Source of the DNA: Botryllus schlosseri
Lineage: Eukaryota
Reading direction: 5' to 3'
DNA: 64,000 nucleotides
Assembly (NCBI GenBank): GCA_051294905.1
Contig: CM119372.1
Span: 8,744,001 to 8,808,000, forward strand
Part shown: positions 1 to 64,000 of the stretch, one piece after another
Layout: every line of letters begins with the position of its first letter
Position numbering within the stretch: position 1 is the first letter of the stretch
The notes under the pieces: generated by a model
The model's input: only the letters and a program-made list of their open reading frames with translations
What the model was told of the DNA's origin: nothing
Database searches by the model: none
Made by a program: the position numbers and the translations under genes

Positions 1-115
1 GATCTCAAAGACTACTCTAAGTCGTTTTGGTACCCTCCTTTCTTTTCATTGTATCGCAGTTTTGTCGTATTTTGAAATGATAAAAATATTTATATACTGA
101 TACCGATACTGATAC
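1..115 (+). mobile_element. 3' tail of a CR1/L2-type LINE (or a SINE sharing it), truncated by the window edge
   Basis: Closely matches 5519-5625 and resembles 12530-12648 (cttttcattgtatcgca...); ends in short (actgat)-like repeats. Confidence 0.65.
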
Positions 116-216
116 TCACGCCAGCGTCTCCAAGTTCAGTTGCTTCGCCGCACTGGCCAACGAAGTGCCAATCTCCACGTCGAAGCTTGGAAATATTAAC
201 CTGATTTCCTTTCGGA
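114..216 (-). pseudogene. ~100-bp 28S rRNA-derived fragment
   Basis: The reverse complement (tccgaaaggaaatcaggttaatatttccaag...ggagattggc...ccagtgcggcgaagcaactgaacttggagacgctggcg) resembles, from memory, a conserved central LSU segment (gaaagggaatcgggttaatattcccgaac...gtgcggtaacgcaaccgaactcggagacgccggcg). No flanking rDNA is present. Confidence 0.55.
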
Positions 217-1198
217 CTTCGCGGGGGCGAGAGCTTGCAACTCCCCCCGGTACGAGCTGCGAAGTAGGTAATCTCGACGCCGCCAACTTTCTGCAAAATA
301 TTTTGTTTTCTCGCGCGATCCGGTCAAATGTGTCAAATGTGTCGAGTGACAACGGCTGCGTTATCGAACGGCCACCAACGCCGCATCTCGAGTACTTCTG
401 CTGAGCGGGTCTCCAGTGACTCCAGCGATTAGACGAATTGACGAGCGGCTGCAGCAAGTCAAGTTGGTGGACACGGGCTTCGAGGCTTGTGACGTCACAC
501 GCGCGACACCCGAAACGGTTCCCGACCGGTTCCCGACCGGTTCCCGACTGACCAACCTTCAACTGCTATTCACATGGAACTCTTGTCCACTTGGATCTTC
601 AAAGCTCTCAGTTGAATGTAATTGCTACTGCCACCAAGGGCGACTCATCAGGTAGGCCGACTTCGGGTGACCTGGTACCCGCGGGCACCGCGTTGGTGAC
701 CCCTGCTCTAGTAATTTTTTTCTGTATTACTCTCACTTATACTTGAACAGTTTTTTAGACAAAATTACTTACTTACTACTTTTTACAATTTGGATTTTGA
801 AAAGTAGAAAGATAGTTTTAGGATAAGTTTGCATCACCTGTATGGATAAAATTGTCAGAAAAACCGTGCGAAATACCTGTATCACGGTAACGGAATGTAT
901 TTTTCTCTCTATTTGCATAGAGTCATAATTAGTCAATTTCTGATCGACTCGAAGATGCCTATTGCAGATTCGAAAGTATAGAACACTTCTGACTCACTAA
1001 TAAATTATGCGTCGTCTCGACTTGAGTCCCATAATTTGCATTTTGCACTTCCACTTGAAGTAGTTTTGACACGTCTTGTTCTACTTCTACTTGAGTAGCG
1101 AAGGTTACTACTTTGGCCACATCTGTACGAATAGGCTATTTAACATATACCTCATGATTTCTTTCAGAGAACGCGAGGGGCTTCTGTTTGTAGACGTG

Positions 1199-1478
1199 TT
1201 TTTGTTTTGTTTTGAGGTATTCATGGGGTTTGTCGACTACTATGGTCATTTACACCAGGTCTATATTATTCATTTTTATTCCGTAACTGCCGCTTTGTAG
1301 CACGGCCCACATCTAGGCTTTTTGTAAGACACCGCTTACGCGGATGACGTGGCGAGGAGGAGGCTAAATAAACATCCAGCACTTAGGTATAGGAATTCTG
1401 AAGTCGACCTCGGTCGGACTCGAATCCGCAACTCATTGGTGTTGCAGCCGCGGATTATATCACTGCGCTATCTCGCCA
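1199..1478 (-). mobile_element. tRNA-derived SINE with 12-bp TSD
   Basis: Minus-strand head has A-box-like tagcgcagtg and B-box-like ggattcgagtcc, followed by an (AAAAC)n tail. Direct repeat tttgtagacgtg at 1187-1198 and 1479-1490. The same 3' end recurs at ~56915-57000. Confidence 0.8.
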
Positions 1479-2038
1479 TTTGTAGACGTGGTAATAGTTA
1501 GTCTGATAATACTTACGTGAGTTCAGTTGATCCATTTGTCAGGGCAAAGTATGATAAGATTGCGATAAAATGAAAAGATGTAGGAAAGAACTGAAGCGAC
1601 TTGTAGTAGTTTTTCAGTCAGACAGAATTGGTTAAAGTAGTCAAGAAAGCTACTCAAGTAGAAGTAGAAATAGCGACGAAAAAATCTACTCAAGTACGAG
1701 TAGAAGTACTTCTTCCATAAGCAACCTGAAACTACTTGAAGTAGAAGTAGAATTGACTGACTTTAAATATACTCAAGTAAGTAAGTAGTTGTGAAAACGA
1801 TCGTAATTCGTTCGTACAGATTGTCAAAAGGTGCAAATTGAGCTATAAGCTATGCGAAATATGGCGAGCTTGATTCATATTTATGCCAATTTTCGACAGC
1901 ATAAGCATTCGTCCGCATCATGAGATGACAATGATAGTATTGATATGGAAATGCGATAATAATCCTCTGTTTACTCGAACAGCACGTTTTAGAAAATATT
2001 ATGGTATGGCATCCTCCCCCATCTTTTACGGCCCGTAG

Positions 2039-2885
2039 CAGGGTTGTAACCAAGTCACAAGGCTCCGAGTCACAAGTCAATTTCACTTTTATAGTTTTGA
2101 CTCGAGTCAAGTCGAGTCATTTTCAACTCACCACCGAGTCAAGTCCGAGTCGAAGTCATCGATCAGAGTGTCGAGTCTGAGTAATGGTATTATGACTCGA
2201 GTCCGAGTCAAAGTCAATGTGTTGACTGCTCAGTTTCCAGCTAAAATCTTGTTAAACTCACTTTTTATAACTCTGTTTGGTCATAGTGAATGGTTCGCAT
2301 TGATAATATAGTAAGTAATTTTCCTCACTTTTAGCAGTTTCTGATCGCATTTCCAAGTACTAGTACCAATAGACGAAATCCCAATAGGGTGGTTACTTTA
2401 CTATTCTTCGAAATTACGATAAAATATCGGTCTTGTCCGTCTGTGTCTCGAGTCATATGACTTGGTTCGAGTCATGTGCATCATCATCATCGTCATTGGT
2501 TTATTATCAATTTTATCAGTTCAATACACCACAAAAAATGCGATACAATGAAAAGACAGGAAGATGTCGAAGCGACAAGGAGTAGTCTATGGAATCTGAC
2601 ACCCACCTTGGCCTAAGCGATGTAAAGAGGAGGCATGCACACTGAATGAAAGTGAAGAAGATAGCATAGAAAAAGAATGCGACAAGAAATAGGGCGGCAT
2701 GTCATGGGAAGCGAGATCGATTGGTCAGTCGTGGTCCGGTAATCTTGAGGATGGACTGTATAACTCGAGTCTAAGTCGAGTCAATACAGAGATTGACTCG
2801 AGTCGAGTCATTTCCGTATTTTGAGAAAATTACTCGAGTCAAGTCGAGTCGTCAGAGAACCGTGACTCGAATCATTACAACCCTG
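2039..2885. mobile_element. hAT-type MITE rich in GACTCGAGTC palindromes, carrying a LINE 3'-end insertion
   Basis: TIRs cagggttgtaa/ttacaaccctg; 8-bp TSD gcccgtag/acccgtag. Other copies at ~31898-32272, 32732-32915, 36237-38792, ~50590-50910 and ~56780-57081. Confidence 0.8.
2479..2761 (-). mobile_element. 5'-truncated LINE 3' end with (ATG)n tail
   Basis: Its reverse complement closely matches ~12365-12648, including aataaaccaatgacgatgatgatg. Confidence 0.85.
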
Positions 2886-2944
2886 ACCCGTAGTTTAGTC
2901 GAAGTACGGAAATATGGATATGTTGTATAGGATATGGTCTAAAC

Positions 2945-4295
2945 CAGTGGTTCTCAACCTTTTTTGACTCGCGCCCCCCTTAGAGATGGTCAAAAAAATC
3001 GCGCCCCCCTGACCCCCCTTGCATTTATCGTCATGTCAAAAAGAGCACATCATCTAATACAGAGGGGGGCAACGTTTTTGATAATCATGGCCGCATTTCG
3101 ATTACTTATGTACGGGGTAGCGTAAGGCCGCATTCCAGGGCATAGCCGCAATGAACGATCTGGACACAAAATTCCTATGGTAAACTGTCCATATCCATTC
3201 CCGGTGAACTCCGGACTTTTCTACTTTTCACAATGGCCTATTGTACGCAACGAAATCGCGAGTGGCAATGTTATGAATAGTTGCCGGGAGGTGCATATTG
3301 TCGCGCGGAGCGCGAAAATTTTTCAGGGCTGCGAACGAATTGTTATTTCTTGCCAATTCCCATTCCGGCTCAGATTAAGACGGGCGCTACTGCATTAAAA
3401 TCAAAAAATGAAGTCTTGTTGAATTGCGCGGAGGGCAAAGAAAATTTCAAGATTAATTAAAATCTCTCGAAAATGCGGGAGTGAATTCGTAATTGCAATT
3501 TGCATGTCTACGGCCGCCAACATATAGCCTACTAATTGAATTAGGCGTCGAACGCCGCTCAAATTCCCTTCTACGGCCGCAGGCAGCCCACCCCTAATCT
3601 AATAGTATACATAAGGTATATCTTACGCCAATTTTGAATCGGCATTCCAGTTGTTGAGTCTTTTACATGACAAATTTCTCCAAACTTGTTTGAAAATAAC
3701 AAAAAACATTGAACAAGACATCCATTAATTAATTTCAAGGTAGGTCACCCTGAGACTAATCCTGATGCTGGTCATGAGTACAGAGCGCAAGGCGTCGTTC
3801 TGTCCTGCCAGGCTAAATTTGATCAGTTTTGGAAATTAATTAAATTGTGTTGATTTATAGCCTAATTGAGGGCGAAACCGGGCAACCTATGTTGCATCTA
3901 ATTCTGTCTTAGGAAGTGCAGTTCGCAAGCTACTAACAAGAGCTGCCCAGCGCGCCAAGCTTTAGGTTACTGTCAAAGCTATCAAGCAATGAATGACTTA
4001 CACGTGGGAATTTCTCTCTATATATCCAAAGAATTTCAAAAATTTGCTCAAATCAAGTTGAAATCAGACTATACTCCGTTGAGCGCGGTTGCTAGAGTTT
4101 GTATTTTGCAAGCTTTCTTGAATATGTAATAAATTTCATCTTCATTAATCGTCTTCTCATAATGGATGTGAAACACATGTTCGGACACGTACAATTTATA
4201 CTGACTTTGTCAATTTCTCGCGCCCCCCCCCCTGAGAGCCTTCCGCGCCCCCCCCCCCCCCAAGGGGGGCGCGCCCCCCAGGTTGAGAACCCCTG
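2945..4295. mobile_element. non-autonomous hAT (Charlie/Buster-like) element
   Basis: TIRs cagtggttctcaacc/ggttgagaacccctg; perfect 8-bp TSD gtctaaac at 2937-2944 and 4296-4303. Confidence 0.85.
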
Positions 4296-4929
4296 GTCTA
4301 AACACTTTGCGCGATTAGTAAACGATGATAAAAAATATGGTGGATCGTCAAAATGCCATATTGTGTAGCTCTATTTCCGGAAATTAAAGGCATTACTAGA
4401 CTTGCTTTTATACTTCAACATGTATGGTTATCCAGACAAAAGAACTGATATTAATTAGAACTCAAACTATATGATATTGGGAATTGAAAGTGAAATATAA
4501 ATGCTACTTCTAAAAGCGGAAAATGTATATCATGTCTTTAGTCCAGAAATTTTCAAAGGTAGTATGCTAAAACAGCTCTAAAACGAAAAAAAGGCAGACT
4601 CCGCCATGGACTGCTAGATTACGGTATGATAAGTAGATGCTAGATTGCGAAACATTAATTTCAAACGTTATGATGAGTCATATATATCCTACTGTGATGA
4701 AATATTTCATATGGGCGAAGGACGACAATGCGGTGTGAACGGAACCACGCCAACCCGCTACCTTCATTATATTCACCGCACTTTCATGAAATAATACTGG
4801 TTACTCCGTATCCACTGTGCGCCAAGCGCGACGAAAATTCTGGGTTTTACTCAACTTTTATGAAAATTAAATGTTGATACTCCGTGAAGACAGCCCGGAA
4901 ATTCCTCAGGTTATCTTCCTGATTGGATG

Positions 4930-5218
4930 ATTAAACTACTTCTACCTGACATACTGAAAATAGCGAAAAGTAAGTAAGTAGATCACAAAATATTACGAAG
5001 TAGAAGTACAAGTAGAGAAAATCAGATCTACTTGAGTAAGTAGCAGAATTAGAGGAAAACTACTTGAGTACTTCCAAAAAGTAGAAGTACTTCGTTACTG
5101 ACTACCTCTGATCAATAGACCTCTGATCAATAGAAAAGTAAGTAAGCAAATCACAAAATATTACGAGGTAGAAGTAGAAGTAGCGAAAGTCAGATATACT
5201 TGAGTAAGTACCTCTGCA
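4930..5218. repeat. AAGTAG/TACTT-rich dispersed repeat (probable MITE remnants)
   Basis: Reiterated aagtagaagta/tacttgagta motifs ending in tacctctg; similar patches at ~1040-1130, 1630-1790, 23185-23300 and 30270-30410. Confidence 0.55.
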
Positions 5219-5374
5219 GTCAGATACCCACCTTTGGCCCAAAACAGAGGTTTTGATTTACTAGTCGCACTAGGCTGGGCTATGGTAGCACAATAAAGCA
5301 ATAAAAAACCCTTCCCCGTATCGACAGTCACACACGTGGATTCGGCCATTCGGGATGTGTGTATTAGGCCCCAA

Positions 5375-5725
5375 GACGATAAATCTACGACCTAACATCG
5401 ATCTCGCTTTCCGCCACATGCCACATCATTTTGTCGCTCGCCTTTTATATCCACTGTTTTACTTTTCATTCAGTGTACGTGCCTCTTCCCTACTCCACCT
5501 AGGCCAAGGTGGATGTCCGATCTCAAAGACTACTCCAATTCGTTTCGACACCCTCCTATCTTTTCATTGTATCGCAGTTTTGTGGTGTTTTGAAATGATG
5601 AAAATATAAATAAACTAAACTGATACATCGCCTAGGCCCAAGTGGGTGTCTGATCTCAAAAACTACTCCAAATCGTTTCGGCATCTTCCTATATTTCATT
5701 GTATCGCAGACTTGTGATGTTTTGA
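5375..5725 (+). mobile_element. two tandem LINE/SINE 3' tails
   Basis: cctaggcc..ag.tgg.tgtc.gatctcaaa.actactcca...tcattgtatcgcag occurs twice (~5498 and ~5631) and is related to 1-115 and 12400-12648. Confidence 0.7.
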
Positions 5726-5984
5726 CGTAAGGGAAGGAAAGGACGTAGTTTATTTTTGTCCTTGATGTTTTTGCGGCATATACACCAACTCATGCTATAC
5801 ATACACACGATCTGCGCATATGCATATCATGAGTGCATGATGTGCATATACCGCAGGACAAGGAAGGTGCAGATATAGCGTTTTACGGCTTTCTTGCACC
5901 ACCCCTCCATGTTATCCAAGTAATGCATGAGCGCCAAGCACGGAAGTCATGGATACCAGTGTTACCAATCAGGTATTTGGTCTG

Positions 5985-6085
5985 ACTATCGAATGTGTCC
6001 ATAGTCACATTCGATTGTCTGACCCGGCCGGGGACCGAACCCAAGACCTGCCGACCAAGATGCCGGACGCTTTACCATTACGCTA
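5985..6085 (-). mobile_element. tRNA-derived SINE head fragment
   Basis: Reverse complement tagcgtaatggtaaagcgtccggc...gggttcggtccccggccgggtca matches the head of the SINE at 60640. Confidence 0.6.
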
Positions 6086-6344
6086 TTAAATTTCATTAAT
6101 AAACTTGAATTTGATCTTGAGCCTGGATCATGGCCATTTGTAAACGCTATGCCCGGACCAAGATACTTTTTTTCGTATAAGTTGTAATTTTTCACGCATG
6201 ATCAGCAAAGCGTGTTACGAAAAAATTTGTATCTCGATCGAAGTAAAGCACAGCACGCGTGCTTTCGACGTGATTCAGCTGATAAGAAATTCTTCAGCAA
6301 TACTGAATCGTTTTGTAAAGGTTGTGTATTGTGCGATAGCAAGC

Positions 6345-7298
6345 ATGGATGCAGAAGAACTAGATCCAAGCAGTGATAGCGAAATTGAAGAGGAACTGCA
6401 TAATCCTCGAATGGCAGACGATGAATCTGATGATTCAGACATTGAACTTCGAGCAGCGTTTCAATCCGGACTTTTGAAGAGTGGAATATACAAAGAAGAA
6501 AAAGCCCCCCGGCCGGCTATAAACAACGTAGAAGGAATGCTGGAAAAGCTGGAAGAGCTGGAGTCATCAAAGCTTGAGTGGCTGGAGAGGTTAGACGTTA
6601 CCGTGGTAAGAAAGTCTCGTAAAGATGATGAGTTCTCACAAAATCTTGCTGCTGAAGAAGCGCAGGCTATGGCTCGAAGCCGATTATTTACTGTCCACAA
6701 TGATTTTAAACGAGAATTCATGTTTCTAACACAAGCCAAAGACGCCGTTCTTGAAGCGATTCCGAAACTGAAGGAAGCTGGAATTTTAACCGTACGGCCA
6801 GATGACTACTTCGCAGAAATGGCGAAAAAAGATGATCACATGAAAAAGCTACGGGAAAAGTTGCTAGTGTTGAAACGGCAGAAGGAGAAAACCGAAAAAT
6901 TCAGAAGTCAGATGAAACTGAAAAAATACGGTAAAAAGGTTCAACAAGCTGTAGAAGCAGAACGAAGGAAAAAGAAGAAGGAAATGCTTGACAATGTCAA
7001 GAAATTTCGAAAAGGAAAAAAAGACAGTATGGACTTCCTCGATGACGATAAGAAAGGAAAACGCGGGGGTAAACAATCACAAATGCAGCAAGGGCTACAG
7101 AGACGGACAAAGTCACGATCGTTTCGGGATGAGAAATTTGGATACGGCGGCAGGAAAAAAGGAAACAAAACAAACACCACTAATAGCACTAATGACACTA
7201 CTGGTTTTCGGCGCGCTAAGCCCCAGTTGGGCAGAAATGGTAACAAAAGACCCGGTAAGGGAAGGCGTCAAAAAATGAAAAACAGTAATAAACGGTAA
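6345..7298 (+). CDS. EBNA1BP2: rRNA-processing protein EBP2 (EBNA1-binding protein 2), single exon, 317 aa
   Basis: Acidic N-terminus, WLERLDVT, NDFKREFMF, RPDDYFAEMAKKDDHM, LKKYGKKVQ, KFGYGGRKKG and C-terminal KRPGKGRR are Ebp2-family motifs. The ATG at 6345 is preferred over 6198. Confidence 0.95.
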   Translation: MDAEELDPSSDSEIEEELHNPRMADDESDDSDIELRAAFQSGLLKSGIYKEEKAPRPAINNVEGMLEKLEELESSKLEWLERLDVTVVRKSRKDDEFSQNLAAEEAQAMARSRLFTVHNDFKREFMFLTQAKDAVLEAIPKLKEAGILTVRPDDYFAEMAKKDDHMKKLREKLLVLKRQKEKTEKFRSQMKLKKYGKKVQQAVEAERRKKKKEMLDNVKKFRKGKKDSMDFLDDDKKGKRGGKQSQMQQGLQRRTKSRSFRDEKFGYGGRKKGNKTNTTNSTNDTTGFRRAKPQLGRNGNKRPGKGRRQKMKNSNKR

Positions 7299-7653
7299 TA
7301 AAACTCTGATGTCACGCTGCTATCTATATCCTATGTTAGAGCTTGCTGTGAGCGATGGTTAGCGCGACGCCTCGGTGTGAAGTGGAATTTTCACAGAAAA
7401 ATCATCAAAAAGCGTATGTTATTCTAACTTCCAAATTTGAGGAACATACATAAAATTTTGAAACAGGCTTAAATTGATGTTACCCTGTTATTACAAAAAT
7501 GTTACAATTCAATATTGCTGTGCCAACAGTTCTCAACTGTACGCTTACCAATAATGTTTTGGGTTGTGCGTTATCTTGAGGTAAATATGTCACAAAATGG
7601 GTTGTGATTGTATTCGACATCATTTTTCTGTCACGGCCGTGATTGCAATGCGT

Positions 7654-8125
7654 AGGGTTAGGCAATGTGATTCGAGTACTCGAATCTGAATCGAGTATTA
7701 ATTCTAATGATTTGAATCAAGCAGTGGAAGAGGATTTTTTTCGAGTACTGAAATTGGACGGTCGTTGGCAGTTGGCACTAAAAGGTTGTTTATTCACGAG
7801 AATTCTATTTTTGGTGCTATTTCCACTGTGGTTTGGTATCGCAACATGAGAAAATGCAGTAAAAAGCTACGCACGTTTTTGGAAATGACACATGTCTGTC
7901 AAGTCGTGATTATCCCACAGCGTTGTCACTAAGTTCAATGGAATGGGTATGGTCGACAAAATACCAAATTATCTAAAATGTGATGTAGAACTGGCATCTT
8001 ATTCGTTGTGGTCGCATAAAACGTACATATTCAAACTTTCCACATTATTCATAATGTTTTGGCGTCATATGGAGTGATAACATATTCGAAGCATTATACT
8101 CGATTCAGAATCAAATCACCCAGCC
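7654..8125. mobile_element. GATTC/GAATC-rich hAT-type MITE (TAGGGCTGGGC family), degenerate
   Basis: Similar to 58250-58764 (gattcgagtactcgaatctgaatcgag...). An internal fragment of the family also lies at ~29420-29760. Confidence 0.65.
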
Positions 8126-8184
8126 CGACCAATGAGTCGACAATGGATGCCATTGGTTAATTTACACCTGTTACATAGTTAGAT

Positions 8185-8357
8185 CAATGTTCCCTCTAAT
8201 TTTCACGAGTCTGCGCGCACTCACCAACTCACTACCCGGTCCCTTGGATAACAGGTCATCACTTCAGCTTTTTTGTGCGCGGCACAGATTTTTCTGTGCG
8301 CAGCGACATTGTCAGCAGTGCGCCGCCGCGCACACTCGTAGCTTGAAGGCAACATTG
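8185..8357. mobile_element. short MITE
   Basis: Imperfect TIRs caatgttccctctaa / ttgaaggcaacattg around a GCGC-rich core. Confidence 0.55.
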
Positions 8358-8670
8358 GTTGGAATGCGACTATTCTTTTGCTGAATGCTGCATTCGATAT
8401 TGTTATGACAGCAGTGTAATATCAAAAATATTTATTATGAATGTTTTGCTTATGTGAATCATTAATTTTTGATATTTGCCATTTCCGTGAGTTGATTGGT
8501 GACGTAGTCTCTACAAATTCATGTGGCTGTGATCAATGCTGCTTTGCGCGAATGTTTTCACTCGAGTGACACTGCCGAATAATGGTGATTGATTTGTGAT
8601 TACTTTCAGCATTCGAGTTCTGTAATTCTAATTCAGAACCAGAGAAACGGAAATTTATAAAAAGCCAATT

Positions 8671-10648
8671 ATGGCCGATGCACATTGTGAAAACGATCTG
8701 GGTGTAGCAAATTCTTTGAACGTTGAAATCAAGCAGGTTCCAGAGCCTGAAGAGTCGCCGAAAAAGAAGCGTCACGTCATCAAAGCTAAGAATGTCAAGG
8801 GAGTGACAAATAGTGAAAAACCGAGGAACAGCCCGTTCGCCAAAAGCTTGAACTTCATTGGTAGACTCTCAAAAAGAGGGCCGTCTAAACCAAAAAGGCA
8901 ATTGACACTGGATGAAAGCTTTGAGAACTCCACTACAAGACTGAACGAAAATAATGGTGACAATGAGACAAATGGGGAGATTGTAAAATCACCGCCGCTG
9001 ACAACACGCCTGTCAGAAGAAAGTTCTAATGCAAATTCGAATCCAGAAAATGTGGAAAGACGTACTGATCGCACAGTGGCAAAGGATACCACAAAGTCGA
9101 AGAAAAAGGCCAAAAAGAAGGGGCCTTCGAAGTCACAGTAAGAATATTTTCTAACTTAAACCTGCATCTTCGACTTCTCTAGTAATAATTGACTACCCAT
9201 TCAGGACTTCAAAAGCCGTAAAGAGCCATGTTCTCACAGATTACTACCCAGTTCGTAGAAGTACCAGAAAAAGTAAATCTGTTTTGGAGGTATGTTCATG
9301 GTATTAAATTTCTTTTCCTGTGCCAACTTGGAATTTGTTTCTAGCAAGAACAGACTGATTCCGTCATCGCAGCCATCAAGAGCAAAGCGGAAGATGACCT
9401 CGCTGTTCGTGAATTTGAGAACAAGGGCAGGGGTGTGGTGGCGCTCAGGTGTTATGATAAATTTATGATTGATATTAGACAACGCTTGATGAATCGTTTG
9501 TCAAATGTTCACAATCACTGTGGATTGTTATGCAGAAGACGTTCCATGAAGATTGAACTGTTCGTATCCCCTAATTTCGCTGCATTTCTCATCCAATACG
9601 TTATAATTGTGGTACCTTCCTTGTTCCAGTTAGGATTTACCTTTAACTTTGGTGGTATGAGGGTGGAGGTCTATAATTTGGTAATGACCAATATAGCCTA
9701 CTTGATAATCTGGCTCCTTACATCATGCATATTTCGTGAAAGTTCAACTAAATGTATATGGTTGGGAAGGTGGAGGCCTGCTTTTTGATATCGACTTATG
9801 GGCCGACTGCCACTGATTTTAATTATAAGCCCCACGTTCTCTAACCCAGGAATTACTTTACCTATTCTATTTGAAATATGATATCAACAACCGGGAGACG
9901 TTTGTGCCTCGTACCAAAAGAATGCGTCGAGTAATTGCTCCCCGGTTATCTATACATCAGCCCTATATTAAAATATTATTGAAAGTTTCACCCTGCGCTC
10001 CCATGTTTCATTTTATAAATGTCATTTGCAAGCTGATCTAGTCGACTAGCTGTGTTACATTGTTCTGATGAATCCATGGCTGTTTATGTACCTCATTGTC
10101 ATGATCGATTACCATTCCTTTTCTGTTGTATCCATGCACCCACCTAAACTATGCCCATGACATTCGCTCCTAATCTTAACGATGAAGTCTATATCTTTCA
10201 GAGCATTCAAGAAGGGATCTTTCATCGTCGAGTATGCAGGGGATTTGATCGATTGGAATGAAGCTAAGAAGCGGGAAGTCAAATATTCCAGTGATCCTTC
10301 TATCGGCTGCTACATGTACTACTTTGTTTTTGAGAACACTAATTTCTGGTAGTGTGAAATCATTTAGACAGTAAATTACCCATATCGTTTATTCTTTCTC
10401 TGATTCAATTTAGTGTGGATGCTACAGAAGAGTCCGGGAGGCTTGGTCGATTACTGAATCATAGCCGAAAAGGTCCTAACTGCAAAACAAAGTTGATATC
10501 GATGCCAGAAGATGACGAAAAGAGAGCTGGTCCGCGACTTATTATCATTGCTAAGAGGGATATTGGTGCTGGGGAAGAACTCACCTATGATTACGGTGAT
10601 AGGGATAAAGAGACTCTGCAGTCTCACCCCTGGTTGAAGTTGGCGTGA
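8671..10648 (+). CDS. KMT5A: Histone H4K20 monomethyltransferase SETD8/PR-Set7, 5 exons, ~345 aa
   Basis: Exons 8671-9137, 9205-9289, 9345-9448, 10202-10348, 10414-10648; all introns GT-AG and phase-compatible (1038 nt). Contains the PIP-degron LTDYYPVRRSTRK, KGRGVVA, FIVEYAGDLI, GCYMYYF, RLGRLLNHS, EELTYDYGDR and HPWL. Confidence 0.95.
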
Positions 10649-11949
10649 TATTGTTTTTGCTGCAGTCTTATTTTTTGCACAGTTTTTTATTTATTGCCAT
10701 CTTGTTATGTTGAATTTCAATCATAGAAATTATACTGTTTTTAGTTGTTTTTGCAGAGTCAGTCCAAGTCTTACAGAGCGAATTGTAGCACTTATGCGTT
10801 TATGCTGGGCAAGGATATGGTATGACATTTAACCATAATTGTTTCCGTAATATCGATGTCATACGTTCATTTATAGGAAATGTATAGTTGCAAGAAGTGT
10901 GGCAGTAAGTTCAGAATTTTGGTGGCACAGGCCGTATAGTTGTTCAGGACCGTGCCGTCGTTGGGTTCCAACTATTTGTTTCGTCGACGCATGCTCTTAT
11001 GTGATGCTGCTTAATGTGCTGACGAGTGCCAAAACGTCTGAAGTAGTATTCAATTGATGCAGTGTTTCATAACATGCAGGAAAGCACGCTATCATGTCTG
11101 TAGGCTATTATTCATGGGATATATCAATCTATAGTGGATGGAGTTTGATGAGACCAGGACATCTGGAGGTCCATGGGTGGTCTACTCAGTGGGGCCGATT
11201 CTGAGGATCAAAATGCAAATCTCCATCAATAAGCAGCTCATAGTATTAGCGACGATTAATTGTAACCTCTATTCACGGAAATATACCTGTAGCTGTAACA
11301 AGTTACTCTCGTGTCTCGGTTATCAAGTTTCGGAATCATAATCCGCCCTGCCTTATCTAGCGCTAGCTATAAGCATTTGAAGTTTGATATCTACAATTCC
11401 TATTTCCAATCGAATTTCAATATGGCATTCTCTTACGGCGTGCCGTAAGGGTTAGCGCACTTGGGCAACTGCAAAAACTACGTCAGGGTATGGTTCTCCG
11501 TATCATTGCTAAGTCGCGAAGGAGCCTGGTTGTGCGACCAACAAGTAAATATATTTAATAAGTTTCGATATTCTGCACATGAAAGATATGAGGAAACTTG
11601 TAATTGCCAAGTTTATATATCAGTTCCATTACGGTCACTTCTACGGAAGATTCAATGCTGACTTTTTCACCCATAAATCATCATCTCGGCCTGGTTTCTG
11701 CAGTGGATAAGTGCTGCATGCCGCAATCCTACTCCTACCCATTTAACCGGGTTGTTTAAATAGCTCAGTGGTTGGGAATAGTACTGGTTTTGCTCATCAG
11801 CGGCTGGGTTCGTGATGGGAGGCGGCCATCGGTAATCGGACCCCGAGTCATCTGGTTTGCGAGTGCGACTGGTCTTGGTTGCAATTATCGGGCTATGGTA
11901 TGTGTTTTCTTGTATAACTTTTGATTCAGCTCACATGCCCTGCACTCAA

Positions 11950-12648
11950 CACACACAACTGCACTCAAGCCACTGCAGAAACTACAGCATAAAGTACTCT
12001 GAATCATAGCTAGGGCCCCAAAGGGGCCTGGCTGCCCAGTGCCCATCCAATAAGTCGCTGCTGAAGAGATTCGGCGTCCTAAACATAGAAGATATGCGGA
12101 AACTAGAAATTGCCAAGTTTATGTATCAGTTTCACTGCAGTCGTTGCCCCGAATATTTCAATGACTTCTTTACCTCTGAATCAAAAGCGCACAAGTACAA
12201 CAAACGCGCGTCCACGTCGTCCAAATATCATATGATCGACCGAAAAGGTCATCGCTCTATCAAATATGCCGGACCTGATGTGTGGAACAGTATCCCTCCG
12301 GCCATCCAACAGTCGACGAGCATGTCCACATTCAAGTCGAAATACAAGCAATTACTACTAAATAAATACAGTCCATCCTCAAGACTACCGGACCACGACT
12401 GACCTATCGATCCCGCTTCCCATGACATGCCGCCCTATTTCTTGTCGCTTTCTTTTTCTATACTATCTTCTTTACTTTCATTCAGTGTGCATGCCTCCTC
12501 TTTACATCGCCTAGGCCAAGGTGGGTGTCAGATTCCATAGACAACCTAGTCGCTTCGACATCTTCCTTTCTTTCATTGTATCGCATTTTTTGTGGTGTAT
12601 TGAACTGATAAAATTGCTAATAAACCAATGATGATGATGATGATGATG
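11950..12648 (+). mobile_element. 5'-truncated CR1/L2-clade LINE (ORF2 C-terminus and 3'UTR)
   Basis: The peptide LKPLQKLQHKVL*II...KFMYQF...RSIKYAGPDVWNSIP...FKSKYKQLLL is typical of CR1/L2 ORF2 ends; AATAAA followed by an (ATG)n tail. Confidence 0.85.
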
Positions 12649-14057
12649 CCCCATATTTTTATGTTTTAGCTAGGTCAAGGTAGATATGATATGACGACTG
12701 AGACATTTCTAAAATCCGAATCCAGTCCAGCCCCGCTGGAAATCTATAGTAAATCTTTAACTTGTTCTGTTTATTGTTTATATCGTCCCGTTCTGACTTT
12801 TCAACAGGATCCTAATCTCCGGTTCCAACTCCGTCTACTACCCTGTTATTAAATTATTTTGCTGCTTACTTGCTGATCTTTGCCGTTGTCTTGTCTTCCG
12901 TAGTCGGAGTCGCTAAAGCCTTGTTTGAAATTTCTTCGTTATTGGCGTCAGCATCTATCTGTGGAAATTGGACACTGCAGTTGTATGTAAAATTGCTGAT
13001 GTCCAGCGTAACTTTTCGAAGTGTATGTATCAATCAATAGCGAGAACTTCGAGTCCCACAACTCGCTTAAGCTTGTGCATGGAGGCTGGATGGCTAAGGG
13101 TTTGCGGTTAGGGGATTGGATTCCTGCATACTATTCTCGTGTGGTATGCAACTAGTAACTCTATCGATAGATCAGGCCCATACGTATCTTTTGAGTTCAG
13201 CTCCACCATCTAGCGCAAGTCCCGCAATATGGGGTCAGCGTTTTGTCAAGTTGAAATCAAGGAAGGAATATGGTGATGAGACGGACCTTGTATATGGGAG
13301 AACCCGCGCCATAGAAGCGTTACCACGCATTGGTTTGGTCACCTGACATGAAGTTATATTAAAAGTTTTGAAGTGGCATGCTAGTGGACCACGCCACACT
13401 CACATCCGCCTGTATGGAATCGGTGTCTGTCCTGTGCTCACACTATATTCTATTTTTCAATTATTTTTTATTAAATTACTTTAACTTGGAGAATCATCGC
13501 TGCTCACCTGATATATCAGGCAAAAAGGCCAGCGATTCCAATCAGGCGACACATGGTCGTCCTATATCTGTTCATTACATCACATCGTAACTTGTACATC
13601 ATATTATACAGTGTGCGTCTTTAGCAGAGATACAAAATTCTAGCGTTGACCATTTGTAGCACATGAACACAATACACAATCAATATTTTACTGGGTTTGA
13701 ATCACAATGATGAATCCAAGTGGTAATTTTTAGAAAGTGCTGCATTGTAATTTAAGATCCGTATCGAGTCTATACATCCTAATAAGCCCAATATTTTGCA
13801 TTTTCTGTTTGTTTCGAGTTTATTTGTTGGCTCAGAGAACCTACTGATTCAACTCTCAATCATATTTATATAATAAGAGTACCATATATACAATTTTATT
13901 GAAGGCATTCACCATCAACAATAACCTTTTAAATACATTATAAACTTGGAAAGACAATATCTTAGACATAATAAGTACAGAATTTGGCAGGCCTTACTTC
14001 ATCAAAACAATGGGTATTCAATGTGTTATCTGAAATCAATTTTAATACTAATAACTA

Positions 14058-14608
14058 TAGGGCAAGTTTTTGAAAGTTTTTTTCCAGCTTCCCAAGTACT
14101 CAGAATTTAAGTGAGATGTTATAACTGTATTTAGGATTTTTATACTGCAACTTTTCTCTATTTTTCATGTGACTTTTTATTGCAACTTCTATCAAGTATT
14201 GCACAAAATGTAAAGGAATGATTAAAAAAAACTTGCTATAAAACTATCTTGACTATGGTTTTAGTCCCTTTAGTTTGCATAACAATGAACAATGTGATGG
14301 ATTAGCTGCATCTCAATGTTATCTATGACACAACAGTAAGTTGGCTTACAATAGTAGACTATGGGAGCTGTTACTCTCTTCAGGATGCCTTTTTATTTCT
14401 CTTCCATGAGTGAAGACAGGAACAGAGATTATTGCTCAATATTGCTTCTGTGACTGATTAAATGCAAGGCTGTAGAGTGCTAGTTGTCAGTTATTAGGAC
14501 ACTTGTTTCCATAGTGTATTGTTGATTGTGCATATATGCAACTTTTTACCGCAACTTTTGTTAAAATGAAGTGCAAGTCATTATTTTAGTGCCAAAAAAC
14601 TTGCCCTA
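14058..14608. mobile_element. MITE with TAGGGCAAGTTTT TIRs (GCAACTTTT-rich family)
   Basis: TIRs tagggcaagttttt/aaaaaacttgcccta. A sister copy at 24282-24742 has TSD atattaac/ataataac. Confidence 0.7.
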
Positions 14609-15152
14609 GTAATAACAATTTAACTATTTCATTGCATTTCAAATAGTATCAATCAAACCCTAACTGCGACATTGTTGTTCTATGGGCCGTGAGAAAGGAA
14701 AAAAATATAGGGCTATTATATTGAATGATATTTTTCTGAAATAGTCATTTGAAGCAAACAAGTCAGTAGTACTGTTGTATAATACAGCTTCGATATAATA
14801 TTTTGAACTCAAGATTCACGGCCGTGGTCTTTTCTTGGATCAGGGAGAGATTTTTATTGTCGAATTTCCCCTGGGCTACTAAGAATATTCTGAACACAGC
14901 CTTCACGCAATTTCTCTCAACTGCATAGTCGTATGAGTTGAAAATTAATTGAAGTATTTACTGTTGCTATCTAAATAGTTACTATCATGACAGAGGTGGG
15001 TGAGTCTAGCTATCGCTGGAATAAAAATGAAAATAGCACCTAGTAACCATATTGAGTTTCTGATAATTATGGATTCCGCAATCAGTATGATGAATTTTCT
15101 AACAATCAACAATTTCAGCATTGTCATGTTAGTTTAGTCATACTTGATAAGC

Positions 15153-18100
15153 ATGGACAGAAGGCATCGTTCTGGTGCTGCAAGTTCCAACTCTAACTGG
15201 AACAATAACAGCGGCGATAACAATTCAAAACCCCATGTTCCAAGTAAGCCGAACCGTCTCACCGGATTGAAAAACCCTACAACACCCACGCCATTCACAA
15301 AAGACATAGTCACTCCCAAAGGATGGATCCCGCAACAAAAGTTCACGTTCGGTCCAGCGGAAAGTAAGGATTCTCGAGGCTCTGAGGGGGAACAGTACGG
15401 ATCGAAAAATGCGGACGTTATGTCGACTCCAAAATGGAGATCGGTGCCAAAAGTTACCCAAAAGCAACGGTCTATAAATGACACTGGCTCTAATGTATTA
15501 CCTGGAAAATCTGACGCACAATCTACCGAGGGATCTACGAAAGACAACGAGGGCAAAAAACTGCGTGGCAGGACGCGATTTTCAGCTGTGTGAGTGTTCT
15601 GACTTCTACTAATCTTCATATAGTGTGTTTTGTATTGAGACTTTTCGTGTTTGCAGAAGTTCACAAATCACTAGACCAGTGGTTCTCAACTCAACCTTTT
15701 TGTCATCGCGGGCCCCTTTTGGACCGTGTCGGGACCCCCTCAAGATATAGTTCAAATGTAGCCTAATTATCGCGTGACCGTAATCTGTCTTGTACAAATA
15801 TGAAACATTACTGGCCGATTCTCTCACAATGGGTACTCTGATAGAGTATGCCCTACTCACTGGTCGATATATAATACTCTCATCATAGATCCAGTGCAAA
15901 AGACCGTTAGAAGGCGAGCAGCCGAGCACCAATATTAAACTCATACAAAAACAACAACAATTACGACAATGGCCATTCTGTTGATATACGAGTCCTGGAG
16001 TTGAGGCGAAATTGCCTTGTGATTTTCCTAATTTAAAAAATGACAAATTAGGTTATCAGCAATCATGTTGCAAATTTAGAGGTTTCGTGGACCCCTTGAA
16101 AATGCTTCACGGACACCGGTTGAGAACCACTGCACTAGACTATTTTGGTAAGAATTCGAATCTGGGATGTTGAGGGATTAAATTTCCAACTTAATATCAA
16201 TTGCTAGTACTACACCCCAGTCACTGTATCACATGCTGATTTTGTTTACACTTTACTGTTTTATTCTTACTATGGAACCATAGTCTCCAACAATCTGCTA
16301 GGCAATGCATAAAGATGGAGAGAAAGTTAATTTGGTCACTCCTAACATCTGTAAAGAAAGGTTTATTATACTCATTAGAACTTTGAAAACATTGTCAACC
16401 GGCAACCGCCATGTGGTTATGGCTTTCATTTCTGAATATTATTGGTATAGGTGCTGAACTAGACTTCTCCAGATTACATTCCATGTTATTTACTGGATAT
16501 TAGTTGAGACGGGTTATAAAAACACACCGAGAGGCAAGTGTTGTGTTTGATTGCTAGGGTCAATCTAATTCTCCATCAGTATCTTTCCGTGATCATAATA
16601 TTTAATTTGAGATAATGTTTGTTCAATCCTCCGATGGTCACCAATCGCGGCTAGCTATGTTTAACAAAGACCGGTCCATTATAGACCTGAACTGGTATGG
16701 CGGCTAATGTTTCATTATAGTGATTCAAGTAAGCATGCTATCATTTCAGTGAAGATGAAGATGTTCAAAGGAGTGTGGGATCACTGAAACGTATTTGGAA
16801 CGAAAAGATTAATGATCCCGATAAACAGCAAGGCCGAAATTTGAAAACTAGTAGCCTTGCTGCGAAAGATCGCCAAGGAACAGCAGATGGCAACCGTAAA
16901 GTACAGCCACCTGAAAATAAAGATTTGACGACCAATGGTACAGTTCATCGATCGACATCGTCATCCAGCGATGGATCGGTGCGGACTGCAAGCTTCAAAA
17001 GCAAAGAAGCGACTTGGCATTATGTCACTGCTAATCCGTCACCGAGTTTTTCCGCCGATGCCTTACCATCTAAGGTCGATCTGAATGAATCTCAGACGTT
17101 CTCGGCGCCTGGAAAGAAATTTGATCATACGATCCTCGCACCGAAACCGTTTCAATCTTCCTTCGACGAGTCTGGATCGGGGCAGCGACAACGGTCCAAC
17201 AACTCAACATTGATAAAATCGAAAAGCAGAAAATCTTCTTCCCGTGTCTCCAGGAAATCACGACAGCGCAAGCAGGAGATATACTCTGAGAGCGATTCCC
17301 AATCTAACTCAGGTGAGACTAACTGTTTTGTAAAAACTTTGTATCTCTTATGCTGCAGCTGTGGTAATGATGTAATTTTGTTGAATTTGCTTTTGAATTG
17401 CTGTCTGGAGCCATCAATTTTGTCAGGGTTGAGACAATATGCCCATTATAATTAAATTCCACATAAAAGGCTTGTAGTCTCGCAAGGGTAACTGTCTGGT
17501 AATAATTTCAAATATAATGTCCAATACGGTGTAAGTAAGTAGGCATGCATCAGGCACAAGCACCAACACCAGTGGAATGCTTTCTAGAAGTCGCAAATTT
17601 CTCGTAGAGCTAGTGAGATAACAGATAACTTACGGTTCTAAGATGTTTTTTGAATGTTTGGATGCAAAATTTTACGTCATTCGTACCATTTGATAGTGTG
17701 GTCTAGGATTAAGGCAGAAATTTTGTGTCGTTTCAAATCTCAACCGTGGTCGATCTCTAAGATACTTTATAGGCTTTTTGTCGAAGTTCTGAAACAGTAG
17801 GCTAATCGAAACTAAGATTTATTAAGAAATAAATACTGTCCAGATGAAAATACCGAAGAAGCAGAAATGAGAATTGCTCGCAAAAAAGGTACTCTGGTCA
17901 CGCGTTACGACAGTCGGGGCCGTAAGTACAAAATTGACCCACGAACTGGAGATATAATCAATGCAGATGACGACGAGGAAGAGAAAAGAAAATCGACCTC
18001 GCGCCCGGCATTCACCAGAATGGATGCGGTGTCGGTCGAAGAAAACTCGTCTGGCCGATCGTCCTCCAAACAAAAGACACCCAGTGGACCTGCCCCGGAA

Positions 18101-21100
18101 GAGGTCCCGCCTCCTCTTTTGCCGCGAGAGAAGGCCACTTCTCGCGCCGACAGTTCTGTTGTGCCGCCAAGTCGCGGACGCATGACCAAAAGCGTAACTC
18201 CGATCTCGATGTATTCTGGAAGGCTCTCGTACAATCCGCCATCGCCCGATTACTTTTCCGGCGGTCTCAGCCCGGAAACGGCCGTGCCGCCGCCGTTGCT
18301 GCCCCGAGGCCGGCCCGGGGACACAGAAATCGCGCCGGACTACACTCCGATGTCTGGTGCGGAAATGGAAATACCCATTAATGATTTTGGTAGCTCGGTT
18401 AGTTTGAATTCGTATCTGGATCAAAGTGCGTACGCGCCTATGCAGGGGAAGGATGATGGGAGGTCTGACTCGTTTGCTGATGAGGTTTGTGGTGATTTTA
18501 TATCTTTAGAATAGTATTAAACATTTTTAGTATCGTATATGCATCAAAAGTCTTCAAATACGTTCATAGCAAGTTGACCATCTCATGAATTGGTCGTTCA
18601 AGTTGGATTTCGGAATTCTATCCTTAGCCGTTATGTTGATGCATTTTTGTCATTGATTTGGTTTGCTTGAATTGATGTGATCAATTTTCTGCTATTGGTA
18701 AAAGTACGAATTTTTACAATGCTGATGCGCTCCCATGATATATTGCAATCAGCGGCCAGAGGGTTTTGAAGGCAATGCGTGGCCAATGATTGTTACGTTA
18801 TATTTCTCCATATTACTTACTGTATGGGAGAAACGGAGCGTATCTGATTTCACCTGTAACATTTTAACACCGGTACAGATTACCTAATCATATATTTTTA
18901 GGCTGATTCGTGTATAATACCAGATGAGTTGGAAATCCCCATAATGAATTACAGTAGGACTATTCCTTATCTGGCAAAGAATTGTAACGGTTAGGTTGAA
19001 CTTGTGATCTGTAATAGCCATGCAATAACAAAATAGACTTCCTCAAATTTTGGATTACGTTCCTATTGAGATACAAGTATCAGTGATAGGCCTATATTTT
19101 GTGTTTAATTTTAGACTTATCATCATCACTTCGAGTTCATTCTATTTACTTAGCCTTAGATAAAAGGGAATGGGGGAAAAACTGTATGCATATAGTCCCA
19201 CTCTGTTTGAGTTGTAAACATGTGAAGCATTGGCCGTTTCAAGTCTCATTTCTTGATTGTGGAATTTCAGAACGATACATTTACTTACTCAGCGGCTGTC
19301 AACCCGGCTCCAATTAATTATCGCAGGTCAATACGAGAATATCACGAGATCGATCCTGAATTGGAAGGTCAGTTTTCTCTACTGGTTTTCTGCACATTTT
19401 ATACCGACATAACTCTAGTCACTACTGAGCATTGTTGATGGTTCTGAATTAACGGTGTCAGCTACTGATGTCACCGTATCATTGAACATTGAACGCTGAT
19501 TCATATATGCTCGACTTTTTCAAGATATTCATTCATCTTAATTTGTGTATTCGCAATCAAGTCTCCTCGATTAACAGATTTAGAAAAAAAATAGTTTCTA
19601 GGATACAGTAATCAATGCAGTTTTGTGGATTGTTTGTCCGCTTAAAGGAGCTATAGCAGATAGAGAATTTTTGGTTTAAAGGTTTTCATGATTGTAGAAT
19701 GTCACATTACAGAACGATGTTCAATTTATTTTGCAGCGGCTGTGTGGCAGAAATCACCTACAGGAAACGCACCACCTCCTCCACACTCTCCCCCTCCGTC
19801 ATTGGCAAAAAATTCTGTGCCCGACCCCTATACCACCGCTCACGCGCCAGCGGTACCCAATATTCCCGAGTCCCCGCCGCCACTGCCACCCATGAATCAC
19901 AGGAAGTTGAATTACATCGACGTAGAGTTCAAATCTCAGCCGCCGGGTCAGTCCGGGGATGGTAGAAAATCAGCCAAGACGAACTATAGTCAGGTCGTCA
20001 TGGGAAAAAGGTCCAAGGACGACACGTAAGATTTATTTGAGAAAAATTTCGGTATCGCTTGAAATTTGTATTAAAACTGTTTTCAAGTTTTCTTATCTGG
20101 TGCAGATTAACATTGAAAATTCACATTAGAATTGAAAAAATATCAATCAAAAATCGTGAATTTTTTGTAGTTTGAAGTTTTGACCCGACTAATTTTCTGA
20201 AATTCCAAACAGTTCTGCTGCAACACTTTGATGATTAACTGGAAACGCTTTCTCTCTAATGATTATTGTGCAGTGGAATTCTGATTCAAGCACCATCTTT
20301 ATACTTGCTGTGATGGTTTCGTGACGTAGACAGTGCAAAAGTATTCCTTGTTTTTGGTTTCCTGACCTTACAGACTGCCTACATAAAATAATGTAAATTG
20401 CAGTAATTATTGTGTATCTTGAGAAGCGTGCCTCGATAAAATACTATCAAATGTAGTTACGTGTGGCTGGAATCATTAGTACACAGGTTTGATTGGGTGA
20501 TGTTTTTGACATAAACATGTGGAGGTCATATACCTATTCTATTTAAAGGACTGCTTCTGTGTACAATGTCCAGAAAATATTGTTATCTCAGTATAGTTCT
20601 ATATATGCACAAGTCTAACATCACCTTGTCTTCCTAATAGTGAAGTAAAGCGAGGGAAAACCTTAAAAGAGAAACTGATGGCCATCGTATCTTCAAACAA
20701 GAATCCAGATGGATATACCAGCGAAGGCGATGCAATCACCTCCAAGGTACGCCAAACGCTACCATGTTTCATTCGTTATACACTTGTAAGCCATGCAATC
20801 ATATGTGAGGAACCGGTATTGCATCACACTGCTCGCACGAATCCAACCCTTCTTGTACCGTTCTGATGACCCTACCGTGATAGATTTATATCCTGTCGCA
20901 AGTGTAGGCAGCTCCAGGGCATGAGCGCGCTGATGCACTTGAACGAATCTTGTGCACTTGCCCAAGAATTATCATCTGAGGATGTAGTCTGTTATTATGT
21001 GGCAATGACGATTTGATTTGGATTCGTTTTTTGAGGTGAATGTGTGTCAGCTGAAATTGTTTTTAAAATGTGAATATGTAGTCTACTGCCAGTACTCGCT

Positions 21101-24100
21101 AGTTGTGCTTTACGGTGTATTTTGATACAAATGGTTACTTCCTTGGAAAGTGATGATTGCTTGTGGTTGCAAGAGTTGGGGTCAGCCTTTTGTGTATAGA
21201 TTTTGAAGCTGCGCTAAATTCGCTCGGATTGTGGAGTCAATTGATACAAATTCGACCATTTGGTGGAAAATAATGATTCACAAATGTCCTATTTCGTTCT
21301 CTTGTTTGCTTGAGTCACTCTAGTGCACAATTTTCTGTTTATTTCTCCTTACTATCGAGTGAAATAATTGTATGTTATTTTATTACGCTGGCTGCTGTGA
21401 ATGCTCGATTCAGTTCATTTGAACTTGAAGATAAGCTCGTGTCGCAACGGCGACGAATTATTTTCCTCAGCACTGTCTCAGTCAGTAGGCCTACCAACTC
21501 TAATTCAAGTACCAAAGCGCTTGTACTTACATATGTCTTAGACACTGTTGGTGACTGTGTTATAGGAGAAAATTATGCCACTGATCACGTATCTTGACTA
21601 AAGTACTTGTGTTTGTGGGTTTTATAGAAAATACGGAAAACTAATAGAAATATACGTAATGAATTGATGAGAACTGTTGCAACCATGGGTTGTTGCAACC
21701 TTGGCAAGCGTGTCAGGAGAGCTGGCAACGTTCTGTTAAGGAGAATTATTTTCGGAAGGCAACAACAGGTCTGTTGACTAAGTCGAGACTAAGTTGAATG
21801 TATTACCTCCTTGATGCCAACATAATATCCTTTGTCACATTCGCTAAATACCATTTTTGCGCAAATTCCATCTGCTACATTATATATGTAGACATCGAAA
21901 TCGACAAACAGATAGGAAAGGATGGTATTTGTTAATGGATACATTTACGGTGTATTAGAACAAATGGTGATTTTTTTAATGATATTTTGTTACCTTAATC
22001 ATCACTTATAAGTGGCAGTTAGTATTATGCCCTGTGATACATTTGCAGCTAATGTGTGATTAGCGTGTTCCCGTAGGTTTAATACTGTGTCCTTCGTCTG
22101 GTGTTGTGTTCTTTCTTTTGTATATTGTGACTTGCCACATTCCTTGTGTTCGGTATCAATGATATATTCTAATGTAACTATCAACTAAAACTTTTTTTGC
22201 GTCGGAACTAGGTCTCTTCTTGTAAAATATTTCTTGCTCATATCACCGACACGGTGCTGGGTTGCAAAACTCATTTGAATGACAAATTAGTCTAGTGATG
22301 AATAATCACATATGTTCACAACTGAGCGTCACTGTCCCGTGTAGTATCGGTATGATTCCTCGATTGCTTGCAACCGTGCAATGGTGTCATATATCCTATG
22401 ATTTTGCGAATGGTATGTTTCGATTACTGCCACGGCATGGGACTTGATGTCTCCGCGAGTTCCTTTTGTTGCTTTTGTGTGAGATCACAATCGCAAACAC
22501 TGAATCAATGGAATTCTTGAGGTGTTACACTATCAAAGATTTTGAATGACCATACCCTGTACCTTGTAAATATGTGTTACCCATGGCTAAATGTGATCGC
22601 AGTGGTATTATCAGTTCAGTTTAGGGGATGTTTTTATGACTTCCATCCCAGTCAGACTTCTTGAGAAGGGAATGGCTTTGTCTACTTCCCTGTTCGAAAT
22701 ACATGTCTGCTATGTTTTGCACATCATATCAAAATCCATTTGAACCATTTTTGAATTTGAAACCGGCTTTATTGCACGGATGCAATCTACTATTTCAAGA
22801 CACAAGCGGCGTTATTTTTACAGCACAACGACGACAGAACGACCGATTTCTCCAAGGAACGCAATAAACTGAAGCGTATGAGCAATAGAATTTTGAGGAA
22901 GAAGAAAATGAAGTCTCAGAATCGAGTGAGTCTGTCGCAACGTTCGTTCGCAATGCGTCGTGACGATTGCGACGTTATGTCACAGAGTCGAGACTCCAGC
23001 GAATTCGAGTTGTCGCAAACGGAAACGAGCGGCGAAAACGTTAGCGTCGGCATTTACGGATCCGCCACAAATCTCTCGTCGACTTCCTCGGAAAGTTCAA
23101 GGTAGGACCAGCGAATTCTCTTATTTTTTTGATGAGTTTCGTTTTCAAATGCGTGCGCCCCCAGAATTGCTACTCAGGTCTAACTAGAAGTAACGGCTTG
23201 AATTTTTACTCAATTAGAAGTAGAAGTAGTAATTTCCATGACATGTACAATAAAAACTGAGAGGGCTGGAAAGAACTCAAGCAAGTACTCTCAAAAAGTA
23301 GATTTGATTGTCGATTTGCACGCTTCCAGCTAATATATTAGTTAATTGTAGGTAGCTACTTTCGAAATGGTAAGACGTGTCTTCGCGACTATTGCAAAAT
23401 AACTTATGACGCTTCAAATAGGTACAACCTTGAAAAATATATCGAGTTATACCTGGGTGCACGGGCTATTTCACGAGACTCTTATGACATTTTCGCTAGT
23501 AAAAGCAATGCAAACTTATACCAAATCCACTGTCTACTTTTCAATTTCATCTATATGAATTCGCTGTTGGTGTTCTGCGACATCTAAATAATTTATATTG
23601 TAAGTCATGCTAGACGCGAAGCTTGTGGAAAGTGTTGGTGGGCGTGCAGCATCGCAGCATGATGGAGGCCTAATGTCGCAATTCTCAGTCGCTAAATGCA
23701 ACGAGTTATTTTTTCGCATGTGGTTGGCACCGGCATCGTTACTGCTGTATAAATGGTATCAATCGATCTGCTTGACGAAGACGTTTCGGGGTGGTACTCA
23801 ATTGATATGCATTTACATGCAATTAAGCCGAGTAAGCTGACTGCAATTAAACTGACCAGCGTACCTAAAGGGATTTGCCGATTAAGAATTGAAGGAAGTA
23901 TGGATTAACCATCGTTGTTTGCATTGTGTATGAAAATCTGCATCGCTGTAGAGCAGTGGCCGGGAACCTTTTTCGTCTGAAGAGCCATGTTAGCCCTGTA
24001 TTTTCCATTTTAACTCCCAAAGAGTCATACATGGCAATCAACTGTTACGTCACTATTGAGAATTCGTGACATGGTAGTACTAATTCGAACTCACTATACA

Positions 24101-27100
24101 TGGGAAACTCGTAACAGCATCAGTTTATTAATATTTTCATCGTTTCAAAACACCACGAAACTGCGATACCATGTAAAATAGGAAGATGTCGAAACAACCT
24201 GGAGTAGTCGTTGAAATCGTATGTTACTAATCATCCTATGATAGCGCAATTCATCGTAAATGGCTCAGAATTAATATTAACCAGGGCAAGTTTTTGTTGC
24301 AGTCAAATCCGTGGAAAGTTGCATTTCTTTTTCACAAAAGTTGCACCAAAAGGCCACATTTTGGTCGGTTGATTAAAAAAAAAAGGTCAACTTCCCAGAT
24401 CCACATCCTCCATTGGTTGACTAAGAAAAAAGGTCAACTTTCCGGCTTAGCTCCTGAAATACCCGTTAGAGCGTTACTTCAGTGCTGATTTACGGTATTT
24501 CAGTCGAATAATCAAGCAATCTATTTAGATATACTGCCAAATATTTCCAGTAAAAAGTTGGTTGCATGAAAAATTGAAAAAACTTGCAAAGTTGTAAAAA
24601 GTTGCATGAAAAAAATGGAAAAAAAGTTGCACTATAAGATTCCTTCAAACTGCTTGAAACAGCATTCTCCATAACTTCCGAGTCTTTAGGAAGCTGCCGG
24701 AAGCTGTAAAAATAGTTGCGAAAGTTGCAAAAACTTGCCATAATAATAACTGTTATAAATCTAATATAACTGTAGCACTGATTCCAAAAATAAATACTGA
24801 TCGACTTCTCAATTTGGCAGTAACATAAACGTTGCACTACACGCCTACATTTTAAGTGCATGCAGTACTAGGAAGCTACTTATCAATTTGGACGTGGATA
24901 GCGAATCGCTGTTTGTGATTTGGATTTGTAATTGGAATGTCACTTCCAAGGCAGTTCATTTCTCGGCGAAGATCAGGAAGACAATGTGTATGCGTTGTAA
25001 ATTGCTATTCTGCTATTCTCATGATCAACCATCGTATGGTGCTATCCAAGATTACGCAGTGTGCGATGCCGGGTACATCGAATTTGCTGGCGCTGCAGCA
25101 ACTCAAATTTGAGGATTTTGTAAAGGAGCCCGAGCCCTTAACCCTGGATACACCATTGCCTTGACCTCTCAAATTTAGTTTATGCTGCCACGTGAAAAAT
25201 TATTCTGGCCGTTGAGAAAATTTACCGACGAATTGCTGCAATTTCGATAAAATTAAGTACAAAATTGAAAACATGTCAAAGAGCCATATCTTATACGCAA
25301 GAGAGCCATATATGCCTCCCGAGCCATAGGTTCCCGACCACTGCTGTAGAGCATACTCGATACATATTGAAAACGATGTAATAACTACTTAATAACTAAT
25401 TGGAACGTTGACTCACTGACTTGAAACTGCCAGCATCAAACTGATTTATCATTTTCTATGACATAGTCTTCATCATCAAAGCGTGGATTGCTGGCACATT
25501 AGTATTTGACATGACATAAATGTTTGTTTGCCCCGTTTAATAAGCGCCATTGTGTACCTTGTATCTTGTGAGTTCATTCCAATGCTTTGAATCGCCTTTA
25601 TTCGTTTGTGACTCGAAAATACTATAAATGGCTTGTCGCTGTCTTCACGGATCACTGGATAATGATGCACTTGGTAATATGATCTCACTACATCAATTCT
25701 GTGATGCACGTGTGATGGTGCAGACCTCCAGTTCCACATGTATTTTGACATTTTTCCACATTATGTGTTTTGCTTGCATGGATCGCATGCTGTTATTTGG
25801 CTGTTAATCCTGTTGAAATTACAATCTTGTAAAAGTTTAGAGAAAGAAATCCTCAGAGTTTTGTTTTCTGCGTGCTTGATTAGCCTATATGTCGATAAGG
25901 TTTGCTATCTATGGCCTTAGTGACCTTTTGTGTTTGTCAATGGGCAAACTGGAATATGTTGGCTACTTCTGAACTTGTTTGCCGCAATTTAACCTGTTCT
26001 GGTGAAAGTGGTCTTGTCTTAAACATGAAACCGATAAAATTTGAGGCTTTATATAAGAACCGTGCGGATAATTTTGAGCGTGAATCGGATCTTCGTGTTG
26101 TAAGAACTGCTTTGAATTAAGCGAGGGTTGATATTGAGGACAAGATAACAAACCTGCCCTGAAATCTTACTCTTGAAGGTAAAAATGTTGTTCCCATCAT
26201 GTCAAATTTATAGTATGTTGTGATTATATCCCCCCATTCTTTATTGCAGAAGCTTGTCGCATCAAACCTCGGGTCAAAGCGGAGGTTCGGGAGACGGTCA
26301 GGTACGGACACGTGTATTGTCGCAGCTACTTTATGCCTGCTATTCGCCGATTTTCAATGCCTGGCGTAACGGTGAGTTGTTGTTAGGTCATGAGAGGACC
26401 AAACGCGGACCGGAGACAGAGTCACGAGCCCACGGCCACCCAATTGCCTCCGAGGCTCAGTCAGAAATCGCGCAGCGAAGCACACCTCGACGCCACGATG
26501 AGCCCGGCAAGGCAAACGGATTACTCTTTTGCTGCTTCGAATCCGACGGCGAACATCAGTGGACGAAAAAGCAGTCATGATGTAACAGGTGTGTCTACGA
26601 ATACCATCTATTTTGCTGGTTATAATAGATAGCATCAAACATGAAAAGTTATTTATTCCGTTTACCGTTGCGCATGAGACGCTTGTTTCGGGCAGTTAAT
26701 GTGTATACGAGCACCGTTCATGATACATGACAACTTTCAAAGAGTGTAAATTCACACTCGTGGATACTGCAAGCTGATGCGAGCTGCTGAAATTTAACGG
26801 TTTCAAGAGAAGTAGCCTACTCCTTACCGCCGGATTATTATTCATCTAACATGGGAAAATCTTACAAACTTGAAAAGAGCTTGGCGGCTGTGCGGTTTAA
26901 AACGCTAACGATGACATCTTGTGTCATCAATATTTCGAATGCGCCACGGTTACCCCGATGTCTGGTTACCAGTTTATTCCGCATGTTGAATTCGGCACTT
27001 GGCAAATATAGCGTTATAAATGTAATATAACTACTATTAATATGAAAACGATGCATTCATATTTGTATTTATAAATTCGAAAATGAAGGTATCGCTGAAT

Positions 27101-30100
27101 GTGAGCGTGAATTGTGATGTACGCAAGTTGGTGATGTTTTCACTTTCGGTGTATTTAATAATGTATTCGGGGTATGGGGTAGGTTAGGATTAGGATCAGA
27201 GGCCGCCAAGTGCCGAATTCACCAAGCGCCAGCCAAATTCTCCCTCAATGCAGAATTCTCTGGTAACCCAATGCATACCCCTACTTTCATCGCTAGCGTT
27301 TGAGTCTCGCTAAACTGCAGATACATTTTCCAGGTTCCCCCGCTTTCAACGCGCCTCGCGTCGACAGTCACTTGTACAAAAAGCAAGAGAGACCGGACCG
27401 TTTACCCGCGTCCACGCGTCCCACATCCGACCCGCCCGGCATGGACTACCTGGACATGGAAGGCGCCGAAGTCGAGGTGGTCCGCAAGCCTGAAAACGCT
27501 ATTTCCTACCGCGGTCACCCTTCCCTCGACGTGATCCGGGACAACGACGTCGCCGAAAAGTTAAGCCCCAATTTTCCCTCCGGTCCACCGCCTCTGCCAC
27601 CCGGCAGTATGCGGTCGCCCCTGCCTGGCCCAGTCGCACCACCCGATCCTTTGAGAGATACGAAGCCGGACCGGTTTAAGAAGCGGCCTCGTTCGCAAGG
27701 TCCCAGTTACACAGCGGCAGAGAATATTCGGTCCAACGTGGATGAGGTTCCGGACTGCGGACATGATCCGATCTATGACGTAGTGCCTAGTAAGTAAACC
27801 AGGTCTATTGTTATCACTGAATAAGTAGTTTTTATGGTTCTGACGAATGTTTCTTAGAAGTTATTAACCTGGTGAAGCCTTGCAAATCTGAAGCCAAATT
27901 TTTGCCTACCCACGAAAATAAAAATCCGCCATCTTGCACACTATCTAGTACAGAGGCTCTCAACCTTATGTTTTTGTGGATCTTATTTGGACTGTCATGG
28001 ACCCTGCGGATCCCTCCGAAGTTTTACTTCAAATTTAACTCAATTTCTGTCTTGTGCAAATATCAACTGCAGGCTAGTGATAAACAGCAACAAAATGACT
28101 TCTTGAAATTAACATCATACTATTGAGTATTGAGGTAGAAATTTGATAGGCTTTCATTATTTCAAAACGAATTCTGCAACTGTGTCTTGAAAATTCGCCC
28201 CTTTGGTTTGATATGAACGACGGCTGCCGAAAAATGTCAAACGCCCCTGACGCAGTGACACGGATCTTTATCTTGCTGCCAATTTTTTTACCCAGTTGCA
28301 GCTGGTCGAGCGGTCGTTACTGTCAACCAACGTATTTTGCAGATGATCAAAAGCCGTCGACAAATTTAGTTGTGCCGATATCGCCTGCAGCAAGATCCAA
28401 GCTTTTGGATTCCGAGCCGTTGTACCAGGTGAAATTCAGTTGATGGGGATTGCGCGTGCTACCCGGTCGTTTCTATCGTCAACCATTTGAGAGACATGAT
28501 GATTGATCATTTTTTCTCATCGATCTGTGAATACGTGCGGTTTAAATGTGGGAAATATGACTGTGACCGCAGCGCTCTTTGTGACATTTTACTAAATCTT
28601 TGTCCGATTGATATTTATTTGCTGTAGTATTCTTCAGCCGTATCAGTTGCATTTGCTTACGCTTTACTCGCATACCGTATATATCTATGTTCATGAAGAA
28701 AATAATGAATCAAAGTTGAAGGGCAGTTATAAAATGGAAACTTGAGATTTTGATTCACATTATATACCGAAATAATTTTGAATCCTAAATTTTTAGCATG
28801 TAAGCCAGGGTTAGGTATGGCTTTAAAGACGTTGGTGCTTTGCTATTTCGTTCTTCATTTCCAAGTTTTTTTGATTTCAGGAATACCGAAGGAGAACGCT
28901 CTCTCATGCTTCGATGAGAGTGAGACGCAACCAGTCTACAAAACGGACCGGCGCCTCGGTAAAAGATGACAACGGTAAGAACATTTTTTTAGCATACGAT
29001 ACAGACGTGAAACTTGATATTTTCTGGCTACCGTATCAGTCAAATCGTAGCGGATTCCCAGTTTTAATGGCTCGGCGCGCTGCACTTTGCCTTGGTGATC
29101 TGTAAAACTTATGTGACAATGCTAACCGTGTGAACAAGCGCTATTACGCTGCCTGAATTGCGCAGATATGTAAAATATGTTGATCATATCTCACGCATTT
29201 GGTCTGCGACTTCAAAGAATCTGTGATATGCATTGCAAGAAAGTATCTGGCTAGAGATCGGGTATGCCAGCGTCTGACAGAGACATGCCTTCCGTAATTG
29301 GGAGTGTGCGGTTTGTTTTTGACTGAGAAGGCAGCTGTGGTTTTATCATGCACACTGCGCTATCTTGCCTCAACGCCAACTGGAATCTTGAAATGGTTGC
29401 AGTTGTGGCTGGGCTCAATGACTTGAATCGAATAGCGAGAGATTATTTTTCGGGTACTATACGTCCTCTAGCCAAGGACAGCTGTATTATCAACGAGAAT
29501 TGTAGTTTCGATGCTTTTTCCTTGACGTGGAAGCCTTGAAACCTCGATTGGTCATATCGCTGCATACGAAACATAAAGTACAAAGCTTCGCACTTTAGTG
29601 GGAATAACAAATCTGTGAGGTCATGATTAACCCATATCATTCTCATCAAGTCCAATGAAATAGGCATGGTTGGAAAAAATATCAAATTATATTTATGTGA
29701 CGTAGAACTGGCTTTATTTTGTTTGTGGTCATATAAAAGGTGCATATTTGAACTATCCACATCATTCATACTATAAAGATACCATAATGAGTTGCAGTAC
29801 GACGTTAAGAATTTTCTGCGCTTTGTCCAAGTTAATATTCGCTTATATCTCGGCAATCCGACTGCATGGCCTTTTCCATATCTGCCTTTGTGTCGGCATG
29901 TTCTTTTTATCTCGGCAGCTCCTGCGGAGCAAAACGACAACGGCTGGCAGAGCGATTTGATGACGGACGACGCAGGGACCACTACTTTGTGGAGGGAAGT
30001 GAAAGAAGTCATGGAGAGAGGAGTGGGGGAGAATCTCAGTAATGAAGAGATGAAGTTGCAACAGGTGGGTGTGTTATTTTTCGACTCTGCTCGCGGCTCG

Positions 30101-33100
30101 AAATAACTAGGCTCTGTATCGCTATAACTACCTATATATTCGAAGATTGCTGTTATTTGTAAGTGACATAGGTCATTTCGAGTTAGTCGCAAAGATGCAT
30201 GTTCCAATTTCAATAGTAGCCACCTCTGACACATTGCTAAATGTACAAATATACTTTTTTACGCTGTTTACTTAGTGCTACCTTTCAATTTCTACTTCCA
30301 CTTGAAGTAATTTCAACATGGTTTGGAAATTGCTAGTTTTATTTGTAATTAAGTAGAAAATGATATAGTTACATATACTTTAGAAGCGACGATACTTTGA
30401 CCACCTCTTCGTAAAAACTGCGAATTATTTCTCTCGGTTCAATACCATATACATTGTACAAGCATTACATTCAGCTTGATTATAACCCCGTGCCATTTGC
30501 GATTAGCGTTTCACAAACCTGGTTTACTTTCGCAGGCACAATTCGAAGTGGTGACTTCTCAAGCGTCCTACATGCGAAGTCTGAATATTTTGATCGACCA
30601 TTTCATGAACGATGCGGAAATGCAGGACCCCACCGTTTTGTCCAAGAAACAGAAGAAGGATCTTTTTTCCAATATTGTGGACGTTCGCAAAATCGAGCAA
30701 GCGTAAGAATGGGTTTAGTGTGTTGAGATAATGTTGCAAGCTACTCTATTAAATACAAGAGCATCGACTCTCGTATGGCTTAAGCTCGTCGTTCTGCAGT
30801 CGGGACTTACATGTAGGGGACTCTTGATGCACCTCATTAGTTGCAAGTGACTGCTCTACCAGAGCACTTTCATTGGTATAATGATATTCATTCGACTACT
30901 ATGGATATAGAGGTCTATGAGCCTATGTGCAATTCCATTGCATTGATTGCGGATTAGAAAAAATTTAAATTTGCATTGCCGAGGACGTCGTGTTCATGCG
31001 TAGCAAAATTATATATTTTCAAACTTCACCCGTACTTTGAAAATTTTCAGTTCTAAATCAGTTATACAAAAAACTTGTATTTTGTATATTGACTCAATGC
31101 ATGGCAACGCGTCCACCTGTAGCACCGGAAGATAATTCACATTTTTCATCAGCTCTTAACAGATTATCTGACATTTATATTTGAGTGCGAGTCACTCCTT
31201 ATTACATGCAACCTTTATTCTGGTTTACTTTTTATTTTTACTAGACCTAGTGTACAGTCGTGTAGTGTAACAATGAAGTATTGCTTTGTACGGTGCTCTT
31301 TAAATAATCATTATTATTATCATTGTATATATGTGTTCATGATGGATGATAGATCAGTCTATGATATCTCTGAACAAATAAGAAATTGAACGACCTTTCT
31401 TTGTATTGTCTTAGGTTCCTTCAAGAGATCGAACAGCACTTTTGGTCCGAGCTGCGCCTAACCGACATCGCAAAGATCACCGCCAAGTACGCCACCGCCG
31501 ATTTCGAAGTGTACGTACGTTACGTCCAAAATCAAGTCTATCAGGATCGAATTTTAACAGATTTGCAGTACGTTGTTTTGTTAGGCAAACTGTCACCATT
31601 ATCTACAAATCTATTTCTTTCGCACAGACGAAATAACGACCGTTTCGCCATCGAGTTGGGGCGTCTCGAGTCGTCGCCATCGTGCAACAAGCTGCCGCTA
31701 TTGTCCTTTCTGCTATTGCCGATGCAACGGGTGACCCGGTTGCCTCTTCTGATTTCAGCCATCGTGAACCAGGCCGACGCGGCCGGCGATACGGACGCGC
31801 GCAACTCGGCAAAAGACGCATTGGTCGTCGTCAATAAGGTACTGTTTGTAGTGACCTTTCAAGGAAATTATAGATGAACCTGCTTGATAGCTTTCCAGCA
31901 GGGTTGTAATGGCTTGAGTCTCAACTTTACGTTGACTCGATCAAGTCGTATGACTGACACATTCTGTATCACTTATCCAAGTACTTGTATATCAGGTCCG
32001 ATAGCCCCCAGAAACTGTCTTGAGTCTGTTTGAATAAACATCTTTAGAGTGTGAAGAATGAGTATATTATGAATCAGAGGTCTTCGATATCACCCCAGAC
32101 TCACAAAAGTCGGTTGAACCTGACTTGAACTCGATGCTGAACAGTAAACACTACGACTTGGAGTCGGACTTGACTTGGTGGTGAATTGACAATGACTCGA
32201 CTGGACTCCAGTCAAAACTACAAAAGTCAAATTGACTTGTGACTCGGAACCTTGTGACTTGGTTACAACCATGCTTTTTTAAGATTTTATTAACTAAAAT
32301 TTGGCTAAAATCAACTACAAGTAAGACGTGCTTTTCCAAGCACAGACAGAATCCACAAAACGAAGTAAACTAATTACAGTAATCAGCATCAAGTGTCTTA
32401 AGCAATCACCACACTGCGTGAATTGAGATTTCGGGATATTTGTCGCTAAGCATGGATCACTCCGACTATAATATTTTCGGTGTCTACGTGTTTGAAAGTA
32501 CCATATGATCCCAAATGAAGCCAGGATGAAAATGTAGGGGCGAATGATTTTCAACGATGTCTTGATGTCATTGATCCATTGTGATGCAGTAAAACCATTA
32601 AAGTTAACAATGCCCATGTCTAGAATTGGGCTTTTTTGAAGGCGCCTTCGGTCCCCCGGCTTTACCAAAACACAATTGAATACATCAACAAAACTCTTCT
32701 GGTGCCGGATTAGGTGCATGGTGCAGCTAGCCAGGGTTGTAATGACTCGAGTCATGACTCGACTCGAGTCAGACTTGTGTCACAATTTTCTGATGACTCG
32801 ACTTGACTCGAGTCATTTTCTCAAAATACGGAAATGACTCGACTTGACTCGAGTCAAAACTATAAAAGTGAGATTGACTTGTGACTTGGAGCCTTGTGAC
32901 TTGGTGACGACCCTGCAGCTAGCTTTCCTTTTGACTCTATATTTTTTACATTTTCATTGTCAGCTTGTGAAAAAATGCAACGAGGGAGCCCGTAAAATGC
33001 AGCAGGTCGAGCAGCTCGCGGAAATCGCGAAAGACTTGAAATTTGCGAGCAACGTCAAGACCTACGCGCTCGTGTCGCACTCCAGGCTCGTCATGTCTCG

Positions 33101-36100
33101 AGATTGCAAATTTTCGATTTTTTTCAACCATTTTTTTACCATTTGCAAACAGGTCGTTGGTCAAAAAGGGCGAGATGAACGCGACGATAATCGTGGAGAA
33201 CAGGAAACCGAAATCCATGAAACTCTACCTGCTGTTGTTCACCGACGTGCTGCTGCTTGCGAAAAAGAAAACGTTAGTGTTAGCCTGTGGCATGCGTTTG
33301 CGCAAAAGGTTTCGAAATTTCCAGGATGCTATCCGCCAAAAATATGTTTGGTTGTATGCCAAGTTCTACCGTACTCGAGCGAATCCGTAATGCGCTGCGG
33401 TATCGTGATTCCAAATATTAAAAAGTTATTTCTATCCCGGCGTGATGTCCCGTTGTTTATGGCGGTCAAGAAAAATTGAATAGAAAAGAATATTCAAAAT
33501 TTCTTTATTCGTAGGACACATGTGAAAGCGACATGCCCAGAAAATAATAATTTCATCTTTTTGTTGTATCTGCAAGTCGACAACAGAGGTGGCTGAGACT
33601 GACAGATCTGTAACATGTTCCCAGTTAATTTTACATGTGACAGTTACTTTCTTTTAGCGGAAATGCCCATGCCCTAGCATATTCCGCTTCCACATCACTA
33701 AATCCGTTTTGTGTATTCCGCTACCCCGACTAATATTTTCAGAATCTCGAGTATCGTCAGCGATAACACATTGTCTTACAGCATGCAGAGGTAGGATACG
33801 TGTTGTAACCGCAAGTGACGCCCGACAAGCTGGTCCCAGGCAACAACTAGTTTGAGATATCCGCCTCGTTTGTAGATTTCTCGATTCCGTTTCTGGCGCG
33901 AAATACGAAGTTATCGACTGGGCGAAGCGCGCGATGCTGTTTGTGAACGAAAGGGCAGTTTCGGAAAGCGAAATCTTCCTCGTACTTATGGAGAATTGTA
34001 ACTCGAAACGAGTCGAGCTAACTCTGTCGCCCATGTCCATGTGAGTACCGACTGGAACGGCGGCAGACCAGGTGCAGCCAAGCTTTGAGTCTTTGGCGCT
34101 AGACTACGGTTGCTGCGTTTCAGAGAAATTACGCTATACGAGTAGTCGTGTACTGGAGAAGGCAATAATGAATTTGTTTTTGTGGCCCATTTTTGTTTGT
34201 TAGTTGAGAAAGCTTAGTCTGTTTCGCTCAAAGCTTATCACTCTTTCTTATGATCGTAGTGTTACCTTTTAACGCTTGAGTGTGCATGTGTGCAACCGGC
34301 AGCCGCCACCACGATGCATCATCAGTGGTAAAATGAGATTCTAGTTTTGCATTTCAACTACGGTAATCTCAAGCGGGCGAAATGCAGGGACAAAAACATT
34401 TAGATTATTCATATGTGTGATTACTTTGATACGGTAATAAAAATTTTGAAAAAATGTTGTAGTCCGACATCAAATTTTATCCCGTCATCACGTCTTGATG
34501 AGATGCCACTTGTCTTGCCACTAGCAGAAAACCTATGTGCGACCCTCGGCTTCACCGCATCATTGTTGAAACAGAGATCCGTTTGTCTAAATCAGTGGTT
34601 CCCAACGTGGGCGACTTGGCGGTCTAGGGGGGCGAAAATAACGAAGGGGGCGAAAACGGGCGAAAAGAATGAAGGGGGTGATAGGGGGCGATGGCACGTT
34701 AAAACAGCTATAGTGGAGTTGGGACCGAAACTACCGCACCCCGAACCCCCCAAGTGTGGGTGAGGGGCCCGAAATCGAAGGAAGCCCAAAATTATTTCGT
34801 GAATTAACATGAATGATAGAGTAATTTTTAGAAATTCATGCGACTTTTTCAAAAATTTTTCGCGCTGCACGCGATTTAATGCTTTCATGTATCTTGATGT
34901 TGGGGTCCCCGTCACCCAACAAAAATACGCATGATTTATGGAAATGGGAGACTTCGGCGTCGGCCATTACTGCGCCACGACGCACCAAGACATATGAAGC
35001 TAGAGGCCATGTAACATGCGACTCCGAGAAGTGTGCCAGAACGATCAGCAGCGAGAAGACCTTGGCCGAAAAGGAATGCCCTTGTGCTGACCGAAAACTT
35101 CGATATGTATACATATATGTTTAATTGTCCATAGGCGCCTCAATGGCTGGCGTCGAATGTTCCTGTCCTGGCGACCTTAACCCTACAGGACAAATGCCAT
35201 CCCGCAAGGAAAAAATTATTTGCCAGTAAAGAAATACCGATATGAAATCATGTGCGTCTTTTAGTTTGGTACGTTTTGACGATTTCCATATCTTCTGACA
35301 TAGTAGATATAGGAGGTCACGAAATAGCATCATGTAAAGTAGTCAATATAACAACGATTCCGCCTGAAGATGTTTAATTATTATGTAGGGGACCTACCTT
35401 TTCCAACATACCACATCGACCATATTGACCGATTCAAACATGAATTATGTAAATTTGTCGCGCTGCGCGCGTTTAGGCGAAATACGGTGACTCACCAAAC
35501 AGTACATGAAATAGGGTATAGCTGATATGAAGCAACAAAAAGCCCACTGGCTGAGGGGGGTCCGGGATTTGGTTTATCACCCCATGGGGCCAAAGACCAA
35601 CGTTTTTTTCGGGGGGGGGCTGACGAAGTGCTGTTTTTCGGTTCCCAATATTTGGGGGGCGATGATCGGTGTGGAGCTTCAAAAGGGGGCGATGAGTCGA
35701 AAAAGGTTGGGAACCGCTGGCCTAAATGGTTGCACAGCCCGGGCAACATCTATATTTGCTGTAGTAAACAGAACACCGTCCATAGTGTACTTACGAGTTA
35801 ATATAATGTCGCAATTCGCAATTTATTGAAATCAAATTCTTTTCAGTAACGAACTGTCTCGGTGGACCGACGCTTTGAGTCCGAAGCACGCCAGCGAGTT
35901 CGAGGACAGCATTTACGAGTCCTGGGGTAGGTCGCGACAAATATTTTTCAACTCCCATTGCCGGGCAATGTATCGCTCGTGTTTTTGCAGACTGCCCGCA
36001 GTATCAATGTGTCGAGCCTTACGACGCAATGCAGCCTGATGAACTGACTCTCGACGTCGGAGATATTATGAGAGTGTTGAGGAAGACCAGGGATGGTATG

Positions 36101-39100
36101 TGTAGGAATATACGCGATATTTTTGTAGTACTGTCCGTGTCCGTATATGAATTCCGATATATTACAATTTGACGGACAGATGAAACTCATGACCTTTTTA
36201 TTTAGTTGACACACACAGTTCATGTAGTGTGATCTGCAGGGCTGTAATGACTCTAGTCGCTATTCAAATGCGTAAAATGACTCAACTCGAGTCAATTTTT
36301 GTATTGACTCGACTTGTACTCGAGTCATTGTGCATGACTCGAACCAAGTCATGTGACTCGAGACTAGGACGACCTAAACCAGTGATTCCCAACCGCGGCC
36401 CGCAGCTAGCCTTCTTGCGGCCCTCACAAAATATTAAGAAATCGAGTATTGACAAAAAATAAAATATTATATTTTTAAAATGCACATACTTGGCTTGAAG
36501 TCTGGAGTTTTTAATCGGGATTGCAGAAAAGTTGTGAGTAGACCGCTAACGTTACGTCGCTGCTGTTTCAATGCAATGTGCCCTAACTTTCCAGTTGAAC
36601 GAGCAGTAGCTACAGATCATATAGGTATAGACATGACCATAACTGCGGCATGCCACACCCTCCAATCGGGGGGGGGGGGACACCTCAGCTAGCTCTACCG
36701 ATAAATCTGATTACGTGAGCAGAGAGGACAAGAAATTGATAGCAATATGTATGAAATTCCCGATCTTATTTACCGATTTTATCATAAGTTATCGAAAATT
36801 TCGCGCTGGCTCACTTAACGGTACAGCTAATTTCGTGGTAAAAGCGAACAAGGTGATAGGGATACGGTTTTCAACCTATGGGAGCCCAAGACCAAAGTTT
36901 TTTGGGGGGAGGGGGGCTCACGAAGTGCTCTTTCGTTCCTGCCAACGGATATACGCCCGGAGATGTTTAATTATTATTGAGGGGTCCTACTTTTTCAAAC
37001 ACACCTCCCTCGGCTCTACCTGTAAAACTGATTACGTGAGCAGAGAGAGGATAAAAATGGATAGCAATATATATGCGATTCCCCATCATATTGACCGATT
37101 CAATTATGAATTACAGAAAATTTCCGCGCTTGGCGCGTCCAGGCAATAAAAGCTAACTCACTAAACGGCCCCGAAAGCAGCATAATTGGTAGTCCTACAG
37201 CTCACGACCCAAGCGTCTGAATAATTTGAAAGCTACTGTCGCACTGATTCCAAAAATACGAATTGAAATCTCGTCAGGGCAATAAAACTGCTCCGGAATA
37301 GCCAACAAAGTCGATTGTTCTGAACAGTGGGAGCGCAGCAACACAATTACCATAACAATTAACCCTTACGAGGTGGGGCCATATTTTGCAGAATTGACCT
37401 TCACTTTTCAAATTCTCACCGTTACCCCACCAGGACTTGAAAATCTGGGCCGTTCCAGTTTAAAAGTGGGCGGAGTATAGCCCTATACCGATTCCACTCT
37501 TGATCGACACCCCATGACATGCCTGAGGTTTTTTAATAAGTTTAAATAAACAAGCTTTTCCCCCAAAAAAATCTCTCTCAATTTTCAAGACTGACCCTCA
37601 GGATGGCGTCAGAGAGAGGAATATGATGCTTCAGTGCGTAGCCACTGTTGCCTGGTTTCAAACAAGCCGTCAACCATGGTTGCAAGCCGCGCGGTTCGTC
37701 AGATATCGAAAAATGGGAAATACATATAAAATTTAAAAATGGGCGTGGTCAGTGAGTGTTCATCAAGGTCAAGTTCATGATCAAGACTCAATCGGCCCCT
37801 ACAGTCCGGTTTATGGCATAAAACAACGCGATATGCTTTCTTTTCTCATATCCAACCATTTGCAGGCATAGTAAACCGCTTTATGACTCATATGCCGACT
37901 GAATTTGCATTTGAACTTGACCTAGATCTTGAAATTCACTGAAGCGTGACAAAAATTTACAAATCCCCCTCAGAAAACTCTCCAGAAAACGTTTTGATGT
38001 TTGAAACGGTGAAAATTTACACAGAAACCCGTACATGTCGACTTCTGATGTTCTGGCAGATTTTCCGACAATATTTCCCACTCGGAAAATATCCGGAAGT
38101 TTTAGGTGATAGCCATATTTTATTTTATTTTTAATTTTTTGTTTATTTTTACAAACCAAAATTTTTGAGTAAGGTACCAAATACATCGGAAATGTCTCAG
38201 CTTTTCAAAAAACGTAGTACCCGATGTCTAGGGCATGTCAACATGGAGAAATCGGTGTCGGAGACATGCCATATCATATATGATACGCCCACCTCGTAAG
38301 GGTTAATCGCCAATGGCTTCGAGCGATTGATCGGAACAATGCCAATTTTCATATTTTGATGACTATTTCGGGTCCGTTTCATTGCCCTAGTATTAGTGCG
38401 GCCCCGACCGTACTCTGAAATTCTAAATTTGGCCCCGACACCGAAAAAGGTTGGGAACCATTGGCCTAAACAGACACTTCATTGTAACTTCGAAGAATAG
38501 TGAAGTCACCACATTATTGGTATTTCGTATATCAGTTCTGATACTTAGACTGTTAGGACTGAGGAAAAATACGATATTATGAATGCGAGTCATTCTATAT
38601 CACTCGAGCAGAGTTGAAGAAGTGGGTTGAAGCGGATTAAATTCAACACTGAACAGCGAACATAATTACTTGGACTCGGACTCGGCCCTCTACTAGCTGA
38701 CTTGACTCGGTGGTGAATTGAAAATGGCTCGACTTGACTCGAGTCAATCAAAACTATAAAAGTAAGATTGACTTGACTTGGTTACAACCCTGTTGACCTC
38801 GCAGGGCTGCAACTTTGAAAGGTGCACCAATCCAAAAATGGTTGGAAGTGCGCCTGCCCTAAAAAAATAAAATTTGGCTCAATTTCGAGCAGTAGAATCC
38901 GAGAAAAAACAAATTGTAAGTTCGAGCTATTAATAATATTTATTGTGGTAAGTCGAGTTCCATGCCATCTTTAGAATGCCGATTGCGTTTTCAGACTGGC
39001 TCGAAGGCGAACGGCTCCGGGACAACGAGAGTGGCTGGTTCCCCGCCAAAAACTGCGAGGAGATCGACGACGAGCACGTCCGCGCGCGCAATCTGCGCAA

Positions 39101-39143
39101 CCTCTACCGAATCATACCGCAAGGCGCCGAAGCGGCCACGTGA
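15153..39143 (+). CDS. Ephexin-family Rho guanine nucleotide exchange factor (DH-PH-SH3; ARHGEF16/ARHGEF26/NGEF-like), 22 exons, ~1572 aa
   Basis: Exons 15153-15589, 16750-17312, 17844-18484, 19271-19367, 19737-20025, 20641-20746, 22824-23101, 26250-26301, 26387-26588, 27334-27789, 28343-28428, 28881-28974, 29919-30064, 30536-30702, 31415-31567, 31628-31838, 32964-33085, 33153-33272, 33876-34040, 35847-35926, 35991-36095, 38995-39143. All phases are compatible (4719 nt). Motifs: [66 protein letters not shown]3 QPDELTL..GWFP, RARNLR. The 3' half is more secure than the joining of exons 1-10. Confidence 0.88.
15677..16132. mobile_element. intronic hAT (Charlie-like) MITE
   Basis: TIRs cagtggttctcaac/gttgagaaccactg; perfect TSD cactagac. 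Confidence 0.85.
23954..25343. mobile_element. intronic hAT element with a nested MITE (24282-24742)
   Basis: TIRs cagtggccgggaacc/ggttcccgaccactg; perfect TSD ctgtagag. Confidence 0.85.
32732..32915. mobile_element. 184-bp internally deleted GACTCGAGTC-family MITE
   Basis: TIRs cagggttg/cgaccctg; perfect TSD cagctagc at 32724-32731 and 32916-32923. Confidence 0.85.
34593..35719. mobile_element. intronic hAT (Charlie-like) element
   Basis: TIRs cagtggttcccaac/gttgggaaccgctg; TSD gtctaaat/gcctaaat. Confidence 0.8.
36380..38463. mobile_element. hAT element nested in a GACTCGAGTC MITE (36237-38792)
   Basis: TIRs cagtgattcccaacc/ggttgggaaccattg; TSD acctaaac/gcctaaac. Confidence 0.8.
37363..38302. 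mobile_element. non-autonomous piggyBac-type element
   Basis: Perfect 15-bp TIRs cccttacgaggtggg/cccacctcgtaaggg with TTAA on both sides. Confidence 0.9.
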
Positions 39144-41894
39144 TCAGTGGCGTATCGCCGCGCGCGATTGTAAGAAACGCAGGCGGTACGCGGCGGTCGC
39201 TAATCTGTTTTATTCCGTCGATACTATGTCGCCGATATGCAAGTTGTATTCCTTTGTTACACGCATTTCCGAACGCTTCTTACGGATAAGCGAGGAATAG
39301 TTACTGAGAAATTTTACCGCTTTTTCAAATCCAGTATTTTCTATGTTGAATCAAACAGATTAACTGCACTTGGTCCGGGAATAATTGTTCTTCGTTCTCA
39401 CAACAATTTACATTATTGGGTAGCATGTGCCTTTACTCCAATCCCAATTTTGAACAAATACATTGTGTTTGGATGCATGCGGGCCGCGTAGCTACCATTG
39501 CTAATGTGACCGAAAGCTAGAGCCCTAGGGCATCGAATTTACCTCCGAATCGAAATGCAACATTGTTTGACTGCAGGGGATTTTTATTCCTCTTTTAGTT
39601 CTGGGCACGCACCAAGTCTGGGTTAGCATGATCTTTTTTCGATACCCAATGGACAGTGGGAAGTGTAGAAAACAATGGTGGAATCTGATTTGTAAATTTG
39701 TGGTTGAAAATGATATTTTTTGTGTTGTTGAAACCTGAGGCGTATCTGCTCCGTACGCCGAATTTCCGGGCTCTGTGTATCACTCTGTACATTACATGAT
39801 CGACGCTCACTCGAAACTTGGTTTATAGCTATGGCCGCCATCGATGTTTCACGTAAATACGCTCAACTGCCCCATGAAATAAGCGTCTTTATCTCCAGTG
39901 TAAAAACTGCCGTTAGCCTGTTGTTTTGCGGCGCATGCCACTTTAGCTTGATTCCACGCCATGCTCACTTGTAATGAAATTGTGTGCTGCCGCCATACTG
40001 TAGCGAGCGGGATGGTAGTACGTTTTATCGGTGCTGTCCTAATAAAGTTTCGTGAAGTTTTTATAGCTTGATGCTTTCGCGGCAATTGCAGTTTACATGT
40101 CATTTTAGATCTTATTTTAGTAGCTACTTTTTTAGCTTGAAATTTACTTTTTCTAGTATAATTGATCTTTGTCTGCGAGCAGGTTTCGACTACACGCGCG
40201 CGTCGTGTTTCCTACCCTCTTGTAGTCGGCAAGTGAGTGACTGTTTCGATTCCCAATCAAGTGTGCCTTGTCATATCATTTCCGGAGAAGTATTTTCAAG
40301 TGTCTATTTTAGTGCTTAAATGAGCGTGAAATTTATACCTTCGTGACCCTTACTTTGGACCCACTAAATCTTTTTTTCATTGATATAACATCCTCTGTAG
40401 CTGATGATTGTCGTATAAGAGGGATTACGGATCGTTTAGATCCCTATATCCAGCAAGTTCAAAAACGGTACGAGACACGCTTGCATTTAATGACATCTTT
40501 TGGTGCTATTGAAACCTTATACGTCTGCGACCAATCACTTTACTGACGTTAATATCAACTTCCTGCCCATTGACCCTAGTGTCATTTTCGTAATTCCCCC
40601 GACCAAACCCCCTGTCGTTTGTAAGCGCATAGCGGAATCGTTGTTCTTTTGCGCATTTGGTTCGTCATCACTGCTCATGTTGCACGTCACTGCATTGTAC
40701 TGTACATGATATGTGTGTCTAGTGAACTCGCGTTTTCTCGTGTATATTTTATTTGTTTTGCAATCATGCAGATGCCTCCTATTTTTCATTGCGTCTTACT
40801 GTTTTATTCTAGCTCCCACCAGTGGGGGCCACATGGAATATATACTGAAATTAATATCGTGTCGAAAATTTTTGCCTTGCCAATCGGAGGAAGTTCAGTG
40901 ACTGGCGTGGAACATGCTAGGTCGCGCAACCAGCCTAATACACTGCAACCGTCTAGTCTAGCCTAGCTCAGCGCTGCGCAACCGATGTGTCGCGGGTCAA
41001 TGTTAAGTGTGTTGCTCTGCAAAGATTCAACATGTAATGAACTTCCAACTAAATAGGCAATTAACGAATCCAAATTCCGGGCTATTTTGCGCTTTCGAGG
41101 TATTTGTGTGTCATTTACGATTCATTTCTCAGTGCAATGTAGTAGGGCTTTCTATAATAGGGAAATATGCTACCTTCAAGTTATTCAGAGGGACCTCAAA
41201 ATATTGATATTATATGCCCACGTTCTAGTTAATAGGAAGCAATCAATAATGTCACTTTAATTTTGCCGATTTCGTAATTATGTTTCGCCTGTGACCGTTG
41301 TGGATGTGGACCGTATCAACCTTTTTCCCTCGATTTCTCTCTCGTCTTGCAAAAACGAGAGGAATTTCAGAATCTACAATCTTCATCGTCTCGATATGAC
41401 CAGTGGTGCCACTCCTAGTGTTTTTACACTAGAGTTAGTGTATTTTGACTTGACATAGTGTTCTAGTGTTTTGTCATGAAAAAATACATTTGAATGAAGA
41501 TGTTATTATGATGTGCTTTACATAATGTATAATTCGAGGAATATTTATTATTATCTGTCAACACTTGCTAATTTAGCACAAGAACAAACCCCATACGTTA
41601 ATTGCCTTGGTGCCGTTCATTTCTGTCACTGGCAGAGTGAAAATACGAGCCCTAGACCAGATTTTTCAAATCCCAAAAGCGGACCGATGACAAGCGAATA
41701 TGCTAACTTGCCCAAATTGCATGGACCAATGCATGAATGATAAACCTAGCATGTGGGAGGCTTCTCCCCCAGACCCCCTCCCACCAGCCTGTGCTGTCTT
41801 ACCACTACTTGTCAACGAGATTGGGGGATTGTTTGGTGAATCAGCGTTTGACGTCTGAAACCGCGCGAAAAATTTATATAATTCATGATTGAAT

Positions 41895-42758
41895 TCGAAG
41901 GTGACTCGAGCCAAGTCAAGTCAATCGATTTTTGGAGGTGACTCGAGTCAAGTCAAGTCACGAGTCAAGTCACATTTCAAGTCAAGTTGCCTTTTCGAAC
42001 TATGAGGCATGCTTATGTCAATGCATTTTGCTAGCTGTCTGAAATACAGATTGAGTGGCCATTGATTCTGAACCGATGAAAAAATATGAAGTTAAATATA
42101 CACGCAAGAAGGCGCTGCATCGGTCACATATACGTAGAAATGCTAAACTACGTAAGTAATAGCATAGCCTCAGCTTATAGTTACCAGCCAAAATAGAGAA
42201 TGGAGGAACGAATTGATAAGATGCAATACATCACCCATTTACAAGTTGATATGATATAATTCGAGCCTGTGCCAATGGTTGAGAACTATATAAACTATGT
42301 TCGAATTCAATTTCAATAAAACAAGAAGTTTGGCTCAGGTAATAACAGAGAACAGTAATAGACATTTTGCTATTTAATACTTTACTATGCTAGTTTACGA
42401 CAGCGTAAACTGTAAGCTTCGATCACTTCGTTAGCGGTCAATTTATTACGGAGAGAACAATGGAGGCTCAGTAAAACGCACGATCACTGGATGATTGGTC
42501 GCTCTCACGCGTTACACCAGCGTTTCGCGAACAATCCGATAGCAAGATACAGTGATTTTTATGGACATCGATTGCTTGATGACTTGAAATTGACTCGTGA
42601 ATTTTGCTTCGGGTCATGAGTCAATCCACATTTCTGATACGCCGAGTCAAGTCAAGTCAAGTCATTTTAGCAAAGTGACTCGAGTCAAGTCAAGTCATAC
42701 GAATAAAGTGACTCGAGTCTGACTCGAGTCAAGTCATGACTCGAGTCATCCCAACACT
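41895..42758. mobile_element. TCAAG/GACTCGAGTC-rich MITE (second subfamily)
   Basis: Clusters of gactcgagtcaagtcaagtc at both ends and a right terminus cccaacactg; the left end is not resolved. Confidence 0.6.
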
Positions 42759-43589
42759 GGTACATTGTACAAGTACAGTGCCCGACGTTGAATTAAGTTC
42801 TCAAATATTGATGCACCACTAGATTTTCAGTGCACTAATTTCGCTTTTGTTCCATTCGTTTGAAGGGTACACTTCTATACTCCACTAAAATTGATCGACG
42901 GCGGACGGACTGGTACCGAGCGCACCGATATCGAATTTGAAGCCTTTGGGTATAGTTGGTAAAAAGTGAATTTCTGTAGAAAAGATCGCGACATGCGCTC
43001 ATTTCTGCAGTTACATCTGAACAAGTCGCACCATTTCAAGATTAAATTGGATTGTATGACTTGATTGAACGAGCGCAGTATCGGTATTAAAACATCACGT
43101 CACTTTTTCAATGCTGTATAATGTGTACGTGTACAATGTACAAATGTACAGTACATGCAATGACATGGAGTAAATTGAAATCTTTTCCGGATATGACGTC
43201 ATCGACAGACGACACGAAGCTATTCTTACGTCACGGGACTTCGCATACCCCCACAAAATGATGGTTCCTTGCGACGGCTACAACCGAACCATAGTTCCGG
43301 AGCCGGAGCTGGAGCCGAAGCAGTGGTATCAATGAGCTCCGGAGCTAATTCATTATAGAAGAGAGCTCCGGAGCCGGAGCTGGACGAGTTTAAAATTTGC
43401 GACTGCTCCAAGGCCCTGGTCAGCATAAGGGCAGTCCTTTTCGGCCAAGGTTTTCTCGCTGCCGATCGTTCTAGTGCGTCGTGGCGCGGTAATGGCCGCC
43501 CCGAAATGCCCATTTCTATAAATAATGCGTGTTTATTCTTGGGCACGTGTACCTAATAATCATAATAAATGACAACATTAAATCGCGGG

Positions 43590-44016
43590 TGCGGCAGTTA
43601 CGTTCCTGGTTGCGATCATACCCAAATGTGTCCTCGGAAGCGTTGCGCGGTATGATTACATTCGCCAGCACCTATATTTGTGGAAATGGATTTTCGACAT
43701 CGACACGCGTTCATATCAAATTGAAGACGGGGGGGTTTCAAGATACGACCGCGTATTTCAAGAAATACAGTTGCATAATTCGCTTGGAAATGATATAGCC
43801 TATTTAAAAGTCAACTTAATTTCTACATAAATAATATGATGTAATTTTCAAGAAAGGTCATTTTGTTGCTGTTTATCACTAGCCTTCAGTTATCATTTGC
43901 ACAAGACAGATGACGATTGCACGATAATTGAGCTAAATTTGAACTAAAACTTCGGGGGGTACGGGGGTTTGTGACGTTCCAAAAGGGGTCCTCGAAGACA
44001 AAAAGGTTGACCACTG
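43590..44016 (+). mobile_element. remnant of a hAT Buster/Charlie transposon (transposase C-terminus and right TIR)
   Basis: YPNVSSEALRGMITFASTYICGNGFS..HIKLK resembles the hAT dimerisation motif YP.L...AL..L.PF.TTYLCE.GFS....IK.K; right end aaaaaggttgaccactg. Confidence 0.7.
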
Positions 44017-47000
44017 GCCTATATTATGGTCGCTCCCGACATGCCCAGGCTGTTTCGCAATGAAGCCAAGTAGGCTACAGCAATCTCCATCAATTAAATG
44101 AAACGAAATAGTTGACTTAATATTGTTATTTTGGTTGTGTTCGCATATGCTAGCATTAGCAGTAATAAGCAGCGTATACGCAATACACATATACTGAATG
44201 CGTTGGGTATTCGACTTGCGGCTGGTAGTGTCGATTAATGGTGAATGGAATAGTTAACATTTTTCAAATATTTCCATGCCGGATAACATGAGTGCCGCGG
44301 GCATAGTCTACCTTCGAATAAAAAAGAATGCCCAGGCCTAACCTAAACAGTTAGCGGTTAACTTGTTTGAAGCCCAATAACATTGAATTGTTTATACAAG
44401 AACTAATTTTAGTTAAATGATAAAGCCGTATTGATATTGCCAATTACCGGCAGGGTTCTTACGAGACAGTTATCGGGAGTCATCCAGAGACCAAGTGTGT
44501 AGGTAACCACTGAACTTGCGGTGGTCGTCAGCGAAGCAAATGCGGCCATTAATGTTATTTATTTACTGTTGATTGCTAAACCATGGGCTGGACGTATGAT
44601 ATTGGTGGATCATTTCTTTGGTGTACTGTAAATACACTGTTCTTTTAGAACTTCTGGTGCGGGCCACATTGTATTAAACTGCGACAACGACGCTGGTTTA
44701 TGGCTTGACAAATGGTCGATTGTTCGCTGATTGTTTCTGTTTTAACGCCTTATCTCTCCCGCCTCACGTAATCTGCTGCTTGATTTACGACAATATCCTT
44801 AAAAGTTGGTGGTGTTGCTTGATGTTATTGTTTGGCACCATATTCTAAATGGTATCACTTGTTCTGACTTGAATTTTATATCAACCGCAAGAAATTCTGA
44901 ATTCAGCGGACTTCGCGGAATTTGCTATGTTTTATAGTTGACACGCATCTAGAGGCTGAAATCAATCTGATACACACCATGTATTTATATAAAATTTAAT
45001 TCCGATCGATTCAGGGTTCTGATTAGCGTTTATCGGAAATACCTAATAATTCTCGATTACATCATGATATAATTTTCACTTACAGGGAATTTCGACATGC
45101 AACATTCTCGCAACCCGCAAAATGCGGCACCATTTTCAACAAAATTCCGGTAGTGCCATAAAACACTTTGAACACACCACCTTTGGAATTTCCGCGTGCT
45201 CCATATCGTCAATTTCCCGGTTAGGCAGTTTATGTACCGACTGTGATGATCGCGTATAAAAATTATAATTATGTGCAATCTAACACACTATTTTGGCCGT
45301 TTCAATTTGGGCTGTATTATAACTTGTTTACGGAGGATGAATCTATTGTCTGCTTACCAAGAATATAGTATAACCGAATTCCCGTCACTAAATTACTCGA
45401 AACACCTTCGTCGACGGTGTAATTGCCATAAATTTTAATATATTATAGTGCTCTGAGTAATTTTCCTCTTATGGGATGCATTGCTACTATAATCAATAAT
45501 ATCAAGATTTGAAAGGGCTGATGAAACCTCGATGCACAATCGTATATGAGATAGTAAATGGTTGACCGTAGCTCAGTGGTGGTGCGATTCTCGGTAACTA
45601 ACTCACCAGAACACAGCCACTAGAAAACAAAGCCAGTGGCGGCCTTAAGCCCGAACAAATGGGCAAGGTTAAGAAAGAAGGGGTATCCAAATCATGGTGC
45701 GGTTCGATAGGCGGCAGTTAGGCAATGGTCCGCTGTGGCTGTGGCAATCCCACGCACTCTGCAGAAGACTCTCTATTTTGCAGGGCTCACAAACGCGGTG
45801 CCGGCGGGTTCCAGGGCGCCGTCAGGACCATATGGGTCGCGCGCGGTAACAGTAGCAAGTATTCAAATGGGTGCAGCACGAAATGGAGAAGGGTTCAATA
45901 TAAATGTTGTTGAACGTGGGTCAGCCGACCCTGAGAAACATATGCTAACGCATTTTTCGATCTGCTCGACCAGTTGCTGCGATTTCATGCTTAATGCCAA
46001 AATGTAGTACAATACCATCCGATACTTTTCTGATCGAAATCAATTGTAGCCATTTTATAACGCCGCCGCGCACAAACCTTGCATTCAAAATTCTCATCTG
46101 ATTCCAATAACAATAATAAACGTCGGTGGTATATTGAATAGGCTCAGCAGAACAATCTATGTGATTACTATTCAGCCGGGTTGAATACAATTGACCTGCA
46201 AACATACAGGTTAACCTGATTTTTAAGCAAGAATAAAAGTATTTTCCCCACGATAAGTATATTTCAATTTAAATGCTTTCTCCCCTCCCATATGGAGCCT
46301 CCAGTCTCGAAACCTTGATCAAACAGTTGCATTTCACAGCAATTACAACACTTAGCGGAAATGATATTTATGTATTTCTATGTAGTCAGGAGTCCTCGCG
46401 ACCAACCGAAAACGCTTCTAATTATTCATTGTGTCAAATAGTTCACAGTTGTCAAACCTGACATTTTCGGTAACTATATAGGCGTAGGCTTATACCTATA
46501 GAAGGATTTTTCTTTCTTTCTCCATATATGAACGGTATGGAATAGGCATACTCAATTCTGCCCAGTCCCGATATTCAGTATAAGTATAATCCTGCCATAT
46601 ACGCGCAATAATATAATTGCGAAGAAAGCATATTACGAAACTATTATTATTAATCCCATTAGTTTTTCAATAATTAATTATTATATAGGCCTATTCGGGA
46701 AGATGACTTAAACCTTTTATCTAAAAGTCACATATTTACTATAGGCTGTCTCGGTGACTCGTCCATGTTTCTAAACTGTATGATTCGGCTATTATGCATA
46801 CCTATCTCTGATGCCCAAGATTTCCATCCTCATCCCAATAGCTATAACTGTCATATATGATGCTGACTGCATATAAAATTCTTATATATTCATCGAACAA
46901 GTTGTCTTTAAATTACCATATGTTTAAAAACGGCACACATGGCTTACGCGTTCCGTATAAAATGTCCGAAGGATTTGAAGTCAGACGACATGAAATAGAG

Positions 47001-47417
47001 CAATCAATAAATAACGACAACTATTTTTAATAAGAATTTATACTCTCAGAAAATTCAGCATTCAAAATTCAAGCGTTTCTTATCAAATATATATATGAGT
47101 GATTTACGGAATAAATAGACTACAAAATTGCGCTGCTTTAAATTGAAATAAAGAATCGAAAAAAAAGCAATAGGAAATATTTATCGCAAAATGTGTATTG
47201 AAGATAGCGACTATTACGTCGACGTAATTTTAGCAACCTTGCTGTTTGGCTTGTGGGTCCGTGCATAACCGTCTGTCGACAACGGACAATTGGCGATGAT
47301 ATACTCCGATCAAATTCAGCAGGTCGCAGTTAAAATCACAATACGATCATCTCCAATCAGATCGCCGTGCATTAGATAAAGTCATGTGACTCTATTTTCA
47401 TTCAGATGTCCGGCTCC

Positions 47418-48804
47418 TCATTCGGATCGTTCGAATATCGGAATGCTATAAACGCCGTTGTCAATGATCTCCCTGAGACGTCTGGCTAACATATGCCTCT
47501 CTTTCGTACCCGAATTTCTTCGGTAATTCGTTTTGTGGTTGACGTGCGCGAGAATTCGAGGATTATCCCCGAAACTGCGTTCGGGAAGGAACAAACTTGA
47601 CATTCGGAGCTTTTCGGTTAGGCGCCCGTCGTGGCACATCTCCTCTCGGGTACTCTCCATGACCAACGGGGCCATACACTTTCCCGGGCGGTGCCATTCT
47701 CTGTACCGGCGCCACGGTTCAATAGCGGCGCACCCTTTCGGTATGTCAATAGGCACAATCTCCCTGCAAATTATAGGAATTGAGTTATCCTTGATGCAGA
47801 CAAACATAATGATGAACCATAGCATACCGCCAGTTTACCACAAAATGGCGACGCACGCGGAATACTATTATACTACATGATACATCTGTTGTTACAAAAG
47901 TTCTCAAACGTAGAATATTGTTTGCTATAATAATACAATAGCAAATCCTTGAAACTCACAGCGGCGGGTTGTTGATCTCAATAAGATATATACCATACTC
48001 TTGTTTGTAAACTTTGCCTATGATTAACACGATTTCTCGATTCCCGGCACTCGGAAGCAATTACGTGTGAAACCAATCGTACTTCTGACTCAAGTGCATA
48101 TGGAATTGATTGGTTCTTATAAACAACTTACACTTCGCAACAATATATGTTATCCGGTGCGTGGCATACGCATGCTCGGCAAGTGTCTTCGTCGAAGATG
48201 CGTTCCATTAATGCATAAGTCCTACCCTTGTGGTGGCACATGGGCTTTCCACGTGGCGACAGTATCAAATCTTCCTCTGTCAATTGAAAAACAGTTGAGT
48301 TATTATCCCAATTAAGCAATGCCATGAAAACTTGCAACTGTGTTTTCCTTTCCAAATCTAGTTTGGATTAATAGTCAAATTTATACAGAGAAGGTAAAGT
48401 ACATGCAGCGTAATGTTAGCTAGGACCTTAACCGAACGCTTTATCATGAAAACAGGTCAATCCTGTTATCACAATCGCATGATATATTTGTAATATGACG
48501 GCCCTTATATTATTCGAGCATCGAGTAAAGCGAATTCGCCGTATTTAACAAATATTTTGTTTCGACCGTATTTACAGTAGCAAGCGGTATATAGCCTATG
48601 CATTAATTTTCGTAAATCGCAGTAGCATTGAGCAATTAGTGTCATCATACCTCGCCTGTTGAAAAAACATCGTCTTCTGCTGTGAATCTTCATTTCTATT
48701 GAACTGGTCATTTGCTTGATCTTTTTGTATCGACGACGGCCGATTGACGAATGAATGAACAGAGATAGGAGGCACAGTGTTAGATATTTCATCATTGCGG
48801 CCAT
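47418..48804 (-). CDS. secreted beta-microseminoprotein/PSP94 (MSMB/MSMP)-like protein, 3 exons, 214 aa
   Basis: Exons (minus strand) 48804-48651, 48276-48132, 47763-47418; GT-AG, phases 1 and 2, 645 nt. A signal-like MAAMMKYLTLCLLSLFIHSSIG precedes a 10-Cys pattern CFF..CHHKG..CRACVC..CC..P..C..C..C that parallels PSP94. Confidence 0.75.
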
Positions 48805-49789
48805 ATTTCGATTGTAGTAACAATTTCTAAGAGACCTGGAAATGTAATGGTAGGAATTCGAATATGATATGATATTACACGCTCTTGGTGATTCGCTCTA
48901 GCCGAAATGCATTCGTGAGTTTGGAATATGATGTGACGGGAACCATATATTATTCGAACTTCCGAATGATATCGGCACAATAAGTATATGACTAAGAGAA
49001 ATTCCTCGTGTACTCGCCGCACACTACTATCATTGATGAGTTCCGTATCGCAAAATCCATGATATTTATGCTCAAGAAGAAAAGTGCGAGAAAAACTGTC
49101 AAAAATTAATATCTCACTTCTATTTTGATGGCGATGATGTAAGGCTTGATTGCTGGCCGTTCGATGTCACGGAATGAGTAAGTGAAAATAATGTACGCGT
49201 ATCTTACTTGTTTTAATATTTATTTATACCATTTGCAGCGTGTTAGTCGTGAAAATTACTTATGCCCCAGATAATGGGCCTTTGTGAAATCCTTTATTCG
49301 ACTGTTTGAACGGAAATTGTATTGCTTGACCTAAGTCTTGTATAGTTCTCCATGATAAATTTCTGTGTAATAAATGACGTGATGTAAACTAGGCACCGCG
49401 TCAGACCACCGTAACTGCTACTAACGCATTGTCGCAGCGCCACACGATCCGCGTCTATTGCATAAATAAAGATTTTAGCGGCGGTAAAATCATTTCGGAT
49501 TATCACACGATTTTAGCCATTATGGGTAATATGATGGTTTGATTGAGATAAGGCGTATACGTAAACGGAGTATTGCAATTTTCTTCCACCACCTGTTTAG
49601 CTAGGCGGATAAGGCATGTTACACGTATATTTAACGTACAGGGACATATGAGGCTGACATTAAATGTAAACTATAGACCACAAACATATTCACGCCTAGA
49701 TATATCGACAAGGCACGATTCAGTGTGTCAAGAAATCTGTAACGTTATTTGTTAATAAAGTATATTATTATTATTTGGAGAACTCGGTC

Positions 49790-49828
49790 GTGTGTTGTGT
49801 GTGTGTGTGTGTGTGTGCGTGTGTGTGT
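49790..49828. repeat. (GT)n microsatellite
   Basis: Directly visible in the sequence. Confidence 0.95.
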
Positions 49829-51009
49829 CAATGTCATGAAAACATTTGTCGTGAGCATCGATTCTGACACAGCGTCTATTCTCTCCCCGTGTGTATTTGC
49901 AAATAGTCACTAGATCGGATCCGTTTCCGATAGTGCACATAAAATGCCACTCTGACCCTATATACAGCTCGGCTTCACCCTCCATGAGTCACCTTTTATT
50001 ATGCAAAATCCTAGAAACAGGGATTTATAGTTGGATTTTCGCCCTCCTAGAATACGATCTATACTGCGTTCGAATGTATAATATTGCGAAGATACGAGAA
50101 ATACTTATGCATGTCACCTTACACTTCTATGCGAGTTCTTCAATTCAATTTGATGAATAAATGAATATTATACACGCGAGATATAATAAACTGAGTAGCT
50201 ATATAGGTACACATGTCATGTCGTTGCAAATCGCATCTTGTGTTGCGACATTTTGACAGCATTTTCACGTGCAATAAATTTTCCAGTATTTGGGCACCGC
50301 CGAATAAAATTACTCCGCATCAGAAGTTTGATGGAAGAGTTGTAGGCACCGATGTAGTACTGCTGTTGTTTTGGTATTATGGTGTTTTGACTCCGTTGGT
50401 CATTCCCATCAGACCGCGATATTCTTTAATGTGATTACGTTGCAACATCGTGTATTTCTGACGTCACGTCAGTGCTTCACTATTATTACCCGCCCCCATC
50501 TCCAATTATAATCCCCGCTGCTTCTTTTGGAGTGGGAGATATTTCAAAAGGATTTTCACGGTTGCGTTCGTATCCGGGGCATTTGGATCTAGGGTTGAAT
50601 GACTCGAGTCGAGTCAGTTTGTGTATTGACTCGACTTGAACCCGAGTCCTTAATGGGTATATTATGAGTCCGAGGCTTTCAATATCACCCACGAGAAGTG
50701 AATTGAACCTGACTTGAACTCGATGGTGAACAGTAAACACTATGACTTGGACTCGAAGTCCAGTCTTAACATTATGACTCTGCCTCGAGCCGTTGCTCCC
50801 TGACTTGGACTATAGGACTTGACTAGGTGGTGAATTGAAAATGTCTCGATTTGACCCGGGTCAAAACTATAAAAGTCAAATTGACTTGTGACTCGGAATC
50901 TTGTGACTTTTAGGAATTCAAATTATGTACTGCATTTGGTGATGATGTATGTCGATAATATAACAACGAATTTGTGTATTATTTGGAAAATCTAACGAAC
51001 GATACCCAT

Positions 51010-52080
51010 TACCAAATTGTGATATATATATTGTATCGGAAGAATGTATCCAAATCCAATTCCATATAAACAGTCTCAGTAAAGATCTTCACAATTTCTT
51101 GGGTGCAGTTTGGATTGTTCACACCATAGTGGTCGATTCGATTGATAATAATGCCGGTATTAGTCTTCCAGCCGCAATTTCGTACACAAACGTTCCATTG
51201 TGTTCATAATCATTTACGCATACCAGAAAATGGACGTTGTAATCGTCAATCTAAATATCGGTGTCGTAGTGATTTAAATTGAACTGACGCCGTGACTCCG
51301 TAAAGGTCTTAAGCGCAACTTTGCACGTAATCGCATGTTTAATTCTGTTATCACAGGAAACTTATGCTGGTAAAATCTCACGTAATAGCCTTGTGAGAAT
51401 AAGTCTTCTCAAGTGCTGTCGCTTACGGCGTCAAGCCTTGCGCAACAGGAATAGACTTTTATGATATTTCAGCCTATAAATTTATAATATATACATCATA
51501 CAACGGACGTCGGACATTCTGTAAACCACATCACGAGTCGAGTGACTGCCCAGTGCCCAAGTGTGAGTGTCCGATCTATCTGTTGTGTCTTTCATTTTCA
51601 GTACTGTCTTCGGTGCGAGGAGAATGACGTAAAAGGCATTCAGATTACACAAGGTGTGCGACCAATGAAGCCTGGTATTAGGCCATCAGGGTGATGAAGC
51701 AAAGAACCGTCAGAACAAACATAACTTTTCAATATACCGATATTATTCCTTCGATGATAAACTCCACCATGGTCTACTAAAACAGTAGGCCGTGAAGACT
51801 CGACCTATTAACTCCTAATGGCAAGGAATCAATAGTGTATGGGTGTAGTGTAGGCCTTCACACTATTGATTCAGAATCAGTATCAGTTTTTCAAAATTAG
51901 GCCTAGAACCATACAGTCATATTTATCTGTTTGGAATGTACAACCCGCTATATCGCATTTCCCCGAAGGAGTGGCATCTTCCGGTGGTGGCCCCTATAAC
52001 ATGCAATACATTCTATTTTAAATGCCAATGAATAAAATAATCTGCGCAAGCAGCACTCACCATATTTCATGCAACAAGAG
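51010..52080 (-). pseudogene. putative decayed ionotropic glutamate receptor-like gene, copy A (channel region)
   Basis: In order on the minus strand: M1-like LLHEIW*VLLAQIILFIGI (52080-52021), M3-like MFVLTVLCFITLMA*YQASLVAHL (51722-51648), and pre-M4-like GIIINRIDHYGVNNPNC...MELDLDTF (~51160-51045). Contains stops and frameshifts. Confidence 0.35.
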
Positions 52081-53364
52081 CTAAGCTGTAACAACCAGCA
52101 ACACTTATAATTCCAGGCCTACATGATCACTTTATTACCCGGCTCCTATAGCTTTATGTCTCAGCCTATTGAAATTTCGACCGGGTATATTGCTCAAGAC
52201 ATAGCCTTGATTTATCATGGACCAAATGGATCATTGCAGATATGAGCTCATGGCGTGACCACGCCAATTTGAAAATATTGGCTGAAAATAATTTTGAGAA
52301 ATCCTGCGTACTAAATTTCTTTTTACCGTACCACACCTATTTGACTCTAAAAATGATTTTACGTCGTATGGACACATTGTTTATTGAATTTATGTTATAA
52401 CTCTTTAGTTTTAGACAATCTATCTATAAATGTTTTTGTTTCAGTGTATTTAAGAACTCCAGTGAGAGAGCGATTAACTTCGAAAGATCGTGGAATTGTT
52501 ACAACTCAATCGTATACGTTTTATGAGTTATATTTGGAAAAAAACTTTCGACTTCTCCCATTCCAACCCGTTGAATCTGAGAAATCACATTCTTTAGTAG
52601 ATATCACAGATTATGTAAACAGAAATAAGTCTAAATCTTTCATCGATAACACAGCGGCCCGTGGTAAAAACTATTTTGAGAGAGCTGGGGCGTTACTGGC
52701 CAATGACCATGCCAACTGTGCAGTAGGTCGGCACGCAAATTGACAGTAGGACATGCGATATGTTTGTTTAGTGATTTGAAAAGACTGCATCAGTTTGAAC
52801 TCTATATATTTGACTTTGAATGGTGCTACTTTCCTTTAGATTTCGTCATATTGTGACATTTGTGATTATGGCTGAGAATGTCTCCAATATTATCAAAACC
52901 GTTTCCTGTTATGAGGCCAGTGACAGGTGCAAGATGTAGAGAACCTTATTAGACAATGTTTTGCACGGTATACCGTTTATAATCGGACCATCGTCCCTAA
53001 ATTGAACTGTGTATATTTTTCATGTGGGCAAAGAATGCTAAAAGGCAGGCACGTGCCAGATGCCATTTACGGTGTGATGGTGATATTCCGAGGTACAACT
53101 CTTTCCCTACTGTCGTACATTCCACAGAACAGTTGACGTATCACGTCAAACGCAATCGAAAACTTCTGGCACGGCTGAAATGAACCGACTGTGGAAGAAT
53201 TTCCTTTCTGGTGGAAACCACTAGGATTTCCAGTCATGCGCATAATGTGATTGAGAATTTTTCGCGATAAAAATATATCAACACACTGGAGAAATACTAT
53301 ACAACCTGATATGATTGGTGTTACCGTCCATAATTGGCAATCGAAAATGAAGTAGTGTTTGGAA

Positions 53365-53721
53365 GGTGTCCGGTCAATACCAAGAATGCTATTACCGAGA
53401 ATGCTTTTACCGAGTAGGACAATACCGAGAATGGACATTACCGAGAATGGACAATACCGAGAATGGACATTACCGAGAATGCAATCTATGCAATGTTGCC
53501 ATGTTATGCATATGAGCAGGTCGTGTGTGTGCATCACGACGTTGCCACATTCGGTATCGATTCTCAGGTATATATTTCTCGACAACGTCCGTTACATTAA
53601 GCTAGATTCTTGGCATTGGCCATTCTCGGTAATGTCCGTTTTCGGTAATGTCCATTCTCGGTAATAACATTCTCGGTAATGTCCATCTCGGTAACAGCAT
53701 TCTCGGTAATAGTATGGAACC
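53365..53721. mobile_element. foldback/Mutator-like MITE with inverted subterminal minisatellite arrays
   Basis: Tandem ttaccgagaatg(gaca/cta) units on the left and their reverse complements on the right; GG...CC ends; direct repeat gtttggaa at 53357-53364 and 53722-53729. Confidence 0.8.
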
Positions 53722-55529
53722 GTTTGGAAAAGTTTCCTCGCGTGTCCTTATAATCCAGCTATAGTTGCGATGGCCAACGTTGCCGCACTTCGATACAATT
53801 CTGTAACACGGAGTGAAGTTATGTAATGTACAATGTTCTATGCTGAACGTTAGCTGTTGATTATTAATAACATTATTAGTCAATGGCGGTCTTTGAGCGA
53901 ATACTGCATTTGGCTATTTGTACGAAAAAAGTAAACGAATTTGAATTGCCTCATCTTGGCGAATACTACGACGAAACATTTGAACGGATATTTTGGCTGC
54001 TGATGCTGTGTCTTGTCTCGGTAACGTGTATTTTTCAGGAATCTCGAGTCAATCCTAGGTCACGTTACAATTTTGCATCGTGTACATTAATGGGTATGGT
54101 ATTAATTGTTGAACGGACGATGCCCTGTGTATATCTTCAACAGAGAGCAGCCGTGCAACTATTCGAAATATTTTCACAGGCGCCAAACAAGTTATGCATA
54201 ATCTGGCAATGATCATTGATCCCGTATCTCTTTTTTAATCGCCAAGTTTCTTGGTGCAATTCTACATTAATCCACAGGAGGGCTAAAACTTCTATTTTTT
54301 CGCCATTTTCGGATCAGTCTAATCAGTCAGAAATTTTGAGTACGAAATTTTCCTGGTACCGACACAGACGAGCTGCCTATAAGTGATGCGTCCGGCCGTG
54401 TGTCTACACTCGACACACGCCAGCCCGAGGTCAAGGAACAGAACACATTGATAAAATGATGTAATCGGTTAATCGCACGCTGTTATCGGTCGCCGTGGAT
54501 TTATGGAGGCCACAGTACAGATTGAGTTGAATAATTACAACTGGCGGAAACACCAACACTGTCGATTACGCGCACGACGGGATCAAAACAAAACCTTGCG
54601 TGGAAATCTTTTCATGTGATTATTTTCTAAAAGTTACTTATTGTGATGTGTACAAAGTAACCTGGTAGCAATATCAGCCATGACCTCATTGAAGGAATCG
54701 GATCATTGTTTGTTTTCATTGACAACACATGAAGGAGAGAGATGACTTGCTTCAAGTTGTTTGACCCGGTACACGGAGATTGTCGCGATTAGATTTTGCG
54801 AATTACTATACTCACGGCGTACTTGCTATTTTACGCGATGGATTTTACGAAGAAAGATGCAACATGTAGATCGCGCGTTACTCATACTATTCATCAGTTT
54901 TATGAGATCCTTCGCTTTCGGTGGATTAAGAATGATTTTCAATTGATATTTTGTAGTCCAACACAATGGAGCTTTGGAGAGTGTAATGATTGGAGGACGT
55001 CAATTGAAAGCTACTGACAGTGGTGCATTGTTGGTTGCTGTGGGCTCCATAGTAAATCGACGAGAAATAGTAAATAAAAAATACAATCGGTTTACGGCTT
55101 TTACAAGTACAGCGACTGAGGAGTTGCGTGTATTACTATCATCAAGTCACAATCTGCATCAAGATATTCTTAACTGCATGTGGCAATATAAATAGCAATG
55201 TTCGAATGCTTCATTTGCGTAACGCCTTCACAATATGTTGGTACCAGGGTTACCAGGCACAAGCTAGTCGTGAGTGCACGGTATCCTTTCTCCGCGGTCC
55301 ACTGAGCTCTCAATGGTTTGCCTCAACTATATAGGCGTTATTCATGATTACCACAGAAATTCACTCCTCGGAGAAAATGCTGAGTCTCTTTCCTAAACTA
55401 TAATCTGGGACTGGTAGACTAGGAATATTGACATATCTCTAGCGGGGTAGAGGTGTGCAGATTCAGCCTTTGCCTTAATAATTTATTTCTTGTCCAGGCA
55501 TAGCAATAGCTGTAAACCTGTCTGATTAA

Positions 55530-55982
55530 CACTTTGACTGCCAACAATCCTAAATATAGGATTTTACTCAATCCCATAAACTGCCAGCGATCCTATATTT
55601 AGGATATTTTTGAAATGAGTACAGTAAAGTACGGAATTGGTTCTATCCCCGGATTACGGCTGTATCCGAGGCTACTGAATAGGCTTGTTGTCATAAACCC
55701 CCATTTTCGTTGCCGGAAGTATTTTTTTTAAATCACATTTGCATACAATAGGTCAACTTTTTTTGGTTTGACCACTAGGTGGCTTTTCATAAAATGAGCA
55801 GCAAAAAAATTGAATTATTTTTATAATTCCTTGATGTTGGAAAAAAAAATTTTTTTCATAAGTTGCGCAAGGTTTGCACTTATCAGCACGCCCGATTCCA
55901 GCGAAATATCCAACTAGTCGAAAATTCATTGTTCGCTGGCGTTTACTGGCAATTTCCATAATAGGCCTTGGCAGCTAAAGTG
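55530..55982. mobile_element. TTAA-flanked (piggyBac-type) MITE
   Basis: TIRs cactttgactgccaa/ttggcagctaaagtg (13/15 match) with TTAA on both sides. Confidence 0.75.
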
Positions 55983-56134
55983 TTAAAGGCTCCATAGTTT
56001 TGAAAATCCGCCTTAAGCTAGATGCCATAGCTTCTTAATATCGGCTGAATATATAAGGGTTATCGGCGAAGGTGCTATAGTTATCTGCTTTGTCGGCATG
56101 GGCTAAAAAAGCAGATATCGGTCGGGCTTAAATC

Positions 56135-56385
56135 CATATCGTCGCTGTGGGAGCTAATTTTTCAAATTCAGAGATCCACAAAATTTCGAGAAAATCAAGT
56201 TTTTGTAAAATTTTCATTTTTTTCGGCCATATCTTGGCCATGTTCGTCACGTTGCTTTAACGTTAACCATGGCTGAGATATGACCGAGAGAAAATGAAAT
56301 CTTTGCAAAAACGTAATTCTCTCAAAATGTGTAAAATGGATAATGGACTGAAGCTATACTCTGATTCCACGGCAACGATTTATAA
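56135..56385. repeat. long imperfect palindrome (foldback MITE)
   Basis: ttttcatttttttcggccatatcttggccatg pairs with catggctgagatatgaccgagagaaaatgaaa around a centre near 56255. Confidence 0.65.
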
Positions 56386-56489
56386 GTATGATTTCGATTT
56401 TCAAGCACGGCCTGCAGATCCCACCATGGCTAAGAGTAGAAGGGATACACCTGCCCCTGTTGCGAGCTTATGAAAAAGCACCGTTTATT

Positions 56490-58005
56490 CTTATTTCTTC
56501 AGACCCACCCAGTATTCGCAGCATTCCATACGTGGTGCCTGAGAGTTCAAAGAGTCACCAGTATAGCTCGATCCATATCGGTCTCCGTAGAAATATCAGG
56601 ATCGGCCAACTCAGGTCGATATTTATCGGCCTGTTCAATGAGATCATCACTCCTACATCCTACAATGATTTCATGTGAGATGGTCTACCTATACACTCTA
56701 CAGTACTATTGGATTGATTTATGAGGACCGCACGTATGCGGATTAAAATTCTCAAATGTTGTGTTTTCTGAACTACAATCAGGGTTGCAATGACTTGAGT
56801 CAGACTCGAGTCGCAATTTTTCGTTGACTCGGCTTGACTCGAGTCAATTTGCGTATTGACTCGACTAGTACTCATGTCATTGCGCATGACCACACCAAAT
56901 CATATCACTCGAGAGTTTGTTTGTCTATTTTTTGGGGTATTCATGGTGTTTGTCGACTACTATGGTCATTTACACCAGGCCGATATTCTTCTTTTTTTCC
57001 GTAACTTGACTTGACTCGAGTCGAAACAATAAAAATAAAATTGACTTGTGACTCGGAACCTTGTGACTTGGTTACAGCCCTGGCCGTAATGTGTGCCTCT
57101 GGCGGATTTTGATTGTAAATAAACCAAGTTTTTTTTTCAAATTTATGCCCCTTATTAGAACTTCTTAATTTGATACCGGCCGAAAACATCGGCTTGTCAG
57201 CAAAAATATGTGATATCGTTATCGGGTCAAAATTCCGATATCGGTAGGGCTTTAGTCGTCCGTAGGCACCATTAGAAATTTGGCACCGTTTGTAATACGA
57301 TTGTAATAAAGCTAATGTAATCCATTGGAAAACTTAATTTCCATGTCTTCACTATGTCGTGTAGACTTCACTACGTCGACATATTTAATTCATTATCATT
57401 GTTTTGTAACGAACGAATTATATTCCGTCGAAATTTCGAAGAAAATCATTTCTGAAAATGTGAATATATCGTATTGGTTAATCCGACGCATATAGGATAT
57501 AGCTGACATGTTATATGTTTAGATTGGCGAAGTATGGACCAACATGAACATTTTTTGTTCTGATCAAATGGCGCCTTATTCGGAATATCATTGTGTTACG
57601 ACGGTGAAGCTACATGATCATCAGAAAACATCCGATCTTGCCGAGCTTAAGAACGACTAAGTCAAAACACATTTAAAATCGGATATATTTAGCGATATTA
57701 GCTGACAAATGAATGCTTCTCTTGTCAACATTTTTCGATACATTCAATTATACACGATTTATTTAAATAATCACGCAATAACCTCACGAAGCTGAATATA
57801 TTGCAGGTCATCACAGAATCATCAGATCGGAGACATTATGCAGGTTCCTTACAGAGTATAGACATGCGCAGCGTGAGTATCCTGTATGCATATCAGGTTA
57901 ATTTTGAATGAAAGTTCTTTCAAAACGAAACTTTTCGAAATATTTCCATTTAAATTTCGTTTTCTCGGTGTTTGAATGAGAACAACAGTTGCAGTCATCA
58001 CGCTG
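56490..58005 (-). pseudogene. putative decayed ionotropic glutamate receptor-like gene, copy B
   Basis: Pre-M1-like TVVLIQTPRKRN...SFVLKELSFKINLICI (~57990-57885), M3-like MFML..*TYNMSAISYM..DIFTFSEM (~57551-57450), and pre-M4/M4-like HEIIVG..DISTET..GTTYGMLRILGG (~56675-56500). Spacing mirrors copy A. Confidence 0.3.
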
Positions 58006-58249
58006 TGTGCGTGGCGATCAACTGATCAGTGATCATGGTCAGAGTGGAATTTTTCTCCTTCTCGCATTCTTGATGCATTCTCTTCCTGGGCCCTTCCGCA
58101 CTTCAGTCTTAAAATTGGACAACTTTTTCTCTGTACTTTGATTTGTTCGCAATAAGGGCTGGGCAAATTCGAATACTTGAGTGATTCGATTCTGAATCAC
58201 GTATTATGCGTCGATTCGAGTCGAGTATTCGAGTATCACTCATTATGAC

Positions 58250-58764
58250 TAGGGCTGGGCACAATGATTCGAGTACTCGAATCTGAATCGAGTTTCAATT
58301 GTAATGATTCGAGTCGAGTAGTAAAAGATGAGTTTTTCGAGTACTGAAATTATGCGCTCCTCACACCTAAAAGTTAATTTACCATCGAGAATTATAGTTT
58401 TGATACCATTTTCCACTGAGGAAGCCTTGAAACCTTGATTGGTCGTGTCGCAGCCTACGAGACATAGTACAAAGCTACGAACGTTACTGGAAATAACATA
58501 TTTTAAAAGTCATCATCATCCCACAACATTGTCGACAAGAGCAATGAAATCGGTATGGTCGAAACAATACCAAAGTATTTTTAATGTGACGGATAACAGG
58601 CATTATATTCTTTGTGGTGGGATAAAAGGTACATTTTTAAACTTTGACATATTATATTCTGTTGTGACGTCATAATGAGTGATACTCGAATACTCGACTC
58701 GACTCGAAGCGTTTTACGTGATTCAGAATCGAATCACTCAGGTACTCGGTTTTGCTCAGCCCTA
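58250..58764. mobile_element. hAT-type MITE inserted into its own family member
   Basis: TIRs tagggctgggca/tgctcagcccta; perfect TSD attatgac at 58242-58249 and 58765-58772. Confidence 0.85.
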
Positions 58765-59410
58765 ATTATGACGTGATAACAGAATGTAATATGTCTAAGT
58801 TCAAATATTGCAACGAACAACACATTCATATTCGCAATTTATTCACTCTAAGCTAAGTAGTATTATTTACAATTATACGTGCCGCTGCGACAGTCGGTAT
58901 GTGGGTCGTACTTCACTTCGTTTACAACAAAGAATCAACCAACATGTGCCCAAGCAGATTAGAAAACCTGACGTCAATGCTATTTCAGACAGTCAATCGC
59001 AGACAAGTAACCCTTTCTTGCGAGACTATGATCAGACCATGGCATGTAACTCTGCAATAGGTCAGCACCTTACGCATCAGGAGTGTGCAAAATCGTATAA
59101 CGATAACAGATTTTCAATTCTTGCTCGCGGACGTAGTCTGTTCCATTTAAGGGTTCTGGAAGCGACTATAATAAAACTCGGGCCACCGATTCTTTGTCGG
59201 CAAAAGGACCGACTCTATTCTCTCCGTGTATTTCATTAGTGTTGCGTCTCTGGCTTATATCATAGCCAATTTGTATTGCACTAATTGAATTTTTGCTTAA
59301 TTCTCTCGTTTTGTGAATTCTCTTCTTGTTGTTTTTACACCATTCTTACGTCAGACTACCTGTATTTCATCTTTATATTTCGAATTGCAATGTCCGTATT
59401 TACTGACGGC

Positions 59411-59444
59411 CACTCCCGACGAGGGTCAGTTGAAAAGCTTAGAG
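59411..59444 (+). ncRNA. degenerate minimal type I hammerhead ribozyme of the Penelope-like element
   Basis: cactc-CCGACGA-gggtcagtt-GAAA-agct-TA-gag(tg): stem I cactc/gagtg once the MITE is removed, with a palindromic stem III. The core has a U-to-C change and stem II lacks its 3' arm. Confidence 0.55.
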
Positions 59445-59730
59445 CAGTGGTTCTCAACCTGGGGGGGGGGGCGTGAAAGCATCTGAAGGGGGGCGCGAAG
59501 AAGCGGTCAACTGCGCGATTTACCTCCAATTCAAGCGTGTTTCTCTTTCTATATAGACCGAATTTCATATTTTTGAATTCTCTCATCAACAGTCATAACC
59601 TTCCATGCTATCAAACAACCTGTTGGGGTTGCTAGCATCCCGGTTGGATTTTGTGATAGGATGATAAGGGGAGCGCGAAATTTTTCACTATCATAAAGGG
59701 GGCGTGTCTAAAAAAGGTTGAGAACCACTG
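59445..59730. mobile_element. hAT (Charlie-like) MITE
   Basis: TIRs cagtggttctcaacc/ggttgagaaccactg; TSD gcttagag/gcttggag. A related copy lies at ~63443-63678. Confidence 0.85.
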
Positions 59731-60639
59731 GCTTGGAGTGAATAAATTGCGAATATGAATGTGTTGTTCGATGCAATATTCAAATTATGTACCACAAGGA
59801 ACCTATTTAAGTGCAAATATGTACCATTTATGGCACCACAAAAGAATATAATTTCTGTTATCCATCACATTAACCATACTTGGTATCTTTTCGGCCATAC
59901 CGATTTCATTGCACTTTCTGACAATGTTGTGGGATGATCATGACTTCGGAAATGTGGCATTTCTAGCAACGTTCGTAGCTTTGTACTAGTACTTTCGGCC
60001 CTGTTTTGTATGCTGCAGTACGACCAATCATAGTTTCATGGCTTCCACAATGGAAAATAGCATCGAAGCTACAAATCTTCGTTGATAAATCAACTTTCAA
60101 TGGCGAGAACCGTATAATTCCAGTACTCGAAAAATCGTATTTGACTACTCGACTCGAATCATTAAAATTAATGCTCGATTCAGAGTCGAGTACTCGAATC
60201 ATTGTGCTCAGCCCTGCATAGTGCATATGTCTCGTGTCTGTTTTCCCGTCGATCTCATCTCCGTGTTACTTATCCACATGCCTGGAAAATCACTCGATTG
60301 TCGATGATATGTTTGATCTCGCGACATTTAACATCCGTATATCTTGTTGAATGTTGACTATACCATTTCACACACACCACAGCTCTCAGACCCGAAGCAC
60401 AATCCGAAAATACGCGTGTGATCGAAGACCTTGTCTCTACGGCAATCATATTCAATGTGTTCGACTTTTCGACATTGTATCATTGATAGCCTACATATCG
60501 AAGTCAGAGGTAAGTAACATTAAGTAGCCTACATTGGAGGTGAGAATATACATGATCCAATATCCTGGACAATATCACTTGACGAAATCCAGTAATAGAC
60601 TACGATAATTCTGCTGTTTCGATTCCTCGGAGGCCTAGG

Positions 60640-60892
60640 AGCGAGATAGTTTAATGGTTATGCGTCCGGCTTCTCGAGCGGTAGGTCATGGGTTCGATCC
60701 CCGGCCGGGTCACACCAAAGACTCGAAAATTGGTATCCGCAGCTATCCTGCTATCACGGATAGCATGGAGGAGAAAATAACGGGGGCGCAGACTAGATGA
60801 CCTCATGGGGCCGTATCGCAACTCCGTCGTCAAAGCATCTCGATGGTGCAGGCGAAAAAGAATACCATATCTCTCTCTCTCTCTCTCTCTCT
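60640..60892 (+). mobile_element. tRNA-derived SINE with (CT)n tail
   Basis: A-box-like tagtttaatggt, B-box gggttcgatccc, body gggtcacaccaaagac...attggtatcc, and a (CT)n tail at ~60870-60892. Confidence 0.8.
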
Positions 60893-63267
60893 AACATGTT
60901 CGTGACACACCAAACCCTGCAAGCTAACCTCAGCAGGAGACTTGAGGAGCAATGAGCAACGCCACGTCCGTTCTTCCAATACTTTGCCTTCCGTTGGGTT
61001 ATCGAATTCATTGTGAAACGCTCTTTCTCCCAGTGCACACTATAAACCAATAGGATGGTTTTGAGTCATTCCATCTCAAATTCCATTACATCTCGCGAAT
61101 TTATATGTCACGAACCGGAAAATATTCAAGCTTTGAGATGGTCGTTGATATTGACGAATTAGCGATCTTTTCGCGATCATCATAAAGCCCGGCAATTCAA
61201 GGGATGTAGAACATATGCTTCATGTCTTGCGATAATGAATAAACATTGTATACTTACCGGACTGTCATGTCAATACCGCTCACTAATGTTCACCGATCCG
61301 TATTAAGTTATCTTTTGATGTGAAGACGACTTTCACAATTTGACGAACAGATCTCTCACGTCTGTTAGCGGATAAGAATGATGTTTTTTCAAGGGCGCAG
61401 TCAATGGCATTTCCGTGTCATTGAAATCCAACTGTCGCTCTGTCAAGTACTCATAATGAAGCCCAAGACTACGAAGAGCTAGTCTGAGCCACACCTCACC
61501 TGGAGAGTATGTATATAGTTGTTTACCAAGGACTCTAGTTGAGAATTATTTGGAGCAAAGATTCTTGCGAACTTTCATATCGTATTCGCCCTCATAGCTA
61601 ACCGCATGACACATTTCATTGAGTCAACTTCTTTCTCTGGTTATATGTTTTTAAATCAGCAATACGCTCGCAAAGGATGGGCGGCGAATCATTGTGATAG
61701 TTATCGAGGTGCTTTGATTTTGCCTAATACTATTCCAAGAAATGTTGTGAATTAACGGGAGTACCATGAAAAAGGCATTATACTCCATGATGAGTAGTTA
61801 TGTACTGAAGGCTAGTCTTAAATGTTGCCTTTCGTGTGGTCTGGATTTAAACAGCAATTTATGTCTTCAGCTCTGTGGCAGATGTTTGTCGGAACACATG
61901 TAACAAGTGGTATCTCAGGAAACACAGTGTTCGTTTGATTACTTCGCTATCAATCTGAGTGAGTTGACATGATATTCGAAATTGCGACCTACAGATCACC
62001 CGGATCAACGTTCCATGTAACATGAGTCTCACCTAAACGATCGTAAAACACGCCAATCATCTACGCCTGGCTATTGTAATGACACCTATTATGTTGGAAG
62101 CTGGGTTTTTGAACAATACTATATCAGATGGCCTGATATAACCCGTTAGTGGTGGCACATGGGTGTGTGACTTGACTCTGCGAGCGTTGGTAAAAGGCCT
62201 CGTTCTATAATCTAACTTTACCTTACCTATCTCACGCCATGCGCGTGACTCGGAACATTTGTGAGTGAACGTCAAACGTGAAAGGCTCCTTAGTGCTTGA
62301 AGACCCTTGTGATCGCATTGTAGTCTTATATCACAACCAACAGCGCAGAATTCCCTACTTTCGCGAGATCATTCAGAATTTATCCGCTGAGCATTGTTAA
62401 GAATATCCTGCGACTGAGGAATAGAGACAAGTCATTTGCAGCATGAGGATTGTTCTTAGCAGTGTCGAAGTTGACAATAAGCAGAATACAATGCCGTATC
62501 CTAGTTATATCAAAGGTTAGCATTGGCAAAGGTTTTTAGAGTTCAAACGCGCTACCCTAAGTCACCACGGCGACTTTGTTGCTATGTTTGCATTGGTGTG
62601 TAATCATGTAATTGAATAGTGCTTTCAACTTTCTAGGAAAGGTCGGCATCCCTGGCACGAAGCATCCCGTTATCTATTTCTAATTCGTATCGCGGAAACG
62701 AATTACAACGATATCTAGTTTCAAGAAGAATACATGTGCTGAACATATACTGTCGTTTTACATGAGCTACACAACAGTCAGTTACCGTATTTAGGAACAT
62801 CAATACAAAAGATCATGAGTCTTGATGAGACGTCCAGAATAGGAAACCAATGTCTACCACCAACCAATCTGCATAATCGTCCATTGGTTTCTCGTATAAT
62901 AAATTATATATTATATGTATATTTAGAGAAAAATTAGTATTCTGCAATCGGTGCAAGATGTGGAGAATACTTTTCTCCTATTTCTTGCTGTGCAATTTAT
63001 CATCCAACGGAGGTAAAACAGCACGAATGGGACGTAGTAGAAATGCCTGTGCTGAACTTGGTAGTGAATGCCGTTGCAAACGAGGGAAGCACAATGAGCA
63101 AAACATCATCTGCACAAAACAGAATTGCATGAAAAGGCTGCCCACGAGAGAAGTGCCGAAGGAACAGGCCGGGAAAGTCGTCAGCTTGCTTGTAACAAAG
63201 TAACTATGTCGTTTTCAAACATTCCCTCTGTATTGTGTCTGTGGCAAGTGGCAACTGTATTAACGTC

Positions 63268-63410
63268 AGAGTTGGATCAATTGTAATTTGTAATTGAGCT
63301 GAATGTAATTATTACATTTTTTCATGTAATTGTAATTGTAATTGAAGCATTTGTAATTTGTGTAATTGTAATTGTAATTTGATGAACATTTTGCAGAATT
63401 ACAATTCCAA
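63268..63410. repeat. GTAATT-rich repeat (probable MITE end)
   Basis: Reiterated tgtaattgtaatt after cagagttgg. Confidence 0.55.
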
Positions 63411-64000
63411 TTTCATTGTTATGGAAACCTGACAATCACAACCTGAAAGCATCTGAAGGGGGGCGCGAAGCTCCGGTAAACTGAAATTTTTTCCGCGCTT
63501 GGCGCGAATTTCATATTGGAGAATTCTCTCATCAACAGTCATAACCTTCCATACCATCAAACTATCTGTAAGGATTGCTAACATTCTGATTTCATTGTGT
63601 GATATGACGATAAGGGAGGCACGAAATATTTCACTGTTATAAAGAGGGGCGTGTCTGAAAAAGTTGAAGAACATGTGGGCTAAACTAAATCTTAATAATT
63701 CAAAAATGGATGAACAGCAAATAAACTCTTCTGAAACCTGTGCTGAACCATTTTCTACACCACGGTCAGAGTTTTTTGGCCAGTACCGAGGCTTGCCGCA
63801 ACAACTGCAAAACGAAATTCAAATTTCCAACAAAGGCTTTAGCAAACTTGATCACGTATTTGTTGAGATGTTATCCCAATCTTACTTCCAATCTTGGCAA
63901 AATTTTCTGGGGCCAGAAACTTTTCGCACCCTAATGTTCATCAAATGCAATCTAACAGTTTCCGAGCAAGTGAAAATGTAAATGCGAACCAAAATGTTGT

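Follow-up and report, generated by a model that had tools for sequence, protein, structure and literature searches.

Ephexin exchange factors and receptor docking proteins

The ephexin family of Dbl RhoGEFs is defined by an LYQ motif N-terminal to the DH domain (PMC4954681). The LYQ helix plays an autoinhibitory role (PMC4954681, PMC6406967), although its phosphoregulation is not universal, SGEF not being regulated at this motif (PMC4954681). In human ARHGEF5 (Ephexin3/TIM), residues 583-902 form a Src/PI3K-binding domain and the protein has been called a PI3K scaffold (PMC5047960). Three further papers describe its binding to the c-Src SH3 domain (PMC3492796), its co-purification with GRB2 (PMC5599542) and an EGF-responsive, SHP2-dependent phosphotyrosine, pY1100 (PMC8024022). 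We came across no report that ARHGEF5 docks SHP2 directly by way of a tandem motif.

Here we describe a tunicate ephexin, in a 64,000-nucleotide stretch of Botryllus schlosseri DNA (the window), which shares with ARHGEF5 the family, the DH-PH-SH3 order and a motif-bearing N-terminus. The first-pass annotation of this DNA took an adaptor-GEF arrangement to be new among ephexins, which the published description of ARHGEF5 does not bear out. The likeness to ARHGEF5 is one of description and not of N-terminal alignment, no vertebrate protein of that name being among 240 matches, and an N-terminal profile retrieved no vertebrate-like full-length protein. With Gab/DOS, IRS and FRS2 the tunicate chain shares YxxM sites and a tandem SHP2 motif within a region predicted to be disordered. 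Gab/DOS proteins, however, have an N-terminal PH domain and no catalytic domain (PMC2747914), whilst the tunicate chain has no N-terminal PH and does have a DH. IRS, FRS2 and Dok proteins combine a PTB domain with a PH domain or myristoylation (PMC7260276); the tunicate chain gives no PTB match, and its residue 2 is Asp, not Gly.

Organisation of the locus

The gene model joins 23 exons (15153-39143, + strand) into one open frame of 1552 aa, with a 1044-aa N-terminus followed by the LYQ motif, DH, PH and SH3. Among its 22 introns, that at 33086-33152 is GC-AG and the other 21 are GT-AG. An in-frame, stop-free GT-AG intron of 60 nt (22926-22985) had been overlooked previously. It is removed in spliced contigs of runs X1 and X4, and orthologue proteins have no residues corresponding to it. 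Eleven exons thus precede the EPLYQ exon, where ten had been counted, and the total rises from 22 to 23. The features are as follows.

15153..15589, +: exon 1, with ATG and an in-frame stop just upstream (X1 contig 14998-15589; the start aligns with the orthologue Met)
15228-15251, +: conserved KPHVPSKP (PxxPxK) in exon 1 (motif scan, conservation)
16750..17312, +: exon 2, Ser-rich (joint to exon 3 in X1 and X4)
17844..18484, +: exon 3, with two PPPLLPR and the YxxM pair Y500/Y530, predicted PI3K p85 sites
18107-18127 and 18287-18307, +: PPPLLPR (PxxxPR) copies, exon 3
18338-18352 and 18428-18442, +: DYTPM (Y500) and AYAPM (Y530), exon 3
19271..19367, +: exon 4, with EYHEI (Y571) at 19337-19351, a predicted Src-family SH2 site
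19737..20025, +: exon 5, with PPPLPPM and the tandem LNYIDVEF/TNYSQV, a predicted SHP2 bisphosphotyrosine activation motif
19907-19930 and 19979-19999, +: LNYIDVEF (Y639) and TNYSQVV (Y663), 24 aa apart, exon 5
20641..20746, +: exon 6 (spliced joints on both sides)
22824..22925, +: exon 7, the best-conserved N-terminal island (99.8th percentile)
22848-22883, +: basic segment of exon 7 (short helix in an orthologue structure model)
22926..22985, +: in-frame 60-nt GT-AG intron (joint 22925>22986 in X1 and X4)
22986..23101, +: exon 8 (spliced contigs)
26250..26301, +: exon 9 (spliced contigs)
26387..26588, +: exon 10 (spliced contigs)
27334..27789, +: exon 11, with DYLDM (27444-27458), Pro-rich runs and IYDVV
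27771-27785, +: IYDVV (Y1016), predicted Nck SH2 site, exon 11
28343-28428 and 28881-28974, +: exons 12 and 13, ephexin LYQ motif, predicted autoinhibitory helix
28414-28428, +: EPLYQ, the following EY being encoded in the next exon
29919..33085, +: exons 14-18, DH (RhoGEF) domain and start of PH (Pfam RhoGEF)
33153..35926, +: exons 19-21, PH domain, after the GC-AG intron (joint 33082>33150 listed)
35991..39143, +: exons 22 (35991-36095) and 23 (38995-39143), SH3, C-terminal helix and stop

Catalytic core and family placement

By sequence, the gene is a member of the ephexin (NGEF) subfamily of Dbl RhoGEFs. The DH domain is matched by Pfam PF00621 on a reading frame at 31374-31874 (E 1.9e-16), and by Pfam RhoGEF in orthologues at E 1e-29 to 5e-32 (4.7e-32 in orthologue P0001). 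The PH domain gives weak, below-cutoff SOS1_NGEF_PH matches in two orthologues, and is modelled with confidence as a beta-rich domain in the Phallusia orthologue, whose model aligns to the DH-PH-SH3 of Ephexin4. The SH3 domain scores E 4e-11 to 3e-13 (Pfam SH3_1) in orthologues to which exons 22-23 align. Tyr and Gln of the LYQ motif are present in at least 90% of 70 aligned rows, and the region is helical in the Phallusia model.

Ephexin4 is the best PDB match to P0001 (E 8e-76, 259 bits; the next family scores 61 bits) and fills Foldseek ranks 1-9. Ephexin4 (ARHGEF16) and SGEF (ARHGEF26), the best vertebrate and PDB matches to the catalytic part, are some 35-39% identical to it and share the LYQ motif. 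Their N-termini, by contrast, are about 200-370 aa long and lack YxxM in seven sampled sequences. In a quick-method tree with no non-ephexin outgroup, from which two of 39 rows lacking an anchor were dropped, the tunicate gene lies inside neither the Ephexin4 nor the SGEF clade, so RhoG specificity is not transferable to it. In general, the DH domains of tunicates branch off at the root of the mammalian clusters (PMC5499878).

Conserved motifs in the N-terminal region

The description of the N-terminus as a Ser/Pro-rich region of about 1050 aa without a known domain holds: it is 14% Ser and 10% Pro, and no Pfam family was found in three window exons or three orthologue N-termini. It is probably disordered, the core of an orthologue being modelled, from only four sequences, with a mean pLDDT of 51 and a pTM of 0.13. 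All the named motifs are present where they had been placed. Their expected behaviour as conserved islands is borne out overall, named motif columns showing an identity of 0.62 against 0.31 for random N-terminal windows across five orthologues. Neither this test nor its Tyr-matched version was equalled in 20,000 draws (0/20,000 each), and the named tyrosines are retained in 4.0 of the 5 orthologues, whereas the figure for the remaining 18 is 1.5 of 5 (p 0.0008), the orthologues being related to each other and the p-values not phylogenetically independent. It fails for DYLDM (48th percentile), which was rejected as a third p85 site, and for the first PPPLLPR, kept in two of five orthologues.

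Individual sites are conserved in detail. Y500 is kept in 5/5 orthologues and Y530 in 4/5, each with its Met at +3, and EYHEI lies at the 99th percentile with its Tyr in 5/5. LNYI[DE]V[ED] and TNY[ST]xV are kept in 4/5 orthologues, their tyrosines 23-26 aa apart and in unchanged order. In 20,000 shuffles of the N-terminus at least three YxxM arose in 0.9%, and a strict SHP2-type pair in 0.16%. Of 221 ephexins, five have such a pair where 0.67 would be expected; all five are in the tunicate clade, and none of the other 216 has it. The most distant tunicate-clade match, P0005, is without the pair and without the second YxxM. Finally, of nine allele differences listed for exons 3 and 5, eight are synonymous; 13 of the 40 listed rows were used.

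A predicted phosphotyrosine docking platform

Several motifs resemble ligands of known SH2 domains. YIDVEF fits the PTPN11 N-SH2 pattern, DYTPM resembles IRS-1 Y612, and IYDVV resembles Nck1 ligands (PMC3514216); the LNYI.V site is near-identical to FRS2 Y436 and IRS-1 Y1179. EYHEI resembles the middle-T pYEEI peptide. TNYSQV fits the SHP2 C-SH2 consensus, whilst Y639, with Ile at +1, lies outside the first N-SH2 class of the same study (PMC10231330). The pair thus matches, by sequence, the SHP2 bisphosphotyrosine motif of an N-SH2-type and a C-SH2-type site on a flexible linker. It is likely, judging from these motifs, that the N-terminus itself recruits PI3K and SHP2. Grb2 was rejected as the main partner. 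PPPLLPR had been read as a Grb2-type PxxPxR ligand, but it gives no match to that expression and matches PxxxPR, a CIN85 ligand (PMC2833206). YxN, the Grb2 SH2 site, is absent from the N-terminus (1.4 expected), so that a minimal PxxxR is what is left of the proposed Grb2 docking.

The reading we favour, and consider fairly probable, is that this ascidian RhoGEF carries in one chain a disordered N-terminus that serves as its own platform for phosphotyrosine docking. The N-terminal tyrosines would be phosphorylated by a receptor kinase or by one of the Src family. Of the resulting sites, pY500 and pY530 would bind p85 of PI3K; pY639 and pY663 would activate SHP2 by occupying its N- and C-SH2 domains; pY571 would retain a kinase of the Src family; and pY1016 would bind Nck. 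PxxxPR may bind SH3 domains of the CIN85/CD2AP type. Once phosphorylated, the LYQ helix would release the DH domain, which could then load GTP onto a GTPase of the Rho family, be it RhoA, RhoG, Cdc42 or Rac. Lacking an N-terminal anchor of the PH, PTB or myristoyl kind, the chain may be recruited via its own PH and SH3 domains, by binding to a receptor or through the conserved basic segment. By analogy, the chain likely works as human ARHGEF5 does, with an SHP2 arm added.

Alternative readings

YxxPhi is the sorting consensus recognised by adaptor complexes on unphosphorylated Tyr, and all seven named Tyr motifs also fit it. The motifs may therefore be real and selected but serve other partners, either sorting adaptors or the SH2 domains of RasGAP, Shb-family proteins, PLCg or Csk, so that the N-terminus localises or traffics the GEF without PI3K/SHP2 coupling. 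On arrays the IRS-1 Y1179 and FRS2 Y436 peptides bound Rasa1_N, Shb, Shd, She and PLCg_C, and the former is recorded with Abl1, PLCg, Rasa1, Shb-family proteins and Yes (PMC3514216); the CIN85-type PxxxPR would also suit a trafficking role. We regard this as unlikely, since positions upstream of Tyr and the acid at +4 are retained around Y639 and Y663, the spacing and the N-SH2-type then C-SH2-type order are constant, and the YxxM pair keeps its +3 Met.

A second possibility is that the hybrid chain is minor and the locus mainly yields two kinds of product, a TIM-like short GEF started internally and, from the 5' end, one that is short or has no GEF part. In Phallusia and Ciona the entries (541 and 452 aa) have no N-terminus and start near LYQ or DH, and ARHGEF5/TIM is reported to have alternative transcripts. 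In the 6% of raw run X22 that was sampled, a few fragments, some of them duplicates, fall on exons 1-2 and depth is zero across exons 3-11; X22 and X24 together show almost no exon depth and no joints among those listed, and a dip in depth alone is not a finding. Against this, spliced contigs of X1 and X4, taken by guess as RNA runs, chain exons 2-17 at similar depth (about 11-17) in both. Among the joints listed, they cover 13 of the 19 introns in range (2, 5-10, 13, 15-19), the remaining six being introns 1, 3, 4, 11, 12 and 14; the introns around exons 22-23 lie outside the stretch examined for joints. Contig spans agree arithmetically, though not by listed joints, with the spliced exons from exon 4 to 10 (784/784 nt) and from exon 10 to 14 (984/987 nt). 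No listed contig holds the whole stretch, and contigs are not single molecules. Full-length orthologues do lie on single contigs, of 4896 and 3983 nt. The 4896-nt contig encodes P0001 (1578 aa) with motifs and DH on the same chain, and Styela P0002 and 10/10 Clavelina cluster members likewise keep both parts in one protein. The separate 5' transcript that the first-pass annotation had named as its refutation is not borne out, the 5' exons being joined to the DH exons in contigs and orthologues. Separate products appear improbable, and the adaptor-like N-terminus and the GEF are likely made as one 1552-aa chain.

That the N-terminus is a neutral low-complexity linker bearing motifs by chance is very improbable and largely refuted: its low overall identity and the background-level DYLDM and first PPPLLPR would suit such a linker, but the pooled and Tyr-matched tests, the synonymous bias among the listed allele differences and the rarity of a strict SHP2-type pair in shuffled sequence all oppose it.

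Origin of the N-terminus and implications

Long N-termini are common in this family, with a median of 982 aa and at least 1000 aa in 54 of 116 anchored ephexin matches (search limited to 867-2762 aa). Those of invertebrate ephexins (Drosophila Exn, coral, mollusc, amphioxus) carry an excess of SH3 ligands and of Y[DE]x[VILP] sites, whilst YxxM is absent from the cnidarians and nematodes sampled and, at 10 against 6.9, close to chance in arthropods. The motif-rich coral, mollusc, insect and amphioxus N-termini suggest that the scaffold role of human ARHGEF5 may be an old family trait. The idea that an IRS/Gab/FRS2 segment was captured finds no support, as a profile built on the N-terminal core retrieved no docking-protein homologue from 1.84 billion representatives. 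Its eight matches are the two inputs and six short or partial proteins aligning at the same motifs; an ESM Atlas search gave no usable match and carries no weight either way. Ciona has its own Gab-like and FRS proteins, so the tunicate cassette is not a replacement for those.

None of the listed papers on ephexins and ascidians deals with this gene, going by title and opening of abstract, although tunicate members may figure in the RhoGEF tables of PMC5499878. Among the literature matches listed for ephexin together with SHP2, p85 and YxxM, none mentions an ephexin. The general adaptor-GEF design is already known, which limits the surprise; the tunicate combination of a YxxM pair with an SHP2 pair appears undescribed.

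The p85 sites on Gab1 have been reported as dephosphorylated by SHP2. One may consider, as a tentative extension that we think possible but lean against, that tunicates evolved a full cassette of receptor-substrate motifs (p85 pair, Src site, tandem SHP2 motif and Nck site) inside an ephexin, separately from those of IRS, Gab and FRS2. A single protein would in that case set off PI3K, SHP2/ERK and Rho signalling together and govern its own timing, with recruited SHP2 stripping the chain's own p85 and LYQ phosphotyrosines.

Ascidians take most early fate decisions through receptor-kinase/ERK signalling and have few gene duplicates, which should make such a cassette easy to test there. Were the predicted binding real, one ascidian protein would link tyrosine-kinase receptors to PI3K, SHP2 and Rho at once, and would offer a clean example of convergence, short motifs of an unrelated protein having come to resemble IRS/FRS2 sequences. 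Should the full cassette also be real, a GEF would directly and allosterically activate SHP2, providing a new node for ascidian Eph/FGF-ERK patterning.

Gene model and neighbouring genes

The RhoGEF gene comprises 23 exons that, joined by script, give a single open frame of 1552 amino acids, with an in-frame stop five codons upstream of the ATG. All but one of its 22 introns are GT-AG (21 GT-AG, one GC-AG). The part up to EPLYQ spans 1044 amino acids (Ser 14%, Pro 10%) and contains 25 tyrosines. Every motif named in the first-pass annotation was found in its place; the exon model offered there needs correction, having read through a 60-nt in-frame intron (22926-22985) that is revealed by the contigs of X1 and X4, two presumed RNA runs with spliced contigs.

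6347-7298, + strand: EBP2 rRNA-processing gene, intronless (Pfam Ebp2, E 1e-58)
about 8672-10649, + strand: SET-domain gene, multi-exon, upstream of the ephexin (last exon: Pfam SET, E 2e-12); resembles SET8/KMT5A
15153-39143, + strand: ephexin gene
33086-33152, + strand: GC-AG intron of 67 nt, joint present in both contig runs
about 23960-25350, 32130-32920, 34590-35720 and 36230-36400: intronic high-copy repeats, very high read depth

The repeats include a family rich in GACTCGAGTC; some have inverted ends and resemble miniature transposons. For 20 of the longer ORFs downstream of the ephexin (43229-63818), a Pfam search at E 0.001 found no family.

Assignment to the ephexin family

The gene product is an ephexin. 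DH and SH3 exceed the Pfam threshold, with PH weak by profile, and the best match among solved structures is Ephexin4 (259 bits, versus 61 bits for the next family). The Phallusia orthologue was modelled with a mean pLDDT of 84; a structure search with this model puts Ephexin4 DH-PH-SH3 at ranks 1-9, and within it a helix begins at the Tyr of LYQ. PMC4954681 describes LYQ as a conserved phosphorylation motif of the family, and PMC6406967 describes the helix N-terminal to DH as autoinhibitory in Ephexin1 and Ephexin3. In a quick tree the gene falls into one clade with the genes of Styela, Clavelina, Ciona and Phallusia, at support 100, and Styela clava is the nearest named relative. Both results make a stolidobranch ascidian the probable source. 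The top-scoring vertebrate proteins are ARHGEF26 and ARHGEF16, with no clear orthology to either in the quick tree.

A probable single chain

The proposal that the 5' exons share a transcript with the DH exons is supported by spliced joints, contig-length fit and orthologues carrying both parts. Four runs were aligned over 14500-34400, which holds 19 introns. Contigs of X1 and X4 join exons at introns 2, 5-10 and 15-19, plus intron 13, that is at least 13 of the 19 among the joints listed. One contig matches exon 4 to exon 10 exactly in length (784 nt), and another nearly matches exon 10 to exon 14 (984 versus 987 nt); by length arithmetic, the latter would bridge EPLYQ into the exon preceding the DH domain. 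Among the pieces listed, none covers the entire stretch.

A short 5' RNA may also arise from the locus. The raw run X22 has few, partly duplicated fragments at exons 1-2 (15153-17312) and zero depth at exons 3-11, all at low counts, and raw run X24 has essentially none at exons; depth dips in raw runs are, by the tool's own warning, no finding. Independent support for one chain comes from orthologues. Exon 3 as sole query picked out, from 2141 candidates, two proteins that each contain RhoGEF and SH3: orthologue P0001 (1578 amino acids, encoded on one 4896-nt contig) and Styela P0002 (1636 amino acids). In the Clavelina cluster, motifs and DH share a chain in 10 of 10 members. The entries from Ciona (452 amino acids) and Phallusia (541 amino acids) lack the N-terminus, perhaps because the models are incomplete or the isoforms short.

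Predicted docking motifs

LNYIDVEF shares its LNYI start with FRS2 Y436 and IRS-1 Y1179, both SHP2 N-SH2 ligands in PMC3514216, and YIDVEF agrees with the PTPN11_N pattern of that source at all positions. TNYSQV and its four orthologous sites agree with the C-SH2 consensus in PMC10231330. A strict pair pattern, built from these two sources after the motif had been seen (last hydrophobic position dropped, spacing 15-55), occurs in 5 of 221 ephexins versus 0.67 expected, namely this gene and four tunicate-clade proteins; 20 of 241 ephexins had been dropped for want of an anchor or for a short N-terminus. PMC3514216 also gives IRS-1 Y612 as a PI3K ligand, pY-[D/E]-[E/L]-[P/V] and the HPK1 pYDDV peptide as Nck1 ligands, and the middle-T peptide as a Src ligand.

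Across five mutually related orthologues (P0001-P0005), aligned by programs that anchor on motifs, mean identity is 0.31 in the N-terminus versus 0.68 in DH-PH-SH3. For the nine named motifs the mean is 0.62, a value reached in 0 of 20,000 random draws, and the seven named tyrosines are kept in 4.0 of 5 orthologues versus 1.5 of 5 for the remaining 18 (p 0.0008, kinship ignored). The test is fair because the motifs were picked without sight of the orthologues. As conserved islands the motifs thus stand when pooled, and DYLDM falls away: conservation percentiles are EYHEI 99, DYTPM 98, LNYIDV 98, second PPPLLPR 94, TNYSQV 93, IYDVV 92, AYAPM 82, first PPPLLPR 69 and DYLDM 48. The PPPLLPR motifs have no RxxK core. 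They had been read as Grb2-type SH3 ligands, a reading now weakened, since for Grb2 they match no more than the minimal PxxxR given in PMC2747914; they agree with PxxxPR, a CIN85 SH3 ligand in PMC2833206.

Islands outside the named set are conserved equally well, foremost a basic segment in exon 7 (22848-22925, + strand; 99.8th percentile), retained even in P0005. It has no Pfam match; candidate roles are those of a helix that binds membranes, an import signal and a kinase site. Among 40 rows listed, 13 allele differences were taken from exons 1, 3 and 5: exons 3 and 5 together contribute 9, of which 8 are synonymous, and exon 1 contributes 4, of which 1 is synonymous. AlphaFold gives the orthologue N-terminal core a mean pLDDT of 51, a pTM of 0.13 and two short helices, from only 4 sequences.

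Scaffold N-termini among ephexins

The adaptor-GEF arrangement had been thought unfamiliar for ephexins, a view that does not survive comparison: scaffold-type N-termini with motifs are usual in the family, human ARHGEF5 included. In a search limited to 867-2762 amino acids, and so biased to long proteins and insect-rich, 116 of the 120 matches listed had an anchor; the N-terminus reaches at least 800 amino acids in 71 of these and at least 1000 in 54. Motifs were counted against shuffles, which overstate proline-motif enrichment, in 47 hand-picked matches plus this gene (3 without anchor; vertebrate ARHGEF5, 15 and 19 outside the set).

Motif counts in ephexin N-termini, observed versus shuffled
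PxxxPR: cnidarians 15 vs 2.1; spiralians 29 vs 2.7
Y[DE]x[VILP]: arthropods 112 vs 17
YxxM: tunicates 14 vs 2.8; spiralians 8 vs 2.6; arthropods 10 vs 6.9

A motif-bearing scaffold N-terminus is therefore a family habit. Enrichment of SH3-ligand and Nck/Src-type Tyr motifs in coral, mollusc, insect and amphioxus N-termini suggests an ancestral scaffold role. The cassette of YxxM pair (DYTPM/AYAPM, predicted p85 sites) and SHP2-type tandem pair, by contrast, looks tunicate-restricted and convergent, given the narrow yield of an N-terminal profile search, which, apart from its two inputs, returned only six proteins, short or partial, that match the same motifs. In the literature searched, no earlier description of such a conserved pairing, with its predicted partners, was found. 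The gene differs from the Gab, IRS and FRS2 families in belonging to none of them, and Gab-like and FRS proteins are retained in Ciona.

Published work describes for human ARHGEF5 a Src/PI3K-binding domain required for tumour promotion, the protein being termed a PI3K scaffold (PMC5047960), binding to Src SH3 (PMC3492796), co-purification with GRB2 (PMC5599542) and SHP2-dependent pY1100 (PMC8024022). The tunicate gene likely works in the same way, as a GEF carrying its own docking platform, with putative binding, phosphorylation, upstream kinase and GTPase.
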